From: an uncultured bacterium
Lineage (GTDB): Bacteria; Patescibacteriota; Minisyncoccia; Phycocordibacterales; DATDWN01
Assembly (NCBI GenBank): GCA_903861205.1
Contig: CAIOTC010000020.1
Location: 133,273-197,272 of the forward strand
Length of the DNA stretch: 64,000 nt
Direction of reading: 5' to 3'
Shown here one piece after another: positions 1 to 64,000 of the stretch. A program made the position numbers and the translations under genes. How positions within the stretch are numbered: the first letter of the stretch is position 1; each line of letters begins with the position of its first letter. Below the pieces are notes generated by a model. It searched no databases. It saw nothing but the letters and a program-made list of their open reading frames with translations, and was not told the origin of the DNA.

Positions 1-61
1 ATCAAGTTAATGTCAAACTGTCAATCAGAAAAGATTGCTCACAGGGGTTCGCTCGCCCAGT

Positions 62-197
62 GTTTTTCCTCGGCTCCGCAGGCCTGAAGCTTGGACTTGT
101 CAACGACCCGGAGCGAAGCGCAGGGCTCATTGACAAGTTCAGGCTGAGGATTAGAGACTGCCGTCCGCAGGAGACGGCTGTCGGTCGAGGAAAAATA
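62..197 (+). repeat. family-A structured intergenic element, copy 1
   Basis: Variable closing stem, CCGCAGG, arms CCTGAAGCTTGGACTTGTCAACGACC and GGCTCATTGACAAGTTCAGGC around a variable hairpin, then a 3' hairpin. Confidence 0.6.
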
Positions 198-225
198 CTG
201 GGCGAGCGGACCGTTTTTAAAAATT

Positions 226-1986
226 TTACTCCAGCACCGCTTTGATGCGGCGGACACCCGCAGATACGGCTTCTTCTTTTGTGATGCGGAAGTGGCCGAG
301 AGTGCCGATGTTGTCGACATGCGGACCTCCGCAAAATTCTTTTGAGTGGGCTGTTTCGAGCGAGTCGCCGATGTAATAAATAGAAACTTCGTCGCCATAT
401 TTGTCGCCAAAAATGTGGGCAGCGCCGGTTTTTTCGGCCTCTTCTTTGTTCATTATTATTTTGTGCACCGGAAGTTTCAGCGAAATTTTTTCGTTGACCA
501 AATCTTCCACTTTCTTTTTTTCTTCGTCTGTCATTTTTCGCCCAAAATTAAAATCAAATCGCAGTCGCTCGGCGGTGATGTTACTTCCCTTCTGGGTAAT
601 TTCCGTTTGTAAAATTTCCTCCAGCGCCCGACGCAGTAAATGGGTAGCTGTGTGCAATTTTTTGTTTTCCTCACCCGCATCGGAGAGTCCGCCCTTGAAC
701 ATTCCGGCACTAGATGTTCGAGAAAGTTCCTGGTGTTTCTCCATGTCCTCGAAAAATTTCTTTTCATCAATTTCCACACCCTTTTCTTTTGCCAATTCTT
801 TCGTCATTTCCAGTGGAAAACCGTAAGTAGTAAAAAGTACAAACGGGCTTGTTCCCTTTTCAAATTCTTTCAAACCATTTTCCAAAGTTTTTTCGAATTT
901 TTCTTCTTCTTGGGATAAATTATCAAAAACAAAATTTTTGTTCTTTGAAAGTTCCGGATAAACATCACCAAACATTTCGATGACAACTTCGGCAATATCT
1001 TTGGTAAAAGATTTCATGCCCAGTTGTTTGCCATAACGTACTGCGCGGCGAATCAAGCGGCGTAAAACGTAACCCTGGCCAGTGTTGGACGGCGCGATTC
1101 CTTTTTCGTCGCCCAAAATAAACGTGGCCGCTTTCAAATGATCGGCAATAATGCGCATCGCTTTCACCAAGGTGTCACCTCGGTAAGTTTGTCCGGACAG
1201 CTTTTCAATCTTTTCGATAATCGGCCAGAAAAGTTCTGTGCGGTAATTGTCATCCAGGCCATTGACCACGGCCAAAGTTCTTTCGAGTCCCATTCCGGTG
1301 TCGACATTTTTTTGCGACAGTTGTTCGAATTTTCCGAGAGCGGTTTTATTGTATTGCATGAAAACGTCGTTCCAGATTTCGAGCCAAAGCGAATTATCAT
1401 CGTTGAAACTTTCCGGCACTTTGTCCGGCTCGCCAACCCAATAAAACATTTCCGTGTCCGGTCCGCACGGTCCCGTTTCCCCGGCCGGTCCCCACCAATT
1501 ATTTTTCTTCGGCAGTTTAGCAATTCTTTTTTCCGGAATTCCTAAACTTTTCCATGTTTCAAAAGCTTCATCATCAAAGGGCGCGTCAGAATCGCCCTCA
1601 AAAACAGAAACGGCCAGTCGATTTTTATCCAAGCCCAGCCATTTTGGTGAAGTCAAAAATTCAAAACTGAATTCAATGGCTTCTTTTTTAAAGTATTCTC
1701 CAAGCGACCAGTTGCCGAGCATTTCAAAAAAAGTGTGATGGCAGTAATCGCCGACTTCGTCGATGTCACCTGTTCTGATGCATTTCTGCACGTCGCAAAG
1801 TCGAGCTCCGGCCGGATGTTTTTCACCCAGCAAATATGGCACTAAGGGATGCATTCCAGCAGTGGTAAAAAGAACCGACGGATCATTTTCCGGCACCAAG
1901 GAAGCCGAAGGAATGACGGCGTGACCTTTTTCCTTGAAAAATTGCAGATATTTCTGGCGGATTTCGTTTGATGTCATAACTGACAT
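226..1986 (-). CDS. alaS: alanine--tRNA ligase, short form (catalytic + editing HxxxH/CxxxH domains, lacks long C-terminal C-Ala region)
   Basis: Motifs FTTAGMHPLVPYLLG, CIRTGDIDEVG, HTATHLL and CGGPHV in the 586-aa ORF. Confidence 0.92.
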   Translation of the reverse strand: MSVMTSNEIRQKYLQFFKEKGHAVIPSASLVPENDPSVLFTTAGMHPLVPYLLGEKHPAGARLCDVQKCIRTGDIDEVGDYCHHTFFEMLGNWSLGEYFKKEAIEFSFEFLTSPKWLGLDKNRLAVSVFEGDSDAPFDDEAFETWKSLGIPEKRIAKLPKKNNWWGPAGETGPCGPDTEMFYWVGEPDKVPESFNDDNSLWLEIWNDVFMQYNKTALGKFEQLSQKNVDTGMGLERTLAVVNGLDDNYRTELFWPIIEKIEKLSGQTYRGDTLVKAMRIIADHLKAATFILGDEKGIAPSNTGQGYVLRRLIRRAVRYGKQLGMKSFTKDIAEVVIEMFGDVYPELSKNKNFVFDNLSQEEEKFEKTLENGLKEFEKGTSPFVLFTTYGFPLEMTKELAKEKGVEIDEKKFFEDMEKHQELSRTSSAGMFKGGLSDAGEENKKLHTATHLLRRALEEILQTEITQKGSNITAERLRFDFNFGRKMTDEEKKKVEDLVNEKISLKLPVHKIIMNKEEAEKTGAAHIFGDKYGDEVSIYYIGDSLETAHSKEFCGGPHVDNIGTLGHFRITKEEAVSAGVRRIKAVLE

Positions 1987-2008
1987 TATGACATATTACG
2001 AAAAAAAA

Positions 2009-2416
2009 CTAAACCCCGATTTTCTTTTCTATTTTTAATACCCGCAGATCGATCAATTTCAATTGTTCCCTATTGGCTTTATTATCCGCAATATCATCAA
2101 TCCGTCTTTCAACACCTTGTATTTTATTTGTTAATCTTTCTTCAATATCTTGCAATTCTGTATGCATGTCTTGCATTTCTTTATGCACTTCGCTAAATCC
2201 TCTCGCTGTTGCTATTGCCAAATTATCTATGTCTTTTTTCAACATAACCTCCATTCTATCTGATCTTCTCGCCATCTTCTGGAATTGTAAATCATGCTCA
2301 TTTAATTTCAAATCGATCGAAGTCAGCTTAACATTTACACTATGAAAAACATCATCAATTTTTTCCAAAATAGTTTCTAAAGTTACTTCTTTATTTTTTT
2401 CCTCTTTCTTTTTCAT
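2009..2416 (-). CDS. hypothetical coiled-coil protein
   Basis: 135-aa ORF, heptad-rich, charged, no recognisable motif. Confidence 0.45.
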   Translation of the reverse strand: MKKKEEKNKEVTLETILEKIDDVFHSVNVKLTSIDLKLNEHDLQFQKMARRSDRMEVMLKKDIDNLAIATARGFSEVHKEMQDMHTELQDIEERLTNKIQGVERRIDDIADNKANREQLKLIDLRVLKIEKKIGV

Positions 2417-2456
2417 GTCACTATTTTATCACCTCCCAAACGCGAGTCAACCAAAA

Positions 2457-3065
2457 CTAAATATATTTTTTCAGCACTTGAAAATCTTGGAGCAACGTCG
2501 TTTTGTGCGAACCGTTGTAAAGGGCGACAGCGGGATGATATAGGGGCACGATGTGAATTTCGCCGTAGCTCGTGCTAGCTACGAATTCCTTGCCGTGAAT
2601 TTCACTGATCGGACGGAGCATATCAAAAAGGCCAAATTTGTTCATAACATAACCCATGGAAAATCTGCCCAATGTGGCAATGACTTTCGGCTGGATAATT
2701 TCAATCTGCCTGTCCAGAAACGGCGCATACAAAATAATTTCTTCCGGCAAAGGATCGCGGTTTTCTTGCGGGCGGTCCTTGACCACGTTGGTGATATAAA
2801 CGTCGCTTCTGTTCAGTTTGATCGATTCGAGCATTTCGTCGAGGATTCTGCCGGATTGTCCGCAAAAAGGCCGAGCCGTTTGCGCTTCGTTTTTGCCCGG
2901 AGCTTCGCCGACAAACATGATTTTAGCCATGTGACTTCCCTCTCCGACCACCGGATAATATTTGTTTTCGACGCGATATTTGTAGAGCGGAGAATTTTCG
3001 AAATGCAAAAGTTCCTCGCGAATTTGTTTCAATTTTTCAAATCTTTCTTCAAGGCTAAGGGGCAT
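2457..3065 (-). CDS. uracil-DNA glycosylase, family 4
   Basis: Motifs MFVGEAPGKNE and PFCGQSG typical of family-4 UDG. Confidence 0.82.
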   Translation of the reverse strand: MPLSLEERFEKLKQIREELLHFENSPLYKYRVENKYYPVVGEGSHMAKIMFVGEAPGKNEAQTARPFCGQSGRILDEMLESIKLNRSDVYITNVVKDRPQENRDPLPEEIILYAPFLDRQIEIIQPKVIATLGRFSMGYVMNKFGLFDMLRPISEIHGKEFVASTSYGEIHIVPLYHPAVALYNGSHKTTLLQDFQVLKKYI

Positions 3066-3176
3066 GATGAATTTTTAATTTAAAATTTATAATTTAAAAT
3101 GAATTTAAAATTTTCCAATTTAAAATTTAATCATTGAGAATTCAATAAAAATTCTAAATTAAAAATTGAAAATTTT
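3066..3176. repeat. AT-rich intergenic repeat (aatttttaatttaaaattt...aatgaattt...aaattcatt... family), copy 1
   Basis: Fills the whole gap between consecutive same-strand genes; inverted gaattt/aaattc core. Confidence 0.55.
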
Positions 3177-4064
3177 TCATAGTGCCTTAATTTCTTCCAA
3201 AACTTTTTGTTTTTCATCTTCCGTCAAACCGACAGTATCCAGCAAACCCTGATTTTCGGCGATCGTTTTACAAAGCACAACACCCTGGGCCAAAAGTTCT
3301 TTTTTGGCAAAACCGGAAAGATTGACAAGGCACGTCAATGGGTGAAGTTTGGCCTCCAAAATCATATCGTGCAAATTGCCGTGAACCGGATAGTTCCAGC
3401 CGATCATGACCAAACGATTGCCCTGGTGCGAGCCATATTCAATAGCCGTAGTGGTGAATTTGGTGTTCGTCACCAACCAGCCCTCATCCAGTTTCCTCTC
3501 CTTCCCGCCGTAATTAAATGTCATTTCGCTCAAGTCGTCGAATCTTTCCTTGACGTAAAGTGCGATTTTCAAATCCGATTTTACGCCAAGCTGGTTGTGG
3601 AATTTGGCTTCCACCATGATGAGTTTTTGGTCGTTCCAAGCCACCACGTCGATTTCGTGCTCGACATATTTTCCGCGAACTTTCTGATCAGTTAAAGTCT
3701 CAAAACCTTTTTGCCGAAAAATTTCCGCCACGTAATCCTCGAATGCAAAACCGGACGGCCCGAGCTCCATGATGGCTCGGCGCAGAGAATATGTCACCGA
3801 CATTCTTCGATCTTCCTTGTGCAAAAGCTCGAACGCCCGAATATAAATATCGTGCGTCGTCATGTCGTCGATGATCGAATCTTTTATGTTGCTTATTATC
3901 GCTTCAACTGTGCTACTCGAAGCGCCGGCGTGTTTCAGCGACTGTTCAAGTTTTGTGCTGTCAAACGGCTCGCGCGTTCCATCCGCCTTAATGACAAAAA
4001 TTGATTCACTTTTTGGTTTTAAAATATCGCTTGGTTCAATAACATCTTTTATTTCTGTATCCAT
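3177..4064 (-). CDS. ATP-cone domain protein with C-terminal Mrr/restriction-endonuclease-like domain
   Basis: N-terminal VIKADGTREPFDSTKLEQSL ATP-cone; C-terminal HEIDVVAW...MVEAKFH nuclease-like core. Confidence 0.6.
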   Translation of the reverse strand: MDTEIKDVIEPSDILKPKSESIFVIKADGTREPFDSTKLEQSLKHAGASSSTVEAIISNIKDSIIDDMTTHDIYIRAFELLHKEDRRMSVTYSLRRAIMELGPSGFAFEDYVAEIFRQKGFETLTDQKVRGKYVEHEIDVVAWNDQKLIMVEAKFHNQLGVKSDLKIALYVKERFDDLSEMTFNYGGKERKLDEGWLVTNTKFTTTAIEYGSHQGNRLVMIGWNYPVHGNLHDMILEAKLHPLTCLVNLSGFAKKELLAQGVVLCKTIAENQGLLDTVGLTEDEKQKVLEEIKAL

Positions 4065-4072
4065 ACACTATA

Positions 4073-5233
4073 TTATTGCACAGCATCGATAACTCCGCCA
4101 CCAAGACAAACATCGTTGTCGTACAGCACAGCTGACTGGCCGGGAGCAACACCGTTTTGCGGTTCGTTAAAAAGAATATGCCAGCCATCTGATTCTTTCT
4201 CGATACTGCATTTTTGTTTTTCCTGGCGATAACGGATGCGAACGGAAAATTTCTCTGACACCCGGCGTGAAGTTTCCCAAACACCGGGTGTCGGAGAAAT
4301 TAAATGCAGATCTTTAATGACAACTTCTTTGGTCGAGAAAACCGCCTCACTTTCTGATTCTTTGTTTGCCACTGTGATAGTATTTTTTTCCAAATCTTTT
4401 GCCACCACGAAATACCGCGGATCGTTTGGTGACTTTTTAGTAATTGTAAATCCGTGACGTTCGCCGATGGTGTAAAGAATGGCGCCATCATGAAAACCAA
4501 TGACTTCCCCGTTCGTTTTCAGCACATCACCTTTTTTCGTTTTTATATAATGCGAAAGAAAATCTTTGATGTCCAAATTTTCCAAAAAACAAACGCCCTG
4601 GCTGTCTTTTTTTGTCGCAGTCGACAAACCAAATTTCTTGGCCAATTTTCTGACCTCCGGCTTGGTCAAATCTCCAATTGGAAAAAGTGTGTGAGAAAGT
4701 TGGTCCTGATCTAATGTGTACAGAAAATATGACTGATCTTTGTTTTTATCTTTTCCCTCAAGCAAATTGAAACAGGATTCATGATTCATGATGCATGAAT
4801 GGTGCTGGTTAATTATTCTTGAATCTTGACTCTTGAATCCTGAATCAACCCTTGCGTAGTGCCCCGTAGCCACGAAATCCACGCCAAGATCAAGTGCTTT
4901 TTTCAAAAACACTCCGAATTTCACATATTTGTTGCAAAAAACATCCGGATTTGGCGTTCGTCCGGCGCGATACTCGGCAATCATATAATCCACTACTTCC
5001 TTTTTGTATTCCTTTTCACAATCCAGCGTCATAAAAGGCACACCCAGCGTGGCACAAACCCGCATGGCGCTTCGTCTCTCCTCCTTCCAATCGCATGGCA
5101 ACCACTCCGGATGCCAGACCTTCAAAAACACACCAGTTACGTCATACCCCTGCTTTTTCAGCAACGCCAAAGCCACCGAGCTGTCCACTCCGCCCGAAAC
5201 TCCAACAAGGACTTTTTTGCCTTGACTTTTCAT
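4073..5233 (-). CDS. mnmA: tRNA-specific 2-thiouridylase MnmA (with an internal approx. 45-aa insertion)
   Basis: VLVGVSGGVDSSVA PP-loop, FCNKYVKFG and GHYAR motifs. Confidence 0.9.
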   Translation of the reverse strand: MKSQGKKVLVGVSGGVDSSVALALLKKQGYDVTGVFLKVWHPEWLPCDWKEERRSAMRVCATLGVPFMTLDCEKEYKKEVVDYMIAEYRAGRTPNPDVFCNKYVKFGVFLKKALDLGVDFVATGHYARVDSGFKSQDSRIINQHHSCIMNHESCFNLLEGKDKNKDQSYFLYTLDQDQLSHTLFPIGDLTKPEVRKLAKKFGLSTATKKDSQGVCFLENLDIKDFLSHYIKTKKGDVLKTNGEVIGFHDGAILYTIGERHGFTITKKSPNDPRYFVVAKDLEKNTITVANKESESEAVFSTKEVVIKDLHLISPTPGVWETSRRVSEKFSVRIRYRQEKQKCSIEKESDGWHILFNEPQNGVAPGQSAVLYDNDVCLGGGVIDAVQ

Positions 5234-5270
5234 TTTTGTATAATATACTTATTTTCGGAGGTAAAGGCAA

Positions 5271-5456
5271 ATGACAATTAGAGAATTCCTGGTTTTTATT
5301 TGGACATTGCTTTTTGGTGTTTTTGAAACACTGTATTTTAATCTGACAAAAACGAGTAATACTTCAAAAAATGTATCGCTCGTATCGGGTCTTATTCTGT
5401 ATTTTCTTGTCAGTATTTTGATACTGAAATTTTTCAAAAAAAGTCATAACAAGTGA
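5271..5456 (+). CDS. small membrane protein (hypothetical)
   Basis: 61-aa ORF with two hydrophobic segments, preceded by a GGAGG SD. Confidence 0.3.
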   Translation: MTIREFLVFIWTLLFGVFETLYFNLTKTSNTSKNVSLVSGLILYFLVSILILKFFKKSHNK

Positions 5457-5736
5457 TGGGTAACTTATTCGCGTCGGGTAACCGCCGCGATTTTCTTTTT
5501 CAAAAAATCATAAACGAGTTCGGAACCACACTCGGTGAAGTTGGATTACCAACGTACACCAAGTGAGTTTCCTCCACAACCATCATAATCAGTTCGTTGA
5601 AAAGAATTTCGTCTGGCAAAATTATTATTTCTTTAAAAACAATGGGGTTGGTTTAGTTGTCTGTTGTCATTCCCGCGTATGCGGGAATCTAGGTTTTTAA
5701 GATCTGGATCCCCGCCTGCGCGGGGATGACAAATGC

Positions 5737-6675
5737 CTACTTCAAATACCTCACTTTATTCGCCACATGTTCCGCAAAAGTCACCGCGTAGTGAATCGTG
5801 CCGTCTTTTTCCGTCAAAAAGTACAGATATTTTGTTTTAACTGGCGTAATCGCGGCCAAAATGGAATTTAGCCCAGGATTATTGATCGGCGTCGGCGGCA
5901 AACCTTTATTTATGTACGTATTGTACGGCGAGTCAATTTTTAAATCATCAGCTGTCAGATCGTACGAGTTTTTTTCATTGATATATTTGAACGTCGAATC
6001 AACCTGCAGCGGCATGCCTAGCGCCAGCCTCCTCCACAAAATCCCCGCCACTTTTGGCCTGTCGGCCGGTAATGCTTCGCCCTCCAAAATCGAAGCCATT
6101 TTTATTATATCGCTTTCCGAATGTCCGGAAGCCAAAATTTGTTTTTGCACAGCTGAAATTTTGGCGGCAAAATTATTTTTCATCAGGTCAATAATTTCCT
6201 CCGGTTTGGCGGTAGGCGAAACAAAATATGTGTCCGGAAAAAGATAGCCTTCATTTTTCTCGGCCAATGCTAGAAATTGTTTCTTATCAAATTTTAAAAG
6301 TGTTTTTCCTAAGTAATCAGTAATTTCATATGCGCACCAGCCTTCCGGTATGGTAATTTTGACTGTCTGCAAATGAAACGAACCGTTTATAAGACGATAA
6401 GCCAAAACAAGCGCGTTTTCCTTTTTATCGAGTAAATAATCGCCGGCAATAATTTTGTGTTCCCCGCCCAAAATAATAGCCGAGGTTCTAAACGCAAAAA
6501 CAGATCTGATGACATTTTCATTTTTCAAATTGTTTGAAATTTGCTGGAGCGAATCACCGGCATGAACGGTAAAAACTTCGCCCTGCGGAAAACTGCTCGG
6601 CGGACTGATCAAAAAAATCATGCAAGCAACCAGAATAATTACCGCAAAAAAAATCCAAAATCTTTTTTGGTGCAT
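5737..6675 (-). CDS. mltG: endolytic murein transglycosylase MltG (YceG-like); start is probably the internal Met after the overlap with the upstream gene
   Basis: N-terminal TM segment, YceG-like C-terminus YLYFLTEKDGTIHYAVTFAEH; the long ORF overlaps 6734..7981. Confidence 0.78.
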   Translation of the reverse strand: MHQKRFWIFFAVIILVACMIFLISPPSSFPQGEVFTVHAGDSLQQISNNLKNENVIRSVFAFRTSAIILGGEHKIIAGDYLLDKKENALVLAYRLINGSFHLQTVKITIPEGWCAYEITDYLGKTLLKFDKKQFLALAEKNEGYLFPDTYFVSPTAKPEEIIDLMKNNFAAKISAVQKQILASGHSESDIIKMASILEGEALPADRPKVAGILWRRLALGMPLQVDSTFKYINEKNSYDLTADDLKIDSPYNTYINKGLPPTPINNPGLNSILAAITPVKTKYLYFLTEKDGTIHYAVTFAEHVANKVRYLK

Positions 6676-6733
6676 CAATCCAGACGCATTTATTCGTAGC
6701 CATTCGTAGATTCGAATCATTCGTATATTCGTA

Positions 6734-7981
6734 TTATATCGGCAAGTTTGACGGCGCTTCGGATTTCTTCGAGCCAATGCGTGTGAACGACGGTGAGGTG
6801 GCCAAACCTCCGGCTGGGAAGTGGAAAATCGTCGCTAGTTCCTCAGTGTTCAAAACAAATGACGGTTTTTTGAATTCGTTGTAAAACCAGGCACGATGTT
6901 TATATGAGTTTAACAACTTTCTTTTTTCTTTATCGATTGTTTTCTTTGGCCTTTTTATAAACGGAAAATACTTGTATTCGCCCTCCGGATGCGATTGCGG
7001 TTTAAAACCATTCAAATTGTTTGAGTTGTAATTTTTGAAACCACCCATAATACCAACAGTATTGCCGGCGGAATAAAGGTCTTTGGACGCGGTATATATG
7101 GCACGAATACCGACATCAAAACCAAGTTTAGAAATGCTTCTTTCGATGGCGTGGACAACTTCCTCTTCACCTTTTGTTAAACGTCTAGCTGGCCCCGGCT
7201 TCCCATCTTCGCCCTTCTCGCCTTTTGTTTTTTCAAGAATTTTTTTAATTTCGTCTCCCGCGCCTTTTTCCCACTTTTTATCTATCGGTTTTCCGCCATC
7301 GGGGTTTTTATCTTCCGCTTTGTGTGCACGAATAATAATTTGAATCCATGCTTGGTGTTCTCTGCCGAGAGATCCCATGAATTCTATGAGCGGAGTCATC
7401 GGATCAATTCTGTATTCTTCCTTCGGATCTTTATCCATTCCATAATCAACATATGTTTTTATGGGAAACGGGTCAGGTTTAGTCAGAGCGAACTCTTTGG
7501 CCCACAAACTATTTTTTTCCGGATCATAACTGTAAAGTAAAGTGTAATCCGGCGCTTCATAAACTTCTATGCCGGGAAACTGCGAATACAAACTGGCTTC
7601 GATGACGTTCTTCAAACCTTTGCGAGTCCAAATGAAAAAATGGATCGAGCCATCTATGGAAACAATTTCCAAAGAATACCACGGCCTTGTTTGACCTTTG
7701 AAATTTCTAACCCACCAATCACCCTCCTGGCCTGTTTGGTGCAAACCGTTGAAAAAAATTTCCATGGCCAAAGGCGATTTGAAAATTTCACGCGGGAGTT
7801 TCATTTCCAGCAAAACATATTCTTGCTTGGCAAAAAATTTAGCCCGGACGTATGTAATCCACAACTCCCACAGCAAAATGAAAAGTAGGGCCGGCAACCA
7901 AACAAAAGAGGTTTGGTACAAAATTTTCATCGCCAAAGCAACATGCGGACTTGTGAAAAAGGAGATGAATGGCTGTAACAT
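6734..7981 (-). CDS. hypothetical membrane-anchored protein with Lys/Glu-rich low-complexity segment
   Basis: 415-aa ORF, N-terminal TM helix, no recognisable catalytic motif. Confidence 0.5.
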   Translation of the reverse strand: MLQPFISFFTSPHVALAMKILYQTSFVWLPALLFILLWELWITYVRAKFFAKQEYVLLEMKLPREIFKSPLAMEIFFNGLHQTGQEGDWWVRNFKGQTRPWYSLEIVSIDGSIHFFIWTRKGLKNVIEASLYSQFPGIEVYEAPDYTLLYSYDPEKNSLWAKEFALTKPDPFPIKTYVDYGMDKDPKEEYRIDPMTPLIEFMGSLGREHQAWIQIIIRAHKAEDKNPDGGKPIDKKWEKGAGDEIKKILEKTKGEKGEDGKPGPARRLTKGEEEVVHAIERSISKLGFDVGIRAIYTASKDLYSAGNTVGIMGGFKNYNSNNLNGFKPQSHPEGEYKYFPFIKRPKKTIDKEKRKLLNSYKHRAWFYNEFKKPSFVLNTEELATIFHFPAGGLATSPSFTRIGSKKSEAPSNLPI

Positions 7982-8035
7982 GGTCTAATTATAATACACA
8001 ACAAACAAAAAAGAAAACATGTAAATCTCGTCGAG

Positions 8036-8197
8036 CTCGCATCATTTTCGGAGCATCCGCAGACCTCGAGCATGGTTTTGTCAACGACCCTGTGATATGG
8101 GTGCCCTTTGGGCAATATCACAGGGCTCATTGACAAATTGAGGCCGAGGACAGAGAAAGCCCGTCGCTGGACGGGCTTTCGTCTCCGAAAATGATGT
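8036..8197 (+). repeat. family-A structured intergenic element, copy 2
   Basis: Same architecture; closing stem tcattttcggag/ctccgaaaatga; internal hairpins differ but remain paired. Confidence 0.6.
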
Positions 8198-8220
8198 GAG
8201 TTCGTAAGAGATTTACTCGC

Positions 8221-9270
8221 TTAAGCTACCGCGTATTTGCCTTCTTTTGTTTTCTTGAAATATTTTGGATTCTGGAGATTGACCATGATGGTATTTTCCT
8301 TGACGTATCTTTCTTTCATCACTTTCTCGATAATTTTATCTTTCGGAAGCGGGCCATTTTTCTCCAAAATTTCTTTGATGACATCCTTGACCACACCGCT
8401 CATGTATCCCCACTCTGTCAGCGCGTAAAGTCCTCGGCCAACCAGAACGAATCGCGGATCTTTGATGAGTTCATTGTGTGTCGTGGCCACATGCGCTTTC
8501 TTGCTGAAAAGTTCAGTGATCAGTTTGGCCACTTCGCGGAAATGGATCGGGCTGCCGTGTCGGCGGATAACCAAGTAAGCGTAATCGCGCATGCCTTTTG
8601 CGTTGATGTTCGATGAGCGAGACTTGCCCCATTCGCCGAGCGGATTTTTATCGATCAGCTTGGAAAGTGTCAACCAACGTTTGGCAATTTCCTCGGTTTT
8701 GTATTTGTCGGAAACATCTTTCAAATTTTCCAAAAACTTGGCAACCATGTCTGATTCGAGCAAAATTTCATCGTCTGAAAGGGTACTGTAAAGCTTGCGG
8801 AGCGACTCATGAATTTTCTTTGAAAGCTCTCGGTCCACGTGCCATCGGTGTTTGAATTCGTCATCCTCTTTTTCTTTGATGAATTCTTCGCCGACAACCA
8901 GCATAAAGTGAATATGGTTTTGAGTCGATTTATCTTTGGAAATATGCTTCAAAAAGCTTTCCTCGGAAACCATCGTGCCGAGTTCAACCATGATGTTTTT
9001 GATTTCGTCAAAGGCCGGCTTTTCCTTGGCATATTCTTTCGACTTGCGGATATTGATAATCGAATAGCTTTCGATTTGGCGTACTCTTTCGCGAGTTATT
9101 TTATATTTCTTGCCGATTGCTTCAAGCGTCATACGCTTGGTATCTGCGCCCAAGCCAAAACGTCCGTTAATGACGTCTTGCGCGCGCGCGGAAAGAACGG
9201 ACAGCATCCTCTTCACAACTTGCTTTGGCTTGAATGTTATTGTTGTTTTTTCGCTCATAAAATGTTGCAA
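8221..9270 (-). CDS. DNA-binding protein: sigma-70 region-4-like HTH plus C-terminal HARE-HTH (RpoE-delta-like) domain
   Basis: LSARAQDVINGRFGL...TLEAIGKKYKITRERVRQIE (sigma r4) and FVLVGRGLYALTEWGY (HARE-HTH). Confidence 0.6.
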   Translation of the reverse strand: MQHFMSEKTTITFKPKQVVKRMLSVLSARAQDVINGRFGLGADTKRMTLEAIGKKYKITRERVRQIESYSIINIRKSKEYAKEKPAFDEIKNIMVELGTMVSEESFLKHISKDKSTQNHIHFMLVVGEEFIKEKEDDEFKHRWHVDRELSKKIHESLRKLYSTLSDDEILLESDMVAKFLENLKDVSDKYKTEEIAKRWLTLSKLIDKNPLGEWGKSRSSNINAKGMRDYAYLVIRRHGSPIHFREVAKLITELFSKKAHVATTHNELIKDPRFVLVGRGLYALTEWGYMSGVVKDVIKEILEKNGPLPKDKIIEKVMKERYVKENTIMVNLQNPKYFKKTKEGKYAVA

Positions 9271-9355
9271 AATTATTACTAAGTGCTAATAGTTACAACG
9301 AATGTATGTTATTTGTATCATTATTGACAATTTAAGTCAAGGAGTCACGAAAACC

Positions 9356-9463
9356 GGCTCAAACAATGCTTTTCCGTCGCCAGAATATTTTTCTGCTGAA
9401 AAATTTCTTCCTGCTCGCCTCTTCACGGGCTCCGCAATGCGACGGAAAAGCATTGTTTGAGCC
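9356..9463 (+). repeat. family-B element, copy 1: 66-nt conserved core in the loop of a 25-bp stem
   Basis: Core CGTCGCCAGAATATTTTTCTGCTGAAAAATTTCTTCCTGCTCGCCTCTTCACGGGCTCCGCAATGCGACGG; stem ggctcaaacaatgcttttccg/cggaaaagcattgtttgagcc. Confidence 0.6.
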
Positions 9464-9471
9464 GATTTTTT

Positions 9472-12417
9472 CTAAACTATCACAAAGTTCAGCAACCTAT
9501 CCTGAATATGAATTGTTTTAACAATTTTTTTGCCGGACAGCCACTTATCCACATCCGGCATTTTCTGGGCCAAAGAAACCGCCTCGTCCTGCGTTTGGCC
9601 GGCCGGAACAGTCATTTGGGCTCGCACTTTGCCGTTTATTTGGACGACAAAAGATACTTCGCTTTCTTTCATTTTTTTCGGATCGGCCTTGGGCCATTTT
9701 TGCGCCGATAGAGATTTTTTATTACCAACAACCTGCCACAATTCCTCGGCAATATGCGGAGCAAACGGAGACAGAAGCAAAATCAATTTTTCGTATTGCT
9801 CGCGAGAAACTTTTTCCGCTTTTTCGAATTCATTAACCAAAATCATCATGGCACTAATAGCCGTGTTGAAATGCATCGTCTCGATATCGTCCGTAACTTT
9901 TTGGATTGTTTTGTGGAGTAGAGTTTCTGTCGTAGCTAACGCCTTATTTTTTTCATTGGCAAGGGTGCCCCTTGCCACTTTGAATTGCAGTCGCCACACG
10001 CGTTCCAAAAAGCGTCGCGATCCGGAAATGCTGTTCGTATCCCACGCGATGGCCTGATCAAACGGACCCATAAACATTTCGTAAACGCGCAAAGTATCGG
10101 CGCCGTACATTTTGACAATATCGTCCGGATTTATGACATTTCCGCGCGATTTTGACATTTTTTCGCCATTTTCAGCCAAAATCATGCCGTGCGAGGTGCG
10201 TTTTTGGTAAGGCTCCTTTGTCGGCACGAGTTTCTGATCATACAAAAATTTGTGCCAAAATCGCGAATAAAGCAGATGCAAAGTGGTGTGTTCCATGCCG
10301 CCGTTGTACCAATCAACAGGAGTAAAATATTTTAAATTTTTTGGATCAGCAAATTTTTTGCTATTTTTTGGATCGGCGTAGCGCAGGTAGTACCACGACG
10401 AACCGGCCCAGTTTGGCATTGTGTCCGTTTCTCGCCTGGCTTTGCCGCCACATTGCGGACATTTAGTATTAACCCACGATGAAATGTCAGCCAGCGGAGA
10501 CTCGCCAGTGTCAGTCGGTTTGTAATTTTTCACCTTTGGCAAAACAAGCGGCAAATCTTTTTCCGGAATAGCGATCCAGCCGGGGTTTGCAAGCTCACCT
10601 TCTGAAAATTCTGATTTTGAATTTTTATTGGAAATTGGAAATTGGAAATTGGAAATTCGTTTTTTGCAATTTTCGCAAAAAACGGTCGGTATCGGCTCGC
10701 CCCAATATCTCTGGCGCGAAAAAATCCAATCGCGCAGTTTGAAAGTTTCCACCCATTTTCCTCCGGCGAATTCGGTGATTTTCTTTTTTACATCTTCGCT
10801 AGACAATCCATTGAATTCTCCAGAATTTATCGAAACACCTTCATCGCAAAAAGCATGAACTGGATTATTAAATCGATCGTCCCAAATAAAAAATTCCGCG
10901 CATTTCAAATTTTTGTCTGATTTCAATTCCTGCCAGCTCATCCAAGCGACTTCGTGCTTATTTTTTTCATCTTCAGTCACAATGGCTCTTTTTTCACTAG
11001 CCAACTCGAAAACTATCGTGCTGAAATGTGCCTTTCTGTTTTCATCTTTATGCTCAGCGTAAAAATGACACTCCACCGGACCGCCGAGAGTTTTGATGTA
11101 TTTCAATTCGCTGTAACCTGTCTCCTCCAAAATTTCGCGTCGAGCAGCCTCAATTACGTCTTCACCTCCCTCAACTCCGCCGGTCACAAATGTCGTCCAT
11201 GGAAATTTTTTCCAGCGCAAAGTCAAAATCTTTTTTGTTTTTGGATCGATGATGATGGCGTGAATGGCATTTCTTTCGACGGTTTTTTTGTCCGCTCTCG
11301 GAAGTTCAGTTTGGTCAGTTACTTTTGGCACAATCACTTCGCGAATCGGCAAATTGTACTTTTGGGCAAATTCAAAATCGCGATCATCATGAGCCGGCAC
11401 GGCCATGACGGCACCCGTGCCATAGTCAGCCAAAACGTAGTCGGCAATGAAAATCGGAACCAGCTCACCATTGGCCGGATTTATTACCCTGATGCCTTTC
11501 ATTTCCACGCCGGTTTTTTCTTTCTTGTCATCCATCCTGTCAATGGCCGATTTGGTCGAAACGGATTTTATATAATTTTCGACTTCTTGTCTGTTTTTCA
11601 AAAATTCCAAAAGTTTGCCGACCATTTTGTGTTCGGGAGCCAGCACTATATATGTCACCCCAAAAAGCGTATCAGGGCGCGTGGTAAAAACTTTTATTTT
11701 ATCCTTTTGGCATTGGCAGAAAAAATCAATCTCGGCGCCTTCGCTTCGGCCGATCCAATTTCTCTGCTGCGTTTTTATTTGTGGCAAATAGTCGACGAGG
11801 TCGAGATCCTTGTCCAATCTGTCGGCGTATTTGGTGATAGCCAGCATCCACTGCTCCTTTTCGCGCTTTTCCACCGGCGTGCCGCACCTCTCGCAACAGC
11901 CACCCACCACCTCCTCGTTGGCCAAACCGATTTTATCTTTCGGACACCAATTAATCGACATTTTCTTTTTGTAAGCCAAACCATTTTTGAACATCTGCAG
12001 AAAAATCCACTGCGTCCATTTGTAATATTTTGGGTCAGTCGTGTTTATTTCCCGCGACCAGTCAAAAGACATTCCCAATCCTTTAAATTGTTTTCTGAAA
12101 TTATCGGTATTCGTTTTTGTGACAATGGCTGGTTGAATCCCAGTTTTAATCGCATAATTTTCCGTCGGCAAACCGAAAGCATCCCAACCAATTGGAAAAA
12201 GAACATTAAAATCTTCCATCCTGCGTTTACGAGAGATAACATCCATTGCGGTATAACCGCGAACATGACCGGTGTGAAGTCCGTCACCGGACGGGTACGG
12301 AAATTCCATCAAAGAATAATACTTTTTGCCTTTGCTTTTGGCCTGGAAAGTTTTTTTTCTTTCCCATTCTTTTTGCCATTTTTTTTCAATAGATAGATGG
12401 TTGTACTCTTTTGGCAT
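9472..12417 (-). CDS. leuS: leucine--tRNA ligase carrying an inserted Nudix-hydrolase domain (residues approx. 378-500)
   Basis: HTGHVRGYT (HIGH), TTRPDT editing motif, KMSKS; Nudix box GGVEGGEDVIEAARREILEETGY in the insertion. Confidence 0.93.
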   Translation of the reverse strand: MPKEYNHLSIEKKWQKEWERKKTFQAKSKGKKYYSLMEFPYPSGDGLHTGHVRGYTAMDVISRKRRMEDFNVLFPIGWDAFGLPTENYAIKTGIQPAIVTKTNTDNFRKQFKGLGMSFDWSREINTTDPKYYKWTQWIFLQMFKNGLAYKKKMSINWCPKDKIGLANEEVVGGCCERCGTPVEKREKEQWMLAITKYADRLDKDLDLVDYLPQIKTQQRNWIGRSEGAEIDFFCQCQKDKIKVFTTRPDTLFGVTYIVLAPEHKMVGKLLEFLKNRQEVENYIKSVSTKSAIDRMDDKKEKTGVEMKGIRVINPANGELVPIFIADYVLADYGTGAVMAVPAHDDRDFEFAQKYNLPIREVIVPKVTDQTELPRADKKTVERNAIHAIIIDPKTKKILTLRWKKFPWTTFVTGGVEGGEDVIEAARREILEETGYSELKYIKTLGGPVECHFYAEHKDENRKAHFSTIVFELASEKRAIVTEDEKNKHEVAWMSWQELKSDKNLKCAEFFIWDDRFNNPVHAFCDEGVSINSGEFNGLSSEDVKKKITEFAGGKWVETFKLRDWIFSRQRYWGEPIPTVFCENCKKRISNFQFPISNKNSKSEFSEGELANPGWIAIPEKDLPLVLPKVKNYKPTDTGESPLADISSWVNTKCPQCGGKARRETDTMPNWAGSSWYYLRYADPKNSKKFADPKNLKYFTPVDWYNGGMEHTTLHLLYSRFWHKFLYDQKLVPTKEPYQKRTSHGMILAENGEKMSKSRGNVINPDDIVKMYGADTLRVYEMFMGPFDQAIAWDTNSISGSRRFLERVWRLQFKVARGTLANEKNKALATTETLLHKTIQKVTDDIETMHFNTAISAMMILVNEFEKAEKVSREQYEKLILLLSPFAPHIAEELWQVVGNKKSLSAQKWPKADPKKMKESEVSFVVQINGKVRAQMTVPAGQTQDEAVSLAQKMPDVDKWLSGKKIVKTIHIQDRLLNFVIV
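9957..9979 (-). repeat. in-frame palindromic mini-insert GTGGCAAGGGGCACCCTTGCCA inside leuS (encodes KVARGTLAN)
   Basis: Identical 23-24 nt shared with cysS and recR; perfect 10-bp stem with a 3-nt loop. Confidence 0.75.
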
Positions 12418-12442
12418 TACATTATTCTACACGAAAAATCAT

Positions 12443-13375
12443 CTATTGCAATGGCACCATCGGTACATTTTTATATTGCGAAACTGGAATCGATTCGTCG
12501 AAACAATAATGTCCGGCCGGATGCGCCCACGTATCTCCATTCATGTATGGATATGTCTGAACTTGAACACCGGCGTCTTTCGAATCTTTGTTGAACGTCG
12601 CGCACAACTGATAAGCCTTAGCGCTCTGGCCGATCAAAACGTATTCGTATGGCTTTTGGGTTTGAGAATCAACCGGAATCGAAGAATAATTTACTCCCGA
12701 CAAATCGGAAATTTTATCCGGCAAAGTTCCTTTTGTTTGATAATAATTTTGCACTTGATAATTTATATTTTGCAAATCGGAAACTTTCTGGCTGTCGTAT
12801 TTTATGAGTTGTTGTGAGCGAGGAGAACCAATAATGGCAAATCCCCAAACAATAGAAGCGAGAAGCAAACAAACAGCGCCAACCAACCAAGCTTTTCGCG
12901 ACATCGATGTCAGTTTGTTGCGAATGTCAGAAATATAGAACATGAAAACCATCAAGATGACGACAAAAACAGCCAAAATTTTCATGAGAAAACCGGCGGT
13001 TAATTCCTGGCCATCAAGGAAATAATACAGAACCGTTACCAAATCGCCCGCTAACGTCAATCCGGCGATGAAAAGTGTAATGTAAGTCAGCCAGCGTCGC
13101 ACGCCGAGATTTTTCTTTTCCGGTGCGGTGACATAATCCCTTTCGAGAAGCCACATAAGTAATACGTAAATCGGGAAGAAAATAATGAGCGTAGACAGCG
13201 GAAAACTGATTGAGGCGCTACTACCGTAATAATAAGTGGTGATTTGCGGATAAGCGACATTGATGACAGTGAAAAGCAAATTGAGCAAGGCAATGACTGA
13301 CGTGAATAACGCGACAATGGCGCCAAGATTCAAAAAGAAATCTTTGGCCGATGTTTTTTGTGTTTGTGGTTCCAT
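12443..13375 (-). CDS. hypothetical polytopic membrane protein
   Basis: Multiple hydrophobic helices; probable start MEPQTQK. Confidence 0.5.
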   Translation of the reverse strand: MEPQTQKTSAKDFFLNLGAIVALFTSVIALLNLLFTVINVAYPQITTYYYGSSASISFPLSTLIIFFPIYVLLMWLLERDYVTAPEKKNLGVRRWLTYITLFIAGLTLAGDLVTVLYYFLDGQELTAGFLMKILAVFVVILMVFMFYISDIRNKLTSMSRKAWLVGAVCLLLASIVWGFAIIGSPRSQQLIKYDSQKVSDLQNINYQVQNYYQTKGTLPDKISDLSGVNYSSIPVDSQTQKPYEYVLIGQSAKAYQLCATFNKDSKDAGVQVQTYPYMNGDTWAHPAGHYCFDESIPVSQYKNVPMVPLQ

Positions 13376-13408
13376 AGAATAATAGTTAATTTGTAATAGA
13401 TGTATTAT

Positions 13409-13527
13409 AACACAAAACAAAAACAAACATAATTTTGGAGCACGGATATTTTTCTGCTGAAAAATTCCTCAAGCCTCCGCCCGCCGGCGTCCGGAGTCTC
13501 CAAAATTATGTTTGTTTTTGTTTTGTT
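13409..13527 (+). repeat. family-B element, copy 2 (divergent core, 30-bp perfect stem)
   Basis: Stem aacacaaaacaaaaacaaacataattttggag / ctccaaaattatgtttgtttttgttttgtt; loop keeps ATTTTTCTGCTGAAAAATT. Confidence 0.55.
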
Positions 13528-13528
13528 A

Positions 13529-14566
13529 TCAAATTCTAAACTCCACAACATCACCATCCTTGACCACATACTCCTTCCCTTCCGTTCTCACAAGCCCTTT
13601 TTCGCGGGCCTTCGCGTAGGAGCCGGCAGAGAGCAGTTTGTCCCATTCGATCACTTCGGCACGAATAAATTTGTCGCGGAAGTCGGTGTGAATGGCCATG
13701 CCAGCCACGGGCGCAGTGCTATCGCGAACAATCGTCCAAGCGCGCGACTCGTCCTCACCGGTCGTGAAATATGTCATCAGGTTCAAAGTCTCGTACGCTT
13801 TTTTGATAAGATCGTCAAAACCTTTTTCAAAAATCGGATCAACTTCGACGTACGGCCCGGGAATTCCCGCCTCGTCGGTGGGCAAATTTTCTTTCACTTC
13901 GGTCAAGTTTTTGGCCGCTGCTTCTGAAGCGTTGAGCACATACAAAATTGGCTTCATGCTCAAAAGTTGCAAAAGTTTTACGTATTCGATTTCCTTTTCG
14001 TCCAAACTAGCAAGAACTGTTCTTGCTAGTTTACTGTCCTCTAAAACTTTTTGGATTTTGGCCAGTGCCTCACCCTCTTCGACCGCTTCTTTTTTGTGAG
14101 ATTTGATATCCTTTTGCAGACCGGCGCGGCGTTTTTCCACCGTCTGCAAGTCCGCTAAAATAAGTTCAAGGTTTATGACCTCAATATCGGAGAGCGGATC
14201 GATTTTATTGTGCACGTGAATGATATCTTTGTCCTCGAAAATCCGCACCACCTCAGCGATGGCATCCACCTCACGAATATTCTGCAAAAATTTATTGCCG
14301 AGCCCCTCACCCATCGATGCGCCCTTGACCAGCCCCGCGATGTCGACAAACTCCACCACGGCCGGAATGGTTTTGGCCGACTTGCTGAACTCCGACAATT
14401 TCCACAGTCGATCGTCCGGCACCGGCACAATCCCGACCGACGGATCAATCGTGCAAAAAGGATAATTCTCCGCCGGCACGGCTTTTTTTGTCAGCGCATT
14501 AAAGAGCGTCGACTTGCCGACGTTCGGGAGGCCCACGATTCCTATACTTAGAGCGGAAGACGTCAT
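13529..14566 (-). CDS. ychF: ribosome-binding ATPase YchF (Obg-like)
   Basis: GIVGLPNVGKSTLFNALT G1 motif; TGS-like C-terminus DGDVVEFRI. Confidence 0.92.
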   Translation of the reverse strand: MTSSALSIGIVGLPNVGKSTLFNALTKKAVPAENYPFCTIDPSVGIVPVPDDRLWKLSEFSKSAKTIPAVVEFVDIAGLVKGASMGEGLGNKFLQNIREVDAIAEVVRIFEDKDIIHVHNKIDPLSDIEVINLELILADLQTVEKRRAGLQKDIKSHKKEAVEEGEALAKIQKVLEDSKLARTVLASLDEKEIEYVKLLQLLSMKPILYVLNASEAAAKNLTEVKENLPTDEAGIPGPYVEVDPIFEKGFDDLIKKAYETLNLMTYFTTGEDESRAWTIVRDSTAPVAGMAIHTDFRDKFIRAEVIEWDKLLSAGSYAKAREKGLVRTEGKEYVVKDGDVVEFRI

Positions 14567-16259
14567 TGTTTTTGTTTAAATTATCGTGTTGTGTAGCGTC
14601 CGAGCCATAGCTATATTCAGGACAGAAGAAGACATAAATTTCGCTTAGATTTATTAGACCGTACACTTGCAAGTCATTGGTGCCAGCCAGCACTTTGTTA
14701 ATAACTTGTCTAATAATGGCCTGTTTTGCTTTAAAATTCAAGCCCTTGAGTTTTTGTAATGCTTCCCCTGCAAACATTTTAACCTCGTCTTCGTTCGGTA
14801 ACAGCACATCATCCTTTGTTACGGCTTCCAAATGAGCTTTGTTTATTTGATCTTCAAATGAACGAATTTTTTCTCGCAAGGGTTTTACATATTCTTCAAA
14901 CTTCTCAAGTGTGATAACTTCCTGAGCATATGCTTTGGCAAAGCGGTCCTCTTGCGATCGCAATTTTACGATTTCTTTTTGCGTCAGATCGGTATCAATT
15001 GACATTTTGTTCAGCACATTATTTCCGCGAGTATTTTTCCATCGCTCGATTTGCTCAAGCAGCAAAGTCGGTGAACTCATAACCTCTTTCATTCTTTCCC
15101 ATACAGCCTCGTCGGCAATTCTGGCGTTGATTCCTGGTTGTTTGCATGTCGGAGGAAATGGAAATGTATGGACACGATTGGTGCATCTGTAATAGAGGTG
15201 TTTGCCTTTCTGCACACCTTCCCCTGCCCTTCTGCCACCACAGACACACCAAATCATGCCAGCCAAGAGATATTCGTTTACTTTGTTTCTGCCAAGAGTC
15301 TCAAAATTCTTTTTCAATCGCAATCCAGCCCGTATAAACAAATCTTTGTCTTCGATAATCGCAGGGACTGTTATCGGGTACCATTCAGTTTTTGGTCTCA
15401 TTTTCCTGCTAGTCTTTTTTATTTTCCTGTACTTTTCAAATTTTTTCGGATTTTCTGGAACTACCGCATATGATGCTCCCCAGTATGTCGTGCCGATAAA
15501 AACCTCGTGTCTTAACAATGTGCTGAGAGTGCTTGTACTCCAAACACCTTTAAGACTTTTTCTTGGTTTTATACCAGTTTTTTGCAACTCTCTGACAACA
15601 CCCCTGACAGTCAATCCATCATCAGCAACCATTTTAAATATATTCTTTATAACATTCGCTTCATATTCGTTGATTTCGTAATGACCGACAACATACTCTG
15701 GAGTTCCGCGTTTTCCTTTGTTTGGAATGTAGTTATAGCCGTATGGAGCTTCGCTGGTCAGGACATGGCCATTTTTAACTCTGCTAATTTTTCCTAATCG
15801 AAATCTTTCTTTGATCTTCATGCGTTCATACTCAGCAAAAACACCTCTCATTTTATACATGATGACATCCTCGTCATTTTTTGGTGGAGGTATAGTAACA
15901 AAAAGTACAGGAATCTCCAGCTCCGATAATTCTTCTATTATCAGTTCTTGCCAAGCACCTCGTCTTGCTAATCGATCTGGGTCATAGGTAAGCACGGCAT
16001 CCCAAATTCTCTTTTTTGCATCAATTCGTAACTGATCAAGATCTGGCCGATACAGTATGTCCCCGCTCCATCCCTCGTCTTTGTATGTTTTAACAATTTC
16101 AAAACCGTGTTCTTTGGCATAAGAATTTACTTCTGCTAGTTGGACCTCAATTGTCTGTTGGTCCTCCTGATTTGAGGTTGAGACCCTTGCATACAAGGCT
16201 ACGAATTTGATGTTTTTTTGTGTTAATTCAATCATGGTTTTGTTGTTATATTTTAGCAA
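14499..16259 (-). CDS. large serine recombinase / integrase (resolvase domain + recombinase domain + zinc ribbon); C-terminus overlaps the ychF 5' end by about 68 nt
   Basis: ALYARVSTSNQ catalytic Ser motif; CVCGGRR...YYRCTNR zinc ribbon; long coiled-coil C-terminus. Confidence 0.85.
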   Translation of the reverse strand: MLKYNNKTMIELTQKNIKFVALYARVSTSNQEDQQTIEVQLAEVNSYAKEHGFEIVKTYKDEGWSGDILYRPDLDQLRIDAKKRIWDAVLTYDPDRLARRGAWQELIIEELSELEIPVLFVTIPPPKNDEDVIMYKMRGVFAEYERMKIKERFRLGKISRVKNGHVLTSEAPYGYNYIPNKGKRGTPEYVVGHYEINEYEANVIKNIFKMVADDGLTVRGVVRELQKTGIKPRKSLKGVWSTSTLSTLLRHEVFIGTTYWGASYAVVPENPKKFEKYRKIKKTSRKMRPKTEWYPITVPAIIEDKDLFIRAGLRLKKNFETLGRNKVNEYLLAGMIWCVCGGRRAGEGVQKGKHLYYRCTNRVHTFPFPPTCKQPGINARIADEAVWERMKEVMSSPTLLLEQIERWKNTRGNNVLNKMSIDTDLTQKEIVKLRSQEDRFAKAYAQEVITLEKFEEYVKPLREKIRSFEDQINKAHLEAVTKDDVLLPNEDEVKMFAGEALQKLKGLNFKAKQAIIRQVINKVLAGTNDLQVYGLINLSEIYVFFCPEYSYGSDATQHDNLNKNNDVFRSKYRNRGPPERRQVDAL

Positions 16260-16265
16260 ATAATT

Positions 16266-16481
16266 TTAAATATTGTCTTGTCGACTTATACCCCTATCCT
16301 TCAGCACCTCCTCGAACAGAATGTCAAAAGCGTTATTAATTCGCTCTTCCACATTGTCATCCTCCATCCAATATGTCACATGCAATCCTTGGACCACGGC
16401 AGAATCAAAAGTTACTTTGTCTTTTGCATTTAGCAAATCAACACAGAACACTTCCAACACCTCATTTTCTAAATTACTCAT
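16266..16481 (-). CDS. small acidic hypothetical protein (possible recombination directionality factor)
   Basis: 71-aa ORF immediately upstream of the recombinase. Confidence 0.3.
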   Translation of the reverse strand: MSNLENEVLEVFCVDLLNAKDKVTFDSAVVQGLHVTYWMEDDNVEERINNAFDILFEEVLKDRGISRQDNI

Positions 16482-16559
16482 ATTTTTTTGGTTATTCGCA
16501 GAGTGATTCCTGCCCGCCCGTCGAAAATCAGACGGACAGAGTCACCCCGCGATGGTTTT

Positions 16560-17420
16560 TTAATTTCGGTTGGACTGCCGAGTGTTCCAACTGTCAATGA
16601 ATTCGGCGATTTCGGCGTTGTCCTTCTCCCACCTCGACATCTGGTTTAGGAACAGGTCCATGTCCAGTTTTCGACGGATGGCTTCTTCCAGCCTTTCCGA
16701 TATAATGTTTGGTGGCAGGGCGTCGAGTTCGTACGCGTTTTCAAAGCCGTACCTCTCGACATACTGGCGGGTCCTCGGATCCTTCGGTTTTACTGGATTT
16801 GGCAGCAAATCGTAGTCTGTGATGTCCTCGAAGGTCAGCAGGACTCTTTGAACCTCGACTTCCACATGGAAAACTTCTTCCATCTTGGTTTTGATGTCCC
16901 GTTCAATGTCTAGCCCAGAAGGATCAAAGTCGCCCATGTAGAGAATCACACCTGGCTTGTCCTGCTCCCGTATCCGTTCGGCGGCGTCATACAGAGCCGA
17001 ACTGCTTCGGTAGCCACCGCCAGCCAGCAATGGCACATCGTATTTGTTGATAATATGGCTAATTGCAACGGCTTTTTCGCACCACACTTCCGTATAGTTC
17101 GGTTGTCCTTGCTGTAGGCTTCGTTTGTACGACTGGCCGACAGTCACGAAAAATGACTTTGGGCTTGTCCATGATGGTGTTTTCTCGGGTTGTCGCCTGA
17201 GGTCGATTATACTTTCCCAGGAGACCATTCCTCGCTCGCGAAGCCTCGAAAGCTTGCCCGAGAGGTTAGTGTAGACATTCCTGGCGTTCTTCAGTCCGAT
17301 GGAAACCAGCCGATAGTAGACTTGTCTCAATGTCAGCGGAACGTTGTATTCCGCCAGGATTTTGTTAACTTTTTCCGCCAAATCAACGTTTTTGAACGGA
17401 AATTTATATCGAATTGTCAT
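16560..17420 (-). CDS. stand-alone topoisomerase VI subunit A / Spo11-like protein ('Mini-A'-type)
   Basis: 5Y-CAP motif TLRQVYYRL; Toprim VWCEKAV and MGDFDPSGLDI (DxD). Confidence 0.65.
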   Translation of the reverse strand: MTIRYKFPFKNVDLAEKVNKILAEYNVPLTLRQVYYRLVSIGLKNARNVYTNLSGKLSRLRERGMVSWESIIDLRRQPEKTPSWTSPKSFFVTVGQSYKRSLQQGQPNYTEVWCEKAVAISHIINKYDVPLLAGGGYRSSSALYDAAERIREQDKPGVILYMGDFDPSGLDIERDIKTKMEEVFHVEVEVQRVLLTFEDITDYDLLPNPVKPKDPRTRQYVERYGFENAYELDALPPNIISERLEEAIRRKLDMDLFLNQMSRWEKDNAEIAEFIDSWNTRQSNRN

Positions 17421-17708
17421 AATAGTTTGCAAATTAATGATAATTTTGCGGTCCGTCGCCGCCGATCCAGACTTGTCCAGTTTTTGAAAAAGCAAAAACC
17501 CCATCTATTACGCGGTAGGAATATCCACAGACCTACCACGCAAGAGATGGGGTTCATTGTGGATATTTCCAAAAAAATAGAGAACAATCGCTATTTTGGG
17601 CGTTTTTCGACTAAAATGGTGCCAAAAGTTGCTTTTCCAAAAGAGAACGGTCCGAAGCAGTTTCAGACCTGACCAACACCGAAATAGTTAATATTCATAC
17701 TTGTCATC

Positions 17709-17724
17709 GATTATACTACAGTCC
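17709..17724 (-). promoter_or_regulatory. element-specific promoter motif GGGACTgTAGTATAAT (copy 1), about 290 nt upstream of the Mini-A gene
   Basis: Conserved 16-mer containing a TATAAT -10 box. Confidence 0.45.
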
Positions 17725-17755
17725 CAAAACACTCTCCTAACCAGCTGATTAAGGA

Positions 17756-18130
17756 TTATTTTTCTGAATTTCTGGCCTGAATGTTCGCCAGTTCTTCATA
17801 ACCGAATTTTTCTCGGCATCCGTCGCAGACATTTCGAAGTTCGTCCGTCTGCTTTATTCCCTGTTTGAATAATCCTCGCCAGAAGTGATCAAAACAAAAT
17901 TTTTCTCCACATTCCCAACATTTGGCCAGCGGATTAAGGTAGCTTTGCCTGCTCTTGCATTTTGCACATCGAGAACGCGGTATAGATGCCAGTCTTTGCC
18001 TCTCGCTGACGGTCATTTTCGTTAATACATTTGTCATATGAGTAAAGTTAACTAATTGATAATCTGATTTGAAAATGTTTGTCGGCGGAACGATTTTTTT
18101 AATCAAACTGTCCGCCAACACGATTTTCAT
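17756..18130 (-). CDS. small zinc-ribbon protein (hypothetical)
   Basis: CAKCKS...CWECGEKFC and CDGC Cys pairs. Confidence 0.35.
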   Translation of the reverse strand: MKIVLADSLIKKIVPPTNIFKSDYQLVNFTHMTNVLTKMTVSERQRLASIPRSRCAKCKSRQSYLNPLAKCWECGEKFCFDHFWRGLFKQGIKQTDELRNVCDGCREKFGYEELANIQARNSEK

Positions 18131-18871
18131 AATTTCATTTCATATTTTTCATATTCATTTCCATAGGACGAGCCCCCCTTTCCAGAAAAAAGCTGGAAGT
18201 GGTTATTTTTTCCACGAGATGCCAAACTAGAAAGAAGAGACGCCAAACACGTATGTCGGCTGATTACATTCACATTTGTGCAACCAACACACCTATTGAG
18301 TTCAAAATAGAAATTCTGTGTCCAGCTGGTTGCTTTCACACAATTCCTTTGTTCTTCGTTTTCAAGCAACATCGTTTTATAAATCAAACTCCCATCAACT
18401 CAGTTTCGCATCACTGATCCTTTCCAGCTGTAGTCAAAATCTTGAAAGCGAAGGCACCATTGAAGGTGGACGAAACTTTCAGAAAACCCACTACAAATCC
18501 CGTGTGAAAGCAACGGGCACTTTAACGAAATAGTTGGTCACTTAAATCCCTCACTCTTTAGACTGCCTGGCAGCTTGGGCGACTCGTCGGGGCTCGCTGT
18601 TCCCCAGGCTTTCGCAAGAATGAACGATTCAAATGCTTATGCCATAATTGGCATTTCTTCGATGTTTCAAAGCCACGCTGTTTCTACTGACTTATCCCCA
18701 CCATTTGCAGGACTTTTGATATGGTTGTCCTGATCCATATTTTGAGTTTGAATTGTAAAAAACACATCCACTAAGTCAGCCGAGAAAGCCAACTTTTTTC
18801 TATATAATAGTTAAATATTCATATTTATGGCTTAAACATTGCCTTTTTAGCAAGTTTTACCATTTGGTTTT

Positions 18872-18887
18872 AATTATACTAAAGTCC
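18872..18887 (-). promoter_or_regulatory. promoter motif GGGACTTTAGTATAAT (copy 2), facing a 740-nt ORF-free region
   Basis: Identical 16-mer. Confidence 0.45.
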
Positions 18888-19016
18888 CAAATACTTCTCC
18901 TAATTTTCAGCCAAGCCTGTGGAATTTCAATCCGTGGGAAAGCTAACTGAGACCGATTCGGAGTTTTCCGAGTGATCAAAATAATTCAAAAAACACAAAA
19001 AATTTCAGAATTCGTC

Positions 19017-19577
19017 CTATTTTTCAGACATTCGAGTGATTATGGCCTCCAATGACCGAGCTTCTTCCACAACATCAGTCAAACCGATTTTCAAACAATT
19101 ATTCAGAAACTTTTCGTATCTTTTGGTGTAAACGCTCCGATACCAGATTCTCGAGGTCATTCTTTCTTGTTGGTAAATCAGTTTCAAAATCTTTTTGGCA
19201 CGAATTAAGACTTGTCCTTGTTTGGAATGAGGATTGAAGTTTTGATATTTAATTCCATGACAATTTTTGCAAAGAAAAATATGTCCGTCTGGTAAAAGAA
19301 AAAGCTTGTGGCATCGACAGTCACATTTGTTGCAATGAAAATATGTCCTATCTCCAAAATAGGTTTCCAAAGTTTCGGTTAGGATTTTTTGTGGTGTGTT
19401 TTCACCTACGACTACATTCAAGTAATAATCGTCACCAATCTTTTCATATTGATAATTAATGTCGTGTCGCTCGTAATCTCTGATAATGTTATCGCCAATT
19501 TTTCTTGGTCGAAACCAGCTATCATCAGTGCGTTTTGCTGTAAGGCAAAAACAATTTTCAATATATGGTCCAGTCAT
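19017..19577 (-). CDS. Cys-rich hypothetical protein (zinc-finger-like); start set at the Met 7 nt downstream of a TATAAT box
   Basis: CNKCDCRCHK...CKNCHG; upstream GGGACTTTAGTATAAT motif directly abuts the ATG. Confidence 0.45.
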   Translation of the reverse strand: MTGPYIENCFCLTAKRTDDSWFRPRKIGDNIIRDYERHDINYQYEKIGDDYYLNVVVGENTPQKILTETLETYFGDRTYFHCNKCDCRCHKLFLLPDGHIFLCKNCHGIKYQNFNPHSKQGQVLIRAKKILKLIYQQERMTSRIWYRSVYTKRYEKFLNNCLKIGLTDVVEEARSLEAIITRMSEK

Positions 19578-19584
19578 GCCTAAC

Positions 19585-19600
19585 ATTATACTAAAGTCCC
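19585..19600 (-). promoter_or_regulatory. promoter motif GGGACTTTAGTATAAT (copy 3), 7 nt upstream of the ATG of the Cys-rich gene (leaderless)
   Basis: Identical 16-mer; TATAAT-gttaggc-ATG. Confidence 0.5.
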
Positions 19601-20020
19601 AATATCCGAGAAAAATGTGGAAAATTTGCAGATTGAATTAGAAGTAGCCACCATATCTACACAGGATGATTAGTTCCACCGACGCATGGAGCTTATCCCC
19701 CAGAGCTTTATTCGTCAGTAAAAAAGCTAAAATCTGTCGGAGAATTTTTTTGCCAAAACAATTGTTTACGGCGTGAATAATCCGAGACAACCACCCATGT
19801 TACTTTTCAAATTTGGAGTCGCAGACACAAACGGTACCGCAACCATAGAGGATAACAAATCTCGTATGGTACCAAATAGACCACCCCCCCGCCAGTGCCT
19901 AAGACACTGCGTGACGAGCAAGGGAGCTAAAACTAAGCAGGTGAGAAGTAAAAAATTAAAAATAAAACCAATACTTCTCGCACGACCAGTCATCGTGTGG
20001 TTTTTTTATTATTAATAATT

Positions 20021-20368
20021 ATGATGAAAAGCATAAGCAAAATCATCGAAGATGGTCCTGTCACAGAATATAAAAATTCTCAGGAAACGCTCGCTCTCGT
20101 ATCAGAGCAAATTAAGGCTCGTTGGGGTGAGTCGGAGTTGAAAAACTACGATCCATTCCACAACGCCAGGACATTTCAGTCTTGGCTCAAGTTGGGGTTT
20201 AGGGTCCGCAAAGGTGAGAAAGCCCTTAGGTCGATTACGTATGTGCAAACCACCGATGCTGACGGCAACATAATCAAGAAGTATCGTAGGCCAGTGTACC
20301 TTTTTTATGTAAGGCAGGTCGAGAGAATCGGCGAACGAAAATCATATGAAGAAGACATTGACGATTAG
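20021..20368 (+). CDS. ArdC N-terminal-domain-like (DUF1738-like) ssDNA-binding protein
   Basis: ARTFQSWLKLGFRVRKGEKAL...VYLFYVRQV resembles the ArdC N-terminal domain. Confidence 0.5.
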   Translation: MMKSISKIIEDGPVTEYKNSQETLALVSEQIKARWGESELKNYDPFHNARTFQSWLKLGFRVRKGEKALRSITYVQTTDADGNIIKKYRRPVYLFYVRQVERIGERKSYEEDIDD

Positions 20369-20549
20369 TTACGCCAACCGCTTGTCTGGCACAGGCGGTC
20401 GCAAATACGATTTGTTGCCAGTTCCAAAGGTGCTCCTAGCCAACCACATTTTGAAAAACATAAGTAATTTTTCAATTGGTGACACAGCTACCGTGGAGTA
20501 CTTATTGGACACCATTATCATTCGAAAAATAATCAATTCAAAATTATGA
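20346..20549 (+). CDS. hypothetical small protein
   Basis: 67-aa ORF in the same-strand gene string of the mobile element. Confidence 0.25.
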   Translation: MKKTLTISYANRLSGTGGRKYDLLPVPKVLLANHILKNISNFSIGDTATVEYLLDTIIIRKIINSKL

Positions 20550-21139
20550 ACACTTCTTACAGGCGAGACATTGTCTCGCCGATTCAGTTAAAGAGCAGGC
20601 CGTACGACATCCAAACTAACCGAGCGGTCCAGGATGAAATCAGAAAAAATATTTGCACCCTTCACTTTACCGCAGAATTTGCCGAGGACACGCAGACACT
20701 TCAAGCATTCAAAAACATCCCTGGTGTAGTCGGGTTTATCTGTACTCTGAGAAAAGACGGCAAAGATGGACCGATTTTAGGTTTTGGTCGTGGCATGACA
20801 GTAATCAACAAGCTCAATCGATATCTCGAAAAAACGGTATCATTCGCCGCGAACGCCTCACTGATCGATTCGGTTGTGAGGGCCACAAAAATGTTGGATG
20901 CCCTGCATATCGATTTTACCAAACAAAACACCGCGGCCGAAACGACTGTGACACCAGTTGAGCAAGAAACATACGGTCAGAGAGAAAATGAATTTGTTCC
21001 CATCACACCCAGACAACGCGGATATTTGCTCAAACTTTTGGAAAATATCGGAGCGGATGATTCGGAAATCAACTCGGTCGATGAGATGAGCAAGAGCGAT
21101 GCCGCAGGACGGATTTCTAAACTCGCGGCAACCAGATAA
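20546..21139 (+). CDS. hypothetical protein
   Basis: 197-aa ORF, 4-nt overlap with the upstream ORF (operon-like). Confidence 0.4.
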   Translation: MNTSYRRDIVSPIQLKSRPYDIQTNRAVQDEIRKNICTLHFTAEFAEDTQTLQAFKNIPGVVGFICTLRKDGKDGPILGFGRGMTVINKLNRYLEKTVSFAANASLIDSVVRATKMLDALHIDFTKQNTAAETTVTPVEQETYGQRENEFVPITPRQRGYLLKLLENIGADDSEINSVDEMSKSDAAGRISKLAATR

Positions 21140-21175
21140 CATTACAAATTATCAAAAAATAACTCAAAAACTATC

Positions 21176-21421
21176 ATGATTACAAACACAATGACAGCTA
21201 GTTTTGAAAGCCCAAAAAGAAATTTTGTTTTTCCGCATGTTGATTATGTTGGCAATGACAAACCAATTGATGACAGACAGCGGTCCATTTTACTGGACTT
21301 AATTTTTCAGAAAGCCATTGATTCAACAGAAAGAGAAATGTGGTTAAATCAAGTTGACGGACTATCCAGCGAAGAGGCCGAGTCGTTCATTTTTGCTTTA
21401 ATCACAAATTCCTGGAAGTGA
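21176..21421 (+). CDS. hypothetical small protein
   Basis: 81-aa ORF. Confidence 0.3.
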   Translation: MITNTMTASFESPKRNFVFPHVDYVGNDKPIDDRQRSILLDLIFQKAIDSTEREMWLNQVDGLSSEEAESFIFALITNSWK

Positions 21422-21491
21422 TGGCAAAATAGTCAAACAAAAAGGCGGCACTTCACGGTGTCGTTTTTTTGTGATATTATAATATAGTTTT

Positions 21492-22697
21492 ATGGAAAAT
21501 TTAGAAATCCCCCAAGAACCAATATCGCCAGAAACAATAAAACCACCTATCGTCGAAAAGGAAGTGGCTTTACCACCCACAGAAAGTGCAGAGGAACGAA
21601 AAGAACGCGAGAGCAGAGAATATGAACAATCTTTAGTGGTGGAAAATCCAGAGCTTGTCGGAATAAATTTTGACCAAGATTTTATCGTTGATGCCAGAAA
21701 TTTTTGGCCACAGGAAAAATACCTGCAATACATTCAAGAAAGAGACGGAAATATATCGGAGGAGTTGCAAGCCATCGTCGGAACTAATAAAGCAGAAAAA
21801 ATTATTTCAGAAAACAAAGAAAAAGAAGCTCGCAAAATGACAGAATTTGACGAGTATTTATCTGGCTTTAATGGAAAATTGCAACATGTCAGAATACACC
21901 CAGCTGGTGAATGTTCTCCGCTTACGCCATCTCAAGCTGTCAAAATAAATCCAGACGGAACTTTTGATGTGGCAATATCACCAGAATTCATTGACCAAAT
22001 AAAAAAAGTTGAAGAGCAAACTGATGACATAACCTTAGTGGTCCAATTTTACGACCACCGTCGCGGTAAAGAAAGATCGTCTAATGTGCCAGAAACCCCA
22101 GAACAAACTGAACAATATGTGGCTCTCTGCCAAAAAATTATTGAAAATGCTGGCGAAGGTGTGCAACTTGAAATCGGAAACGAAACAAATATTTCCAGAA
22201 ACACAGCGATAATGTTTGCTGATAAATTACAACACGCCAGCCATGTTAACTCGGTTGAATATGGAAAATTTTTCTTTGACGTGGCCCAAAAAATAAAGGA
22301 GGAAAGTCTTACCACGAAACTTTCAGTTGCTGGCGTTGCTTGTTTTGACCCGACATATTTGAGAGAAGTTTTGGGAGAAATTAAACAATTGCAGGCGGAA
22401 AATAAAATTGAGACACCGCTTGTCGATACAATCAGTTTTCACCCGTACAGGGATAAACCAGAAGGAGGGGCGATTGAAGTAAAAGACGGAAAATTCACGA
22501 TTAGTCAACTGGATTATGACGAACAACTGGAAGAAATGCAAAAAATCGCCTCGGAGTTCGGTGTGAAGTTAAATGTTGGCGAAATAAATTTTCTGTTTTC
22601 TGACCCAGAGCAAGAAACAAAACTTGAAGAAGCGATTTCTTTGACGGCGGAGAAAAAGGTAAAATCTTTCATATATCCCGCTGTTAATGTTCATTAA
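21492..22697 (+). CDS. hypothetical protein, possible TIM-barrel glycoside-hydrolase-like (LEIGNETN motif)
   Basis: QLEIGNETNI resembles the clan GH-A acid/base NE motif; otherwise unassigned. Confidence 0.35.
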   Translation: MENLEIPQEPISPETIKPPIVEKEVALPPTESAEERKERESREYEQSLVVENPELVGINFDQDFIVDARNFWPQEKYLQYIQERDGNISEELQAIVGTNKAEKIISENKEKEARKMTEFDEYLSGFNGKLQHVRIHPAGECSPLTPSQAVKINPDGTFDVAISPEFIDQIKKVEEQTDDITLVVQFYDHRRGKERSSNVPETPEQTEQYVALCQKIIENAGEGVQLEIGNETNISRNTAIMFADKLQHASHVNSVEYGKFFFDVAQKIKEESLTTKLSVAGVACFDPTYLREVLGEIKQLQAENKIETPLVDTISFHPYRDKPEGGAIEVKDGKFTISQLDYDEQLEEMQKIASEFGVKLNVGEINFLFSDPEQETKLEEAISLTAEKKVKSFIYPAVNVH

Positions 22698-22721
22698 ATT
22701 ATTTCAAATGAGTTTTATCAA

Positions 22722-22832
22722 CTATGGGATAATGCTGGGTACCAGTTTTCTGTAAAAGTTTTCGGCGAATGTGGTTTTTCCACGACCAGCATCGCCCAAA
22801 ATCAGAATCTTTTTGTGTTTGTAATCGGACAT
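22722..22832 (-). pseudogene. 36-aa N-terminal remnant of a P-loop NTPase (Walker A GDAGRGKTTFA)
   Basis: MSDYKHKKILILGDAGRGKTTFAENFYRKL then a stop; too short for a functional NTPase. Confidence 0.4.
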
Positions 22833-22839
22833 AAATATG

Positions 22840-23364
22840 TTAGTTCGTTTTCAGTTCCATAATGGCTTTTTCAATAATCGACCTTATAAATTCCGTTTTC
22901 CCTGCATTGTAAGCATCAAAATCCGAGACAAATTTTTCAGCCAGCTGTTTTTTGAGATTTTCGTATTCATTGACTGATTCTGGGTGAGTTTTCAAATAAT
23001 TTCTAAATAAAATATGCTCTTTCCAATATTGACTTGTCGGCTCGGCAAATGATAGGTGATATTTTGGGATATCGTCAATTCTTTTCTGAAAAAATTTTCG
23101 ATCAGGGATTTGTAATTCCAATTCTGGAATGTAAACATATCCAATTTTTTTAAGCGGTTCAACAAAATTCATTACATCGTTCAAATCGTCCGCCATTGCC
23201 ATCATATCGATGACTGGTTTAGCATTTAATCCAGGAACAGAGGTGCTACCAATGTGTTCGATGTTTACATTGCCTGTAACATTTTGGATTACCACCTTTT
23301 CATCGTTGAAAATGGCTGGCCAATTTTCGGAATATTTGTCTACTTGGATTTTTCTATTTTCCAT
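22840..23364 (-). CDS. GrpB family protein (nucleotidyltransferase-fold, UPF0157)
   Basis: NWPAIFNDEK...HIGSTSVPGLNAKPVIDMM. Confidence 0.8.
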   Translation of the reverse strand: MENRKIQVDKYSENWPAIFNDEKVVIQNVTGNVNIEHIGSTSVPGLNAKPVIDMMAMADDLNDVMNFVEPLKKIGYVYIPELELQIPDRKFFQKRIDDIPKYHLSFAEPTSQYWKEHILFRNYLKTHPESVNEYENLKKQLAEKFVSDFDAYNAGKTEFIRSIIEKAIMELKTN

Positions 23365-23366
23365 TT

Positions 23367-24061
23367 TTAGATAGATATTTTCATTCCTGGTCCAATATAT
23401 TCAATTTTGTCACCAACATCCTTTATCGCTTGCCCATCCTGTAATAGATACACCTTCCATGGAAAATCCATTATCGTTTGCAAATATTTTTTTCGCTCAG
23501 TGTATTTTTTCACATTTTCAGATTCGTTACTTTCTTTTTGGTGTGGAAGCAAAATAAAGTCAGTGATTTTTAATCCGACATGGTCAGTTGGATCATTCGG
23601 CTCCCACCAACCAAATCCAATATCTGGCCCAAGTAGACAACTACCAGCACTTGTGCCAATATACACCACACCCTTATCGAGCAAATTTTTCAGATATGTG
23701 TCCAATTTTGATTTCTTCGCCCAGTCAAGCAAATAGTTCACATCGCCACCGCAAACATCGATAATATCCACACTATTCAATTTTTCTTTTATTTTTTCCG
23801 AGTCATCTTTCAAATCTGCAACCACCACATCATATCTTTTTTCTTTTAGTATAAATATTCCTTGCTCGCTTCCACTTTATTTTCGCTGATTAACTTTGCA
23901 ACAAATTTTGTGCTGTCGGTTGAATATGGGCCCCATTCAATAATATCGCCAGCTGTCGGTATTAGTGCGACTTTTAGATTTGTTTTGCCACCAGTGATCT
24001 CTAGAAAGTCTTTTTCCAGAGAGGAACCGATAAAGCCATTTGATGTTAGAAGTAAATTCAT
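23367..24061 (-). pseudogene. pepE: peptidase E / S51 dipeptidase gene split into two ORFs (23846..24061 N-terminal part, 23367..23828 C-terminal part)
   Basis: N-terminal LLLTSNG...ALIPTAG and C-terminal GTSAGS nucleophile motif lie in separate ORFs. Confidence 0.6.
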
Positions 24062-24558
24062 TTATTTAATTTTTCTTTCATCTCCAATGCTCGCTCCACA
24101 AGTCGATCTCCGATTTTTCCCCAGTCAAAATATTTTTTGAAATCTTTTGGATCAATAAGTTTAATTTCTGAAATATCTCCATCTGGATCAGATTCAAAAT
24201 CTCCGTATGGTTCGACGATGGCAAACATTCTAAACTGTCTTTGAATTCTATTTTCTCCTGGTGTCTCGATGTCTTGATAGCCAATACATTCCTGACGGAG
24301 AACTTTCATATTTGATTCTTCTTTTATTTCTCTTACTGAAGCATCCTCGTATGTTTCGCCTTTTTCAATACTTCCACCAGGAGGAGTCCATCTACCATTT
24401 TCATGTCCAACAATTACCAGTTTGTTATTATAAAAACAGAAAGCATGTACGCCATCTAGCATTTTTGGATCTGTTTCAGCGGTTGGCACACCGTCATGAT
24501 AAGTGAAATTGAATATTTTCCCATCATATTCAAATTGTGATTTTATTTCCATATTCAT
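24058..24558 (-). CDS. Nudix hydrolase
   Basis: Nudix box GGSIEKGETYEDASVREIKEESN. Confidence 0.85.
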   Translation of the reverse strand: MNMEIKSQFEYDGKIFNFTYHDGVPTAETDPKMLDGVHAFCFYNNKLVIVGHENGRWTPPGGSIEKGETYEDASVREIKEESNMKVLRQECIGYQDIETPGENRIQRQFRMFAIVEPYGDFESDPDGDISEIKLIDPKDFKKYFDWGKIGDRLVERALEMKEKLNK

Positions 24559-24607
24559 TAGTATAACTTATTATTTTTTGACTTCATAGTTAAACATAGG
24601 TGCTGGC

Positions 24608-24635
24608 TTGACAGAAAGACAAATTCGTGTATAAT
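24608..24635 (+). promoter_or_regulatory. consensus sigma-70-type promoter TTGACA-N16-TATAAT driving the GC-rich cassette
   Basis: cTTGACAgaaagacaaattcgtgTATAATagaca, followed by an SD and an ATG. Confidence 0.55.
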
Positions 24636-24673
24636 AGACATCGGAATAAAAGTTCACCGACATAGGAGATTCA

Positions 24674-24853
24674 ATGCTTAAATACAGGCTTTTCTTGTTG
24701 TTTTGGGTCCTCGTTTGGGGCTGGGTAGCATTTCGTTGCTTCCAAGTTCTGCCCTACAAGACCCCTGGAGTGCTCTGCACGATCAGCGTTTCGCTGGCGA
24801 TGGTGGCATTTGCCATCACTTTTCACAAATCGATGAAGCACCACTTCGACTAA
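24674..24853 (+). CDS. small membrane protein (59 aa, hypothetical)
   Basis: GGAG SD 7 nt upstream; two hydrophobic segments. Confidence 0.35.
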   Translation: MLKYRLFLLFWVLVWGWVAFRCFQVLPYKTPGVLCTISVSLAMVAFAITFHKSMKHHFD

Positions 24854-24866
24854 ACAAGGAGAAACA

Positions 24867-25184
24867 ATGATTCGACTCATAGCGATGCTTTCTTTCTATG
24901 CTGTGGCATTCGTGCCTGGCTGGTTTGCATTCCAGGAGCTTCGTCAGACTTTCTACGAACTCCGTGGCCTGCAAGCTCACTACAGTTTCGCACAAGAGAT
25001 GACCGTTCGTGGTCACATCTTTGCGGCACTGATTCTCATGATAGTCGCCATGGCAATTGCATGGGTCGGCGATCGTGTGAGTGAGACGAAAGAAGAACGC
25101 GAACGCATGAAAAGAATTCGTTTCGAAGAACACGAACGCGAACTTCAAAACTATATGCGTCCTCGGCCACTTCTCCGTAGGTAA
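24867..25184 (+). CDS. hypothetical membrane protein (105 aa)
   Basis: AAGGAGA SD upstream; two TM helices then a charged tail. Confidence 0.4.
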   Translation: MIRLIAMLSFYAVAFVPGWFAFQELRQTFYELRGLQAHYSFAQEMTVRGHIFAALILMIVAMAIAWVGDRVSETKEERERMKRIRFEEHERELQNYMRPRPLLRR

Positions 25185-25330
25185 TGGGTTGAGACCCCAA
25201 GCAACAGTAAAGGAATCTCCAAAACCTGCAACGCAGGTGTCCGACAATCGTCGGACTTCTACCATAGAAAATTTGAAAAAGTTTTCTGCGGTGGGAGCAA
25301 TCCCTTATCTGTTCTTTGAGGAGATAGACG

Positions 25331-25618
25331 ATGAATACGCCGAGTGTCAAAATCAACTTTCGTGGATTCGAGATTTCAATCGGCATGAGCGAATGTTGGG
25401 TCGGTTGCAACATACTGCCCATGCGTCCAGCCATCATGGTTAACAAGGACGGCAAAGAAGTTGCAATGATTTATTCCACTGGCCGTTCCAACACGGACAA
25501 CAATACCACTCTCGAGGTGGATGGCGAAGTACTGTTCGGGGTCATGCGGGAAATCATCAAAAAAGACCCAGTCGGCCCGATTCGGTTGCCTGAAGGTGAT
25601 GGAGCCATCGAGTACTAG
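25331..25618 (+). CDS. hypothetical protein (95 aa)
   Basis: GAGGAG SD upstream; followed by a GGGCGAC/GTCGCCC hairpin terminator. Confidence 0.35.
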   Translation: MNTPSVKINFRGFEISIGMSECWVGCNILPMRPAIMVNKDGKEVAMIYSTGRSNTDNNTTLEVDGEVLFGVMREIIKKDPVGPIRLPEGDGAIEY

Positions 25619-25630
25619 GTGTTCTTTATA

Positions 25631-25660
25631 GGGCGACGCAGTTTGTCGCCCCTTGTATTC
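25631..25660 (+). terminator. intrinsic terminator hairpin gggcgac-gcagttt-gtcgccc
   Basis: 7-bp GC stem immediately after the 25331..25618 stop. Confidence 0.4.
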
Positions 25661-25726
25661 AGATCATAACGAAAGTTGTGATCTGAAATTCAGGAATCAA
25701 GTGTTCTTTCACAAGGAGCTTTAACC

Positions 25727-26116
25727 GTGCGACAAATAGTGACTTTTGATATGGTTCTCATGGCTTGCCAGCTTGAGAGGTTCTACGAGCTGTATCTGCA
25801 CATTCTCGCGGCAACGTGGGCAAATCAAGAGGCCACCTGTCGCAAACTCGGCATGACCGACTATGATCCTCAGTGCATCAAGCTGAGTTACGAGATGGTG
25901 ATCTTCACAATCCGTAAACGTGCTTCTGGTACACTGATGTGGCATGCTTCGCTCGAACGGAGACCCATCCAGCAACCGAGAGGAATAATCATCCTCGGTT
26001 CATCTTCAAAAGATACAATCAGTGAGATTCTGGCGACAATCGAGCCAAGGACGACTGAGCTTGGGATGTTCCTGAAAATGGAGCACTCTGAGGAATCTTC
26101 TGGAGGAATGTACTAG
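25727..26116 (+). CDS. hypothetical protein (129 aa, GTG start)
   Basis: AAGGAG SD 6-7 nt upstream of the GTG. Confidence 0.35.
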   Translation: MRQIVTFDMVLMACQLERFYELYLHILAATWANQEATCRKLGMTDYDPQCIKLSYEMVIFTIRKRASGTLMWHASLERRPIQQPRGIIILGSSSKDTISEILATIEPRTTELGMFLKMEHSEESSGGMY

Positions 26117-26173
26117 TTCGGTTGAACTCGGCGAGCAGTTTTGATACAATTCCAATCAGAAAAAGGAGAGCAC

Positions 26174-26281
26174 ATGGGACAGTTTGGTTCCAAGGGCGGG
26201 CTGGTCAGGTTGGTTCCGCTCAAGAGCAATCGCAAAGAAAAGGATGCCGACAAAAAGGCACCCAAAAAGGCCGCTCAGTAG
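26174..26281 (+). CDS. small peptide (35 aa), paralog of the next ORF; N-terminus MGQFGSKGG
   Basis: AAAGGAGAG SD; shared N-terminal motif with 26292..26420. Confidence 0.35.
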   Translation: MGQFGSKGGLVRLVPLKSNRKEKDADKKAPKKAAQ

Positions 26282-26291
26282 GAGGACTACG

Positions 26292-26420
26292 ATGCCTGGA
26301 TTCGGCTCGAGGGGAGGATTCCGAGACCTAGGGGCTAATGTTAAGCCCACGAGGACGTTTTCTCCGCCCAAACCCGTGCAAAAAGAAACTGCACCGACTA
26401 CTACCAAACCGAAGTCGTAA
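26292..26420 (+). CDS. small peptide (42 aa), N-terminus MPGFGSRGG, Pro/Thr/Lys-rich C-terminus
   Basis: Perfect AGGAGG SD 6 nt upstream; followed by an intrinsic terminator. Confidence 0.35.
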   Translation: MPGFGSRGGFRDLGANVKPTRTFSPPKPVQKETAPTTTKPKS

Positions 26421-26449
26421 CAAATCGGTTGATTCAAAAGAAAGGAGGT

Positions 26450-26481
26450 CCGCCCGCATGTAATGTGCGGGCTTTCGTTTT
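26450..26481 (+). terminator. Rho-independent terminator gcccgca-tgtaatg-tgcgggc + TTTCGTTTT
   Basis: 7-bp GC-rich stem plus U-tract closing the GC-rich cassette. Confidence 0.55.
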
Positions 26482-27202
26482 ATATATTTCCCAAAAATAC
26501 TTTTTCTAAAATTCCAGAATCCATCAAATTTTTAGGCTTGCCTTCAGCCACAATGTTTCCTTTATCCAAAACGTAAGTCCTGTGTGCAATTTCATTTACC
26601 GATTTTAGATTATGCTCAACTATCACAATAGATATTTTACGAGCTTCATTTATGTGTTTTATTTTTTCAAAAACTTCTTTAACAATTTTTGGTGCAAGTC
26701 CGATTGAAGGTTCATCAAGCAGTAGCACTTTTGGATCTGTCATCATTCCACGAGCAATAGCCAACATTTGCTGTTGACCGCCAGAAAGATGTCCTGACAA
26801 TTCTTTCAGTTTTGGTTTGAGTGCTGGAAACAAATCCAAAACTTCCGCGATTCTCTCTTTTATTTCATTTTTTGATTCAACTGTGTAAGCACCGATTTCT
26901 AAATTTTCTTTAACCGTCAAACTGGAGAAAACTCGTCGGCCTTGTGGCACATATGAAATACCTCTGTCTATCATCTCGCGTGTCTCTGGTGAAATTTCCT
27001 TTTCATGCCACAAAACTTTCCCAGAGTGAATTGGAATAAGTCCGAATACAGCTTTCAATATCGTGGATTTACCAGCTCCGTTTGGTCCCATCAATGCCAC
27101 AATTTCACCTTCATCCACAAACATGGAAATACCATCGAGAGCTTTCAAACTTCCGTAGTTCACATGCAAATTATTCAGTTGTAATAATTTTTCTTTGTCC
27201 AT
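26480..27202 (-). CDS. livF: branched-chain amino acid ABC transporter ATP-binding protein LivF
   Basis: GPNGAGKSTILK Walker A, LSGGQQQMLAIARGM signature. Confidence 0.85.
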   Translation of the reverse strand: MDKEKLLQLNNLHVNYGSLKALDGISMFVDEGEIVALMGPNGAGKSTILKAVFGLIPIHSGKVLWHEKEISPETREMIDRGISYVPQGRRVFSSLTVKENLEIGAYTVESKNEIKERIAEVLDLFPALKPKLKELSGHLSGGQQQMLAIARGMMTDPKVLLLDEPSIGLAPKIVKEVFEKIKHINEARKISIVIVEHNLKSVNEIAHRTYVLDKGNIVAEGKPKNLMDSGILEKVFLGNI

Positions 27203-27209
27203 TTCATTT

Positions 27210-27962
27210 TTACTCGCCCAAATAGGCGTCCATGACTTCTCGCTTTGAAAGCACATCATTGGGGATGCCTTCCGCCAAAAGTTTGCCGTTATCCAAAACT
27301 ATTATGTGATCACATAACTCACGAATGATATCTATGTTGTGTTCAACCAAAATCACAGTTTTACCTTGCTCTTTTAGGTGTTGAATCACTCCGATAACAA
27401 TTTTTCTCATCTCTGGAAAAAGCCCAGCAAATGGTTCGTCCAGAAAGAAAATATCACTGTCATCACCGAAGCCGTTGGACATTGCAAGCACCCTGCCTAT
27501 TTCGAGCAGTTTTCTCTGGCCGTATGACAAATTTTTAGCTAGGTCATTTCTCTTTTCCCACAAATCAACTTTTTTCAAAACTTCCTCCGCTCTTTCAAGA
27601 TGGAATTTTTTGTGCGTTTCAAACAGTGAAGAAAAAACATTTCTTTTTGTTAGGACAACAAAAATATTGTCCAAAACGGGCATTTGCTCGAACAATCTAA
27701 CTTCCTGAAATGTTCGTGTTATGCCGTAGTCAGATACCTCGTGAGGCAAGATTTTTGAAATTTCTTCTTTGGATGAAATAACAAACGAACCGCCATCAAT
27801 TTGAATGACGCCAGTCAGCAAATTGATCAGAGTTGATTTGCCAGAGCCATTCGGCCCGATCAATCCAGTGATTTTTCCTTTTTCAAAACCAACCGAAAGC
27901 CCATCGACGGCATATACTCCATCAAAATGTTTCGTTATTTTTTTGGTTTCGAGAATGTTCAT
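27210..27962 (-). CDS. livG: branched-chain amino acid ABC transporter ATP-binding protein LivG
   Basis: GPNGSGKSTLINLLTG, LSYGQRKLLEIGRVLA. Confidence 0.85.
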   Translation of the reverse strand: MNILETKKITKHFDGVYAVDGLSVGFEKGKITGLIGPNGSGKSTLINLLTGVIQIDGGSFVISSKEEISKILPHEVSDYGITRTFQEVRLFEQMPVLDNIFVVLTKRNVFSSLFETHKKFHLERAEEVLKKVDLWEKRNDLAKNLSYGQRKLLEIGRVLAMSNGFGDDSDIFFLDEPFAGLFPEMRKIVIGVIQHLKEQGKTVILVEHNIDIIRELCDHIIVLDNGKLLAEGIPNDVLSKREVMDAYLGE

Positions 27963-28825
27963 AGTTTGTATTCACCAATTAGTCCTTGTGGTCTGTACAA
28001 CATCAATAATATCAAAATTAAGCCATATGTGACTTGTCGCATTTGGGCTGCAATATCGCTCGGAAATCCGACAAAACGTAATGCTTCTGGCAAAATAACC
28101 AGGCAAACCGCTCCTATAACAGCACCTTTATTGTTTGCCAGTCCACCGAGAATGATAATTGCCAAAATGAAAATTGATTCCGAAAGTGCAAAACTTGTTG
28201 GATCAACATATGTGATATAGGATGCAAAAAGTGCACCAGCTATAGACGCAATCATCGCTCCGATAACAAAAATTGTCAGTTTGAAAAACAGCGTGTTGTA
28301 TCCGAAAACTTCAATGGCTTTTTCATCTTCTCGTATGGCTTTGAGCACTCTGCCGAAAGACGAACGGGTGATAAATTGTGAAATAAAGTAAACAAGCAAC
28401 GCGAACACTGCAACCATAATCAGAAAATAAAAGTTATTGCTGAAATCAATATTAAACAAAACTGGCTTTGCGATTCCTGGAATGCCAAGCGGTCCTCGTG
28501 TCAAAGATTGCCAGTTCAAAAATATGCTGTAAACAATAATGTTGAAGCCAAACGAACCGAGAGCAAAATAATCGCCATCAAATTTGGAAAGAACATAGCC
28601 GATGGCCAAACTGACGACACCTGTGATTATCATTCCAATAACAATCGACAGAAAAAAGTTCATGCCGAACGAAGTCAGAAGGATGGCTGTGACATACGCC
28701 CCGATTCCATAAAATGCCGCTTGCGTGATGGAGAGTAGTCCTGTGTAGCCAACGATAAGGTTAAGCGATAATGCCAGTATCGAGTAAATTCCTATTAGGA
28801 TTGCAATGTGTACGAAGTAGTCCAT
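27959..28825 (-). CDS. livM: branched-chain amino acid ABC transporter permease LivM
   Basis: Polytopic permease adjacent to livG with a 4-nt overlap. Confidence 0.8.
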   Translation of the reverse strand: MDYFVHIAILIGIYSILALSLNLIVGYTGLLSITQAAFYGIGAYVTAILLTSFGMNFFLSIVIGMIITGVVSLAIGYVLSKFDGDYFALGSFGFNIIVYSIFLNWQSLTRGPLGIPGIAKPVLFNIDFSNNFYFLIMVAVFALLVYFISQFITRSSFGRVLKAIREDEKAIEVFGYNTLFFKLTIFVIGAMIASIAGALFASYITYVDPTSFALSESIFILAIIILGGLANNKGAVIGAVCLVILPEALRFVGFPSDIAAQMRQVTYGLILILLMLYRPQGLIGEYKL

Positions 28826-28826
28826 G

Positions 28827-29696
28827 TTATTGTTTTTTGCCTAAAATTCCGTTTGGTCTAAACAAAAGGAAAAGTATGAGCACACCGAAAGAAATTGCGT
28901 CTTTCCATTCACCAGATATTTTCCAAATGCCAAAGTTTTCGATAAAGCCGAGCAGAAACGCTCCGATAACTCCGCCATAAATATTGCCAACCCCACCAAT
29001 AATAGAAGCAATCACACCTTTCAGTAGCAGAGAGAAACCCATTGTCGGCTCTATGCCAGTGTCAAAGCCAACTAGGATGCCAGCCAGCCCAGCGATGCAT
29101 GATCCAATGAAAAATACTTTGCTGATAATTCCGTCAGTGTTAATACCAACCATTTTAGCCACTTCAGAATCGTCCGAAACCGCTTTTATTGCTTTGCCAA
29201 ATTTTGTAAATCGTAAAGTCAGGACTAGTCCAAACATGATCAAAATACTGGGTGCAAGTGCAATGAGTTGAACACCAGTAATAACACCGCCGAATATTTG
29301 AAATGTTTGTGTGCTTATGGTTGCAGGAAAAACTTGGAACTGGCTTGAAAACAAAATTGCGATTATCGCCTGTAGTGTGGTCATAACTCCGAGAGCCGCA
29401 ACCATAAAGACCATGCTCGATGCTTTTCTGGCTCGCAGTTTTTTGTAGACCGCTTTTTCAACCAAATATCCGACAAGTCCAGCAATTAAAACTCCGAGCA
29501 AAATGCTGATATAAATATCAAAGCCAAGTGTTCTGGAAAAATAAAAAACGGCATACCCACCAACAGCCGTCAGTACGCCATATCCGAGATCGAAGAATTT
29601 TGCGGTCCCGTAGATGAGGTTGAAACCCAAAGCAACCATTGAGTAAATAGCCCCTGCGATAATACTATTTACTATGAGTTGCGGAATAATGTCCAT
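28827..29696 (-). CDS. livH: branched-chain amino acid ABC transporter permease LivH
   Basis: Polytopic permease, LivH-like. Confidence 0.8.
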   Translation of the reverse strand: MDIIPQLIVNSIIAGAIYSMVALGFNLIYGTAKFFDLGYGVLTAVGGYAVFYFSRTLGFDIYISILLGVLIAGLVGYLVEKAVYKKLRARKASSMVFMVAALGVMTTLQAIIAILFSSQFQVFPATISTQTFQIFGGVITGVQLIALAPSILIMFGLVLTLRFTKFGKAIKAVSDDSEVAKMVGINTDGIISKVFFIGSCIAGLAGILVGFDTGIEPTMGFSLLLKGVIASIIGGVGNIYGGVIGAFLLGFIENFGIWKISGEWKDAISFGVLILFLLFRPNGILGKKQ

Positions 29697-29756
29697 GTGT
29701 ATTTATTATGACATTTTATACAAAATATGTGTAGTGTCATGGATTTAAAGCGACCA

Positions 29757-29785
29757 TTGACATAGCTTATGTAAAGGTGTATAAT
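29757..29785 (+). promoter_or_regulatory. consensus promoter TTGACA-N17-TATAAT, shares the GTGTATAATAGA -10 region with the promoter at 24608
   Basis: cattgacatagcttatgtaaaggtgtataatagaaa followed by an AAGGAGA SD. Confidence 0.55.
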
Positions 29786-29822
29786 AGAAAGTAGAAAAGT
29801 TCAATTTCAAGGAGAATACACA

Positions 29823-30674
29823 ATGAAGATTTTGGCTGAAGAAGGAATCGCTAATACTCTGGGAACCATGTTCTCGGATCTCAACAACAAAGACTTCTAC
29901 ATTGTCCAACTGGAACCAGCGGGTTCTGGCTACAACAGGCAGGACATCCACGGCCTCGACACAACACTCGAAATTGTCGACAAAGGTCTTCCGATCGTCA
30001 TGCTCGGCTGGCTTACACCAGCCATGTACATCGACAAGAAATCCGAGAAGTGGTTTGCGGCGACGGGTTATCCGAATGTGATATTCCTTCGATTACCCGC
30101 AACTTCGGAAGAAGTACTTGCTGCAATCGAGATGGTGAAGACCAGCAACCGCCCCTCTGATCCTCTGGCGATTGCTTTACTCGGCGTTGCTCAAACGAAC
30201 AGCGATATTGGAATTCTGCACCATGACCTCTATTCCGCTGAACGGGATGCTGATCGTATGACGCAGTGGGAAAAGAGGGCACGAAAAGTTTTCGGCGACA
30301 AGAATCAAGCCGAACTCATCTCGCTCGTCATGGAAGCTGCACCGACGCGAAACTCTTCCAGCAAGCTTGCTGGACAGAAATTCCCCGATGTCTGCATTGA
30401 TGTTGAGGGAACAATCCTGACCACTGACGGCCAGATCCGCTCCGAGGTTATCACCATGGCTGAAGAAAAAGCTGACGGCGGTCCGATCACGGTGTGGACT
30501 GGTGGCGACATCCACATACTCTCACAGCAACTTCGCAAAGCTGGCATTCTCTATAAAATCATTTCGAAAGAGATGATGCGAGGTGCCACAGTTCGAGTGG
30601 TGATCGACGACCAACCCGAAGTCGCCTTCAAAAGTGAGTATGGAATCGATTGCGAAGAGTATATTCAAGTCTAG
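29823..30674 (+). CDS. hypothetical protein (283 aa; C-terminal HAD-like DVEGT motif is weak), inserted opposite to the liv operon
   Basis: Own promoter, SD and terminator; GC about 50 % versus about 40 % in the surroundings. Confidence 0.45.
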   Translation: MKILAEEGIANTLGTMFSDLNNKDFYIVQLEPAGSGYNRQDIHGLDTTLEIVDKGLPIVMLGWLTPAMYIDKKSEKWFAATGYPNVIFLRLPATSEEVLAAIEMVKTSNRPSDPLAIALLGVAQTNSDIGILHHDLYSAERDADRMTQWEKRARKVFGDKNQAELISLVMEAAPTRNSSSKLAGQKFPDVCIDVEGTILTTDGQIRSEVITMAEEKADGGPITVWTGGDIHILSQQLRKAGILYKIISKEMMRGATVRVVIDDQPEVAFKSEYGIDCEEYIQV

Positions 30675-30697
30675 AGTTCGTTTCGACGGACTAAAGC

Positions 30698-30735
30698 AAA
30701 GCCCCCAGTTTTTTGCTGAGGGCTTTTTCTTTTAA
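30698..30735 (+). terminator. intrinsic terminator aaagcccccag-ttttttg-ctgagggcttttt
   Basis: Imperfect 10-bp stem + U-tract right after the 29823..30674 stop. Confidence 0.45.
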
Positions 30736-31817
30736 TATACTGCTTTCACGTACTGCTGATTTTTTGCCATCTGAAGTTCAAGCTGATACACGACAGTATG
30801 ATCCTGCAAAAAACTGAAATTGCCGATTGCTGGATTTGTGTATGTGTAATTGAAAACTGCTGTTGTCACATCTTTTCCAGGATTGGCTTCCATAGCTTTG
30901 ACTACATAAGTAGTCATGTCATAACCGAGAGCGGAAACATAGTCGGGAGCTTTGTTGTATTTTGCCGTATACATTGCTGTGTAATTAGCGGAGAATTGAC
31001 TTGGTGCGATGCCAGGAGCAAATGTTCCTTCCGCAAATGTGCCAAACTGCTGCAAGTTTTTGTTATCAACATCGATAAAAGTAATCGCGGTCTCTTTGTA
31101 GCCGAGCTGTCGCAACTCTTTCACTATTTCCAATGCGTCAGTTGGGTTGTCCATCGTCACAAACACCGCATCCGCTTTGCTTGCCACTATTTTCGTAGCG
31201 AAGGTCCTATAGTCACCAGCAGAACTTGGTGCAAGATCGTTATAAACAACAGTGTAGCCAGCAGTTGTTGCCTTTCTTACCATTCCATCACGAGATTGAA
31301 TGCCAAAATCGCTGTTTGCGTCAATCAGTGCCATTGTTTTGATTACTTTCTTTTGAATCATTGGCACAACAGTATCGAGCTGTTTGTCAGCATTCGGATA
31401 ACCACAGAAAACATTTGTCAACGGTTTGAACGAATCGCTACAGAACGAAAAGGAAAATACATCTTTATTTGCTTTCAAAGCCAGCGGAGCAACAGCAATT
31501 GTTTCGTCAGGAGAATATGTACCAATGATCACATCGACTTTATCAACATTCAAAAGTTTTGAAGCGGCGGACACTGCATCCGTTGGTTTTGAGTGACTAT
31601 CCTCAATAACAAACTGCACACCATCCTTTTCCAGTTGAGCTTGTGCTAACTGTTCACCTTGATACAACTTTTCTCCCGTGATGGAGAGATCACCAGTAAG
31701 TGGCAAGATGACACCAATCTTCAAACCTGATGGACTTGTTGGTTTGGAATTTTTGAAAAGAAAAAATCCACCAACAACCACTAAAACAACGACCACCGCA
31801 ATGACTATTTTTTTCAT
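30732..31817 (-). CDS. livJ: branched-chain amino acid ABC transporter substrate-binding protein (LivJ/LivK-like)
   Basis: N-terminal TM/signal, type-I periplasmic binding fold motifs, operon position. Confidence 0.78.
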   Translation of the reverse strand: MKKIVIAVVVVLVVVGGFFLFKNSKPTSPSGLKIGVILPLTGDLSITGEKLYQGEQLAQAQLEKDGVQFVIEDSHSKPTDAVSAASKLLNVDKVDVIIGTYSPDETIAVAPLALKANKDVFSFSFCSDSFKPLTNVFCGYPNADKQLDTVVPMIQKKVIKTMALIDANSDFGIQSRDGMVRKATTAGYTVVYNDLAPSSAGDYRTFATKIVASKADAVFVTMDNPTDALEIVKELRQLGYKETAITFIDVDNKNLQQFGTFAEGTFAPGIAPSQFSANYTAMYTAKYNKAPDYVSALGYDMTTYVVKAMEANPGKDVTTAVFNYTYTNPAIGNFSFLQDHTVVYQLELQMAKNQQYVKAVY

Positions 31818-32411
31818 AAAAATTGATTATTAATAATTTGTAAAATCTGCCATATATTGTAGCAAAATTGTGGTCCGAATATCAAATAGTCGTATCAGTG
31901 CCAAAATTCCAATTCTCCCCTTTTAGAAAACCATAATCCACTCCCCTTTTCATAGGATTTGGAATTTGGACAGTAAATTCAAATGGAATCTGTTTGAAAC
32001 AGTTTTTCAGGCAATCACGGCTAACTTTGGCGTGTTGTCTTGCGTTCGCCCCATTCCAAGATTTAAAGATGCCATGACATAACTATGGCTTTTTTCCACC
32101 TAAAATTCAAGTTCATGTCCTCATTTTGCATTTATTTTTTGGAGGGCTTTTTATCATATTCAGCTAAAGCTGACCATGTCTTTGAATAATAAGAGATCAG
32201 ATCAACAGTATTTTTGCCATATGATTTTATTTTTTTATTTTTCTTTTCTTTCATACTCCCAGTATAATAAATTTTTGAAAAAAAGAAAGCCTCCAGCTTG
32301 TCTTGCGAAACCTTGCGGCAAAGTTTAAAAAAATAAGCGGCTCTAGCCGTACTCTTGTTGGGCGGCTTGTTTTATGTCCTTTTTTGTTATAGCATTGCCA
32401 CCGGAGGCCAC

Positions 32412-32933
32412 ATGCCGAAAGAAGCCATAAGTATATTGGTTCATGATTACAAAGTGAGATTTGGTGGACATGGAGAAAAACCTCATGTCATTATCACTCT
32501 GAACAAAAACGAACCTCAGAATATAAAACTTCTGATCGCCGAATTTACGCTTGGAATGGCCAACGGCCAAACCACAACCAAAATCGCTTTCTCAACCGAC
32601 GGGCTTTTGACGGACAGCGTCGAAAAACTTTCCGTGGTTGTGTCTATCCAGTGTGATGCCACGGAGTATCAAAAAAGAAGTCTCAATATAACTGGCGACG
32701 CAATGGCTGTGTGTTGCATCAGTTCTCAACATCCAGCAAACCTAGTTCGTGCCTTGTACCAAAGTTGTCAGCGTATGATACAGGCAGAGAGTAAAATTCC
32801 TGTGATCATTACAAACCACAAGGAAAAAGCAATCTGTGTTCTCGCTGCCAGTAAAGTATCCGAATTTTCCTGGAAAGATCACTGGCGAGAAATGGAACTT
32901 GCTCGTCACACTGGAAACGAGACCATTAATTGA
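32412..32933 (+). CDS. hypothetical protein
   Basis: GGAGG SD 7 nt upstream of the ATG at 32412; no recognisable domain. Confidence 0.35.
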   Translation: MPKEAISILVHDYKVRFGGHGEKPHVIITLNKNEPQNIKLLIAEFTLGMANGQTTTKIAFSTDGLLTDSVEKLSVVVSIQCDATEYQKRSLNITGDAMAVCCISSQHPANLVRALYQSCQRMIQAESKIPVIITNHKEKAICVLAASKVSEFSWKDHWREMELARHTGNETIN

Positions 32934-33084
32934 AGTTTCTTCGTTAGATCAAAACGCAGTATCGCTCTAGCTTCGGTCAGAGCGATTTTTTTATATTTAT
33001 CCAATAAAATTTTCCATCCCAAACCCACTTCTTTTCAAAACCATTTCAGCATGTTCTAAAAATTTGGTAGCGCTGCCGTGACTA

Positions 33085-33780
33085 TTAATGTCCAGCTAAT
33101 AATATTTTAATGTGGTCGAGGACGTTTTGGGAAGCAGATTGGTAGTCGGAAACAGAGAGTCCCCGCAAGAATGGTTCTTGCGGAAAAAGTTCTTGTGGAA
33201 AAATTGGTTTGCCGATTGTTATGATTACTTTTCTTTGGCGGGTAAAAAATTCTCTCCAGGACATGTGGAAAAATGTATCGATAGCAATGGGCACGACCGT
33301 GGCCTGCGTGGCGTGTGCCAAAAATCCGAGGCCCCCGCGAGCCGGATTCATGTGGCCGTCGCGCGTACATTTACCCTCCGGAAAAATTTGGACAGTACTT
33401 CCTGATTTTAAAGCTACGACAAAATCTGCCAAAGAAACGGAATAATCTTTATACCCGGAATAAACAGAATATCCGCCAAGCACGCTAAAAAAAGCTCCGC
33501 CGTATATGTATCCTCTCCAGCCTATCGTTTTATATTTTTCTTTTGGTTTGGCGACATAATAAATTGGCCACATTGGTGAAAAAAAAGGCAATACCTGCGG
33601 CATCGCCGTTACATCTAGCTCACATGTATGATTTGAAGCCAAAATTATCGGTCCGGTCAAACCTAAAAGATTTTCTCGCCCGCGAATTTCAATGCGAACG
33701 AATATTTTGTACAAAATAAAAAAAACAACATAACCGATTTTCTGAAAAATTATTGGGGAATAATAATGGAAAGATCTCAT
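33085..33780 (-). CDS. plsC: 1-acyl-sn-glycerol-3-phosphate acyltransferase
   Basis: NHTCELD (HxxxxD) and IFPEGKCTRDG motifs. Confidence 0.8.
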   Translation of the reverse strand: MRSFHYYSPIIFQKIGYVVFFILYKIFVRIEIRGRENLLGLTGPIILASNHTCELDVTAMPQVLPFFSPMWPIYYVAKPKEKYKTIGWRGYIYGGAFFSVLGGYSVYSGYKDYSVSLADFVVALKSGSTVQIFPEGKCTRDGHMNPARGGLGFLAHATQATVVPIAIDTFFHMSWREFFTRQRKVIITIGKPIFPQELFPQEPFLRGLSVSDYQSASQNVLDHIKILLAGH

Positions 33781-33874
33781 TAAATTTTTAATTTTTAATT
33801 TAAAATGGATTTTTAAATTTAAAAATTAATAATTGAAAATTCATTTTAAATTTTAAATTCTAAATTTTAAATTA
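33781..33874. repeat. AT-rich intergenic repeat, copy 2
   Basis: Same motif set; sits between plsC and the MacB permease. Confidence 0.55.
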
Positions 33875-35125
33875 TTATTCGTAGCGGAGCGCTTCTATCG
33901 GATCCATCTTTGCTGCCGAGCGTGCCGGAAAAACTCCGAAAAATATTCCGATGACGGCCGAAACACCGAAGCCCAAAACGATAGCATAAAACGGCACGGA
34001 AAATGCCCAGGCCAAATGGGCCGAGGCGGCGGCAATGGAAACCACCCAGCCCAGGAACGCGCCGAAAGCGATGCCAACAATCCCGCCAAAAATTGTCACC
34101 AAAACAGCTTCAAGCAAAAATTCGTTCAAAATGTCCGCTTCTCGCGCGCCAAGCGCTTTTTTGAGTCCGATTTCGGACGTGCGCTCGGTCACCACCACGT
34201 ACATGATGTTCATAATCCCAACTCCGCCGACCAAGAGCGAGATGGCCGCGATGGCGATGAGTAGATACGTGATACCGTTAAAAATGGTGTTAAACGTGTC
34301 CATGGCTTGTGCTTGCGATTGCACGACAAAGTCGTCTTTGGCCGGATCGGTGATGTTGTGATTGTGCTCCATGAGTGAATTTATTTGGGCGATGGTCGAA
34401 TCGGCCGCGTTCAAATCGGACAGTTCCACGATGCCAACTGAAATGTAATCGATGCCGAGCATTTTTCTCTGGGCCGTAACAAGTGGCATAAAAACAATGT
34501 TGTCCGACTCGGAAAGCGCGCCCTGCGTTTCGTAAACGCCGACCACTTGAAAATTTAAATTGCCGAGACGCAAAAGTTTGCCGATCGGATCGTCCTGACC
34601 AAAAAGATCCTTAGCGATCGTAGCCCCGAGAATCACCACTTGCGCGCCACCGGTATCCTCGGCTTGCGTGTAAAAGCGACCCTCGGCTAATTTGGTTTTG
34701 TCGATGTTGAAACGCTCAGCCGACGCGCCGTAATAAATAGTGCTTTTTTTGTTATCGCGATAACTGGCAAGGGCTTGCCCGGTAACAATGCCGTAGTCGT
34801 CAACCACACCGGAAAGTTTTTTGATATCGTCGAGATCGCGCTGTTTGAAACTGCTCACAACCACGCCGGAAAAAGCCGAGGAGAGGCCGGCTTGCGAAGC
34901 CGAGGCGGCCCGATTTTTGGTCGTTGGCGGAACGCGAATTTTGATGAAAAGCGTGTTACTGCCGAAAGCTTCGACTTGCGCGTTGATGAGCGAACGGAAG
35001 CCGGCGCCGGCCGAGAGCACTAAAATAACCGTGCTGATGCCAATGATAATCCCGAGCATGGTCAAAGCCGTCCGACCGGGATTCGAACGCAAGGCTTTGA
35101 TGGATTGTTTCAAGGCGGTAAGCAT
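33875..35125 (-). CDS. ABC transporter permease, MacB/FtsX family
   Basis: N-terminal TM, large periplasmic domain, C-terminal FtsX 3-TM bundle. Confidence 0.85.
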   Translation of the reverse strand: MLTALKQSIKALRSNPGRTALTMLGIIIGISTVILVLSAGAGFRSLINAQVEAFGSNTLFIKIRVPPTTKNRAASASQAGLSSAFSGVVVSSFKQRDLDDIKKLSGVVDDYGIVTGQALASYRDNKKSTIYYGASAERFNIDKTKLAEGRFYTQAEDTGGAQVVILGATIAKDLFGQDDPIGKLLRLGNLNFQVVGVYETQGALSESDNIVFMPLVTAQRKMLGIDYISVGIVELSDLNAADSTIAQINSLMEHNHNITDPAKDDFVVQSQAQAMDTFNTIFNGITYLLIAIAAISLLVGGVGIMNIMYVVVTERTSEIGLKKALGAREADILNEFLLEAVLVTIFGGIVGIAFGAFLGWVVSIAAASAHLAWAFSVPFYAIVLGFGVSAVIGIFFGVFPARSAAKMDPIEALRYE

Positions 35126-35216
35126 GGTGGAAAATTTTTAATTTTTAATTTAAAATTTTTAATGAATTTTTAAATTAAAATTTGATCATTGCAAATTCAT
35201 TTTAAATTTTAAATTG
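35126..35216. repeat. AT-rich intergenic repeat, copy 3
   Basis: Between the two tandem permease genes. Confidence 0.55.
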
Positions 35217-36488
35217 TTATTCATATCTCAGTGCCTCAATCGGATCGAGTTTCGCCGCTTTGTACGACGGATACAAACCGAAAATAACGCCTGTCAAAAT
35301 GGAAACCCCGACAGCAGAAATAATCGACATTGGCGAAATAACAAAAGCCCAATCGTAACCGAGATATTGCATCAAAATGGCCATGAGGAAAGAAACAATC
35401 GCGCCGAGAACAATTCCGATGAATCCTCCGATCGATGTCAGTGTGCCGGCCTCGAGCAAAAATTGGTTTCGGACATTTGAATTCGTCGCGCCAACCGCTT
35501 TGCGCAAACCGATCTCGCGTGTTCTCTCGGCCACCGTCACCAGCATAATATTGAGAATGCCGATACCGCCGACGAGAAGCGCGATGGCCGCCATCGACGT
35601 CAAAAATAAACTCAAAGCCGAGGTGATGGTGGTGAGCAGCGAAACCGCCGTGGCCGTACTGCGCACAGTAAAATCGATATTGTCGATACTTTGAATGTGA
35701 TGTGTCTGCGACAAAACTCTGGTAACGTCGGCAATAGTTTGATCGATATTTTCCGAGGCATCAACTTTCAAATTGATGGCTTGCAAATAATGGATGCCGA
35801 GAAGCTGTCCTTGGCCAATGGCTATTGGCAAAAAAACTTGGTCGTCTTGGTCCTGGAAAAAAACTGTACCGCGAGGAGTGACCACGCCGACAACGCGCAG
35901 TGGAACTCCGCCGGGTTGCGACTGCGAAGCACTGCGAACTTTGACCACTTGTCCAATCGGATCAACACCGGTGCCGGCGAAAAGTTCGTTGGCCACCGTT
36001 GAACCGAGCACGACAACATTGGCTCCCCCGTCAGCGTCTTGCGGCGCCATGAATTGGCCTTCTTGCATCGTAATATTGACCACTTTGGTGTAACCGGAAT
36101 CGGTCCCGACGAAATTTGTGTCCGCGGTTTTGTTTTGCCAAGCCACGGTCACCGTTCCGCGCACCAAGGAGTTGACCGCGACTGAATGCGGAACATTTGT
36201 CGGACTACGCAGAGCGTCGGCGTCAGTGTTAACAAGCGAGGTTGTAATAATTCCGTAAACTTGCGCCGGCGGACCTTTCGGATCGCTCGCGCCCGGTTGG
36301 ATGGAAAGTAAATTCGAACCAAGCTTGTTGACCTGACCAAGCACCAGAGTCTGCGCTCCGGCGCCGAGAGAAATGATAATAATAACTCCAGCCACCCCAA
36401 TAACAATACCGAGCATGGTCAAAAACGACCGGCCCTTGCGCGCCATTAAATTGCGAATGGTCATTTTGATGGTGGAAAGAAAGTTCAT
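35217..36488 (-). CDS. ABC transporter permease, MacB/FtsX family (tandem paralog)
   Basis: Same architecture as 33875..35125; C-terminus KLDPIEALRYE shared. Confidence 0.85.
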   Translation of the reverse strand: MNFLSTIKMTIRNLMARKGRSFLTMLGIVIGVAGVIIIISLGAGAQTLVLGQVNKLGSNLLSIQPGASDPKGPPAQVYGIITTSLVNTDADALRSPTNVPHSVAVNSLVRGTVTVAWQNKTADTNFVGTDSGYTKVVNITMQEGQFMAPQDADGGANVVVLGSTVANELFAGTGVDPIGQVVKVRSASQSQPGGVPLRVVGVVTPRGTVFFQDQDDQVFLPIAIGQGQLLGIHYLQAINLKVDASENIDQTIADVTRVLSQTHHIQSIDNIDFTVRSTATAVSLLTTITSALSLFLTSMAAIALLVGGIGILNIMLVTVAERTREIGLRKAVGATNSNVRNQFLLEAGTLTSIGGFIGIVLGAIVSFLMAILMQYLGYDWAFVISPMSIISAVGVSILTGVIFGLYPSYKAAKLDPIEALRYE

Positions 36489-36605
36489 AAATACAAATTT
36501 TTAATTTAAAATTTAGAATTTAGAATGAATTTAAAATGACAAAATTTAAAAATTTAAAATTCTAAATTTATTTTAAATTATAAATTCTAAATTTTAAATT
36601 GTATT
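36489..36605. repeat. AT-rich intergenic repeat, copy 4
   Basis: Between the permease and the ABC ATPase. Confidence 0.55.
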
Positions 36606-37322
36606 TTACTTCTTCAACACTCCATCAGCCGTGGCGATTGTGCGCTTGGTCACTTTTTCATCGCCGACAATCATGCCGTCTTTGATGTGAATGATGCGTT
36701 TGGCGTGATTGGCCGTGTCCATTTCGTGAGTGACCAATATAATAGTGTGTCCTTTGTTGTTGAGCTCCTGCAAAATGGACAACACGGAATTGCCGGATTT
36801 CGAATCAAGATTTCCTGTCGGTTCGTCGGCAAAAATAACGGCCGGGTCGCACACGAGAGCGCGAGCGATGGCCACGCGCTGTTTTTCGCCGCCGGAAATT
36901 TGGTTGGTGAAAAATTCCAAACGATGCGACAGCCCGACAGCCGCCAGCGCTTTTTTGGCCAAGTCTTCCTGGTTTAATTTTTTGCTGTAAATGAGTGGCA
37001 ACCGGACGTTGTCAAGAACTGTCGTGCGTGGTAAAAGGTTGAACGATTGGAAAACGAAACCAATACGCTCGTTGCGGAGTTTGGCCAAATAATCTTTGTC
37101 GAAATTTTTGGTGTCGCGGCCTTCAAACTCAAAAAGTCCGGATGTCGGCCGATCGAGAAAACTCAAAATGTGCATCAAGGTCGATTTGCCGGATCCGGAC
37201 GGTCCCATGATGGCCACGAATTCACCGAGCTCCATGTTGAAATCGACGCCGTGCAAAACCGGAGTCAAAACTCCTTCGTTCTCGTAATCCTTTTTCAGAT
37301 TTTCTACGTGGATTAAACTCAT
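36606..37322 (-). CDS. ABC transporter ATP-binding protein (MacB/LolD-type)
   Basis: [39 protein letters not shown]. Confidence 0.9.
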
Positions 37323-37449
37323 AAGTATACTAATCTGCGAATAATTCTCCCTTTCCTAAAGGGAGTGGCCGAAGGCCGAGGGATTTTTTAATTTCAAAAT
37401 CCTCCGCCCTGCGGGCACCTCCTTTAAAAAAGGAGGAGTGATGCTGTGT

Positions 37450-39000
37450 TTATTTAATATATGTGACTATTTCCTGACCTTCCGTCAACCCAGACAAAAC
37501 TTCCGTAAATCCGCCATCCGCTTCCAGCCCGGTCGTCACTTCCACTTCGTGGTAAGTTTTCTTTTTCGGATCATCGATCACTTTGACATAACGTTTTTCA
37601 GATCGATTAACGATCGCTCCGGACGGAATAGCCAGAACACCTTTTTTCTCCGCCACCAAAATAGTCATGTTGGCGGTCATGCCCGGTTTGACTTGCGGAA
37701 TATTTTCGAGCGAGCCGGTCACTTTGTAATCAACCACGCCAGAAATAACAGTTGAGGCCGGATTGACGGTCAGAACTGTGCTTTTGAAATGCTGGTACGG
37801 ACCGAGCGCGTCGAACGTGTTGTCGATCGTCTGTCCGACGCCGACGGAGGCAATGTCCGCTTCGCTGACCAGTGCTTCGGTGTGCAACTGTCCGACATTT
37901 TGAAGCTTCATCGCTTCTTTCATGGCTTGAGCTTGTTCGCCGAGTTTGACATCCACCTGCGTAATCGTTCCGTTTGCCGGCGCGACCAAAACGGTGTTGT
38001 CCAAAATAACTTGAGCGGCTTGAACTTGCGCCGCCGCAATATCGACATCTTCCTGCCTGGCCGGCGCTTGCTTCAAAGATAACGCCGCCTGCGCCTGACT
38101 CAAGCTGGCCTGCGCGCTTTTAACCGCCTGACTGTAGGTTGTGACGGCCGTGTAAGCAGCGTCCACAGTTGATTTGCCAGAAACAACCGAGGCGGCATCG
38201 GACGAAACAGTCGCTTGACTACCACCGGAAGTGACCTGTGTGTACGATGTTAAAAGACTGATGACGTCCGTCATGTAATTACTCACAGCAAAAAGATTGG
38301 CGAGCGAATCCGTTGTCACTTTGTCAACGCTGCTTTCGGACAAAGTGGAAATTTCTGTCTGCCATAAAACCAGAGACGAATTGATCGCCGCTCTTTCACT
38401 ATTCACGCTACTTGCCAATTGCTGATTGGTTATAACCGTGCCGGGAATGCCGAACTGCGGATTGGATGATTGAGAGTTCGAAAACAAAGCGTTCGTGTTG
38501 GACAGTACGGCCGTGTTGGCGTTGTTGTATGCAGTGGAAAGCCCATTAAACAAATTTTGTTTGGCATTCGAAAGCGCGGTTGTCGCGGTGTCAACGGCAG
38601 CCTGACTAACAGCCACGTCCTGCGGAGTCGCGGCCGCTTTCACTTTTTCATAACTCGCTTTGGCCGAGGCCAGAGAGGCCAGGGCGCTGCTTTGATCGAG
38701 CACGGCCAGCGTTTCCCCCGCCCCCACTTTATCGCCTTCTTTGACGTTGATTCGTCTGACAATTCCGCCCGTCTGGAAGCCCAAATCGAGGTCGGTCGAG
38801 CTGACAACCTGTCCGGTGGTCAAAACGGTTTTCTCGATGTCCATTCGCTTGACAAAATCAGTCTGAATGTTACCGCCGGCTGATTTTCGGCCAAATAAAA
38901 ACCACCCTCCAAAAAGGACGAGAAGTATAATTACGGTCCAAATTATTTTTTTTCTGGTAAAAAAAGCCTTAACTCGTTCAATAAATGTTTGTAGTTGCAT
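37450..39000 (-). CDS. efflux periplasmic adaptor subunit (HlyD/MacA-like) with long Ser/Ala/Thr-rich coiled-coil hairpin
   Basis: N-terminal TM, lipoyl/beta-barrel motifs, very long alpha-helical insertion. Confidence 0.72.
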   Translation of the reverse strand: MQLQTFIERVKAFFTRKKIIWTVIILLVLFGGWFLFGRKSAGGNIQTDFVKRMDIEKTVLTTGQVVSSTDLDLGFQTGGIVRRINVKEGDKVGAGETLAVLDQSSALASLASAKASYEKVKAAATPQDVAVSQAAVDTATTALSNAKQNLFNGLSTAYNNANTAVLSNTNALFSNSQSSNPQFGIPGTVITNQQLASSVNSERAAINSSLVLWQTEISTLSESSVDKVTTDSLANLFAVSNYMTDVISLLTSYTQVTSGGSQATVSSDAASVVSGKSTVDAAYTAVTTYSQAVKSAQASLSQAQAALSLKQAPARQEDVDIAAAQVQAAQVILDNTVLVAPANGTITQVDVKLGEQAQAMKEAMKLQNVGQLHTEALVSEADIASVGVGQTIDNTFDALGPYQHFKSTVLTVNPASTVISGVVDYKVTGSLENIPQVKPGMTANMTILVAEKKGVLAIPSGAIVNRSEKRYVKVIDDPKKKTYHEVEVTTGLEADGGFTEVLSGLTEGQEIVTYIK

Positions 39001-39016
39001 GAAAAAAGTATAACAT

Positions 39017-39415
39017 TTATTTTAATCCTTTACAATTCGCTGCTGGGGAATAACCCTTGGCCTTAGCCGCCTCCACTGAGGCGAAGGTGACGATATTTTC
39101 CGGTTTGATATTTTTGACACCACCGCACCACGGAAAATAATATTTAGTGCCATTTTTGGAAGCGACGACTTGGCCGGATTCTCCGGCTTGTGCCGAATCA
39201 TTTCCCAAAGGGGTCCCCTTTGGGAAAACAGCGGAAACTGCACTGGCCGCCTGTCCATTTTCCGGCTGAATTATGCGAATCGGAGTATGTCTATCCTCTA
39301 TGGCAGACAGCCGGCCCAAACAGAAGAAAATACCGGCAATTACCAGGCAAAGTATGAGCGTATAAAACGGCGCCACCCGAGACTTTACATTTTCCACCAA
39401 ATCGTTTATACTCAT
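39017..39415 (-). CDS. hypothetical membrane-anchored protein with C-terminal Cys-containing small domain
   Basis: TM helix, then YYFPWCGG...FASVEAAKAKGYSPAANC. Confidence 0.4.
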   Translation of the reverse strand: MSINDLVENVKSRVAPFYTLILCLVIAGIFFCLGRLSAIEDRHTPIRIIQPENGQAASAVSAVFPKGTPLGNDSAQAGESGQVVASKNGTKYYFPWCGGVKNIKPENIVTFASVEAAKAKGYSPAANCKGLK

Positions 39416-39450
39416 GTGGTTACATTTTAACAAAAAATTTCTTACGAGCC

Positions 39451-39540
39451 AACACTTTTCCGTCGCCAGAATAATTTTCTGCTGAAAATTTTCTTCCTCC
39501 TCGCCTCTTCACGGGCTCCGGAATGCGCCGTAAAAGTGTT
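39451..39540 (+). repeat. family-B element, copy 3, between divergent genes 39017..39415 and rpmA
   Basis: Near-identical core; stem aacacttttccg/cgtaaaagtgtt. Confidence 0.55.
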
Positions 39541-39582
39541 ACCTCGACAAAATTTTTATTTTTCAAATATAACTTATTTACC

Positions 39583-39855
39583 ATGGCACATAAAAAGTCA
39601 GCTGGAACAACAAAAAACGGGCGAGATTCCGGACCAAAATATCTCGGCGTCAAAATCACTGAAGGAGACAAAGCTCTGGCAGGCTCTGTTATTATTCGCC
39701 AGCGCGGAACGGATGTTTTGGCCGGCAAAAATGTCGGCATGGGCAAGGATCACACCCTTTTCGCACTCGCCGCAGGCACCGTCAAATTCTCCACAAAACG
39801 CAAAACTCATTTCGACTCGTCAGTCAAAACCAAAAAAGTCGTCAGCGTTGTCTAA
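39583..39855 (+). CDS. rpmA: 50S ribosomal protein L27
   Basis: [24 protein letters not shown]. Confidence 0.9.
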
Positions 39856-39881
39856 AACATTCCCCGAAAGGGGTTTGTTTT

Positions 39882-41123
39882 TTACAAAAACAGCAAATTA
39901 CGATCCACTTCGTCGGCTTCGGTGCCTTTGACTTTGCGCTTCAACGCTTTGTGAGTGGAAGCGAGGTAAACAACGCGCTTGCCGAATTTGTCTTCAAGCG
40001 AGTCGATCTGTTTGTGGATTGTTTCGAACTTTCGCGCCTTGTCCGTTTCGCCAAACAAATCCGCCTGCGAGACAGACTCCGGGGCAAGCTCCTGCAAAGT
40101 GACACCAGCTGTCCGGTACAAAACGCCGGGTCGGTGCATTTTGGAAAAATATTTGCGTGCCAAAGAAATCAGAGTTTCCGGAGCATTTGTCGGCGATGAA
40201 AGAACGGCCGAAAAAGCGTCGTACCTGAAATTTTGGGTTTTGAGAAAAAAAGAAATTTTGCGCGGAACCAGTTTATAATGCCGAGCCTTGGCGCAAGCTT
40301 CCTCGATATGTTTCGAAAGTTGTGAAAGCAAAAAATTTTTGTCGTTTGTTGGCGGATGAAATGTCCGTGTTTTTTGAACCGATGAATAAACGGTTTTCGG
40401 CTCCGGATCGATTTCCAAAACGTAAACGCCGTTGAGCTCCAACCAAATGATTTCGTACGGCTTGGAAAGATTTTCTTTGACCCATGAAATATTTTTTCCA
40501 ACGAAGTCCTGGGCCGTGACAATCCCCCTACTTTTCAAAAATTTGGAAGTTTGCGGACCGATGCCCCAGATTTTTTCGATCGGCGTTTTGGACAGAAATT
40601 CCGGCGCTGTCTTTTTTTCAATGACAGAAAGTCCGTCCGGCTTTTTCCATTTCGACGCCACCTTGGCCAAAACTTTTGTCGGCGCCAATCCCACCGAAAC
40701 CGACAAACCGAGCTCGCTGACCACTTCGCGTTTAATCCGCTCGGCGATTTGCAAATATGTCATACGAAGCGTTCGATCGAGACCCGTTAGCTCGGCAAAA
40801 CATTCGTCGATGCTATATTCCTCGACATCATCCGCGTATCGGCGAACGATCTGGAACATGTCGTTCGAATATTTTGCGTACGAAGCGTAATCCCCCGGCA
40901 AAATCAATACGTTGGGAAATTCTTTTTTCAATTTAAATATTGGCATTCCGCGCACAATACCGAGTGCCTTGGCTTCGTATGAAAGCGCCGAAACGATTCC
41001 GCGTTCCTCGCCTGTCACCACCGTTCGTCCGCGCAAAGCCGGATTTTTGGCCACCTCGCAAGCCACGAAAAAAGCGTCGCCATCCATGTGGAAAATAACT
41101 TTGTCTCGCGGGATAGTTTTCAT
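39882..41123 (-). CDS. dinB: DNA polymerase IV (Y-family)
   Basis: FHMDGDAFFVACE, SIDECFAELTG catalytic motifs. Confidence 0.9.
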   Translation of the reverse strand: MKTIPRDKVIFHMDGDAFFVACEVAKNPALRGRTVVTGEERGIVSALSYEAKALGIVRGMPIFKLKKEFPNVLILPGDYASYAKYSNDMFQIVRRYADDVEEYSIDECFAELTGLDRTLRMTYLQIAERIKREVVSELGLSVSVGLAPTKVLAKVASKWKKPDGLSVIEKKTAPEFLSKTPIEKIWGIGPQTSKFLKSRGIVTAQDFVGKNISWVKENLSKPYEIIWLELNGVYVLEIDPEPKTVYSSVQKTRTFHPPTNDKNFLLSQLSKHIEEACAKARHYKLVPRKISFFLKTQNFRYDAFSAVLSSPTNAPETLISLARKYFSKMHRPGVLYRTAGVTLQELAPESVSQADLFGETDKARKFETIHKQIDSLEDKFGKRVVYLASTHKALKRKVKGTEADEVDRNLLFL

Positions 41124-41202
41124 CCCTCTATTATAGGTGAACTATCGTTCACCGTCAAAACCTCTTCACTTTGTTTTAATATCCAATTCTCCCATTTGCA
41201 AA

Positions 41203-41228
41203 ATCATTCGCCGTTGATGGCGAATGAT
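41203..41228. promoter_or_regulatory. palindrome ATCATTCGCC-N6-GGCGAATGAT followed by T5 (copy 1)
   Basis: Same palindrome flanks the ArsR-family gene at both ends. Confidence 0.4.
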
Positions 41229-41251
41229 TTTTGATTTAATTTTATTGATTT

Positions 41252-41515
41252 TTATTTTTTCCAGCGTTCGAGCATCGGAATTCGGCTAGTATAGAACCAT
41301 GCCATGAATCGGCCGTAGCCCATTTCACGCAATTTCTTTTTGCAAAATTCTTGCATTTGCGGCGCTGTGCAATCCGTCCAAGTAAACGCGCCGTTTTGAT
41401 AACAATAACTGCAATACATCGTCGATTTACTTCCGTCGGCGTTCGTTCCCCCGCCGGCCGGATCTTTTTCCAAAGGCATGTCACAGCTTTGGCAATTTTT
41501 GTATGTTTTTTCCAT
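41252..41515 (-). CDS. putative zinc-ribbon domain protein
   Basis: CQSCDMPL...YCSYCYQNGAF. Confidence 0.6.
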   Translation of the reverse strand: MEKTYKNCQSCDMPLEKDPAGGGTNADGSKSTMYCSYCYQNGAFTWTDCTAPQMQEFCKKKLREMGYGRFMAWFYTSRIPMLERWKK

Positions 41516-41552
41516 ACTATTATTTATTAGTTGCTAATTACTAACAATAATT

Positions 41553-42116
41553 TTACCTCGTCTCGTAACCCTGCACAAGCTCGCCGATTTCCATATTTTT
41601 TTCGTCCAAATGAACCCAGATGCTTTTCCCGAGCGACGGTTGAACAGCAAAACTCTCGCCTGGATTTCTGTCAGCGTAGTTAACCACCGCTACGCCTTTT
41701 TGAATTTCGATATTTTGCGGAGCGATTCTGTCGCCGACAAACATGGCGTTTGTCCCTTTGTACACACCGCCTTTATTTATTGCCTCAACCACGTAAAAAA
41801 ATGTTCCGCTGCCACCAGAGTTCTCGGTCAAATACATCACTGCGTCACTCACTCCATCGCCATTTAGGTCGCCGTAAACCGGCTGGCCGAAAACCGCCAC
41901 ATTATCTTTTTCCGCTTTGCCGTTTACCAGCCTAAAATATTTTCCGGCAACATTGTAAGTGATATTGAGCGGATCGTTTTTGACCGTTTTCGTTTTGTCA
42001 TATTTCAAAATAAAATTGACCACATTCCCAACCCACAATTTCTGCGTGGCTAAAAGTCCGAGCCCGATGATTATCAAAACCAAAAGCACGATTTGAAGCG
42101 TTTTGTTGTTTGTCAT
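41553..42116 (-). CDS. hypothetical membrane-anchored protein
   Basis: N-terminal TM, soluble beta-rich domain. Confidence 0.45.
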   Translation of the reverse strand: MTNNKTLQIVLLVLIIIGLGLLATQKLWVGNVVNFILKYDKTKTVKNDPLNITYNVAGKYFRLVNGKAEKDNVAVFGQPVYGDLNGDGVSDAVMYLTENSGGSGTFFYVVEAINKGGVYKGTNAMFVGDRIAPQNIEIQKGVAVVNYADRNPGESFAVQPSLGKSIWVHLDEKNMEIGELVQGYETR

Positions 42117-42299
42117 GCGAGTATTATATCACATCCAAACCGCAACCATCGTGAGTAAAATTTTTCAAATATTCATCGCAGAAATTTTCTCTTTCGTCGC
42201 CTTTCAAAAAGTCCGGAGCAAAAACTTTTATTTTGTAAGGCATTATGGTCAGTTTGGTTTTGCTTCCGTCAAATTCAACTCCAACGACGACTTCTCGTA

Positions 42300-43030
42300 C
42301 CCTGTCGAGGCCTGATTCTCTCGGTGCGGCCTGCATTAATCCCCACCACGACGATTCTGGCCGGCGTGCACGGCTCCTACAACGCCGTCTGGGTGAAGGG
42401 CGTTTACGGGGAAGATACGTTCTACTATGGCCGCGGCGCGGGATCGCGGCCCACCGGTGTAGCGGTGGCGAGCGACCTGATGCGGGTGGCGCGCGAGATT
42501 CGCAACGGCAGCCCGCAGCGCGTCTCGCCGTTCGCGCACGAGCGGCTGGGCGAATACAAGCCCGTCCCGGTGACGGTGCAGCGGCGCGGCCGCCGGCCCG
42601 GCAACGCGCGCGAGCTGCGCAACGCGGTGGCGCCTTCCCGGCCGCTGCACACCTGTGCCGGACAATCACACCGGCCTCGCGGCAAGCGGCCTGATTTCAG
42701 TAGTTTAGAATGTGGAATCGCGGTTGCATCACAGGCCGCAACGGCGAGCCAGCCGCGCGCGATACGCTCGTCGGTGCGGCTGGTGACCGGGTAAGACGAG
42801 GCCTCCCCGCGCGTGCCGTCGGCGCGGCTGTATCGCACGGTCGCCGTGAAGGTGCGGTGGCGGGCTTGATATCGCGGTGCACGATGCCGCGGCCAAGCCG
42901 CACCTGGCGCCGTCAGCGATCCGGCTGCCCGGCGGGCGCAGCGACGGGTTGTTGGTGAAAGCCAGGTCGGTATTCGAGCTCGCCGCCAGGCTTGGGCGAG
43001 GGTGGCGTCGTCCGCCATTACAGCCCACTC
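42300..43030. other. approx. 0.7-kb foreign DNA segment with about 70 % GC embedded in a 40 % GC genome
   Basis: Abrupt composition shift; long spurious ORFs on both strands typical of high-GC DNA. Confidence 0.7.
42324..42500 (+). pseudogene. C-terminal catalytic-domain fragment of a homoserine dehydrogenase from a high-GC donor (70 % GC)
   Basis: ILAGVHGSYNAVWVKGVYGEDTFYYGRGAGSRPTGVAVASDLMRVAREI matches the HSD FYGRGAG..PTA.AV..D region; no ACT domain follows. Confidence 0.45.
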
Positions 43031-43186
43031 ACTACCCGCCCATATTCCATTGCCAAAGTATACGCTCTTTGTTTGTAATGAAGAACATAAGTCCACCGGC
43101 TGCTGCGCAGAAGCAGAAACAACAACGCAGAAAGTAAGGCCAGCCCGCAAGAATAGTGATGTGCACATGTAATAGTTCTCCACTAG

Positions 43187-44047
43187 CTAATTGGATAGAG
43201 TATCCATATTGAACGAACACGCCGTATTTTGAATGTTGTCTGGTAGTAGGGTAAACACTTGTCCGTTGGTGCGAGCAGCTGCCGTGTCATGAGCTTTGAT
43301 TCTGTCGGTGGTATTAAGCATCTGTGCTAGCACTTGTCTCCAAATTCCCTGGTTACGTTTTCCCAGATAGTCTAAGCACTCAATTGAGTCGATCTCTGCT
43401 ACACCCGCATCAGTTGCCTGTTGATCAGTCTGCGAAAGTAACGCATGTTGGATAGCCACGGCCTGCTCTTTCAGTGCCTCTCGGTGACGAGCAGAATCCG
43501 GCGCCGAAAAGATAATCAGTCGCTGAACATCATCCCTCACGCCATCACCGTCTGAGTCTATACCGGCAATGGTCGCTTTTCCCGCCACGCCAGGATCGGG
43601 TGGAAGCACGACTGGAATGGTCGTCGGTGCCAAGGCAGCAAACTGAAGGACTGGCGACAACACTCGCTTCAATTGTCCTGGAAAGGCGGCGGACACTTGA
43701 AAGTTGAAGGAGGCCGGCTGAGCCTCGTTGAGCGTGAGGACAGCTGTGAAGACCTTATCCCCAGCCTTCACATCCCCTGCTTTCCCGTTATCCCCCATCG
43801 TGGCGACAATGGTCTGTACGCCGGCTGAGTTAAGCCGAAGCAGATTAACGCCCGTAGGGATAGCAGACGGCGTGCCGGAAAGATCCACGGTGAACGTCAC
43901 TTGAGTCGGCGTGTTAACCACGACAAGACCGGGCGTTGCGATTGGCGCAGCAATCGTGGGCGGATTTTGCCCATACAGCAGAATCCCGCCCAGCACGAGG
44001 CAAGCGACAAGACCGCACCCGAAGAATAGAACAGATTTGTATTTCAT
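43187..44047 (-). CDS. hypothetical secreted protein (signal peptide; about 55 % GC)
   Basis: MKYKSVLFFGCGLVACLVLGG signal/TM; composition differs from the host. Confidence 0.5.
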   Translation of the reverse strand: MKYKSVLFFGCGLVACLVLGGILLYGQNPPTIAAPIATPGLVVVNTPTQVTFTVDLSGTPSAIPTGVNLLRLNSAGVQTIVATMGDNGKAGDVKAGDKVFTAVLTLNEAQPASFNFQVSAAFPGQLKRVLSPVLQFAALAPTTIPVVLPPDPGVAGKATIAGIDSDGDGVRDDVQRLIIFSAPDSARHREALKEQAVAIQHALLSQTDQQATDAGVAEIDSIECLDYLGKRNQGIWRQVLAQMLNTTDRIKAHDTAAARTNGQVFTLLPDNIQNTACSFNMDTLSN

Positions 44048-44051
44048 ATTC

Positions 44052-44327
44052 TTAAGGAGTAAATGCCCGTTGCCGGGCTGCTACCGCGACCGCGGTAAGC
44101 ATGGTTAGTAATAAAACAATGGACGACGGTTCCGGCACCGTTGTTATCGTGGCGTCATCCATTACAAATGAGTTGCCTACGTCCGGAGCTCCCGTAATCA
44201 TAACACTGGAGATTCCGTTTGCGAAATCCACAGACAAAAACTCGTTCGGGGTGCCGCCAGTGTCGGATGATGTGAAGTTGCTGTCGAACGCCGAGACACA
44301 TGACACAGTCAAGCAAGCCAACGCCAC
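44052..44327 (-). CDS. PEP-CTERM sorting-signal protein (possibly 5'-truncated; GTG start, no good signal peptide)
   Basis: C-terminus TVPEPSSIVLLLTMLTAVAVAARQR = PEP motif + TM + basic tail. Confidence 0.45.
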   Translation of the reverse strand: MALACLTVSCVSAFDSNFTSSDTGGTPNEFLSVDFANGISSVMITGAPDVGNSFVMDDATITTVPEPSSIVLLLTMLTAVAVAARQRAFTP

Positions 44328-44508
44328 AATGAAAAACGCCAGGAAGGCTATGGGAAAGCTGAATAATGTTCAGCAGGTCGCCGTTCTCGCCGGCCCAGGT
44401 CTCATGGTTGCCGGCTTCGTCGCCGGTTCAATGTCAGCCAAAGTGACTAAACCGGAGGATCTGCCATAGTCCAGGCCGTCCCAACCGCCCCGCGCCCGTC
44501 ACCAGACG

Positions 44509-44575
44509 GACCCCGCGGGGCTTTTTCAATTTTAAAAAAACCCGCCCTGCGACAGGTTCTGTCAAAGCGGGCGGT
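44509..44575. terminator. convergent terminator pair: ccccgcgggg+TTTTT (plus strand) and cccgccctgcgacaggttctgtcaaagcgggcgg preceded by A7 (minus strand)
   Basis: GC-rich hairpins with a U-tract on each strand downstream of 44592..45203. Confidence 0.5.
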
Positions 44576-44591
44576 CAATTATTTATAGGTG

Positions 44592-45203
44592 TTACAACCC
44601 AAATTTTTTCAGTCGTGAACGAATAGCGCCGGGGTTGCGGCCGAACATAACAGAAAGTTCCTTTATTGTCTTACTTTTCTCAATTCCTAGTTTTTCCAAC
44701 TCAATATCCTCCTCACCCGTCCATGGTTTGTAAGCGTTTTGATACTTCGCTCGTTGCTTTTCCAAAATTTCAAAAAATTTTTTAGGTAGAAACGTATTCA
44801 TAATTTTAATATTGCCTTCCAATATTATAGGAGTCATGCCGCGAATTTCGTCGGCAAAAATACAGTCAGGAATAGGGTTGTAAAGAAAAATTTTTTTATT
44901 CAGCAAAAAAGCGTTATGGATCTCCAGAAAAGTTGCGCCTCCGATATAATTCTGAATCCCTTTCTTTTCTAAATTTAAAACCAAAATCGCATCATGTCGA
45001 GAAATTATCTCGTAATCTTTTTTGAGCATTTCCTTTTTCCAATTTTCACTTTCCTCTTTACTTTTATTTTTCATTTCCTCTTCCATTCCCGGGGAATCAT
45101 AACCGTTCGGCATAGTTAGTTTATGCCCCATGGATTCAAGCTCCGGAACAATTTCCGGTATTTTGTGGTAATGATATTTGCTGGCACAAATAAAAATTTT
45201 CAT
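44592..45203 (-). CDS. nucleoside 2-deoxyribosyltransferase-like (Rossmann) domain protein with C-terminal HTH-like tail
   Basis: IGGATFLEIHNAF resembles the NDT DSGTxFExG motif; C-terminal TIKELSVMFGRNPGAIRSRLKKFG. Confidence 0.4.
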   Translation of the reverse strand: MKIFICASKYHYHKIPEIVPELESMGHKLTMPNGYDSPGMEEEMKNKSKEESENWKKEMLKKDYEIISRHDAILVLNLEKKGIQNYIGGATFLEIHNAFLLNKKIFLYNPIPDCIFADEIRGMTPIILEGNIKIMNTFLPKKFFEILEKQRAKYQNAYKPWTGEEDIELEKLGIEKSKTIKELSVMFGRNPGAIRSRLKKFGL

Positions 45204-45267
45204 AAATATATTTTATCACACCTGGATTAAAGGTATCTGACTACGTTTTCCGAGGTGTTCATTAATT

Positions 45268-45984
45268 TTAAAACATCAGACTGGATCTGTGCAAAAAATT
45301 AATATTATAAAAGATTTCAAGAAAAGATATGAACGATGTGATATGTGATTTTATTTGTTCTCTTGAAATTTTCGGACCTACTACGGATTTTTCAAATAGT
45401 TTTGGAAAATCTTCTATAAACCCCGGGTGTAATTTATCAAATTCAAACATCCCCATTTGTCCACAAATTTCCAAAAATACTCCGGCAACCCCGACAGAAT
45501 CAAGTGTGGTTCTTTTATCTAATTTTAAATTTTTTACATATTTATCATACTTTGGCATAACTTCATCAAACGCCCATTTCATATAACCATCCAGATTTTT
45601 CTCAGCATATTCAAAATGTTGCTTGAACATTTTTTCTTGTTCTGTAAGTTTTGATTCATCCACATTTTCTTCCAATTCTCCGTCTTTTACACCTTCAAAA
45701 AATTTATCTTGAGGCGAAGCACCTTTTAAAATTTTCTGGGGAAAAGCATTCCACGCATCATTAAAAAGCATCATAGCTTTTTCAAAATCTTTTTCGTTTA
45801 TTTCCGCCGGCAACTTATTCATCATAAACTGAAAATAATCTTTTGAAATAGAGCTGGTTGGTTTATCAAAATTAAAAATAAAATCTTTCAGCCATTCTAC
45901 CGAAACACCTTTTATTTTAATTTTACTTAAAAAAACCGCCAAATCTTTCTCAACTTTTTTAGGATTTAATTTTTCAAATTTCAT
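45268..45984 (-). CDS. hypothetical protein
   Basis: About 238-aa ORF, no recognisable motif. Confidence 0.4.
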   Translation of the reverse strand: MKFEKLNPKKVEKDLAVFLSKIKIKGVSVEWLKDFIFNFDKPTSSISKDYFQFMMNKLPAEINEKDFEKAMMLFNDAWNAFPQKILKGASPQDKFFEGVKDGELEENVDESKLTEQEKMFKQHFEYAEKNLDGYMKWAFDEVMPKYDKYVKNLKLDKRTTLDSVGVAGVFLEICGQMGMFEFDKLHPGFIEDFPKLFEKSVVGPKISREQIKSHITSFISFLEIFYNINFLHRSSLMF

Positions 45985-46135
45985 ATTTAGACAATTTTTT
46001 CTATCCAATCATCCCCCGCCAAATTCTCAATCATTTCCGTCCCCAAATCATCCAGAATCCCCGCATCCGTAAATGCACCCCTCACCGCCCGCATTTTGTA
46101 TTTGGTTTCAGGCATATTGGCATAAATCATACATT

Positions 46136-46447
46136 TTAATCATCAAGCTCACTATCTGTAAACTGGCTTTTGATTACCGCTTTTCTATATTTTAAAATTT
46201 CTAACTCTTTTTTATATTCAGAATTTTTGTTTTCCTCCATTGTTATCATATTTTCCAAAGCTAAAATCGAATATTTAAAATCCTCTTTTAGATTTTCTTT
46301 TATATCATCCATACTTAAAGATCTATTTTCAACTTTTAGTTTTGCGTTTAAGATTTCAAGTTCTTCATCAGACTCCTTGATTTCCCGATCCTTGTTGATA
46401 ATTTCTTTTTCAGTGTCATCAATAAATTGTTGTTTGATATTTTTCAT
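46136..46447 (-). CDS. hypothetical coiled-coil protein
   Basis: 103-aa, Lys/Glu-rich heptads. Confidence 0.35.
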   Translation of the reverse strand: MKNIKQQFIDDTEKEIINKDREIKESDEELEILNAKLKVENRSLSMDDIKENLKEDFKYSILALENMITMEENKNSEYKKELEILKYRKAVIKSQFTDSELDD

Positions 46448-46480
46448 GTATTTAAAATTAATAATTTATCATTGATATTT

Positions 46481-47572
46481 TTATTTTCCTGATTTTCTTC
46501 GGTTGCAATCCTTGCACAACATCTGACAATTTTCGGAAATCGTTTTTCCACCCTCGTGCCATGGTGTTATGTGATCCGCTTCCATTTCTCCTATTTCAAA
46601 ATGTTCTCTGCATTTTACACAAATTCCTTTTTGTTTTTCATATGCTTCCCTCTTTTGGTTTGGAGTAAAGTCACGAATTGAAAGATATTTTTCCTGTCTC
46701 GTTAAAACATAAGGATAAATACCGGATTTTTTAGTCACATCTTCGTCCTGCATTAATTTAATAATTTCTTTTTCAAGTTTCTTTAGATCAAGTTTCTTGT
46801 CCTTGAATTGGTTGTATAGTTCACCCCAATTCACACCCGCCATTTCCCTTCGATAATTTACAAACATTTTCCGTACCCACGCAATTACATTTTGAAAGTA
46901 TTGCCATAGTTCGTCAGAGTTTTTATTGTGCTGATGTTTTGCCATGTAGTCGGCCACATTACCATTATTGATCCACAATAGTGCGGTCTCCAAATATTCT
47001 TGCCTGATTGGTGAGCCGGTCACTAATTGCCCGCCATCACTGGCCAATAGGTATGCCGCGCAGTTTGATTTACTAAATTTGAGCTTTGCGTCAGAAAGCC
47101 ACGGACCAGTATAGACTGCATTCAAAAGCTCCTGTGGTGTAAGCTTTTCACCTGCCGTATTAATCACTTCAAACCAGTCAATTCTCTCTTTATCAGTACC
47201 ATCACAAAAATAGATCATCAATTCGTAATCCAAAATCAGATTCTGTTCTTCTTTTGTGAGATTGTGAAAAAAACGATCGTGTATGGAAAAGTCGCCGTTG
47301 ACATACTGACAAATACTTAGAGTGCGTTGCTGACCATCGAGGAGCTCATAACTTCCGGAACTGTTTTCTATCCAATACATAACATTGAGTGGAAACTTAT
47401 GACTCACAGTCTTTATTACGGCATTGCGTTGCTCCGGTTTGTAGACAAATTCGCGCTGATATTTTGGTCGGATATCAAGCTTGCCTTTGTAGGCGACGAC
47501 ACCCTCCTCATCACTATCTTTGTAGCCAGCAAATACCTCACGAACAGTAATTTTGTGTAGGTTAATTTTCAT
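46481..47572 (-). CDS. DUF262 (ParB-like, DGQQR) + HNH endonuclease fusion; GmrSD-like type IV restriction-type nuclease
   Basis: SYELLDGQQRTLSI; C-terminal EADHITPWHEGGKTISENCQMLCKDCNRRK. Confidence 0.75.
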   Translation of the reverse strand: MKINLHKITVREVFAGYKDSDEEGVVAYKGKLDIRPKYQREFVYKPEQRNAVIKTVSHKFPLNVMYWIENSSGSYELLDGQQRTLSICQYVNGDFSIHDRFFHNLTKEEQNLILDYELMIYFCDGTDKERIDWFEVINTAGEKLTPQELLNAVYTGPWLSDAKLKFSKSNCAAYLLASDGGQLVTGSPIRQEYLETALLWINNGNVADYMAKHQHNKNSDELWQYFQNVIAWVRKMFVNYRREMAGVNWGELYNQFKDKKLDLKKLEKEIIKLMQDEDVTKKSGIYPYVLTRQEKYLSIRDFTPNQKREAYEKQKGICVKCREHFEIGEMEADHITPWHEGGKTISENCQMLCKDCNRRKSGK

Positions 47573-48126
47573 TAGTTTCCCTTATGCAAATCCTCTTCTT
47601 CGTAATAGTACGATTGCTCAATGCCCTTCATGTAAACTTCGCGATCGTCTATTTTGTCAGTCAAAGAGCCGCGCAGAAGTTCGCGGATTTCCAAACTGTT
47701 AATGGGACTGCGTTGCATGGCGTTCAGATAATCCTGTTTGTCAACTTTGGCCCAATCGACGCACTTCTTCAGATTCTTTTTCAAAATCAAATCCAACCAA
47801 ATCCGCATGCTTCGGCCGTTGCCCTCCATAAAAGGATGTGCGATGTTCATTTCCACGTATTTGACCACTATCTCTTCAAAGGTATGCTCGGGCATTTTCT
47901 CTACCTTAGCCAAACTTTCCACCAGATATAAATGAGAGGCAAAGCGAAAACCGCCCTTGCTCAAATCTTTATCGCGAATTTCTCCAGCAAAGCCATACAG
48001 ACCGCCAAAGAGATGGGTATGGATCTGTTGCAAGCCCCTGGTGGTGCCGACTTCAAAACTATCGATCTCCCGACTGCCAAAAAGTTTTATAGCTCGCTCT
48101 TTACTGATTGCATCAATATTTTCCAT
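47572..48126 (-). CDS. Fic/Doc family protein (AMPylation-type Fic domain)
   Basis: [12 protein letters not shown] = HPFx(D/E)GNGR Fic motif. Confidence 0.85.
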
Positions 48127-48166
48127 AGTTTAATTATACCATATTTACACCTCCTCTGCCACTTCG

Positions 48167-48198
48167 CGAACAGTAATTTTGTGTGGGTTGATTTTCAT
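48167..48198 (-). repeat. duplicate of the 5' end (first 12 codons) of the DUF262-HNH gene, giving a 17-codon dead-end ORF upstream of fic
   Basis: cgaacagtaattttgtgtGggttGattttcat vs cgaacagtaattttgtgtAggttAattttcat at 47541-47572. Confidence 0.7.
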
Positions 48199-48204
48199 GT
48201 TATT

Positions 48205-48720
48205 TTATTTCACAATCTTAACTAGGTCATTTTGATCTTTTACAGATTTCAAAATACCAAATAAAACATCTAAATATTTCTTAATTTCTTTATATTCATT
48301 ACCATAAATCATTCGCATTTTCCCAAAAATATAGTCATACCTGATATCTATAAAGTCTTCTATCCTTATTTCTGTATCTTTTGTAGTTTCCATTATATAT
48401 TGAGTATCACTTTTAGTAATTTTTTTAATTCCTATTTTCAACAATTCATTGTCACCCAATTATTTTTTAATATTTAATAAATTATGAGACAAACTTGTTA
48501 GCTTCTTTTTCAGATCGTTCTCATTTAAAAACGATCCCAACATAACAACTCTTGATTTCAAAAATAATTCAACATTGTAAGAAAGTAGGATATAGATTGA
48601 TCTTATAAAAGCGGGGTCTGTTTCCTGATTATCATATAGATAATCTTGAAGAAATGTTAAGCCTGTAGATGATCCTGTTGTTAGCCGAAAAGCTATTTTA
48701 TATTTTTCTTCATTACTCAT
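48205..48720 (-). pseudogene. about 170-codon AT-rich reading frame interrupted by one in-frame TAA (annotated ORFs 48460..48720 and 48205..48459)
   Basis: Both ORFs share a frame and abut with no gap; the second uses a TTG start right after the stop. Confidence 0.3.
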
Positions 48721-48724
48721 AAAA

Positions 48725-49792
48725 TTATTTTTTTACTTTCTTATTTCGTATTAAAATTCTTGCGAACGGATGTTTACCTAATACAGTTTCATCTTTACCA
48801 CCACCGTTCAAAAAACCCAACAATTTAAACTGCTCTGGATTATACTTATCAATAAAGGTTTTTGGAACTGCGATTGCCCCGTCATAATCTAATGGTATTT
48901 CTGCAACCTTTGAAACCTCAATAATATCTTGGTAGTCATACTTCGGATATTCTTTAGTTGTATATTTTTTATAAAGTATTAGTTTTTCATGACGCTTTGA
49001 AGTATCAAGATTTGTAAACCAAACTATGCTACCCATACTAAAAAACTTCGTGCCCTTTTCAATTTTTATTCTTGACTCTGTCTCAATATCATAATCATCA
49101 GGAACCTGAAACCACTTTGTGCCACCATTATCATAACCAAGCCACAACTTATTTTCTTGGATAAGTTTGAAAGTTTCTTTGTATGTGATAGCGTTCTGGC
49201 TACCTAAAATCAAAAACTTTTTATCATATTCCACCAACTGCGCGACATATTCCCGAAACAAAGAAAATGGTGGATTTGTCACCACAATGTCAGCCTGTTT
49301 TAGCAGTTCTATACTTTCTTTACTTCTAAAGTCCCCTTCACCCTCCAATGGAGTCCACTCATTATTTTTATTCGCCTTGAGTTGTTCGGCAATATCACGC
49401 AAGTCAAATGCGCCGTCGCCATCCATATCATCCACCTCACTCACAATGAATTTGTTCGCGGTTACTTTAGGACGACCTTTGGGCGTATCTAATACCTTGT
49501 CGTCGCCGAATAGTCCGAGTTGTGTGTTGGCAATGGGAGATGGTTTGTAGCTAGTAGCGATAAGTTTTTTTAATCCGAGAGCGTTGAATTTTGAAGCGAA
49601 GTATTTGAAAAAATTACTCTCAAATGGGTCATCACAGTTGCAATACACCACCTTGCCGCGAAATTGTTCTTTGTAATGTTTTAGCTCCTTTTCAATATCA
49701 ACAAGCTGGGTATAAAACTCATCTTTCTTTGCAACGTTTGCTTTGTGCAGGTTGTTATTTAATGATTTCTTTTCCATAAATTTCATGTCCAA
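48725..49792 (-). CDS. adenine-specific DNA methyltransferase (NPPF motif; EcoRI-methylase-like family), orphan
   Basis: DEFYTQL, VVTNPPFS (motif IV), DYDGAIAVPKTF. Confidence 0.6.
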   Translation of the reverse strand: MDMKFMEKKSLNNNLHKANVAKKDEFYTQLVDIEKELKHYKEQFRGKVVYCNCDDPFESNFFKYFASKFNALGLKKLIATSYKPSPIANTQLGLFGDDKVLDTPKGRPKVTANKFIVSEVDDMDGDGAFDLRDIAEQLKANKNNEWTPLEGEGDFRSKESIELLKQADIVVTNPPFSLFREYVAQLVEYDKKFLILGSQNAITYKETFKLIQENKLWLGYDNGGTKWFQVPDDYDIETESRIKIEKGTKFFSMGSIVWFTNLDTSKRHEKLILYKKYTTKEYPKYDYQDIIEVSKVAEIPLDYDGAIAVPKTFIDKYNPEQFKLLGFLNGGGKDETVLGKHPFARILIRNKKVKK

Positions 49793-49889
49793 ACTCTACC
49801 ACTTTTAACCTAATCATTCAATATGCAAATTAAAAGTTAGGGCCTTAACTTTTAATTTGGTGAGTGTCTATTAAAAGTTTTAGATCTTT

Positions 49890-49957
49890 CAGATTCACGC
49901 AGAAAGCCAAAAATCGCGTGAATTTGGGTCAAAAGTGACCCAAATTCACGCTTTTTT
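49890..49957. terminator. bidirectional terminator: perfect 16-bp palindrome gcgtgaatttgggtca-aaag-tgacccaaattcacgc with U-tracts on both sides
   Basis: TTTTTTC follows the plus-strand hairpin; GATTTTTGG follows on the minus strand, downstream of the 50010..50306 gene. Confidence 0.6.
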
Positions 49958-50009
49958 CAAAACAAAAAGCCCTCGTCCGTTCGGATTTGGGCCTAATAAA
50001 CATTTTGTT

Positions 50010-50306
50010 TTACGGTTCTGGAATAAGTTCGCAAACATCTCTTTTAAAAACAAGGTAGTGACCAAGAGTCAACTGTTTCCAAAATGCAGCGGCGGAAATT
50101 CTTTCTGCCGATTTGAGAGCTTCAATAGCCTTGCTAGTTAGAACCATGTAACCGCCCCTGTTAGCGGAACCAATGCCTAATTCGGATGGCGGATTTTTAG
50201 AAATATCCCTGTTTGTTGCAAGCGGAATTTCAATACCGACCCATTGTTCCCTTATACTCAGCGGAGCAAACCCCGGCGGGACGGCTACTATTCGAATTCG
50301 AGCCAT
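50010..50306 (-). CDS. hypothetical protein (98 aa)
   Basis: Preceded by the conserved leader AGTGGTAGAGTTCTGGGCGGAAAGGGG. Confidence 0.4.
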   Translation of the reverse strand: MARIRIVAVPPGFAPLSIREQWVGIEIPLATNRDISKNPPSELGIGSANRGGYMVLTSKAIEALKSAERISAAAFWKQLTLGHYLVFKRDVCELIPEP

Positions 50307-50315
50307 TTTCGTATT

Positions 50316-50342
50316 CCCCTTTCCGCCCAGAACTCTACCACT
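50316..50342 (-). promoter_or_regulatory. conserved 27-nt leader AGTGGTAGAGTTCTGGGCGGAAAGGGG upstream of the 50010..50306 gene
   Basis: Identical copy at 51412-51438 upstream of the next Cys-rich gene; GGAAAGGGG may act as an RBS. Confidence 0.45.
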
Positions 50343-50410
50343 CCGTCAGCACAAAATCAAGAAACATTTTCAAAAATAAAACCGCCCTGATTGATGTCAG
50401 AACGGCCGAT

Positions 50411-50866
50411 TCATTCTCTTATCTTCTTTGCCAGAACAGCTAGTTTATTGTCGTCTTCTTTTTTGTAGTCGTGTGAGGAAATATAACCTTCATATTTTTC
50501 GAAATATTTGTCCACATTTGATTTAACCGGTTTCCATTCACCCATATTTGCCGTGCCGTGCATCGGAAAAAGTTTGGCATGAATATGGTCAATCCCAAAT
50601 CCCTCAAAGATCATGCCCGTTCTTCCAACATCATCAAGTTTTGAATCAATCAGTTTTGCAACTTTTCTGGCCGCAATAACCAGATCTGCCAAAACTTGGT
50701 CTGGCAAATCAAACGCGTAACTCGGATAGTGTTCCTTGGTGATTACAACCGAAAATCCTTCGGTGTTTGGATTTCGAGAAAGAAAAGCCATATGCTTTTC
50801 ATCTTCCCAAACTTTATGACAAGGCAATTCACCTCTCACAATTTTACAAAATGTACAATTTTCCAT
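50411..50866 (-). CDS. HIT family (histidine triad) hydrolase
   Basis: CTFCKIVRGELP, HIHAKLFP histidine triad. Confidence 0.8.
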   Translation of the reverse strand: MENCTFCKIVRGELPCHKVWEDEKHMAFLSRNPNTEGFSVVITKEHYPSYAFDLPDQVLADLVIAARKVAKLIDSKLDDVGRTGMIFEGFGIDHIHAKLFPMHGTANMGEWKPVKSNVDKYFEKYEGYISSHDYKKEDDNKLAVLAKKIRE

Positions 50867-50963
50867 ACTTTTAATATACCACCTTTTCCTCCTTTTTTCA
50901 ACTACAAACAAAAAGGGCGCTGTGGGCGGCCCTTGGATTTCGCGGGTGGGGAAAATAGAAAAG

Positions 50964-51407
50964 TTAGACTCGACAAATCAAACACTCGCATGTTTTTTCT
51001 TTTTTCACCCAATCGATTATGTGCTCGATACTGACTTTGTCCCTTATTGCTCTGCTTGCGACAAAACGCAAAATAGCGATGTCTTCGCTGCTTCCCGTCA
51101 CTTGTGCAGAAACTTTTGCAGACCTTCTAAGGCGCTTCCGATCGTACTCATCTATGGAATTTTTTACCTTCTCCGCCACTTCATTCGCTCTCCTATGCTC
51201 AAACTTTACAAGCTCCTCTATGCAAAAAAGACAAGCTGTGGTTTGATCCTCAAAACCAACACACGGCACATTATGCCTTTCGCAGTACAAGCCGTTCTTT
51301 TTCGAGCAATCAACACAAGAAAACACGGCCAGACCACCATCCGGCGACCGAACCGGCACCAAAATTGCACGACTCATGTCTCCGTTATTGCAAAAATGGC
51401 AATTCAT
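50964..51407 (-). CDS. Cys-rich hypothetical protein
   Basis: CHFCNNG, CVDCSKK, CLFC, CECLIC pairs; same conserved leader upstream. Confidence 0.4.
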   Translation of the reverse strand: MNCHFCNNGDMSRAILVPVRSPDGGLAVFSCVDCSKKNGLYCERHNVPCVGFEDQTTACLFCIEELVKFEHRRANEVAEKVKNSIDEYDRKRLRRSAKVSAQVTGSSEDIAILRFVASRAIRDKVSIEHIIDWVKKEKTCECLICRV

Positions 51408-51411
51408 ACGT

Positions 51412-51438
51412 CCCCTTTCCGCCCAGAACTCTACCACT
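51412..51438 (-). promoter_or_regulatory. conserved 27-nt leader AGTGGTAGAGTTCTGGGCGGAAAGGGG upstream of the 50964..51407 gene
   Basis: Second copy, ending 4 nt before ATGAATTGC. Confidence 0.45.
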
Positions 51439-51515
51439 AACCCGACTTTCAGTCAAAAGTTTCAAACAGAAGTTTTTACCATAATTTATATTTATAATAC
51501 TGATATTCCCTTATT

Positions 51516-51539
51516 TCATTCGCCTTGGACGGCGAATGA
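51516..51539. promoter_or_regulatory. palindrome TCATTCGCC-N6-GGCGAATGA just downstream of the ArsR-family gene stop
   Basis: Copy 2. Confidence 0.4.
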
Positions 51540-51543
51540 AATT

Positions 51544-51822
51544 TTAGAAATTTGAGATAATTGCACGAGTAGTTACTGATAGGTCATCAGATATTTTATA
51601 TAACACGAAATGACCGTCGTATTGGCGATTCAAAATTCCCTTTTTTGCGAGAAATAGCAAATGTTTTGAAATAGCTTTGAATGATGCACCTGTGCCGTCT
51701 GCTATTTCGCCGACCGATCCGCTTTTCTTTTCCTTCAGAAATTTCAAAATTGTTAGCCGATGTTCATTGGCGAAAATTTCAAATATTTCTTTCAGTTCTT
51801 TAACTTCTTTAGAAATCATCAC
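51544..51822 (-). CDS. ArsR/SmtB family transcriptional regulator
   Basis: FANEHRLTILKFL...GSVGEIADGTGASFKAISKHLLFLAKKGIL wHTH. Confidence 0.8.
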   Translation of the reverse strand: MMISKEVKELKEIFEIFANEHRLTILKFLKEKKSGSVGEIADGTGASFKAISKHLLFLAKKGILNRQYDGHFVLYKISDDLSVTTRAIISNF

Positions 51823-51826
51823 ACAT

Positions 51827-51852
51827 TTAATATAACATCATTCGCCGTCTAC
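51827..51852. promoter_or_regulatory. palindrome ATCATTCGCC-N4-GGCGAATGAT immediately upstream of the ArsR-family gene start (candidate operator)
   Basis: Copy 3; 5 nt from the start codon. Confidence 0.45.
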
Positions 51853-51912
51853 GGCGAATGATGTTTGTGGGGGAAAATTGTCTGTCACTTGTCACCTGCC
51901 ATCTGCGATCTA

Positions 51913-52317
51913 CTATCTGTTCAGATATGTGACAGTTAGTTGCAGTACCGTGGCGAAAGAAACCCAGAGGAGATATGGGATTTGCATGTAGGCAATCCAC
52001 GGGATGATGGGAAAAATTGCGAATGTTGCCCAGATGAGAGTGGCAAGAACAAGCAAAACATCCGCGGCGGCGAGATAATAATTTTTGAGACCAAACAGAA
52101 AGTAAGTGAAGGAAAAGTTGAAAACAAGATTGAGAACGAACGGCAATGCTATGGTTGCCGGAATTTGATGTGCCAGAGTTTTGTAAAAAACCGCGCCGAA
52201 CGAAATGGCAATAAGACAATATAGAAACGTCCAAACCGGACCAAAGATCCACGCCGGCGGCGCCCACGACGGCTTTTTAAATTCTCTGTAAGATTCGTAC
52301 GTTTTCATTCCTTTCAC
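51913..52317 (-). CDS. tspO: TspO/MBR family tryptophan-rich sensory protein
   Basis: PSWAPPAWIFGPVWTFLY, 5 TM helices. Confidence 0.82.
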   Translation of the reverse strand: MKGMKTYESYREFKKPSWAPPAWIFGPVWTFLYCLIAISFGAVFYKTLAHQIPATIALPFVLNLVFNFSFTYFLFGLKNYYLAAADVLLVLATLIWATFAIFPIIPWIAYMQIPYLLWVSFATVLQLTVTYLNR

Positions 52318-52682
52318 TTATTTTTAAGATTTTTTTTGTTTTGGAATAGAAGAACGATAAAATAGATAACTGAAAATAGTGATGATAACACCAGAGCCAT
52401 GAGTGTGCGATCAAAGCAAACTATACCAGAGCATAGAGGTTCAACCTTTGATAATAAAATAAAATCTATAACACCAAAAATTATAACTGTTAAAAAAACT
52501 AACTTGGGTTTGATGTTTTTCAAAAAACCAGCCAAGAACAACAATAATGTTAGTGGTAGTAAAGTCCCAAACATCGGATGAAATAATTCTGTGTTATAGA
52601 TGCTAAAATAACTAATGTTTAAATAAATAACTAACATAACTAAAACAAACAACATTGTGGGAAAAATAAATATTTTTTTCAT
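52314..52682 (-). CDS. hypothetical small membrane protein
   Basis: Three hydrophobic helices. Confidence 0.4.
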   Translation of the reverse strand: MKKIFIFPTMLFVLVMLVIYLNISYFSIYNTELFHPMFGTLLPLTLLLFLAGFLKNIKPKLVFLTVIIFGVIDFILLSKVEPLCSGIVCFDRTLMALVLSSLFSVIYFIVLLFQNKKNLKNK

Positions 52683-52683
52683 A

Positions 52684-55314
52684 TCAACTTAAATTATCTA
52701 ATAATCCATTCAATAAATCAAGCAGAAGTTGTGCATCGGTTTTTGATAATCGTTTTGGTTTCGGTTTTTTTGGATCAGGTTTTGACAATTTATTTTCCAA
52801 AACAGTTTTGAATCTGTCAGCTTTCAGTTTAGCTTTGTCCACTTTTCCTTTTTGGATTGACTTGATTATGTTATCAACTCTTTTATCAAAAGCGTTCTTT
52901 TTGGTTTGAGTCAGATCCAGGGAATCAATTGTAGTCTGCATGATTTGCAAATATGTAATTGGATCAAAAGTGGAATTTGGAGTGAGAGTGAAATCTGTTT
53001 TACCATCTCCAGTCACATCCAGGGTCATCTGTGGCACGCCATTCTGGCTTTCAGTTATTTCCGCTTGCGTTTGTGTGGTTACTGGAATATCGATAAATGA
53101 AGATGTACTGGACTGTCCATTTGGACTTACAGTTTCTGCATCAAAAGTAAACGTCCCGACATCCGTGCCTTGAATTATTATTTTTTGCACACCATCTTGA
53201 GGAATATTGAGATACTTGCCCTCGCCAAATTCGTAATATCCGGAGTTTGGTATATTTTCTTCCGTGTAGCAAATATCCGTTGTTGGCGGACACACTTTGC
53301 CCGTGTGATTTCCACTTGCGTCGTATGCATCAAGCGTTACCGGCGAATGAACCGAGAGACGAAGGCGGTTTTTTATATCAATCGGAGAAGTGGTACTTAG
53401 ATATGTAGAAGATATTTTAGTAGATTGAATTATACTTGAAACAAAATCAAGGAGTGGCTGGACTTCTAAAATATTCTTGTGTTCATTTTTTGGATCAAGC
53501 GGAAATTTATCGTTGTTGTATTTAAACATATTCACCCACCACCTCTCCCCTTCCATTCCCAACGCACTCGGGGTCACCACAGTCTTGTCACCGTCAGATG
53601 TAAAGATTGGTTTTTCATCAAGAATAAATTTTCCGGTACATCCATTGTCGGTCGCATATGAACAAGTCGTGCTTGCGTTGTATTGAAAACCGGCAATGGT
53701 ATCCAACCCCCAACCGGCTATTTGAATAAGACGAATATTTGATGGCAAAGTCATCTTGTCAATCCGGTTATGTGTAGCATCTGCTTGTGTCAAAAAATTC
53801 GTGCCGAGTTTGATGGGCTTCAAAGTATCAAGCGTGCCTGGATTTGTTCTGCCGTCGCTACCAGCCAAAAAACTGTTTTCGGAATCATAATCTGAAATAC
53901 TCTGACCATACCACTTGATATCATTTGTCATATATGGATCAAGGGTGTTCGGCACAAAATATGTGACCGGTGTGGAAACATGATTGTAATATTCTCGACT
54001 GGGCAAGAGTGTATAACCCCCGGGCATGTTGCGACCCAGCTCGCGAGCAGTCGGAGTGTTGAGAAGCAAACCAAGTCCCAAGTCCTGATCATATCCGTGG
54101 AGAAGCGCGGGAATAGCCGTCGGTGTGCCAAACTGAGGCACTGCCACAAGCATGACGGTATCGATGTGATCTATCAAACTATTTCTCCCGGCTATTTTGT
54201 CATCCTCAAGTTTTTTCAAAAGTAATTTCGCGACAATACCGCCGTTACTGTGCGCCACGATCGTGACCTTGCCGGTATTTGACGAATTTACCAACGACTG
54301 CAACGTATCCAAAAGAGAAATCTCGCTAGCAATATCATCCGGACTTTGCCGCCAATCATAGGCAAAAGCTCGCCACTCCGCCATCTTTTTTGACGAGGTC
54401 GTCTCCACTAAACTATCCATCGTTTTGGCAAAACTTTTATAAATATTCTGACCCAAAAATCCCATCCAAAACGGCACATTTGATTCTAGTATAATATCTC
54501 GCGTGTAAATATTTGGATTTATACTTTGACCGGAAGAGTTTAGGTACAGATCAACCCCATCGCTATTCCAGTTTGGCTCCCACAGTTGGTCCTCGATAGG
54601 CACACCTAAAATGGTTTTTGTTGTATACAACCGACTGGCCTCGAGGCCAGGCAAAAAGAGCACATTGGAGTAACCTGTCACAGGCGGTGTGTACTGACCA
54701 GTCAGCGTGGCCGAGACGGTTATTTTGTTTTGCACGACAGCGTACGCAACATTTTGGTCAAATAATTTCTTAACCAAAACGGGCGGATCGACGGAATACA
54801 CAGAAATATTGCAAGTAAATGTTTGGCCCTTGAGCGATTGCGGAAGCGGATCACCGTTTATTTCCGGATTGTAGTCTGCCGGGCACTGGCCTTCGAAACA
54901 CGGTGAAGTGATGGTAATGTTCCAATTGTCGGAAGTGTCACTCGCGCCATTTATTTCACCTGTTGCGTCTGTGTTGTAAAAATCACTGGCATTTTGTTCA
55001 AAACCGATTTCGGTCGACTCTTCATTTTTCGGCGACAAAGATATGTAGGGACAAAGATCGTTATCGTAATAATTTGAACGGCTGATGCGATATTTTGCTC
55101 CGCCTATTGCATAGTTAAAATACGGAATATATTTTGGATCGAGAGAAATGGAAAACGGCGTAGTGGTGCTTTGAAGCGAGTCAAGATAGAGACCGCCAAT
55201 AGACGAAATATTAACGACATAGTTCGCAAAAAACGCAGTGGCAAACGGCGCAACAAAGAAAAATATGAGGATCGAAAAAATCACATAGGCCAACCTCAAA
55301 TACAACTTTTTCAT
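52684..55314 (-). CDS. large secreted protein with alpha/beta-hydrolase (lipase/PGAP1-like GxSxG) domain
   Basis: N-terminal TM/signal; VTIVAHSNGGIVAKLLL nucleophile elbow. Confidence 0.55.
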   Translation of the reverse strand: MKKLYLRLAYVIFSILIFFFVAPFATAFFANYVVNISSIGGLYLDSLQSTTTPFSISLDPKYIPYFNYAIGGAKYRISRSNYYDNDLCPYISLSPKNEESTEIGFEQNASDFYNTDATGEINGASDTSDNWNITITSPCFEGQCPADYNPEINGDPLPQSLKGQTFTCNISVYSVDPPVLVKKLFDQNVAYAVVQNKITVSATLTGQYTPPVTGYSNVLFLPGLEASRLYTTKTILGVPIEDQLWEPNWNSDGVDLYLNSSGQSINPNIYTRDIILESNVPFWMGFLGQNIYKSFAKTMDSLVETTSSKKMAEWRAFAYDWRQSPDDIASEISLLDTLQSLVNSSNTGKVTIVAHSNGGIVAKLLLKKLEDDKIAGRNSLIDHIDTVMLVAVPQFGTPTAIPALLHGYDQDLGLGLLLNTPTARELGRNMPGGYTLLPSREYYNHVSTPVTYFVPNTLDPYMTNDIKWYGQSISDYDSENSFLAGSDGRTNPGTLDTLKPIKLGTNFLTQADATHNRIDKMTLPSNIRLIQIAGWGLDTIAGFQYNASTTCSYATDNGCTGKFILDEKPIFTSDGDKTVVTPSALGMEGERWWVNMFKYNNDKFPLDPKNEHKNILEVQPLLDFVSSIIQSTKISSTYLSTTSPIDIKNRLRLSVHSPVTLDAYDASGNHTGKVCPPTTDICYTEENIPNSGYYEFGEGKYLNIPQDGVQKIIIQGTDVGTFTFDAETVSPNGQSSTSSFIDIPVTTQTQAEITESQNGVPQMTLDVTGDGKTDFTLTPNSTFDPITYLQIMQTTIDSLDLTQTKKNAFDKRVDNIIKSIQKGKVDKAKLKADRFKTVLENKLSKPDPKKPKPKRLSKTDAQLLLDLLNGLLDNLS

Positions 55315-55400
55315 GTTGTATTAATTTTAACAAACAAAAAACTTCATGAAAATGAAGCTTTTTGTTTGACTGTGGATAACAATATTGAAAACGCGTCAAA

Positions 55401-55844
55401 TTATTCCGCTTCAATAATTACTGTCACTTCAGCTCTTTTGCCCAGAGCTTCGACTGTCACTTTGTGTTCTCCTACAGTTTTGAGCGGCTTTTCCAAAACA
55501 ACCGTTTCCGGATCGAGGTTCAAGTGTGTTTGTTTGAAAATTTCTTCAATCAAAGTTTCCTTGCCGATGCCGGCGAACAAGTGGCCTTTTTCGTTGGCCT
55601 TGCCTTTAATGGTCACCGTCGCAGCGCGCAAAGCGTCCAAACTTTTGACCAAAAGTTCCGCCTGAATTTTTTTCTCGGCGCCTTCTTTTGATTTCATCTG
55701 TTCGATTTTTTGGATCGACTGCGGAGTAGCCGCCTCCACCAATCCGCGCGGAATGAGAAAATTGAGCGCGTGTCCGTCGGAAACGTCTTTAATATCGTAC
55801 TTGTGACCAAGTTTAGGAACTTCTTTGAGTAATATGACTTTCAT
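55401..55844 (-). CDS. rplI: 50S ribosomal protein L9
   Basis: MKVILLKEVPKLG...ALNFLIPRGLA. Confidence 0.9.
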   Translation of the reverse strand: MKVILLKEVPKLGHKYDIKDVSDGHALNFLIPRGLVEAATPQSIQKIEQMKSKEGAEKKIQAELLVKSLDALRAATVTIKGKANEKGHLFAGIGKETLIEEIFKQTHLNLDPETVVLEKPLKTVGEHKVTVEALGKRAEVTVIIEAE

Positions 55845-55957
55845 AATATTAGGAATAATTTTTAATTTTTAATTTAGAATTTTTAATGAATTTTTAATTT
55901 TTAAGTTTTGTCATTTTAAATTCATTTTAAATTAAAAATTTTAAATTTTAAATTATT
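55845..55957. repeat. AT-rich intergenic repeat, copy 5
   Basis: Between rplI and ctpA. Confidence 0.55.
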
Positions 55958-57310
55958 TTACTTATCTAATATTTCCACCGCTTTTTCCATCTGCGTATCT
56001 TCCCCTTTCAAAAACTTTGCCTCGTCCAACTTGACCACCACGTCCGGCGTCAAACCTTGGTGTGAAATCGAAATGCCGTTCGGTGTCAGCCATTTAGCGA
56101 TGGTTACTTTGAGTGATGTGTTGTCGGTGATCGACACCAATTCCTGGACCGAACCTTTGCCGAACGATTGCTCGCCGACTAAAGTGGCCACGCCATTGTC
56201 ATGCAAAGCGCCAGCCAAAATTTCCGAAGCGCTGGCCGATCCACCGTCGATGAGCACTACCAATTTGAGTTGGTCGCTGAAAATGTTGTAACCTTTGCTG
56301 CGATAAACGGTGTTGTCGGTGTTGTTGCGGAAGTCCTCGCTGACAACCGTCTTGCCCGCCGGCAAAAACCAGCTGGCCATATCGATCGCCGCTTCCAAAT
56401 ATCCGCCGGGGTTGCCACGCAAGTCGATAATCAGTTTTGATTTGCCCGACTCGACAAACGATCGCAAAGAGTTGCGAAAAAGATCAGGAGAAATAGCGTT
56501 GAAACTGTACAAATGAATAACATACACGTCGCCAGTGTTGTCCGGACTCTTTCCGGACGCGCCAGAGTTGCTTGACAGTGCGCCTTTGGTTTCGGTGTCG
56601 ATGGTTGGCAGGTCGATAACATCGCGAACGATGGAAATTTCAAACGGATCTGCCACACCGTCGCGAACGATGAGTAGTTTGACAGTCGTGCCTTTTGGAC
56701 CACGAATCAGTTTGATGGAATCTTCGGTGGAAAGTTTAGCTGTCGGCGTTTTGTCAACCTGAACCACTTTGTCGCCCGCTTTCACTCCGGCTTTTTGGGC
56801 CGGCGAACCTTTCAGCGGAGAAATGACGGTGAGGACGTTGTCGCGAATGCCGACTTCCATGCCAACACCCTCGAAGTTACCGCTGATTTCTTCATTGAAA
56901 TTTTTGTTTTCAACGGGCGGGAAAAAAGTTGTGTAAGGATCGCCCAGAGAATCCACCATGCCGGAAATCGCGCCCCAAACGCGGGCTTGATCATCCACGT
57001 TAGTTGTGGTCGTGCTGTTTGTTGGTACATATTTTTCGTTGATCGTCTGCCAAGCTTTCCAAAACGGCGCAAAGTCAACATTGGTCACGCCATTTGCGTC
57101 TTTGTCAGTTACATTCGCTACTTTCGCTTCGGCCGGTGTGTAATCGCGTCCCAGAAAAAAACCGGAGGAAAAAATGGCAAGCACCACAACCGCGCCAACA
57201 AAATATTTCGGCTGTTTCGCCAACCCCCAAACTTTCAACGCACCATTTTTAATTTTCGCTTTTATATTCTGCATTCCGTTCATTATCGCAAAGTTTAACG
57301 AAGTGGTCAA
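55958..57310 (-). CDS. ctpA: carboxyl-terminal processing protease (S41 family)
   Basis: PDZ (GVKAGDKVVQVD), DLRGNPGGYL, LIDGGSASASEI. Confidence 0.85.
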   Translation of the reverse strand: MTTSLNFAIMNGMQNIKAKIKNGALKVWGLAKQPKYFVGAVVVLAIFSSGFFLGRDYTPAEAKVANVTDKDANGVTNVDFAPFWKAWQTINEKYVPTNSTTTTNVDDQARVWGAISGMVDSLGDPYTTFFPPVENKNFNEEISGNFEGVGMEVGIRDNVLTVISPLKGSPAQKAGVKAGDKVVQVDKTPTAKLSTEDSIKLIRGPKGTTVKLLIVRDGVADPFEISIVRDVIDLPTIDTETKGALSSNSGASGKSPDNTGDVYVIHLYSFNAISPDLFRNSLRSFVESGKSKLIIDLRGNPGGYLEAAIDMASWFLPAGKTVVSEDFRNNTDNTVYRSKGYNIFSDQLKLVVLIDGGSASASEILAGALHDNGVATLVGEQSFGKGSVQELVSITDNTSLKVTIAKWLTPNGISISHQGLTPDVVVKLDEAKFLKGEDTQMEKAVEILDK

Positions 57311-57326
57311 ACTTTAACTTACAACA

Positions 57327-57444
57327 CAAAATCAGAAAGAATCACTTTTCCGTCGCCAGAATAATTTTCTGCTGAAAATTTTCTTCCTGCTCATGTCTTC
57401 ACGCATTCCGCAATGCGCCGGAAAAGTGATTCTTTCTGATTTTG
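57327..57444 (+). repeat. family-B element, copy 4
   Basis: Core about 95 % identical to copy 1; stem caaaatcagaaagaatcacttttccg/cggaaaagtgattctttctgattttg. Confidence 0.6.
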
Positions 57445-57568
57445 TTAGTGGTGATTTTGTATTCGTATTTCAAAGTTTAACCTTGAAAAAAGTTGTCACA
57501 GAAAAACCCGCTCACCGTAGTGGCAGGAATTCCTGTCGCTGGTGGGCGGGGGGTCATATAACGATGAG

Positions 57569-57796
57569 CTACTTATTACGATGTCGGCGTGGGAGGATGG
57601 TATACACAACCACGCGTACAATTTTTGGACCAGGACAACAACCCAAATCGAATTGATGACCTTCGCCATCGTTAATATACTTGTCCGCCAATGAATGAAT
57701 TGTGATGTTGCCCAATCCATTCACCTGGTCGTCCAAATATTCCAACGACTCGGTCAATCCGTTTGCTACCCCAACTTTAAAACTCTTTACTCTCAT
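57569..57796 (-). CDS. small hypothetical protein (75 aa) lying between two inverted family-B repeat copies
   Basis: GGTGGAGG SD 7 nt upstream of the ATG. Confidence 0.3.
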   Translation of the reverse strand: MRVKSFKVGVANGLTESLEYLDDQVNGLGNITIHSLADKYINDGEGHQFDLGCCPGPKIVRVVVYTILPRRHRNK

Positions 57797-57950
57797 GACT
57801 ACGCCTCCACCTATAATCATACACCATGTAGTGTAAAAAAGTCAACCCGCTTAAACAAATTCCAAAGGTCTGGCCTTTGGTGCCCAATTTCCCAAGGCCA
57901 GACCTTGGGTGCGAATCCGAAATCACCACTAAGCAAATTTTGTTGAGGAA

Positions 57951-58037
57951 ATTCATTTTGGGCGCATTGCGGAGCCCGTGAAGAGGCGAGCAGGAAGAAA
58001 TTTTTCAGCAGAAAAATATTCTGGCGACCAAAATGAG
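57951..58037 (-). repeat. family-B element, copy 5 (reverse orientation; inverted relative to copy 4, about 500 bp away)
   Basis: Reverse complement is identical to the copy-1 core over about 70 nt. Confidence 0.6.
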
Positions 58038-58107
58038 TTTCCTCGTAAGAAATTTGCGGTATCGAAGTAGTTTGCGGAAACGGTACGAGACAATATATAA
58101 TGTATTT

Positions 58108-59022
58108 ATGCTAAACACATACAAATACAACGGCGAAACGTGGGTTGATATTGACAACGGCACAGCGGAAGAAATCCGCGAAATCGTGGACCGCTACAAA
58201 ATCCACCCATTCGTGGCTCGCGAACTTTCGGCCGGCACACGCAAACCGCGCATCGAATTCCACAACAATTATATTTATTGCATTCTCCACTTCCCCGCCT
58301 GGAAACACAGCCATGGTAAGGAACAAAACCAGGAAGTCGACTTCATCATCGGCAAAAATTTACTCATCACCGCGCGATACGACACCATCGACGCCTTGCA
58401 CAAATTCAGCAAAACTTTGGAGGTCAAGGAAATTTTGGAAAAGGAAAATGCGGAGACGGGCAGTCACATTATTTTTGTGAACATGCTTCGCGAACTTTAC
58501 GCCGGACTTTTTGACGAGTTGGAATACATTGAGGATTTGACCGACGACATCACAGCGCAGATTTTTCACGGCAAGGAGCGCGATATGGTTGTTTCCATTT
58601 CCGAAGTCACTCGCACACTGCTCAACTTCAAACGCGTGACGGAACTCCACCGCGAAGTGCTCGAAGCTCTCCACCGCCACGGCGAAACGGTTTTCGGAAA
58701 TGATTTTGCGCGAGACATTGAATCAATCACCTTGGAATACATGAGGATCAATTCCGCCATCAGATCAAACTTGGAAGTTTTGCACGAACTGCGCGACACC
58801 AACGATTCGCTCCTTTCCACCAAGCAGAACGAGACGATAAAACAGCTAACCATTTTGGGCGCGGTCATTTTGCCGCTGACCATCATCAGCCAGCTTTTCG
58901 GAATGAGCATCAAAAATTTTCCGCTTCAGAACAACCCGAACGCTTTTTGGATTATTCTGGCGCTGATGTGTACGGTCGGGCTTATTACGGCGGTTTACGC
59001 GAGACATAAAAAGTGGATATGA
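58108..59022 (+). CDS. CorA-family divalent cation transporter (GMN motif variant GMS)
   Basis: C-terminal two TM helices with LFGMSIKNFP; annotated ORF start at 58033 overlaps a repeat. Confidence 0.7.
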   Translation: MLNTYKYNGETWVDIDNGTAEEIREIVDRYKIHPFVARELSAGTRKPRIEFHNNYIYCILHFPAWKHSHGKEQNQEVDFIIGKNLLITARYDTIDALHKFSKTLEVKEILEKENAETGSHIIFVNMLRELYAGLFDELEYIEDLTDDITAQIFHGKERDMVVSISEVTRTLLNFKRVTELHREVLEALHRHGETVFGNDFARDIESITLEYMRINSAIRSNLEVLHELRDTNDSLLSTKQNETIKQLTILGAVILPLTIISQLFGMSIKNFPLQNNPNAFWIILALMCTVGLITAVYARHKKWI

Positions 59023-59133
59023 TCGCTTCGCTCAAATTTTTAATTTAAAATTTAGAATTTAAATTGAATTTAAAATTTCTAAATTTTGAAATTGAAAATT
59101 AATTGCAAAATTTTAAATTCTAAATTTTAAATT
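59023..59133. repeat. AT-rich intergenic repeat, copy 6
   Basis: Between the CorA-like gene and cysS. Confidence 0.55.
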
Positions 59134-60564
59134 ATGTCTGAACTATATTTACACAACACCTTAACAGGAAAGAAAGATAAATTTACTCCCATCACCGATG
59201 GCTTCGTCGGCATTTATTCCTGCGGGCCGACGGTGTATTGGAACCAGCACATCGGGCACATGTACGCTTACGTTCAGTGGGATTGTTTGGTGCGTTCGCT
59301 GAATTACCTCGGTTACAAAACAAAATGGGTCATGAACTTGACCGATGTCGGACACCTGACCGGCGACAATCTCGGCGATGCCGACACCGGCGAAGACAAA
59401 ATGGAAAAAGGGGCCGAGCGAGAAGGCAAAACTGTTTGGGAAATTGCTGACAAATATATTGCGCAATTTAAAGAGAGTATGACGCTTCTCAACATCACCA
59501 CGCCTGATGTTTTGTGCCGTGCCACCGAACACATTCCCGAGCAGATCGAACTCATCAAAAAAATCGATAAAAACGGTTTTGCTTATCCGACCAAAACCGG
59601 ACTTGTTTTCGACACGCAAAAATTTCCCAGCTACGCTGATTTCGCTCATTTGAATCTGGAGGACCAGCACGCCGGCAGCCGCGTGGAAGTCGACGAAGAA
59701 AAGAAAAAGCCGTGGGATTTTTTGCTTTGGATTACCAACCAGCCGAATCACATTATGAAATGGGAATCGCCGTGGGGCGTCGGCTTTCCCGGCTGGCACA
59801 TCGAGTGCACGGCCATGTCGACCAAGTACCTCGGCGATACTTTTGATATTCACACCGGAGGCAAGGAACACATTCCAGTCCATCACACCAACGAAATCAC
59901 CCAAGCTTTTGGAGCGTTCGGACATGGAACGGCCAACTACTGGCTACACAACGAATGGATGAATATTGACGGACAAAAAATCAGCAAATCGCTCGGCAAT
60001 TCCATTTTGGTTTCGGATTTGATGGCGCGCGGATTCGATCCACTTTCCTTGCGATATTTAATAATGACCACGCACTACAAAACCGGCCTCAATTTCACTT
60101 GGGAAAGTTTGGAAGCGGCGCAGACAGCGTATTTCAAATTGCGCGATTTTGTTGCTGATTTGAAAGACGAAGTGGCAAGGGGCACCCTTGCCACAAATAC
60201 TGAAGTTTTTGAAAAAAATAAAAAAGATTTTTCGGAATGCCTCGCCGATGATTTAAACATCGCCAAAGGCATCGGGATTGTCTGGCAAATCGTCAAGTCA
60301 AAAGAAATCGACGACAAAACAAAACTGGATTTGATTTTAGATTTCGACAAAGTACTGGGACTTAAGCTAGACGAAGCAAGTTTACGACACTTAGTGTCGT
60401 ATAATGTAGAAATTCCAGCTGAGGTTGCCACACTCGTTTCCGCCCGCGACAACGCCCGCGCCGAAAAAGATTTTGCCAAAAGCGACGAGTTGCGCGCCAA
60501 AATCGAATCACTTGGATTTGAAGTAAAAGATACTCCGGAAGGAACAAGAGTTAAAAAAATATGA
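59134..60564 (+). CDS. cysS: cysteine--tRNA ligase
   Basis: [14 protein letters not shown] (HIGH), KISKSLGN (KMSKS), Zn-binding Cys. Confidence 0.93.
60171..60194 (+). repeat. in-frame palindromic mini-insert inside cysS (encodes EVARGTLAT)
   Basis: agtggcaaggggcacccttgccac. Confidence 0.75.
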
Positions 60565-60565
60565 C

Positions 60566-60934
60566 TCAGCGTTTGCTGAGTCTTTTTTTACCGCCGAACT
60601 TTTTATGTTCTCTGAATTCAATACAGCCCTTTGGTAGAACAGTAATCAATTCTCTTTTTACTTCACAATAAACGATCGGCAAAGGAACAACGATACCATT
60701 TCTGTTTGTATGATTAACCATAACACACGTTGGTATGCAGCCATCACGCTTGACGGCGCACATCGAGCCACAATGTTTTCTGTTTCTGGCAATAACGAAG
60801 TACCTCCCTTTTTCAATCCGACTGACTATTTTCCTGGCGTCTGATGGATCCAGAACTAGTCTGTGATGTTCCAGAGCTCTTTTGATAAAATGCTCCAAAT
60901 GCGTTTCCGGGAAATTCACTTGATTATCCGCCAT
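60566..60934 (-). CDS. hypothetical protein
   Basis: 122-aa ORF with several Cys and a basic C-terminus. Confidence 0.4.
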   Translation of the reverse strand: MADNQVNFPETHLEHFIKRALEHHRLVLDPSDARKIVSRIEKGRYFVIARNRKHCGSMCAVKRDGCIPTCVMVNHTNRNGIVVPLPIVYCEVKRELITVLPKGCIEFREHKKFGGKKRLSKR

Positions 60935-61037
60935 AAAACCTCCTTAATATAGGCTACGCTTTTCTCCCCAGCTTGTCCACCCATTTTGCACTTCTGTCTA
61001 GTGGCGCGGGAAAATCCGGGCGTGGTAGAATGCTTGC

Positions 61038-62429
61038 ATGGTTCAGACAATCAACTCGTTTCAAATGGGAAATCCACGACTGCGAATTCCGCCGCAAAAC
61101 CTCGAGGCAGAGATGGCTTTTCTCGGCTCGGTCATGTTGCGGCCCGAAGCGCTTTACGACGTGACCGATATCGTCTCGCCGGATTCTTTTTACTCCGACA
61201 AACATCGCATCATTTTCGAAACAATGATGGAACTTTTCAGCAAGCACGCACCGATCGACATGCTTTCCGTTTCAGCCAAGCTTTCCGAAAAAGGTTGGCT
61301 CGATCAAATCGGTGGCAACACTTATTTGACCGAGTTGGTTTCCGTCGTGCCATCATCCGCCAACATCGCCTATTACGCCCAGATCATTCAGAAAAAATAT
61401 ATGATGCGCCGGTTGATCGAAGCTTCCGATCATATCAACCAAATCGGCTACGATGAAAATCAGGAACTCGAGGAGTCACTGGACCAAGCCGAGAAAAAAC
61501 TTTTCGAGGTGACCAACTTTACCACCTCGCACAAATTTACTCCGCTCAAGGACGAACTTGACGAAGCCTGGGAACGCCTCGACAGATTGCACAACGACAC
61601 AGGCGGCATGCGCGGAATTTCCACCGGTTTTGCAGAACTGGACAACAAACTTTCCGGATTTCAGAAATCGGATTTGATTATTTTGGCGGCCAGACCTTCG
61701 ATGGGAAAAACTTCGTTGGCTCTCGATATCGCTCGCCAGAGCGCGGTCAACCACAACACTTCCGTCGGTATTTTTTCGCTCGAAATGAGTTCGCAGCAGC
61801 TCGTTGACCGCATGATGGCCGCACAAGCCAACGTTGACGCTTGGAAAATGCGCACAGGAAAACTTTCCATTCAAACGGACTTCGAACCGATCCGCGAAGC
61901 GATGAATAAACTCTCGGCCGCGCCGATTTATATCGACGACCAGCCGGGAAATAATATTTTGAAAATGCGCTCCATTGCCCGCCGTTTGAAAAGCGAAAAG
62001 AGTTTGGATTTGATCATTGTCGACTACCTTCAACTAATGGTTCCGCAAACCAAAAACGACAACGTCGTTCAGCAAATTACTGAGATTTCCCACTCGCTCA
62101 AAAATCTGGCGCGCGAGTTGAACATTCCGGTGCTGGCGCTTTCCCAACTTTCTCGAGCCGTCGAACAACGCGGCGGCCGTCCTCGTCTGTCCGACTTGCG
62201 CGACTCCGGATCCATCGAGCAAGATGCCGACATCGTCATGTTTATTCATCGCGAGGATAAATATAAAGAGGAAAGCGAAAAAACAAACATCGCCGAAATT
62301 TTGATCGAGAAGCACCGCAACGGCGAGACGGGTAAAGTGGATTTGTATTTCAACGACAAAAAGGCGACGTTTCAGAGTATGGATAAAAGTAAGTATGGCG
62401 GCGCGGAGAAGGAGTTTTCGGAGTTCTAG
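61038..62429 (+). CDS. dnaB: replicative DNA helicase DnaB
   Basis: LPPQNLEAEMAFLGSVM, GARPSMGKTSLALD Walker A, RecA-like motifs. Confidence 0.92.
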   Translation: MVQTINSFQMGNPRLRIPPQNLEAEMAFLGSVMLRPEALYDVTDIVSPDSFYSDKHRIIFETMMELFSKHAPIDMLSVSAKLSEKGWLDQIGGNTYLTELVSVVPSSANIAYYAQIIQKKYMMRRLIEASDHINQIGYDENQELEESLDQAEKKLFEVTNFTTSHKFTPLKDELDEAWERLDRLHNDTGGMRGISTGFAELDNKLSGFQKSDLIILAARPSMGKTSLALDIARQSAVNHNTSVGIFSLEMSSQQLVDRMMAAQANVDAWKMRTGKLSIQTDFEPIREAMNKLSAAPIYIDDQPGNNILKMRSIARRLKSEKSLDLIIVDYLQLMVPQTKNDNVVQQITEISHSLKNLARELNIPVLALSQLSRAVEQRGGRPRLSDLRDSGSIEQDADIVMFIHREDKYKEESEKTNIAEILIEKHRNGETGKVDLYFNDKKATFQSMDKSKYGGAEKEFSEF

Positions 62430-62431
62430 AC

Positions 62432-62597
62432 GGCACAAATTTTTGAAAAAGTATTTTATTTTTGTCGCCACTCGCTCTCTCCTGCGGAGAGCTCGTTCTC
62501 GTCCTCGGCCTGAACTTGTCAATGAGCCAGGCTCCAAAAGCCTGGTCGTTGACAAGTCCAAGCTTCAGGCCTGCGGATGCGCCAAAAATAAAATACT
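62432..62597 (-). repeat. family-A structured intergenic element, copy 3 (reverse orientation) between dnaB and recR
   Basis: Reverse complement matches copies 1 and 2; closing stem aagtattttatttttg/caaaaataaaatactt. Confidence 0.6.
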
Positions 62598-62642
62598 TTT
62601 TCAAAAATTTGCTTAGTGGTTAATTTTAACTATAATCATCTC

Positions 62643-63278
62643 ATGGACAGCACCGCCAAACTTATCGAACTATTCAAAGAATTTCCGGGGATTGGGCCGA
62701 GGCAGGCTAAACGGTTTGTTTATTTTTTGCTTACGAGACCGAATGGTTATGCCAGTGAGCTTTCAAAGCTGATTGGCGAGGTTAAGTCGCATGTAGTGTG
62801 TTGCGACACATGTTTTAGATTTTTTGCCAGAAATGGAAATCCGGTGACAACATGCCCTGTCTGCCGAGATGAAAAACGAGACGGAAAAACTTTGATGATT
62901 GTTTCGCACGATGTCGATTTTGAAAATATTGAAAAAACCGGAAGTTACAACGGCTACTATTTCATTCTCGGCGGAACAGTGCCGATCCTGGAAAAAAATC
63001 CGGAAAAAAGAATCCGTCAAAAAGATTTGCTGGAATTGATTGAAAAAAAAGTGGCAAGGGGCACCCTTGCCACTGAAGGACTTTCGGAAATTATTATTGC
63101 CTTGAATTACAATCCTGAAGGCGAAAATACTCTGACTTACCTTTCGCAAATTTTGCGACCACTGGCCGAAAAACACAACATCAAAATTTCCACCCTCGGC
63201 CGCGGACTTTCTACCGGCACCGAGTTGGAATACTCCGACTCCGACACCATCAAAAACGCCCTGAAAAACCGCCAATAA
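62643..63278 (+). CDS. recR: recombination protein RecR
   Basis: HhH (FPGIGPRQAKR), C4 zinc finger CDTC...CPVC, Toprim. Confidence 0.9.
   Translation: MDSTAKLIELFKEFPGIGPRQAKRFVYFLLTRPNGYASELSKLIGEVKSHVVCCDTCFRFFARNGNPVTTCPVCRDEKRDGKTLMIVSHDVDFENIEKTGSYNGYYFILGGTVPILEKNPEKRIRQKDLLELIEKKVARGTLATEGLSEIIIALNYNPEGENTLTYLSQILRPLAEKHNIKISTLGRGLSTGTELEYSDSDTIKNALKNRQ
63050..63073 (+). repeat. in-frame palindromic mini-insert inside recR (encodes KVARGTLAT)
   Basis: agtggcaaggggcacccttgccac. Confidence 0.75.
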
Positions 63279-63382
63279 AATCCGTCGCTAATAATAAGGC
63301 TCTTTTTCGTTGACACCCGGTGTCCAAAAACTGGGTTGTTTTTTGGGTGAAAATGTGTAATCTTATCTGCAGGAGGTTCTTT

Positions 63383-63598
63383 ATGGCACGACAATTGACC
63401 CCTTGGGAGATTGCGCGAAAAAAACAGCAGGACGATGAGCAGGAAAGATTACGGCAACAAAAAAGAAAGGAATTCGCCGAAAAATGGAAATCTCTTCCTC
63501 CTGAGGAACAAGCAGGAATTATATTCGATATCATGGAAGATGTTGGAAGAGCCAGAAGTAGCGCCGCACGAGCAAATCTATACCACATGAGATTTTAG
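63383..63598 (+). CDS. small hypothetical protein
   Basis: GGAGG SD upstream of MARQLTPWEI. Confidence 0.3.
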   Translation: MARQLTPWEIARKKQQDDEQERLRQQKRKEFAEKWKSLPPEEQAGIIFDIMEDVGRARSSAARANLYHMRF

Positions 63599-63646
63599 TA
63601 CCAAAATGCACTCCCCGCGGAGTGCAATTTTTTTACAAATTTGAGA

Positions 63647-63964
63647 TTATTTAATGCTCTCAATCGTTACTTTGAACCATGGTTGGCGATGACCATTCTT
63701 CTTGAAATAGCGGGATTTTTGTTTGTATTTGATGACCTCAACCGTCTTGTTTCGGCCGATTTCGGAGAGTGTTCCGGCCACTTTTGCGCCAGTGATGAAT
63801 GGAGTACCGATGGTTGTGTCTTTGCCGTCTTCCACGAGCAGAACCTGGTCGAAAGTTACCTTGTCGCCCACCTTCAAATCGCCCTTGATTTTCTCAATTT
63901 TAACCGTGTCCCCTTTTGAGACTTTGTATTGCTTGCCGCCTGTTGCTATTATTGCAAATTCCAT
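63647..63964 (-). CDS. rplU: 50S ribosomal protein L21
   Basis: MEFAIIATGGKQYKVSKGD... Confidence 0.9.
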   Translation of the reverse strand: MEFAIIATGGKQYKVSKGDTVKIEKIKGDLKVGDKVTFDQVLLVEDGKDTTIGTPFITGAKVAGTLSEIGRNKTVEVIKYKQKSRYFKKNGHRQPWFKVTIESIK

Positions 63965-64000
63965 AGTTTCTACATAGTAGCGAAAATCACAGGAAATTGC

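What the first reader, a model, noticed from the sequence alone, without database searches (positions are those of the whole stretch)
17709..19600. Three copies of a 16-nt promoter-like motif GGGACTTTAGTATAAT inside the mobile element, one implying a leaderless start and one facing a long ORF-free region
Identical (or 1-mismatch) 16-mers occur at 17709-17724, 18872-18887 and 19585-19600, all on the minus strand. Copy 3 places TATAAT 7 nt upstream of an ATG, so the true start of the Cys-rich gene is Met4 of the annotated ORF and its mRNA is leaderless. Copy 2 points into about 740 bp with no ORF, which could be an element-encoded ncRNA or a long structured 5' UTR for the zinc-ribbon gene. Copy 1 lies about 290 nt upstream of the Mini-A gene, and the intervening leader contains nested perfect hairpins (about 17480-17560). 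A conserved -10-proximal motif like this is typical of phage or plasmid promoter classes recognised by a dedicated sigma factor or activator.
Basis: seen in the sequence. Interest (0 to 1): 0.5.

Follow-up and report, generated by a model that had tools for sequence, protein, structure and literature searches.

The report
Element-specific promoter repeated three times
Three copies of a 16-18 nt motif in a small integrated element of a Parcubacteria (CPR) genome are very probably real promoters of a type conserved across a whole family of such elements, and they lead into a leaderless gene, a long structured non-coding RNA and a switchable terminator in front of the Mini-A/integrase operon.

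Summary
GGGACT(T/G)TAGTATAAT occurs three times on the minus strand (17710-17725, 18873-18888, 19585-19600), nowhere else in 64 kb, against 0.00 expected.

In 16 related elements the same motif, [G/A]G[G/T]ACT-N4-TAnAAT, lies 6-8 nt before the ATG of the Cys-rich gene. G-21, A-19, C-18, T-12, A-11 and T-7 are invariant. Homologues start at Met4, so the leaderless reading is supported.

It is the host norm, though: 23 of 60 host genes have TAnnnT 5-9 nt before their ATG.

A second motif copy follows that gene in nearly every element and opens an ORF-free stretch. These stretches fold far better than shuffled alignments. A model built from two relatives finds window 18540-18634(-) as its best hit in the window. 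No Rfam family matches.

Copy 1 starts a roughly 215-nt leader that ends in a 23-bp terminator. Its loop pairs with its 5' flank, and both helices covary in four elements.

No sigma factor is encoded. The -10 part is host-type; only GGGACT (-22 to -17) is element-specific. What reads it is unknown; the linked Cys-rich protein is one candidate.

Verdict: real, functional and moderately interesting. It is a new variant of known kinds.

The parts
19585..19602 (-). Promoter P_A (copy 3). GGGACT is at 19600-19595 and the -10 TATAAT at 19590-19585. The predicted start is at or next to the ATG at 19577.
   Evidence: The same motif lies 6-8 nt before the ATG of the homologous gene in 16 loci.
19017..19577 (-). 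Cys-rich protein gene (186 aa from Met4), probably translated from a leaderless mRNA. Its function is unknown.
18873..18890 (-). Promoter P_B2 (copy 2). The -10 is at 18878-18873 and the predicted start is near 18866.
   Evidence: A second motif copy lies 100-170 nt after the Cys-rich gene in L010, L011, L016, L018, L023, L024, L025, L026, L029 and L036.
18823..18865 (-). 5'-terminal stem-loop of the copy-2 transcript. It is an insertion relative to other elements, lying between the -10 and the box.
18806..18823 (-). Box TATGAATATTTAACTATT (family consensus TATGAATATAAAYTAT).
   Evidence: The box follows P_B sites in most elements and occurs three times in the L018 leader.
18131..18866 (-). 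Non-coding structured RNA or long leader transcribed from copy 2. It includes a candidate pseudoknot at 18708-18740 and the P1-P2 domain at 18540-18634.
   Evidence: Single-sequence z = -4.5. 73-77% nucleotide identity to L010. Model R1, built from L026 and L036, gives its best hit in the whole window here: 19.8 bits, E 0.0025, 22 of 23 pairs. No Rfam hit.
18127..18372 (-). 81-aa ORF with an ATGA overlap onto the next gene. It is probably not a conserved gene.
   Evidence: No homologue of similar size in 1.84 billion representatives. No tblastn hit in any related locus.
17756..18130 (-). 124-aa zinc-ribbon protein gene.
   Evidence: Weak FYVE and AN1 zinc-finger matches. A 43% homologue in L016 lies directly after that element's P_B leader.
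17710..17727 (-). Promoter P_B1 (copy 1). The -10 is at 17715-17710 and the predicted start is near 17703.
17683..17699 (-). Box TATGAATATTAACTATT, 10 nt after the -10 of copy 1.
17486..17566 (-). Switchable intrinsic terminator of the Mini-A leader. A is 17566-17558, B is 17555-17532, A' (in the loop) is 17529-17521, B' is 17519-17496 and the U-tract is 17498-17486.
   Evidence: Leader z = -6.9. Conserved in L018, L024 and L029 with 99% of cells paired against about 50% in slid controls, and 4 pairs changed on both sides. A:A' is kept by different sequences in L029.
16560..17420 (-). Mini-A (topoisomerase VI A-like) gene. The true start is ATG 17420. The longer ORF from 17504 begins inside the terminator.
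   Evidence: phrog_6247 at 1.6e-55, matched from residue 35. Homologues are 275-292 aa long.
14499..16481 (-). 71-aa gene (16266-16481) and large serine recombinase gene (14499-16259). This is the end of the operon and abuts ychF.
   Evidence: Resolvase, Recombinase and Zn_ribbon_recom domains. The same gene order next to ychF is found in L018 and L029.

Best explanation
The three copies are working promoters of a class specific to one family of small integrative elements of Parcubacteria.

Each promoter has a -10 hexamer and, in most relatives, the TG extension. Both are used exactly as in the host's own, mostly leaderless, promoters, so host RNA polymerase with its primary sigma factor most likely initiates there (inferred). 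There is no -35 hexamer. Instead, an invariant G-AC(T) block sits at -22 to -17, the position of the spacer 'Z-element' that can replace a -35. This block gives the class its identity. It either strengthens polymerase binding directly or is the docking site of an element protein (undecided).

The three promoters are arranged in tandem on one strand.
- P_A starts a leaderless mRNA at Met4 of a Cys-rich protein of unknown fold.
- P_B2 starts a roughly 735-nt non-coding, structured RNA that runs into the zinc-ribbon gene.
- P_B1 starts a roughly 215-nt leader. Its 23-bp terminator (B:B') competes with a helix (A:A') between the terminator loop and its 5' flank. Transcription into Mini-A, the 71-aa gene and the serine recombinase gene is therefore probably set by termination versus read-through (inferred from anatomy and covariation).

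A second conserved box (TATGAATATAAAYTAT) just after the P_B promoters is probably a protein-binding site.
For: The motif is unique to the element in the 64-kb window, with 0.00 matches expected by chance.

In 16 independent loci (52-68% protein identity, plus L029 at 28%) it lies 6 nt (11 loci), 7 nt (4) or 8 nt (1) before the ATG. G-21, A-19, C-18, T-12, A-11 and T-7 are invariant, while the flanks are unalignable.

A position-weight-matrix scan of 232 kb of related loci finds strong sites only in intergenic DNA, co-oriented with the downstream genes.

Sites without TG all have at least 5 of 6 matches to TATAAT. Sites with TG tolerate weak -10 hexamers (one-sided p = 0.002).

Host genes: 23 of 60 have TAnnnT ending 5-9 nt before the ATG, against 6.7% at random positions, and 11 of those 23 also have TG.

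All homologues of the Cys-rich protein start at Met4.

Terminator: stems of -31 to -41 kcal/mol followed by a U-tract in 4 elements. The nascent RNA folds A:A' at -13 to -15 kcal/mol.

RNA after P_B: RNAalifold z = -8.4 and -9.1 against column shuffles, and the forward strand folds far better than the reverse complement. A model built from one subfamily hits another at the homologous place.

The Z-element lies at -22 to -18 and can substitute for a -35 when the -10 is strong (PMC3173786).
Against: No transcription start has been mapped, so every start site is inferred from geometry.

The three window copies lack the TG dinucleotide (they have AG), so they are not extended -10 promoters in the strict sense.

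GGGAC does not resemble the published Z-element sequences (AACCT, AACAT).

The weak -10 hexamers of many P_B sites in relatives (TATCCT, TAACCT, TATGCT) could mean that an activator is needed.

Compensatory-pair counts for two-sequence alignments were not above the shuffles for L026/L036 (13 against 11.8). The window/L010 pair gave only z = -2.3 and no strand asymmetry.

The terminator switch has no identified trigger.
Confidence: 0.7

Rival explanations
1. The promoters need an element-encoded factor that binds GGGACT. The obvious candidate is the Cys-rich 186-aa protein made from P_A, which would activate (or repress) its own promoter and the P_B promoters, like a phage middle or late activator. 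This overlaps with the best explanation. The difference is that host polymerase alone would not suffice.
For: GGGACT is as conserved as the -10 hexamer yet absent from the host promoters in the window. Among loci fetched through Mini-A, the two that carry a homologue of the Cys-rich gene (L028, L029) have the motif. L030 and L035 have neither, and L034 has one weak site. Many P_B sites in relatives have poor -10 hexamers. The protein has a four-cysteine zinc ribbon and is always the first gene after P_A.
Against: The protein has no DNA-binding fold or family match. The co-occurrence test rests on five loci, with flanks of only 7 kb. The motif matrix was itself built from sites next to this gene, so linkage may only reflect a module inherited together. 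A single 5-6 bp block without a repeat or palindrome is a small target for a specific DNA-binding protein.
Confidence: 0.3
2. A dedicated sigma factor or element-encoded polymerase reads the motif, as for phage or plasmid promoter classes.
For: It is a strongly conserved 16-18 nt motif limited to the element.
Against: No sigma or polymerase domain was found in any element ORF with Pfam, PHROGs or NCBIfam. The only trace is a 12-bit, E = 0.09 match of the 81-aa protein at 21176-21421, which Pfam does not confirm. The -10 hexamer, the TG extension and the -10-to-ATG spacing are identical to those of host genes.
Confidence: 0.05
3. The repeats are not promoters but DNA sites for recombination, replication (iterons) or packaging. 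The TATAAT resemblance would be a by-product of AT-rich sequence.
For: There are three direct repeats inside a mobile element. A separate repeated box (TATGAATATAAAYTAT) does look like a protein-binding site.
Against: The fixed 6-8 nt distance to a conserved start codon in 16 loci, the invariance of exactly the T-12, A-11 and T-7 positions, and the TG versus -10 compensation are all properties of promoters. The sites always point at genes or conserved RNAs.
Confidence: 0.04
4. The ORF-free stretch after copy 2 is the element's replication origin. The transcript would serve as a primer or pre-primer RNA (ColE1 RNA II-like), not as a regulatory leader or a trans-acting RNA.
For: The 7-kb element has no recognisable initiator or primase. 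An ORF-free stretch of 280-1145 nt after the Cys-rich gene, opened by a promoter, is conserved in all loci. The RNA is long and structured.
Against: No iterons, AT-rich unwinding region or DnaA-box-like repeats were noticed. In L016 and L024 the equivalent promoter is followed by only about 160-200 nt before a gene. The transcript runs straight into coding genes.
Confidence: 0.08

Closest known systems
Extended -10 (TGnTATAAT) sigma-70-family promoters without a -35 element
   Same: The family consensus is T-17, R-16, T-15, G-14, n, TAnAAT with no -35 hexamer. A weak -10 is compensated by TG. The host's own promoters have the same form.
   Different: The three window copies have AG instead of TG. 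All members carry an extra invariant G-AC block at -21 to -18 that ordinary extended -10 promoters, and the host promoters here, lack.
-10/Z-element promoters (beta' zipper contact with the spacer at -22 to -18; Yuzenkova et al. 2011, PMC3173786)
   Same: A conserved element exactly at -22 to -18, four bases upstream of the -10, in promoters that have a strong -10 and no -35.
   Different: The sequence is GGGAC, AGGAC or GGTAC rather than AACCT or AACAT. Zipper dependence is untested. The published Z-element consensus is loose, whereas this block is nearly invariant.
Leaderless mRNAs whose promoter -10 lies just upstream of the start codon (known from Actinobacteria and Deinococcus; established knowledge, e.g. 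the Cortes et al. 2013 reference seen)
   Same: TAnAAT lies 6-8 nt before the ATG with no Shine-Dalgarno sequence. This holds both in the element and in about 38% of host genes in the window.
   Different: The lineage is different (Parcubacteria). Nothing mechanistically new is implied.
Terminator/antiterminator leaders (transcription attenuation) in front of mobile-element integration or transfer genes
   Same: A promoter-proximal leader ends in a strong intrinsic terminator with a conserved competing helix, upstream of the Mini-A/recombinase operon.
   Different: The competing helix does not share a strand with the terminator. It pairs the terminator loop with the 5' flank (A-B-A'-B'), so exclusion is topological. 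No leader peptide, ligand or protein trigger has been identified.
Promoter classes of Thermus phage P23-45 and gp39 (PMC3950348)
   Same: A mobile element uses host RNA polymerase while its own factor alters which promoters the polymerase prefers. That the favoured P23-45 promoters are -35-less extended -10 promoters is my recollection; only the paper's abstract and outline were read.
   Different: No homologue of gp39 or gp76 is present. Any factor here is hypothetical.
LOOT RNA (Rfam RF03000)
   Same: It is a structured RNA carried by the same family of elements: L011, L016, L018, L021 and L029, at 66-79 bits.
   Different: It lies at a different place, near the divergent ArdC-like gene. It is not preceded by GGGACT and is absent from the window. 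It is unrelated to the RNAs after P_B.

Membership tests
Extended -10 sigma-70-type promoter | -10 hexamer TAnnnT at the right distance from the start | tested here: met
   TATAAT in all three copies. T-12, A-11 and T-7 are invariant in 16 P_A sites.
Extended -10 sigma-70-type promoter | TG at -15/-14 | tested here: not met
   The window copies read TTAG or GTAG before TATAAT. TG is present in 24 of the 34 sites listed for the family, all three window copies included. The family consensus is therefore extended -10, but the window copies are -10 plus GGGACT only.
Extended -10 sigma-70-type promoter | No functional -35 hexamer at 16-18 nt | tested here: met
   The consensus scan did not call any of the three sites. 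The hexamers at 17 nt are TTTCTC and AGGAGA.
Extended -10 sigma-70-type promoter | Transcription starts 6-8 nt downstream of the -10 | not testable with these tools
   No transcript data are available.
-10/Z-element promoter | Conserved spacer element at -22 to -18 | tested here: met
   [G/A]G[G/T]AC occupies -22 to -18 in 16 of 16 P_A sites (L015 has C at -22). The position is as defined in PMC3173786.
-10/Z-element promoter | Sequence resembling AACCT or AACAT | tested here: not met
   GGGAC shares at most two positions with those sequences.
-10/Z-element promoter | Dependence on the beta' zipper | not testable with these tools
   This needs in vitro transcription.
Leaderless mRNA | Start codon at or within a few nt of the transcription start, with no Shine-Dalgarno sequence | tested here: met
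   TATAAT-GTTAGGC-ATG. The spacing is 6-8 nt in 16 loci, and homologues start at this Met. The start site itself is inferred.
Intrinsic terminator with competing helix (attenuator) | G+C-containing stem followed by a U-tract, conserved with covariation | tested here: met
   -31 to -41 kcal/mol in 4 loci. 99.1% of cells are paired and 4 pairs changed on both sides, against 46-57% paired in slid controls.
Intrinsic terminator with competing helix (attenuator) | Conserved mutually exclusive alternative pairing | tested here: met
   ATATCCACA/TGTGGATAT in three loci and AATATTCTTTAAA/TTTAAAGAATATT in L029. The nascent RNA folds this helix.
Intrinsic terminator with competing helix (attenuator) | Regulated read-through | not testable with these tools
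   This needs Term-seq or reporters.
Promoter class read by an element-encoded sigma factor | A sigma factor or polymerase gene in the element | tested here: not met
   No such domain in any element ORF.
Promoter class read by an element-encoded sigma factor | A -10/-35 logic different from the host's | tested here: not met
   The -10, the TG extension and the spacing equal those of host genes.
Any described RNA family (Rfam 15) for the copy-2 RNA and the Mini-A leader | Covariance-model match | tested here: not met
   No match at gathering score in the window. Nothing relevant up to E = 10 in 17300-20100. No match over the equivalent regions of 12 related loci.

The most novel reading that the evidence does not exclude
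The GGGACT promoters, the always-linked Cys-rich protein of unknown fold, the 450-700-nt structured RNAs that follow it and the loop-to-flank terminator switch may together form an undescribed regulatory circuit of Parcubacterial integrative elements. In this reading the Cys-rich protein is a new kind of transcription factor that directs host polymerase to -35-less GGGACT promoters. The long RNAs would be a new class of large structured RNA (cis-acting antiterminator or trans-acting) that decides whether Mini-A and the integrase are made.
Probability: 0.2. Interest if true: 0.65.

Novelty: new variant of a known kind. Interest (0 to 1): 0.4.

Why it matters
Almost nothing is known experimentally about transcription signals in Candidate Phyla Radiation bacteria or their mobile elements. 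This locus gives a sharply defined, comparatively validated promoter consensus. It also shows that the host uses leaderless, extended -10 promoters as its standard. In addition it yields three concrete test objects: a -22 to -17 promoter block, an unusual terminator switch and an unannotated long structured RNA family. It corrects two gene starts (the Cys-rich gene at Met4 and Mini-A at 17420). It would help annotate similar elements in metagenomes.

Tried and rejected
- Close relatives in viral contigs: none for Mini-A, the zinc-ribbon protein or the Cys-rich protein, and no match for a 25-nt RNA pattern.
- Genome-contig scan with the Cys-rich protein alignment: nothing.
- Exact-protein look-ups first returned only identical copies of the window (L001-L008), which are useless for covariation.
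- Phage DNA search with the RNA region: no match.
- PDB profile search, NCBIfam and relaxed Pfam searches: nothing meaningful.
- Global MAFFT alignment of all P_B RNAs did not give a structurally consistent alignment. I therefore could not build one model for all subfamilies.
- Model R1 with default filters missed the window RNA. With filters off it did not find L011 or L023 at the place I had picked by eye. The link of that subfamily to the others rests only on a shared GGGAATGCTG-helix-ATG pattern read by eye.
- One model search was wasted on a too-strict threshold and returned reverse-strand rows.
- I considered that the box ATGAATAT starts a leaderless mini-ORF. I rejected this because copy 2 has a stop at codon 4, the distance to the -10 varies from about 0 to 49 nt, and L018 has a copy after the terminator.
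- I considered the 81-aa ORF a real gene because of its ATGA overlap. I rejected it as a conserved gene.
- L021's GCGAAAGC hairpin looked similar to the P2 region, but it is only a GNRA tetraloop hairpin.
- The search for attachment-site repeats gave only a 9-nt repeat.
Full report
**Observation.** GGGACTTTAGTATAAT occurs on the minus strand at 18873-18888 and 19585-19600, and with one mismatch at 17710-17725. No other match with up to three mismatches exists in the 64-kb window. With up to one mismatch, 100 dinucleotide-preserving shuffles gave none. Shorter cores (GGGAC-N5-TATAAT, TAGTATAAT) are also essentially confined to these sites. Copies 1 and 2 are alike over 31 nt. All three lie between genes and point the same way as the genes.

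**Setting.** The region from about 14.5 to 21.5 kb is a small integrated element. On the minus strand it carries these genes:
- a large serine recombinase (14499-16259), abutting ychF;
- a 71-aa gene;
- Mini-A (phrog_6247, 1.6e-55);
- a 124-aa zinc-ribbon protein;
- a 186/189-aa Cys-rich protein.

An ArdC-N-like gene and three small genes lie on the plus strand. Homologues of Mini-A and of the Cys-rich protein come from Parcubacteria MAGs (Paceibacterota, Moranbacteria, Nomurabacteria, Taylorbacteria). The same ychF-recombinase-Mini-A arrangement recurs in L018 and L029 with different cargo. Eight metagenome contigs are identical to the window, and one of them ends at window position 21476.

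**Comparative test of the motif.** I fetched diverged loci that encode homologues of the Cys-rich protein (52-68% identity, L029 28%) or of Mini-A.
- In 16 of 16 loci where the Cys-rich gene's upstream DNA is available (L028's gene follows another gene directly), the ATG is preceded by [G/A]G[G/T]ACT-N4-TAnAAT.
- G-21, A-19, C-18, T-12, A-11 and T-7 are invariant, T-17 is present in 15 of 16, and TG occupies -15/-14 in 11 of 16.
- The -10-to-ATG distance is 6 nt (11 loci), 7 nt (4) or 8 nt (1).
- The sequence on either side cannot be aligned.

A weight matrix made from these sites finds a second site 100-170 nt after the stop of the Cys-rich gene in nearly every locus, and a further one ahead of the Mini-A or recombinase operon where that is present. 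It finds nothing of similar score in coding DNA or in the host part of the window. Across the 34 sites listed for the family (the three window copies included), the 10 that lack TG all have 5-6 matches to TATAAT. The 24 with TG tolerate 3-4 matches (one-sided Mann-Whitney p = 0.002). This trade-off, the fixed distance to a conserved start codon and conservation of exactly the -10 key positions are what a promoter predicts. A recombination or replication site does not predict them.

**Leaderless start.** All 23 homologues of the Cys-rich protein begin at the residue aligned with Met4 (M-x3-YIENCF), and the public protein for this very locus is 186 aa. TATAAT-GTTAGGC-ATG leaves no room for a ribosome-binding site.

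It is not a peculiarity of the element, however. Of 60 crude host gene calls in the window, 23 have TAnnnT ending 5-9 nt before the first ATG (mostly 6 nt). Random positions give 6.7%. Eleven of the 23 also have TG at -15/-14. Leaderless, extended -10 promoters are therefore the host's standard. The element uses the host's -10 logic and adds GGGACT, which these host promoters lack.

**What reads GGGACT.** No ORF of the element matches a sigma factor or polymerase. The block occupies -22 to -17. Yuzenkova et al. localised a spacer 'Z-element' to -22 to -18, four bases upstream of the -10. The beta' zipper reads it, and it can replace the -35 when the -10 is strong (PMC3173786). The position fits; the sequence (AACCT, AACAT) does not.

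**Copy 2 and the ORF-free stretch.** In every locus the Cys-rich gene is followed by 280-1145 nt without a called gene. In the window the only sizeable ORF there (81 aa, ATGA overlap with the zinc-ribbon gene) has no homologue of comparable length among 1.84 billion representatives and none in the related loci.
- It folds better than shuffles (z = -4.5).
- It is 73-77% identical at the nucleotide level to the truncated L010, whose protein is only 61% identical.
- Read by eye from that alignment, two interleaved helices at 18708-18740 keep pairing through changes on both sides.
- For the two other subfamilies, RNAalifold consensus energies are 8-9 standard deviations below column-shuffled alignments. 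They are much better on the transcribed strand than on its complement (L026/L036: -69.7 against -32.4; L011/L023: -80.2 against -61.1).
- Raw counts of compensatory pairs were above shuffles only for L011/L023. The window/L010 pair reached only z = -2.3.
- A covariance model of an 83-nt P1-P2 domain, built from L026 and L036 only, gives its best hit in the whole window (both strands, filters off) at 18540-18634 on the minus strand. The score is 19.8 bits and E 0.0025, and 22 of 23 pairs form. The next hit scores 13.4 bits.
- No Rfam family matches here or in the equivalent regions of 12 related loci.

I conclude that copy 2 drives a conserved structured RNA. Whether it acts in cis as a leader of the zinc-ribbon gene, in trans, or as a replication primer cannot be told from sequence.

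**Copy 1 and the Mini-A leader.** The annotated Mini-A ORF from 17504 begins inside a hairpin. Family matches and homologue lengths place the start at 17420. From the predicted start near 17703 the leader folds with z = -6.9. Its core is a 23-bp stem (17555-17532 with 17519-17496) followed by UUUUUGCUUUUU.

The same structure precedes Mini-A in L018 and L029, and precedes the small-gene/recombinase pair in L024. On the four-sequence alignment 99.1% of cells are paired, against 46-57% with slid partners. Four pairs change on both sides, and the covariation score is reached by 1 of 500 shuffles.

The terminator loop is complementary to the nine bases just 5' of the stem (ATATCCACA/TGTGGATAT). 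In L029 both partners are replaced by a different complementary pair (AATATTCTTTAAA/TTTAAAGAATATT). RNA truncated before the 3' arm folds this helix at -13 to -15 kcal/mol. The full RNA folds the terminator at -31 to -41 kcal/mol. The order is A-B-A'-B', with only 2 nt in the window (0-3 nt in the other loci) between A and a 23-bp stem. The two helices therefore cannot coexist (my inference from helix geometry). I read this as a kinetic or factor-dependent termination switch controlling Mini-A and the integrase. The trigger is unknown.

**The box.** TATGAATATT(T)AACTATT follows copies 1 and 2, and its consensus TATGAATATAAAYTAT follows most P_B sites. Its distance from the -10 ranges from overlapping to 49 nt. 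L018 has three copies in one leader, one of them after the terminator. L036 has three tandem ATGAA(C/T)GTT units. That pattern suits a protein-binding site better than a transcript 5'-end signal or a mini-ORF.

**Verdict.** The finding is real and the promoter reading is well supported by comparative evidence. The leaderless start is right but ordinary for this host. The 'dedicated sigma' idea is not supported. The parts that are new are the family-specific GGGACT block at the Z-element position, the loop-to-flank terminator switch and the unannotated long structured RNAs. They are variants of known kinds of things, and none has been shown experimentally.

Noticed in passing
window, host genes, e.g. 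the upstream regions of the genes at 2009-2416(-), 6734-7981(-), 41553-42116(-), 44592-45203(-), 47572-48126(-), 50411-50866(-) and 61038-62429(+): The host itself is rich in leaderless genes. TGnTAnAAT sits about 6 nt before the ATG. 23 of 60 genes have TAnnnT 5-9 nt upstream, against 6.7% at random positions. The DNA just upstream of TG tends to be G-rich (GGAGGTG, GGATGTG).
   Followed up: partly
window, directly upstream of the ATG of the genes at 2457-3065(-), 33085-33780(-), 33875-35125(-), 35217-36488(-), 55401-55844(-) and 59134-60564(+): A second, very different class of upstream region. It consists of 50-60 nt of phased A/T repeats (TTTAAATT and AAAAATT units, e.g. 'ttttaaattggaaaattttaaattcattttaaattataaattttaaattaaaaattcatc').
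   Followed up: no
L016 4680-4799(+), L011 627-750(+), L029 4894-5013(-), L018 7290-7404(+), L021 5726-5841(+): Rfam LOOT RNA (RF03000, 66-79 bits against a gathering score of 46.4) is carried by five related elements. In the four loci where an ArdC-N-like gene was found (L016, L018, L021, L029) it lies within about 1 kb of that gene. It is not preceded by GGGACT, and the window's element has no LOOT hit. This ties LOOT RNAs to this family of Parcubacterial mobile elements.
   Followed up: partly
window 14499-14566; L018 1627-1694; L029 10125-10192: The 3' end of the serine recombinase gene overlaps the 5' end of ychF by 68 nt in three different hosts. The attachment site therefore seems to lie inside both reading frames, with the element supplying the N-terminus of YchF. 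YchF is reported to regulate translation of leaderless mRNA (PMC12641178), and this host is rich in leaderless genes.
   Followed up: partly
window 14483-14491 and 21464-21472: A 9-nt direct repeat ACAAAAAAA (minus strand) lies at both presumed ends of the element, and contig L002 ends at window 21476. A separate 7488-bp contig carries the same genes. This is a possible attachment core, giving an element of about 7 kb. No remnant of a ychF 5' end was seen at the right end, so this is unproven.
   Followed up: partly
window 17683-17699 and 18806-18823 (-); L018 5416, 5602 and 5659 (-): The conserved box TATGAATATAAAYTAT follows the P_B promoters at variable distance and is repeated three times in the L018 leader. 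L036 has three tandem ATGAA(C/T)GTT units. It is probably a protein-binding site.
   Followed up: partly
window 19603-19996: The 394-nt divergent intergenic region between P_A and the ArdC-N-like gene has no similarity to any related locus and contains a spurious-looking 75-aa ORF. It also holds a hairpin with a T-run at 19978-20000(+), just before the ArdC-like gene. No GGGACT motif points into the plus-strand operon, so that operon uses another promoter.
   Followed up: partly
window 16560-17504 (-): The longest Mini-A ORF starts at 17504, inside the 3' arm and U-tract of the terminator. The real start is almost certainly ATG 17420. Gene callers on the identical contigs used the long form (314 aa).
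   Followed up: yes
L035 (10.9 kb): This related element shares the Mini-A, ArdC-like, 197-aa, 81-aa and 67-aa genes and adds primase- and polymerase-like genes. It has neither the Cys-rich gene nor any GGGACT site. It is a natural 'minus' control for the module.
   Followed up: partly

What the first reader, a model, noticed from the sequence alone, without database searches (positions are those of the whole stretch)
24600..26481. GC-richer, SD-bearing expression cassette ending in two tandem paralogous small-peptide genes (candidate novel peptide system)
Between the Nudix gene and livF lies a 1.9-kb block of about 50 % GC with its own consensus promoter (TTGACA-N16-TATAAT at 24608-24635). 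Every gene in it has a canonical Shine-Dalgarno 5-8 nt from the start codon (GGAG, AAGGAGA, GAGGAG, AAGGAG, AAAGGAGAG, AGGAGG). Native genes in this window have no SD. The block has two intrinsic terminators. It encodes two small membrane proteins (59 and 105 aa), 95- and 129-aa unknowns, and finally two adjacent peptides: MGQFGSKGGLVRL... (35 aa) and MPGFGSRGGFRDL... (42 aa). The peptides share the N-terminal motif M-x-x-F-G-S-[KR]-G-G-[LF]-x-[RD]-L and have divergent Lys/Pro/Thr-rich tails. A conserved N-terminal leader with variable cores, small membrane proteins upstream and a dedicated promoter and terminator resemble a bacteriocin/RiPP-precursor or toxin-immunity style locus, but no recognisable modification enzyme is present. 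Composition and translation signals argue for recent acquisition from a different lineage.
Basis: partly seen in the sequence, partly recalled or inferred. Interest (0 to 1): 0.7.

Follow-up and report, generated by a model that had tools for sequence, protein, structure and literature searches.

The report
Mobile self-expressed ORFan cassette with micropeptides
A 1.9-kb block in an uncultured Patescibacteria genome is a real, horizontally moving mini-operon with its own promoter, ribosome-binding sites and terminator; it is built from regulatory modules shared with many metagenomic gene arrays, including a structured RNA motif absent from Rfam, and it encodes a conserved micropeptide family, but nothing supports a bacteriocin or RiPP cluster.

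Summary
A 12/12 sigma-70 promoter (24608-24635), six Shine-Dalgarno-led ORFs and terminators are present. SD use is 7/7 for cassette genes against 1/56 for host ORFs (p=1e-8). GC (0.48) stands out only against the flanks, because 16% of host ORFs reach 0.49.

The five ORFs shared with a related strain (L056) are under purifying selection (dN/dS 0.10-0.39). Their synonymous divergence (0.4-1.0) is far below that of the flanking liv genes (about 2.8 to saturated). The cassette therefore moved or was homogenised after the hosts split.

The RiPP/bacteriocin reading is not supported: there is no modification enzyme, peptidase or exporter, and no Pfam, PHROG or PADLOC hit.

The block is built from modules reused elsewhere:
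- A conserved promoter module (CTTGACAGAAAG...GTGTATAAT) drives unrelated cargo genes.
- The 146-nt spacer at 25185-25330 is a structured motif absent from Rfam 15. It has 74 distinct copies in about 55 contigs, 94% pairing and 18/23 covarying pairs. It often occurs in arrays, two of which carry hammerhead ribozymes.
- The 95-aa gene is a cassette-wise insertion bounded by GTTCTTT.
- The peptide N-terminus MGQFGSKGGLxRLxPLKS recurs in other Patescibacteria and in a tRNA-rich phage contig.

A second cassette of the same design lies at 29757-30733. Protein functions remain unknown.

The parts
24608..24635 (+). Consensus sigma-70 promoter. It is part of a conserved promoter/leader module, CTTGACAG(A/G)AAG-N11-GTGTATAAT-AGA..GGAAT..AAAAGTTC..AGGAGA.
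   Evidence: 12/12 match. The same module heads different cargo genes in L056 (two sites), L060, L061, L091 and L137. Homology between the window and L056 begins at about the -35 hexamer.
24674..24853 (+). 59-aa protein with two hydrophobic, TM-like segments; SD AGGAGA.
   Evidence: 88% identical in L056, dN 0.064, dS 0.65. A 36%-identical homolog lies in L125, a contig that carries the motif. No Pfam hit.
24867..25184 (+). 105-aa protein with two hydrophobic segments and a charged C-terminal helix; SD AAGGAGA.
   Evidence: Small family of about 10 clusters at 28-65% identity in 1.84 billion representatives. dN/dS 0.15. In L138 a 35%-identical homolog is also followed directly by the RNA motif.
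25185..25330 (+). Structured intergenic element (covariance-model match 25209-25319). Hairpins at 25186-25197, 25225-25237 and 25239-25256, and a long hairpin at 25256-25297 (CUUCUACC...GGUGGGAG). These are followed by CAAUCCC and then GTTCTTT (25311-25317) and the SD.
   Evidence: Covariance model R1 scores 99.4 bits on the + strand and 15.5 bits on the - strand. There are 89 hits (74 distinct): 94% paired, 18/23 pairs with compensatory change, covariation score 0.483 against 0.188 in shuffles (0/500) and at most 0.156 in slid controls; U.G wobbles are conserved. Folding z-score -5.0. No Rfam 15 match.
25331..25618 (+). 95-aa gene, a variable cassette that is absent from the otherwise collinear L056.
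   Evidence: L056 goes directly from the motif to the 129-aa gene. The extra 392 bp in the window is bounded by GTTCTTT at 25311 and 25703, with a third copy at 25621 just after the stop codon. Homologs at about 43% identity exist (P0028, P0029, P0039, L131).
25619..25726 (+). Second spacer. It holds a terminator-like hairpin (25631-25651), a 12-bp GAAA-loop hairpin (25659-25686), GTTCTTT (25703-25709) and the SD.
   Evidence: Folding z-score -7.0. The layout hairpin-spacer-GTTCTTT-SD matches the 3' half of the motif (read).
25727..26116 (+). 129-aa soluble protein with a ferredoxin-like alpha+beta fold.
26174..26281 (+). 35-aa micropeptide, MGQFGSKGGLVRLVPLKS plus a basic tail.
   Evidence: Conserved in L056, L060, L061, L095 and clusters P0017, P0018 and P0037. 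It is 16/18 identical to ORFs in two IMG/VR contigs, with many synonymous changes and two Ser codon-family switches. dN/dS 0.12.
26292..26420 (+). 42-aa paralogous micropeptide, MPGFGSRGG..., with a Pro/Thr/Lys tail.
   Evidence: Found only in the window lineage and L056. The N-terminus and the C-terminal PTTxKPxS are conserved, and the middle differs by in-frame indels. dN/dS 0.39.
26452..26481 (.). Intrinsic terminator whose U tract overlaps the livF stop codon. It could plausibly terminate both convergent units.
   Evidence: 9-bp stem with 6 GC pairs, followed by TTTCGTTTTA. The same arrangement occurs in L056.
29757..30733 (+). Sister cassette outside the given coordinates: a 12/12 promoter (29757-29785), SD AAGGAGA, a 283-aa ORFan (29823-30674, GC 0.50) and a terminator (30698-30726 plus U tract). 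It is inserted between livH and livK on the opposite strand.
   Evidence: Homologs lie at the same or similar liv-associated sites in L056 (70% identity) and L060 (76%). No Pfam or PADLOC hit.

Best explanation
The block 24608-26481 is a moron-like, horizontally mobile expression cassette inserted downstream of livF in a Patescibacteria (Taylorbacteria-like) chromosome.

Shown:
- It carries a complete signal set: a strong sigma-70 promoter module, an SD for every gene, and a terminator.
- The five ORFs that could be compared with L056 are real genes under purifying selection. The 95-aa gene is absent from L056, so it has no dN/dS; it is supported by homologs at about 43% identity.
- It is much less diverged between two host lineages than the host genes around it.
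- It is assembled from reusable modules that recur with unrelated ORFan cargo in many metagenomic contigs. These are the promoter/leader module, a roughly 110-nt structured intergenic motif ending in GTTCTTT, and short hairpins.

Inferred:
- The unit is transcribed as one roughly 1.85-kb mRNA.
- The intergenic motif acts on the sense RNA as a processing or stability signal. Its long 17-19-bp helix would suit RNase III or a dedicated RNA-binding protein, and it would play the role that hammerhead ribozymes play in sister arrays.
- The repeated modules also provide the homology or core site (GTTCTTT) through which genes such as the 95-aa ORF are gained and lost.
- The cargo is two small membrane proteins, a ferredoxin-fold protein and two basic micropeptides whose conserved 18-residue N-terminus also occurs in a phage. 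It most likely belongs to the phage/mobile-element accessory gene pool (conflict or host-manipulation functions) and is not a peptide-antibiotic pathway.
For: - Signals.
- Coding: dN/dS 0.10-0.39 for the five shared ORFs, with indels in multiples of three.
- Mobility: cassette dS 0.41-0.98 and nucleotide identity 0.86-0.88 for the three larger genes, against liv genes with dS about 2.8 to saturated and nucleotide identity 0.71-0.75. The block is absent downstream of livF in the Taylorbacteria MAG L009. The left neighbour differs: Nudix in the window, NTP_transf_2 in L056.
- Promoter module: shared by the 59-aa, 283-aa and 446-aa cargo genes.
- RNA motif: 74 distinct copies, strong covariation, strand-specific wobble pairs, and up to 6 same-strand copies per contig spaced about 250-1000 nt apart between small ORFs.
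- Hammerheads: type III hammerheads with intact cores lie in two such arrays. Bacterial hammerheads are known to flank genes in prophage-like polycistronic RNAs (PMC3088659).
- Cassette-wise indel: bounded by GTTCTTT.
- Sporadic cargo homology across motif-bearing contigs: 59-aa with L125, 95-aa with L131, 129-aa with L062, 105-aa with L138.
- Mobile-element flavour: a large serine recombinase lies directly upstream of motif plus ORFs in L109/L134. Sigma70_r4+alpha-CTD proteins occur as cargo.
- Peptide in phage tRNA-array contigs.
Against: - No recombinase, transposase or direct-repeat boundary was found at the window locus itself.
- The motif, the promoter module and the 129-aa and 105-aa families were not found in IMG/VR contigs, and the motif was not found in INPHARED phages or PLSDB plasmids. 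A phage origin therefore rests on the peptide and on analogy.
- Cassette modules sit in or beside liv operons in four genomes (window, L056, L060, L061). This could mean a functional tie to the transporter and not an insertion hot spot.
- There are no expression data.
- RNA versus single-stranded DNA function of the hairpin cannot be separated by sequence alone.
- The lower dS could partly reflect codon or GC constraint.
Confidence: 0.6

Rival explanations
1. RiPP or bacteriocin-type locus. The two peptides are precursors with a short conserved leader ending in Gly-Gly, followed by variable cationic cores. The small membrane proteins act as immunity or export factors.
For: - The N-terminus is conserved, the tails vary, the genes are duplicated in tandem, and small membrane proteins lie upstream.
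- A MacB/HlyD-type exporter exists 7-12 kb away at 33875-39000.
Against: - The six proteins give no hit to any modification enzyme, C39 peptidase or ABC exporter.
- Nine residues before the GG is far shorter than known double-glycine leaders (established knowledge).
- The tails are Lys/Pro-rich and look disordered, with no Cys or hydrophobic pattern.
- In the phage contigs, homology ends at residue 18 and the ORF runs into a tRNA gene.
- In L060, L061 and L095 the peptide occurs without the membrane-protein genes.
Confidence: 0.07
2. A vertically inherited, lineage-specific accessory operon functionally tied to the Liv-type ABC transporter. It would not be mobile DNA.
For: The 129-aa-plus-peptide module and the 283-aa ORF lie inside or beside liv operons in the window, L056, L060 and L061.
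Against: - dS is several-fold lower than in the adjacent liv genes.
- The block is absent from L009.
- Gene content and positions differ in each genome.
- The same modules occur away from liv genes (L095, L062, L063).
- Translation signals are foreign to the host.
Confidence: 0.1
3. A toxin-antidote, superinfection-exclusion or abortive-infection module. A small membrane protein (59 or 105 aa) would be the effector and the other products would modulate it.
For: - Both proteins have two hydrophobic segments, and the 105-aa protein has a holin-like layout with a charged C-terminus.
- There are weak sub-threshold PHROG and Pfam phage hits (phrog_736 E=0.024; Phage_Gp23 E=0.1).
- A moron-type context is typical for such genes (established knowledge).
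Against: There are no significant matches in PADLOC, Pfam or PHROGs. There is no antisense RNA or antitoxin signature and no lysin. This is a functional sub-hypothesis compatible with the best explanation, and it has not been tested.
Confidence: 0.15
4. The repeated hairpin-plus-GTTCTTT element works as DNA: either a site-specific recombination site of an integron-like cassette system, or a single-strand origin or promoter. The block would then be a short cassette array.
For: - The 95-aa gene indel is bounded exactly by GTTCTTT, and a third copy follows its stop codon.
- The element precedes each ORF in arrays.
- A serine recombinase is adjacent in L109/L134.
- The strand-specific structure also fits folded single-stranded DNA.
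Against: - No recombinase was found beside the cassette.
- The element is not one long imperfect palindrome. GTTCTTT does not fit the attC R' consensus GTTRRRY (established knowledge), and no inverse core is conserved at the 5' end.
- The element always lies on the sense strand just upstream of an SD, and it co-occurs with hammerhead ribozymes. Both fit an RNA role better.
Confidence: 0.15

Closest known systems
PeSL mobile regulatory cassettes of T4-type phages (Arbiol et al. 2010, PMC2839356; Comeau et al. 2014, PMC4122927)
   Same: In both, small conserved regulatory modules (a strong sigma-70-like promoter plus stem-loops) flank non-essential ORFans. Recombination between the repeated modules produces gene-sized insertions, deletions and replacements. 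Here a conserved 12/12 promoter module and repeated hairpin modules flank ORFans, and a one-gene indel is bounded by a repeated motif.
   Different: This cassette sits in bacterial (Patescibacteria and other) chromosomal contigs, not in a T4-type phage genome. The promoter and the hairpin element are separate modules. The main hairpin element is a roughly 110-nt multi-hairpin motif without a U tract, so it is not a terminator. There is no sequence similarity to PeSLs, and mini-circles were not tested.
Phage morons
   Same: Both are an autonomous transcription unit (own promoter and terminator) inserted between unrelated genes, with signals or composition unlike the neighbours and cargo not needed by the carrier.
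   Different: No prophage surrounds the cassette in the genes examined around it. The unit carries six genes, not one. The link to phages is limited to the micropeptide homolog in two IMG/VR contigs.
Tandem hammerhead ribozymes flanking genes in prophage-like polycistronic RNAs (Perreault et al. 2011, PMC3088659), and RNase III processing hairpins between phage T7 early genes (established knowledge)
   Same: In both, repeated structured RNA elements sit between short genes of mobile-element operons. Sister arrays of the present motif contain bona fide type III hammerhead cores.
   Different: The window motif has no ribozyme core. Its internal mismatch is fully paired in many copies. It matches no Rfam family. 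Cleavage, whether by itself or by RNase III, is untested.
Integron gene-cassette arrays (attC sites)
   Same: Both show arrays of small, mostly ORFan genes separated by conserved structured repeats, cassette-wise presence and absence, and a short conserved core at the junction.
   Different: There is no IntI-type integrase. The core GTTCTTT does not fit GTTRRRY, the element is not an R''-L''/L'-R' palindrome, and it lies 5' of each ORF next to the SD.

Membership tests
RiPP / class II bacteriocin gene cluster | Dedicated modification enzyme, leader peptidase or exporter encoded with the precursor | tested here: not met
   No Pfam, PHROG or PADLOC hit for any of the six products. The neighbours are Nudix and LivF.
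RiPP / class II bacteriocin gene cluster | Precursor with a recognisable leader (for example a 15-30-aa double-glycine leader) and a core peptide | tested here: inconclusive
   A conserved N-terminus ending in GG exists, but it is only 9 residues long. Conservation continues to residue 18. The tails are basic and Pro-rich.
Phage moron / autonomous expression cassette | Own promoter and terminator bracketing the gene(s) | tested here: met
   12/12 promoter at 24608-24635 and terminator at 26452-26472.
Phage moron / autonomous expression cassette | Located within a prophage or phage genome | tested here: not met
   The flanking genes are housekeeping-type (GrpB, S51 peptidase, Nudix, livFGMH/K). 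No phage hallmark gene was seen nearby.
PeSL-type mobile regulatory cassettes | Conserved strong promoter and stem-loop modules repeated beside ORFans, with indels at the modules | tested here: met
   The promoter module is shared by unrelated cargo. The hairpin motif is repeated in arrays. The 95-aa gene indel is bounded by GTTCTTT.
PeSL-type mobile regulatory cassettes | Composite promoter plus terminator in hyperplastic regions of T4-type phages; sequence family of PeSLs | tested here: not met
   The carrier is a bacterial chromosome. The motif lacks a U tract. There was no hit in 50,697 phage records.
Integron cassette array | attC site (R'' RYYYAAC ... R' GTTRRRY imperfect palindrome) and an IntI integrase | tested here: not met
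   The core is GTTCTTT, and no conserved inverse core or closing helix is present. No integrase was seen next to the cassette. An attC covariance model (IntegronFinder) could not be run.
Any Rfam 15 RNA family (for the 25185-25330 element) | Covariance-model match | tested here: not met
   There was no match at the gathering threshold in the window. There was no match on the element at E up to 10 in 24550-26520, or at E up to 1 in L062, L095, L106 and L137, four contigs rich in the motif.
Hammerhead ribozyme (type III) | Core CUGAUGA...GAAA plus a cleavage triplet, with three stems | tested here: not met
   None is present in the window. Hammerheads with an intact core occur only in the sister arrays L095 5866-5919(-) and L062 1-50(+), at 38 and 35 bits, below the gathering score of 48.5.
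Type I toxin-antitoxin | Small hydrophobic toxin with an overlapping antisense RNA | not tested
   The 59-aa protein is hydrophobic, but no antisense promoter or RNA was examined beyond the generic scan.

The most novel reading that the evidence does not exclude
The roughly 110-nt hairpin motif ending in GTTCTTT, together with the shared promoter module, may define a previously undescribed cassette-shuffling system. It would be functionally integron- or PeSL-like but mechanistically distinct, and it would act through a new RNA or single-stranded DNA element. Such a system would distribute ORFan genes across Patescibacteria and unrelated soil and groundwater bacteria. The FGSKGG micropeptides would then be a new phage-derived effector family whose active part is an 18-residue N-terminal module.
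Probability: 0.2. Interest if true: 0.85.

Novelty: new variant of a known kind. Interest (0 to 1): 0.6.

Why it matters
Patescibacteria (CPR) genomes are small, and their gene flow is poorly understood. This locus shows a concrete route for it: complete, portable expression units carry translation signals unlike the host's largely SD-less, apparently leaderless genes, and they are exchanged between lineages after those lineages diverged.

The work also yields three testable items:
- A well-supported structured RNA motif that is not in Rfam. It has 74 distinct copies and co-occurs with hammerhead ribozymes.
- A conserved promoter module reused by unrelated genes.
- A micropeptide family shared between CPR bacteria and a tRNA-rich phage.

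Each could clarify how mobile ORFan genes are expressed, processed and shuffled in uncultured bacteria.

Tried and rejected
- **Word-seeded protein search.** Searching the six proteins concatenated returned nothing, not even the query proteins, although they are cluster representatives in that collection. The exhaustive phmmer search of the same concatenate worked.
- **Genome-contig scan with the 129-aa protein.** No relatives were found.
- **Viral-contig scans.** The motif seed 17-mer gave 18 hits, all chance matches by nhmmer. The stricter motif pattern, the promoter module and the 129-aa and 105-aa family profiles gave no hits.
- **blastn of the motif.** There was no match against INPHARED phages or PLSDB plasmids.
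- **Fold search of the 129-aa model.** It returned only the generic ferredoxin-like fold, with nothing significant in BFVD. The afdb50 library was unavailable.
- **PADLOC, PHROGs and Pfam on the cargo proteins.** All were empty.
- **Closing helix AAAGAAU/GUUCUUU.** I tested whether this pairing encloses the whole motif. The 5' segment is not conserved, so I dropped the idea.
- **N-myristoylation signal (MGxxxS).** I considered this for the peptide. The paralog starts MPG and the hosts are bacteria, so I rejected it.
- **Promoter inside the motif (TTGAAA-N17-AGCAAT).** The putative -35 lies in a variable loop and the -10 lacks the key A2, so I rejected it.
- **Motif as intrinsic terminator.** The U-rich GUUCUUU lies 12-15 nt from the long stem, so I rejected it.
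Full report
**1. Observation**

The features described are present at the stated coordinates. The promoter TTGACA-N16-TATAAT at 24608-24635 is a 12/12 match. Only two such sites exist in the 64 kb.

Six plus-strand ORFs follow: 59, 105, 95, 129 (GTG start), 35 and 42 aa. Each has a canonical SD 4-9 nt upstream.

Hairpin terminators lie at 25631-25651 (poor U tract) and 26452-26472 (good U tract, overlapping the stop codon of the convergent livF).

SD use is 7/7 for cassette genes, counting the sister cassette. It is 1/56 for host ORFs of 120 aa or more (p=1.4e-8). 20/56 host ORFs have a -10-like box 4-10 nt before the start codon, which suggests leaderless mRNAs.

The GC contrast is real locally: 0.484 against 0.354 and 0.395 in the flanks. 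In the window as a whole it is about +1 SD. Ordinary host genes (MacB/FtsX, HlyD, DinB, YchF) are equally GC-rich. The translation and transcription signals are therefore the strong anomaly, not GC.

**2. Host and distribution**

The best genome match for LivF is a Candidatus Taylorbacteria MAG (L009, 74% identity). The host is therefore a Patescibacteria/CPR bacterium.

L009 has an MFS transporter gene downstream of livF and no cassette.

The exact cassette proteins occur on at least 15 metagenome contigs. All those long enough to show flanks have the same Nudix and livF neighbours.

A related organism (L056, Logan SRR9924787) carries the cassette at the same place next to livF. It differs in three ways:
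- It lacks the 95-aa gene.
- Its left neighbour is NTP_transf_2, not Nudix.
- Homology with the window begins at about the -35 hexamer.

**3. Coding and history**

Window against L056 gives these values:

| Gene | dN / dS |
|---|---|
| 59 aa | 0.064 / 0.65 |
| 105 aa | 0.062 / 0.41 |
| 129 aa | 0.052 / 0.53 |
| 35 aa | 0.108 / 0.92 |
| 42 aa | 0.379 / 0.98 |

Peptide indels are in frame. The five shared ORFs are therefore genuine genes.

In the same genome pair the adjacent livF, livG, livM, livH and livK genes have dN 0.11-0.16. Their dS runs from about 2.8 to saturated, and nucleotide identity is 0.71-0.75. The three larger cassette genes have nucleotide identity 0.86-0.88.

The cassette is thus several-fold younger than the host split. 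It was transferred or homogenised between lineages yet sits at the same site. This is better evidence for horizontal movement than composition.

**4. Protein families**

None of the six products matches Pfam, PHROGs or PADLOC.

An exhaustive phmmer search of 1.84 billion representatives found only small families:
- about 10 clusters for the 105-aa protein
- 3 for the 95-aa protein
- 6 for the 129-aa protein
- 1 for the 35-aa peptide
- none for the 59-aa and 42-aa products

The 59-aa and 105-aa proteins each have two hydrophobic segments, as read from the sequence.

**5. Contexts of distant homologs**

- In L060 and L061, a homolog of the 129-aa gene at about 30% identity is followed by MGQFGSKGG... 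peptides. It lies in GC-richer blocks inside liv operons, divergent from a 446-aa ORFan.
- L062 carries the homolog in a run of small same-strand ORFs.
- L063 carries it near a faint Terminase_6C hit (below Pfam's threshold) and a protein with an alpha-CTD domain.

A second cassette of the same design lies at 29757-30733 in the window, between livH and livK. It has a 12/12 promoter, SD AAGGAGA, a 283-aa ORFan with GC 0.50, and a terminator. It has counterparts in L056 and L060.

**6. The key finding: shared regulatory modules**

*(a) Promoter module.* The promoter and leader form a conserved module, CTTGACAG(A/G)AAG-N11-GTGTATAAT-AGA..GGAAT..AAAAGTTC..AGGAGA. It drives unrelated genes:
- the 59-aa gene in the window and in L056
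- the 283-aa gene in L056
- the 446-aa gene in L060 and L061
- other genes in L091 and L137

*(b) Intergenic motif.* The 146-nt spacer at 25185-25330 is a conserved structured element.
- One 50-nt stretch is 98% identical to a copy in L062, although the neighbouring proteins are only about 30% identical.
- A pattern derived from seven copies hit 56 metagenome contigs and no viral contig.
- A covariance model finds 89 copies, 74 of them distinct, on about 55 contigs. There are up to six same-strand copies per contig, spaced about 250-1000 nt apart between small ORFs. Contig GC ranges from 0.41 to 0.58.

The structure has three parts:
- a 5-bp hairpin, CCUGC-NAC-GCAGG
- a variable hairpin with compensatory substitutions
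- a long 17-19-bp hairpin, CUUCCACC...GGUGGGAG

These are followed by CAAUCCC, then GUUCUUU, and usually an SD.

Support for the structure is strong. 94% of cells are paired and 18/23 pairs show compensatory change. The covariation score is 0.483, against 0.188 in shuffles (0/500) and at most 0.156 in slid controls.

U.G wobble pairs are conserved. The window copy scores 99 bits on the plus strand and 15 bits on the minus strand. The structure therefore belongs to the sense strand.

No Rfam 15 family matches the element. The window holds exactly one full copy.

The spacer before the 129-aa gene has the reduced layout hairpin-spacer-GTTCTTT-SD.

*(c) Hammerhead ribozymes.* Two of the arrays contain type III hammerhead ribozymes with complete catalytic cores (L095 and L062). 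This is the arrangement reported for prophage-like polycistronic RNAs (PMC3088659). L095 is a Patescibacteria contig that shares the S51-peptidase neighbourhood with the window.

*(d) Cassette-wise insertion.* The 95-aa gene is an insertion relative to L056. It is bounded by GTTCTTT at 25311 and 25703, and a third copy follows its stop codon at 25621.

*(e) Cargo.* Cargo across motif-bearing contigs is almost all ORFan. Homology to the window genes is sporadic: 59-aa with L125, 95-aa with L131, 105-aa with L138 (again followed by the motif), and 129-aa with L062. Some cargo looks like mobile-element early genes, such as Sigma70_r4+alpha-CTD fusions. In L109 and L134 a large serine recombinase directly precedes the motif plus ORFs.

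**7. The peptides**

The family consensus is MGQFGSKGGLxRxVPxK plus a Lys/Pro-rich tail of 9-18 residues. It is found in the window, L056, L060, L061, L095 and three protein clusters.

The MPGFGSRGG paralog is restricted to the window and L056 lineages.

A back-translated search found the same N-terminus (16/18 identical) in two IMG/VR contigs. The codons differ by many synonymous changes and two Ser codon-family switches, so conservation is at the protein level.

In those contigs the ORF follows a 311-aa protein with an N-terminal hydrophobic segment. It runs into a tRNA-Glu gene after codon 18-19. The surrounding region is an array of at least 23 tRNAs with phage-type genes: Mom-like, endolysin-like peptidase and glycosyltransferase.

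The functional unit is therefore the 18-residue N-terminal module, and the tails are free to vary. This argues against a leader-plus-core RiPP logic. I cannot assign a target. The basic, SPKK-like tails suggest nucleic-acid or membrane-surface binding, which is inference only.

**8. Interpretation**

The block is best described as a moron-like, mobile expression cassette. It is drawn from a pool of ORFan genes that travel with reusable regulatory modules.

The closest described principle is the PeSL mobile regulatory cassette of T4-type phages: a strong sigma-70 promoter plus stem-loops beside ORFans, with recombination between the modules causing gene-sized indels (PMC2839356, PMC4122927). 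The present case differs in three ways:
- The carrier is a bacterial chromosome, mainly CPR.
- Promoter and hairpin are separate modules.
- The hairpin element has a different nature.

I infer that the intergenic motif works in the mRNA as a processing or stability signal, or as a protein-binding signal. Three observations fit this:
- It has a long perfect or near-perfect helix.
- It always lies on the sense strand just 5' of an SD.
- It is interchangeable in position with hammerheads in sister arrays.

A DNA-level role in cassette exchange remains a live rival.

The recurrent placement in liv operons may reflect an insertion hot spot. L009's liv operon is also interrupted, by HicA/HicB-like genes as judged by eye from their sequences, and by a split livG. 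A functional link to the transporter is not excluded.

**9. Verdict**

The "novel peptide system" reading is not supported as a RiPP or bacteriocin cluster, but the peptides are real and conserved. The locus is a new variant of known kinds (morons and mobile regulatory cassettes).

It brings two uncatalogued items: the structured RNA motif and the FGSKGG micropeptide family. All functional claims for the proteins remain hypotheses.

Noticed in passing
window 29757-30733: A second cassette of the same architecture: 12/12 promoter, SD AAGGAGA, a 283-aa ORFan at GC 0.50, and a terminator. It is inserted on the opposite strand between livH and livK. Homologs occur in L056 and L060. By eye, the C-terminal half has HAD-like DxE/DD motifs, but no Pfam hit.
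   Followed up: partly
window 42425-43183 (GC 0.66; 42501-43000 GC 0.71): An extreme GC spike in a 43% GC window. The longest ORF translates to Arg/Ala/Pro-rich low-complexity sequence with no Pfam hit. No tandem repeat and no Rfam hit were found. The neighbouring ORFs 43187-44047 and 44101-44469 (GC 0.52-0.53) are also ORFans.
   Followed up: partly
window 23367-24061: The S51-family peptidase gene appears split into 71-aa and 153-aa ORFs, while its homolog in L095 is a continuous 237-aa protein. This is a likely pseudogene or frameshift.
   Followed up: no
window, many gene starts (e.g. 21492, 41553-42116, 47572-48126, 61038): Host genes commonly have a TATAAT-like box 4-10 nt upstream of the ATG and no SD (20/56 and 1/56 respectively). 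This suggests largely leaderless translation in this Patescibacteria genome.
   Followed up: partly
L095 5866-5919 (-) and L062 1-50 (+): Type III hammerhead ribozymes with complete cores (GUC site, CUGAUGAG, CGAAAC) lie between small ORFs in arrays that carry the new motif. Their scores (38 and 35 bits) are below Rfam's gathering score of 48.5.
   Followed up: partly
L140 2248-2433 and L141 9867-10052: In two IMG/VR contigs the FGSKGG ORF overlaps a tRNA-Glu gene (L140 2304-2380) inside an array of at least 23 tRNA genes. tRNA processing would leave a non-stop mRNA that encodes only the conserved 18 residues.
   Followed up: partly
L095 3138-3788 (-), identical in L128; L063 5532-6380: Cargo proteins fuse a sigma-70 region 4 HTH to an RNA polymerase alpha-CTD-like domain (Pfam E=1e-9 and 1e-18), or carry the alpha-CTD alone. 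These are possible transcription-takeover factors of the element family.
   Followed up: no
L091 about 2890-2930 (-), L137 about 900-935, L062 about 1322-1357, L109, L122: A further small conserved module, GTAAGYCCTGACC-(loop)-GGCAGGC, forms a bulged hairpin. It follows the promoter module or the motif just before start codons in several loci but is absent from the window.
   Followed up: no
L009 1312-3540: The liv operon of the nearest reference MAG is also interrupted. It contains a HicB/HicA-like pair (judged by eye from the sequences), a split livG, and a 145-aa ORFan between livG and livF. The liv region may be an insertion hot spot in this clade.
   Followed up: no
L060 1780-1920 and L061 1985-2125: Divergent promoters of the 446-aa and 127/122-aa genes are arranged as an inverted repeat of the -35-containing 13-mer (AGCTTTCTGTCAA-N11-TTGACAGAAAGCT). 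This could be an operator.
   Followed up: no
window 5632-5701 (-): A weak partial match to the motif model (19.9 bits, E about 0.01) covers only the first hairpin and the 3' tail. It is probably chance.
   Followed up: no

What the first reader, a model, noticed from the sequence alone, without database searches (positions are those of the whole stretch)
29745..30735. Self-contained foreign cassette inserted in opposite orientation between livJ and livH, sharing its promoter -10 region with the 24.6-kb cassette
The liv operon (livJ -> livH-M-G-F, minus strand) is interrupted by a plus-strand gene (29823..30674, 283 aa, about 50 % GC). The gene carries a TTGACA-N17-TATAAT promoter, an AAGGAGA SD and an intrinsic terminator. 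Its -10 region GTGTATAATAGA is the same 12-mer as in the promoter at 24608-24635. That suggests both cassettes derive from the same donor or cassette type, much like phage morons, each being promoter + SD + gene + terminator. The protein is unassigned, with a weak HAD-like DVEGT motif near the C-terminus.
Basis: seen in the sequence. Interest (0 to 1): 0.55.

Follow-up and report, generated by a model that had tools for sequence, protein, structure and literature searches.

The report
Standalone phosphatase gene inside liv operon
The oppositely oriented, self-contained gene that splits an amino-acid transporter operon is real, but it is an old, lineage-conserved gene of tiny-genome (Patescibacteria) bacteria. 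It encodes an uncharacterised receiver-like/HAD phosphatase and is notable because it uses a classic promoter, ribosome-binding site and GC-rich coding in a genome whose other genes mostly lack these.

Summary
A + strand 283-aa ORF (29823..30674) lies between livH and livJ (both on the - strand). It has TTGACA-N17-TATAAT, an AAGGAGA SD and an intrinsic terminator, and it shares GTGTATAATAGA with the promoter at 24608.

None of 80 other liv loci carries the gene, so it is an insertion relative to the usual livJ-livH order. But five related genomes have it beside livJ, and three of those show livH on its other side. Synonymous sites between these copies are near or at saturation. No viral homologue was found. 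Its 50 % GC equals that of dnaB in the same window. It is therefore an old resident, not a recent foreign moron.

The protein belongs to an unannotated family (393 clusters at 50 % identity). It has a CheY-like N-domain without the acceptor Asp, a helical linker, and a capless HAD phosphatase domain with motifs DxExT, T, K and DD.

Three further results:
- Only this gene, the six small ORFs of the 24.6-kb cassette and two other small genes have an SD. The other 49 ORFs have none, and many look leaderless.
- A relative (L098) has both cassettes with similar promoter-leaders.
- The gene is GC-rich in all 11 genomes, and its mRNA is unusually structured.

The parts
29757..29785 (+). Sigma-70-type promoter of the 283-aa gene: TTGACA (29757-62), 17-nt spacer, TATAAT (29780-85), embedded in GTGTATAATAGA (29777-88).
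   Evidence: It is conserved in L010, L098 and L013.
29786..29822 (+). Short leader carrying AAAAGTTCA (29795-29803), which is shared with the 24.6-kb cassette leader, and the SD AAGGAGA (29809-29815), 7 nt before the ATG.
29823..30674 (+). CDS of the 283-aa protein ('X283'). Residues 1-110 form a CheY-like alpha/beta domain. Residues 114-175 form a three-helix linker with conserved D113, H134, D135 and E164. Residues 186-283 form a capless HAD domain (D193-x-E195-x-T197, T226, K249, D262-D263).
   Evidence: dN/dS is 0.06-0.2.
30675..30692 (+). First 3'-UTR hairpin (GUUCGUU...GACGGAC) directly after the stop codon. A hairpin at the same place is seen in L006, L010, L012 and L013.
30698..30735 (.). 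Intrinsic terminator (AAGCCCCCAG / CUGAGGGCUU plus U-tract). It is bidirectional: on the - strand it lies directly downstream of the livJ stop codon (30732).
   Evidence: The stem AAAGCCCC...GGGGCUUUUU is conserved in L006, L010, L012, L013 and L098.
29705..29733 (-). Promoter-like site for livH: TACACA, N17, TGT-CATAAT. The -10 box ends 8 nt before the livH ATG (29696), so the mRNA is leaderless or nearly so. It lies back-to-back with the X283 promoter.
   Evidence: The block is conserved in L098.
28827..29696 (-). livH-like permease, the left neighbour. It has no SD.
30732..31817 (-). livJ-like substrate-binding protein, the right neighbour. It is now transcriptionally separated from livHMGF.
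24608..26472 (+). Companion cassette. It has a promoter TTGACA-N16-TATAAT (24608-35), six SD-led small ORFs (24674..24853, 24867..25184, 25331..25618, 25727..26116, 26174..26281, 26292..26420), an internal hairpin at 25631-51 and a terminator at 26452-72. It lies between the NUDIX gene and livF.
   Evidence: Five of the six ORFs are present at the same place in L098, four of them at 88-91 % identity.

Best explanation
The segment 29697..30731 is a monocistronic transcription unit of a Patescibacteria (CPR) genome. It is not recently acquired DNA.

How it is expressed: a near-consensus sigma-70 promoter drives a roughly 30-nt leader with a canonical SD. Two hairpins end the transcript, and the second also terminates the convergent livJ. 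In an ancestor of this sub-lineage the unit came to lie between livJ and livH, either by insertion or by replacing a second binding-protein gene. livHMGF is then left to its own leaderless-type promoter 8 nt upstream of the ATG. The unit has been inherited there since.

What it encodes: a conserved, unannotated two-domain enzyme. The N-terminal domain has a CheY-like fold but lacks the phospho-acceptor Asp, so it is probably a regulatory or substrate-binding module. A helical linker carries conserved D113, H134, D135 and E164. The C-terminal domain is a capless HAD phosphotransferase.

Inferred mechanism: Mg2+ is held by D193, D262 and D263. D193 forms the aspartyl-phosphate. E195 replaces the usual Asp+2 as general acid/base. 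T226 and K249 bind the phosphate. Capless HADs typically act on large or otherwise presented substrates, and the closest structures are polynucleotide 3'-phosphatases. A phosphomonoesterase acting on a nucleic-acid end, nucleotide or protein is therefore the best guess.

Shown: the anatomy, conservation, fold, motifs and synteny. Inferred: expression, catalysis and substrate.
For: Anatomy.

Coding and under purifying selection: dN/dS 0.06-0.2. The 42 homologues of 45-100 % identity that were aligned are almost all 281-296 aa.

Family breadth: 393 clusters at 50 % identity with E<=1e-3, and 250 with E<=1e-10. Record titles name Saccharibacteria, Patescibacteria UBA910 and Zambryskiibacteriota.

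Fold:
- AF2 model pLDDT 93.3.
- The full model also hits T4 Pnkp, Pnkp1 and class C acid phosphatase.
- The Foldseek top hit is T4 polynucleotide kinase/phosphatase, E 1.3e-4.

HAD by sequence: a C-domain profile against the PDB finds Cof-type HADs, E 1.4e-4, aligning motifs I and II. Hydrolase_3 is sub-threshold in 16 of 42 members.

Motif conservation over 192 members: D193 186, E195 160, T197 182, T/S226 184, K249 181, D262 182, D/N263 184.

Old residence: the gene is adjacent to livJ in L006, L010, L012, L097 and L098, with livH on its other side in L010, L012 and L098. Liv proteins are 75-89 % identical and X283 61-79 %. dS, measured against L006, L010 and L012, is 0.84 to saturated.

Ancestral contiguity of liv.

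Not phage or defence.
Against: - No experiment exists. The promoter, TSS, SD use and catalysis are all inferred.
- E at Asp+2 is atypical for HAD phosphatases, so the chemistry could differ (8 members have D, 10 have Q).
- X283 is always 10-20 identity points more diverged than its flanking proteins. Its tree does not follow genomic context: L012 groups with L013, and L013 and L099 share flanks at 66-74 % but X283 at 54 %. This could mean allelic replacement rather than purely vertical descent.
- In L099 the gene abuts a prophage-like block (serine recombinase, terminase-like protein, methylase).
- The persistent GC excess (+6 to +21 points in 11 genomes) is not explained by this account.
Confidence: 0.6

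Rival explanations
1. One reading: a recently acquired foreign cassette, moron-like, from the same donor as the 24.6-kb cassette.
For: - The unit has its own promoter, SD and terminator, lies in opposite orientation, and is about 10 GC points above the liv genes.
- It is absent from 80 other liv loci.
- The promoter and leader resemble those of the 24.6-kb cassette.
- One homologue lies next to a prophage-like integrase block. A homologue of the 129-aa ORF of the other cassette lies next to an rve transposase.
Against: - The position next to livJ is kept in five diverged genomes. dS against the three of them that were tested is 0.84 to saturated.
- No viral-contig, PHROGs or PADLOC hit.
- GC 0.50 equals dnaB and the MacB genes in the same window.
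- In L099 the adjacent phage-like genes have GC 0.33-0.37 against 0.55 for the gene, so it is not their cargo by composition.
- Alleles in different genomes are 46-83 % identical, not near-identical.
Confidence: 0.08
2. X283 and the small-ORF cassettes belong to a pool of GC-rich, SD-led, promoter-plus-terminator cassettes. These are exchanged among Patescibacteria by recombination, either as allelic replacement in conserved slots or as relocation. GC-biased gene conversion would then keep them GC-rich.
For: - The class is real. Nine SD-led ORFs are all Pfam-less, with median GC 0.49 against 0.43 for the rest (p 0.0015).
- Relatives show the same pattern: SD-led, Pfam-less genes that are GC-richer than most of their neighbours in L007 and L009, and X283 inside an array of about 10 small ORFs in L100.
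- There are at least 5 different genomic contexts for X283 in 11 genomes.
- The gene tree and the context disagree, and X283 is more diverged than its flanks.
- Mobile-element genes lie nearby in L096-L100 and in the window (serine recombinase at 14499..16259).
Against: - The extra divergence can be a simple rate difference (dN/dS 0.1-0.2).
- Different contexts at 50-65 % identity are expected in poorly syntenic small genomes.
- No repeats, att sites or integron-like recombination sites were identified.
- The NJ tree of 11 sequences is weak.
Confidence: 0.2
3. The newcomer is the neighbourhood, not X283. Under this view the low-GC liv genes and the block from the serine recombinase (14.5 kb) to livH (29.7 kb) moved in next to a resident X283.
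For: - The liv genes and the 21-24.5 kb genes are at the low-GC end of the window (GC3 0.23-0.40), whereas X283 matches dnaB and cysS.
- A large serine recombinase lies beside ychF at 13.5-16.3 kb.
- In L009 ychF is the direct divergent neighbour of X283.
- In L070 ychF lies directly upstream of livH, and the homologue of the window ORF 12443..13426 follows livF.
Against: - livJ lies on the far side of X283, so a single insertion of livHMGF does not give the observed order.
- L012 and L016 have a DEAD helicase next to livJ and no recombinase.
- No att repeats were examined.
- ychF proximity is seen in only two other loci.
Confidence: 0.1
4. The GC-rich segment works mainly as a structured RNA and the ORF is incidental.
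For: The CDS folds more stably than synonymous-codon permutations in 8 of 9 homologues (z -2.3 to -6.0). Ten control genes give z -2.6 to +1.4 (p 0.0008).
Against: - dN/dS is 0.06-0.2 and the ORF is intact in all homologues.
- The AF2 model is very confident.
- RNAalifold finds no conserved structure: covariation term -0.73, with few compensatory pairs.
- No Rfam hit.
Confidence: 0.02

Closest known systems
T4 polynucleotide kinase/phosphatase (Pnkp) and bacterial Pnkp1: capless (C0) HAD 3'-phosphatase domain
   Same: - Best Foldseek hit: 2ia5, E 1.3e-4, prob 0.97.
- Same domain order: an alpha/beta N-domain followed by a C-terminal HAD domain, about 290 aa in all.
- A capless HAD core with motifs I-IV.
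   Different: - The N-domain has no P-loop and resembles a receiver domain, not a kinase.
- Motif I is DxExT, not DxDxT.
- Full-length TM-score is only 0.27.
- There is no sequence-level match to Pnkp.
Cof-type HAD-IIB hydrolases and phosphomannomutases (for example 4qjb, 3mpo, PMM2)
   Same: These are the only significant sequence relatives in the PDB: the C-domain profile gives E 1.4e-4 to 1e-2 and aligns motif I (DxDGT against DvEGT) and motif II. Sub-threshold matches to Hydrolase_3 and TIGR00099 also occur.
   Different: IIB enzymes carry a large C2B cap between motifs II and III. Here only about 20 residues separate T226 and K249, so there is no cap. The match covers only the first roughly 55 residues of the domain.
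CheY-like receiver (REC) domains of response regulators
   Different: - No Asp at the end of beta3; position 62 is G, S or A, with D in 4 of about 168 members.
- The fifth strand and the conserved Lys are missing.
- No Pfam Response_reg hit, and no sequence match in the PDB.
Phage morons (autonomous promoter-gene-terminator units inside prophages)
   Same: The unit has its own promoter and terminator, sits between host genes in opposite orientation, and differs in composition from its immediate neighbours.
   Different: - It is not inside a prophage here.
- No viral homologues were found.
- It is conserved across a bacterial phylum-level group.
- It has been resident long enough for synonymous sites to saturate.
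High-affinity branched-chain amino acid (Liv/HAAT) ABC transporter operons
   Same: The flanking genes are livJ-, livH-, livM-, livG- and livF-type, in the usual order.
   Different: X283 is not a transporter component. In 80 other loci the operon is uninterrupted at this junction.

Membership tests
HAD (haloacid dehalogenase-like) superfamily | Motif I: nucleophilic Asp at the end of strand 1, in the pattern hhhDxDx(T/V) | tested here: met
   D193 is present in 186 of 189 aligned members and T197 in 182. It aligns with DxDGT of Cof-type HADs.
HAD (haloacid dehalogenase-like) superfamily | Asp at nucleophile+2 (the general acid/base of phosphatases and mutases) | tested here: not met
   Position 195 is Glu in 160 members, Gln in 10 and Asp in only 8. 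The residue is acidic but one methylene longer. Other HAD branches (P-type ATPases, dehalogenases) also lack Asp here (own knowledge), so superfamily membership stands but phosphatase chemistry remains inferred.
HAD (haloacid dehalogenase-like) superfamily | Motif II Ser/Thr, motif III Lys, motif IV acidic pair (DD) | tested here: met
   T/S226 in 184 members, K249 in 181, D262 in 182, D/N263 in 184. Each lies at the end of, or just before, the expected strand in the model.
HAD (haloacid dehalogenase-like) superfamily | Rossmannoid five-stranded core detectable by fold and by profile | tested here: met
Response-regulator receiver (REC) domain | Phospho-acceptor Asp at the end of beta3, an acidic pair after beta1, Thr/Ser after beta4, and Lys after beta5 | tested here: not met
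   The end of beta3 is L/Y then G/S/A then W/F. Only an acidic residue at position 6 and T/S94 are partly kept. There is no beta5 and no Lys. The relation is fold similarity only.
T4 Pnkp-type polynucleotide kinase/phosphatase | N-terminal P-loop (GxxxxGK[ST]) kinase domain joined to a DxDxT phosphatase domain | tested here: not met
   No P-loop is present in residues 1-110. The N-domain matches receivers, not kinases. Only the phosphatase half resembles Pnkp.
Phage moron / prophage cargo | Located within a prophage, with homologues in phage genomes | tested here: not met
   No phage genes flank it in the window. No relative was found in 2.9 million viral contigs or in PHROGs.
Phage moron / prophage cargo | Autonomous promoter and terminator around a single gene | tested here: met
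   These are consensus matches only; no transcript data exist.
Anti-phage defence systems (PADLOC) | Match to a known defence protein model | tested here: not met
   No PADLOC hit at E<=0.1.

The most novel reading that the evidence does not exclude
These Patescibacteria may run two gene-expression regimes. Bulk genes, including the ribosomal protein genes checked (rpsT, rpsF), would be SD-less and often leaderless. A small set of Pfam-less genes would use a shared strong promoter-leader module (TTGACAgaa ... GTGTATAAT ... AAAAGTTCA ... AGGAG), a canonical SD and intrinsic terminators. This set comprises X283, the small-ORF cassettes and a few others. In X283 a GC content of 0.50-0.61 is held whatever the host GC (0.34-0.50), and the mRNA is selected to be unusually structured. 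Such a set could be a separately translated regulon, for example one translated by 30S-dependent initiation only under certain conditions. X283, a pseudo-receiver/HAD phosphatase, would be its most widespread member.
Probability: 0.25. Interest if true: 0.65.

Novelty: new variant of a known kind. Interest (0 to 1): 0.45.

Why it matters
Patescibacteria (CPR) make up a large share of bacterial diversity, and most of their lineage-specific genes have no annotation. This work assigns one widespread, unannotated family a fold, a catalytic motif set (HAD with DxExT) and a testable activity.

The locus also shows that an apparent foreign island can be an old resident whose distinctness lies in how it is expressed. 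It has an SD, a leader and a terminator in a genome that otherwise looks leaderless or SD-less, and its GC content and mRNA structure are actively maintained.

If the two-regime reading holds, it would bear on two practical matters. One is gene calling in CPR genomes, which depends on the start-codon context. The other is how these minimal cells partition translation.

Tried and rejected
- **Pfam, NCBIfam, PADLOC and PHROGs on X283 and the cassette ORFs.** No hit above threshold.
- **Whole-protein and N-domain profiles against PDB sequences.** Nothing meaningful. Only the C-domain profile worked.
- **AFDB50 fold search.** The library was unavailable.
- **Viral contig scan.** No relatives.
- **Rfam on the region and on the window.** Only a sub-threshold Thr_leader match over the terminator (27 bits against a gathering score of 55), taken as chance. 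No tRNA or rRNA was found that could give taxonomy or an anti-SD sequence.
- **Structured-RNA idea.** Rejected after RNAalifold, although the excess folding energy remains unexplained.
- **Ordinary codon adaptation as the cause of high GC.** Rejected. G-ending and C-ending codons are both enriched, and the nearby ribosomal protein genes checked (rpsR, rpsF, rpsT, rpsO) do not show the enrichment.
- **Inverted repeat ATGACA...TGTCAT between the divergent promoters.** Not conserved in L098, so dropped.
- **Literature search for leaderless or SD usage in CPR or Saccharibacteria.** Nothing relevant was found in the held library.
- **Cluster look-up for names or accessions.** None returned.
- **Homologues of the 24.6-kb cassette in the first 95 loci.** None. 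They were found only later, in L098 and L096.
Full report
**1. The observation**

The window contains a + strand ORF at 29823..30674 (283 aa). Its left neighbour, 28827..29696 (-), is a BPD_transp_2 permease (livH-like). Its right neighbour, 30732..31817 (-), is a Peripla_BP_6 binding protein (livJ-like). livM (27959..28825), livG (27210..27962) and livF (26480..27259) follow on the - strand.

Upstream of the ORF lie:
- TTGACA (29757-62), a 17-nt spacer and TATAAT (29780-85);
- a leader of about 37 nt;
- AAGGAGA (29809-15), 7 nt before the ATG.

This promoter and the one at 24608-24635 are the only perfect 12/12 sigma-70 matches in the 64 kb (expected 0.03). They share GTGTATAATAGA, which occurs twice against an expected 0.05.

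Downstream, a small hairpin is followed by a strong hairpin and a U-tract (dG -23.3 kcal/mol, z -4.1). The strong hairpin also folds on the opposite strand just past the livJ stop, so it is a bidirectional terminator.

**2. Composition in context**

The gene has GC 0.50 and GC3 0.56, against 0.37-0.41 and 0.31-0.40 for the liv genes. However, the window is heterogeneous. dnaB (0.49/0.61), cysS, an S41 protease and the MacB/HlyD genes (0.48-0.52) are just as GC-rich, and the gene ranks 6th of 61 ORFs. Within this genome its composition is not alien. The liv genes sit at the AT-rich end.

**3. What the protein is**

No Pfam, NCBIfam, PADLOC or PHROGs model reaches threshold. A word-indexed search found 43 homologues of 45-100 % identity; the 42 that were aligned are almost all 281-296 aa. 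A profile search of 1.84 billion representatives found 393 clusters at 50 % identity with E<=1e-3 and 250 with E<=1e-10. Genome records with relatives are titled Saccharibacteria, Patescibacteria UBA910 and Zambryskiibacteriota. The neighbouring genes are typical of such genomes.

AlphaFold2 gives a very confident model (pLDDT 93.3, pTM 0.87) with three parts:
- **Residues 114-175:** three helices carrying conserved D113, H134, D135 and E164.
- **Residues 186-283:** a five-stranded capless HAD core.

Evidence on the HAD core:
- The best Foldseek hit is T4 polynucleotide kinase/phosphatase (E 1.3e-4).
- A profile of the C-domain alone finds Cof-type HAD-IIB hydrolases in the PDB at E 1.4e-4, aligning motifs I and II.
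- Across 192 members the catalytic set is nearly invariant: D193, E195 (Asp in only 8), T197, T/S226, K249, D262 and D/N263.

The receiver-like domain lacks the acceptor Asp, since position 62 is G, S or A, and it lacks the fifth strand and the Lys. It is therefore a pseudo-receiver by fold only.

One distant member (P0188) is fused to an HD_4 (RelA/SpoT-type) domain. dN/dS between homologues is 0.06-0.2.

Inference: the protein is a Mg2+-dependent phosphoryl-transfer enzyme working through an Asp193 phospho-intermediate, with Glu in the acid/base position. The substrate is unknown. The capless core and the Pnkp-like neighbours point to a phosphorylated macromolecule or nucleotide.

**4. Is it an insertion, and how old?**

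A scan for livH relatives returned 80 metagenomic loci of 62-93 % identity. None encodes an X283 relative. About 43 have a livJ-type gene directly upstream of livH on the same strand. The closest (L016: livH 93 %, livM 92 %, livJ 79 %) has a second binding-protein gene in the livJ-livH slot. Relative to the common architecture, the gene does interrupt the operon.

The interruption is old, however. X283 lies next to livJ in five related genomes:

| Locus | X283 identity | Other side of X283 |
|---|---|---|
| L006 | 79 % | contig ends |
| L010 | 73 % | livH |
| L012 | 61 % | livH |
| L098 | 70 % | livH |
| L097 | 71 % | rearranged liv remnant |

Liv proteins in these genomes are 75-89 % identical to the window's. 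dS between the window copy and L006, L010 and L012 is 0.84, 1.3 and saturated.

More distant homologues sit in other core-gene contexts:
- SpoU/Fpg (L007);
- YchF/PGM (L009);
- a 254-aa protein, AsnB and PPDK (L013, L099);
- an array of about ten small ORFs (L100).

No viral contig encodes a relative. In L099 the gene abuts a serine recombinase, a terminase-like protein and a methylase. That block has GC 0.33-0.37 against 0.55 for the gene, and the gene keeps its own promoter at the junction. The prophage therefore integrated beside it rather than carrying it.

**5. The link to the 24.6-kb cassette**

The second unit (24608..26472) has the other perfect promoter and two hairpins. It carries six small ORFs (59, 105, 95, 129, 35 and 42 aa), each with an AGGAG SD.

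Beyond the 12-mer, the two leaders share AAAAGTTCA at similar spacing. The local alignment scores 30, a score reached by 1 of 1000 shuffles.

L098 is decisive. It carries both cassettes at the same two places. Four of the small proteins (59, 105, 129 and 35 aa) are 88-91 % identical; the 42-aa one is 42 %, and the 95-aa ORF has no match. Its two promoters share AACCTTGACAGAAA and GTGTATAAT.

The 129-aa protein has only six homologue clusters. One of them is a lone gene with its own promoter, next to an rve transposase.

So the two units are the same kind of unit and have travelled together in this sub-lineage. 'Same donor' is not shown.

**6. A broader pattern found on the way**

Of 58 ORF starts in the window, nine have a GGAG/GAGG SD at -18..-4:
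- X283;
- the six small ORFs of the 24.6-kb cassette;
- 60566..60934 (-);
- 63383..63598 (+).

None of the other 49 has one, against a background of 5.7 % at random ATGs. Eighteen starts have a box matching TATAAT at 5 of 6 positions or better, ending 4-12 nt (mostly exactly 6 nt) before the ATG. The background is 4.5 %. This is the signature of leaderless transcripts.

The same contrast holds in L006, L007 and L009. There rpsT looks leaderless and rpsF has no SD, while X283 is SD-led.

SD-led ORFs are GC-richer than the rest (median 0.49 against 0.43, p 0.0015). Gene starts were taken mechanically as the longest ORF, so some individual calls may be wrong. No transcript data exist.

**7. Unexplained features**

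- **GC excess.** In 11 genomes X283 has GC 0.50-0.61 while its flanks have 0.34-0.50, an excess of 6-21 points (slope 0.37). It ranks first in GC among the 10-17 ORFs of five of the eight loci ranked. Both G- and C-ending codons are enriched, beyond the nearby ribosomal protein genes checked. With dS saturated, this must be maintained rather than inherited from a donor.
- **mRNA structure.** The CDS folds more stably than synonymous-codon permutations in 8 of 9 homologues (z -2.3 to -6.0). Ten control genes give z -2.6 to +1.4 (Mann-Whitney p 0.0008). RNAalifold finds no conserved structure.
- **Divergence and tree.** X283 is also consistently more diverged than its flanking proteins, and its tree does not track context.
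- **Possible causes.** Selection for a compact or stable mRNA, or biased gene conversion at a recombination-prone locus, are both possible. Neither was tested.

**8. Verdict**

The described features are real. The unit is best read as a long-resident, autonomously expressed gene for a new HAD-family variant (pseudo-receiver plus capless DxExT HAD). It became lodged in the liv cluster of one Patescibacteria sub-lineage.

The 'recent foreign moron' reading is not supported. The 'same cassette type' reading is supported, and it extends to a small class of SD-led genes in an otherwise SD-less genome.

Interest is moderate. The protein family and the expression dichotomy are worth following up, but function and mechanism remain inferred.

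Noticed in passing
whole window; examples 2009..2416, 6734..7981, 39882..41123, 41553..42116, 47572..48126, 61038..62429: Most genes have no Shine-Dalgarno sequence. Eighteen of 58 starts have a TATAAT-like box ending about 6 nt before the ATG, which looks leaderless (background 4.5 %). The same pattern is seen in related loci L006, L007 and L009, where rpsT looks leaderless and rpsF has no SD.
   Followed up: partly
window 3070-3167, 33783-33802, 35133-35183, 36496-36586, 55857-55940, 59035-59047: An AT-rich intergenic motif, TAAATTAAAAATT, occurs 16 times with at most 1 mismatch (expected 1.1), often in tandem. Its clusters lie in intergenic regions next to the starts of several SD-less genes (acyltransferase, both MacB genes, cysS and others). 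Its function is unknown.
   Followed up: partly
window 60566..60934 (-) and 63383..63598 (+): Two further small Pfam-less genes (122 and 71 aa) have strong AGGAGG SDs and clear intrinsic terminators. They are the only SD-led genes outside the two cassettes.
   Followed up: partly
window 13529..16259: A large serine recombinase (14499..16259, Resolvase+Recombinase+Zn_ribbon) overlaps the end of ychF (13529..14566). In L009 ychF is the direct divergent neighbour of X283. In L070 ychF lies directly upstream of livH, and the homologue of the window ORF 12443..13426 follows livF. This hints that 14.5-29.7 kb was rearranged or inserted.
   Followed up: partly
window 9472..12417 (-): The leucyl-tRNA synthetase ORF (981 aa) carries a NUDIX domain (residues 382-501, E 2e-16) right after the editing domain. 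This is an unusual insertion or fusion.
   Followed up: no
window 44592..49792: A low-GC block (0.30-0.39) contains a GmrSD/HNH endonuclease (46481..47572) and an EcoRI-type adenine methylase (48725..49792). It is probably a restriction-modification island.
   Followed up: no
window 42425..43183 (-): An ORF with GC 0.66 and GC2 0.68 is far above everything else in the window and has no Pfam hit. It may be a low-complexity protein or may not be a real gene.
   Followed up: no
L099 1..5939: A prophage-like block (LexA/S24-like protein, N6_N4 methylase, terminase-like protein, large serine recombinase; GC about 0.35) ends 61 bp before the X283 homologue. That homologue's promoter (TTGCAT-N17-TATAAT) overlaps the recombinase stop codon.
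   Followed up: partly
L100 1423..7359: The X283 homologue lies inside an array of about ten small (58-114 aa) Pfam-less genes, all on the + strand. This recalls the window's small-ORF cassette. A tblastn of the window's six small ORFs found no match in L100.
   Followed up: partly
protein P0188 (562 aa) from the representative search: A distant family member is fused at its N-terminus to an HD_4 (RelA/SpoT-type hydrolase) domain. This is a possible pointer to nucleotide or alarmone metabolism.
   Followed up: no
L012 2917..5149 and L016 8265..11607: Relatives carry two or three extra binding-protein genes between livM and livG. The window lacks them, so the liv cluster gains and loses SBP paralogues.
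   Followed up: no
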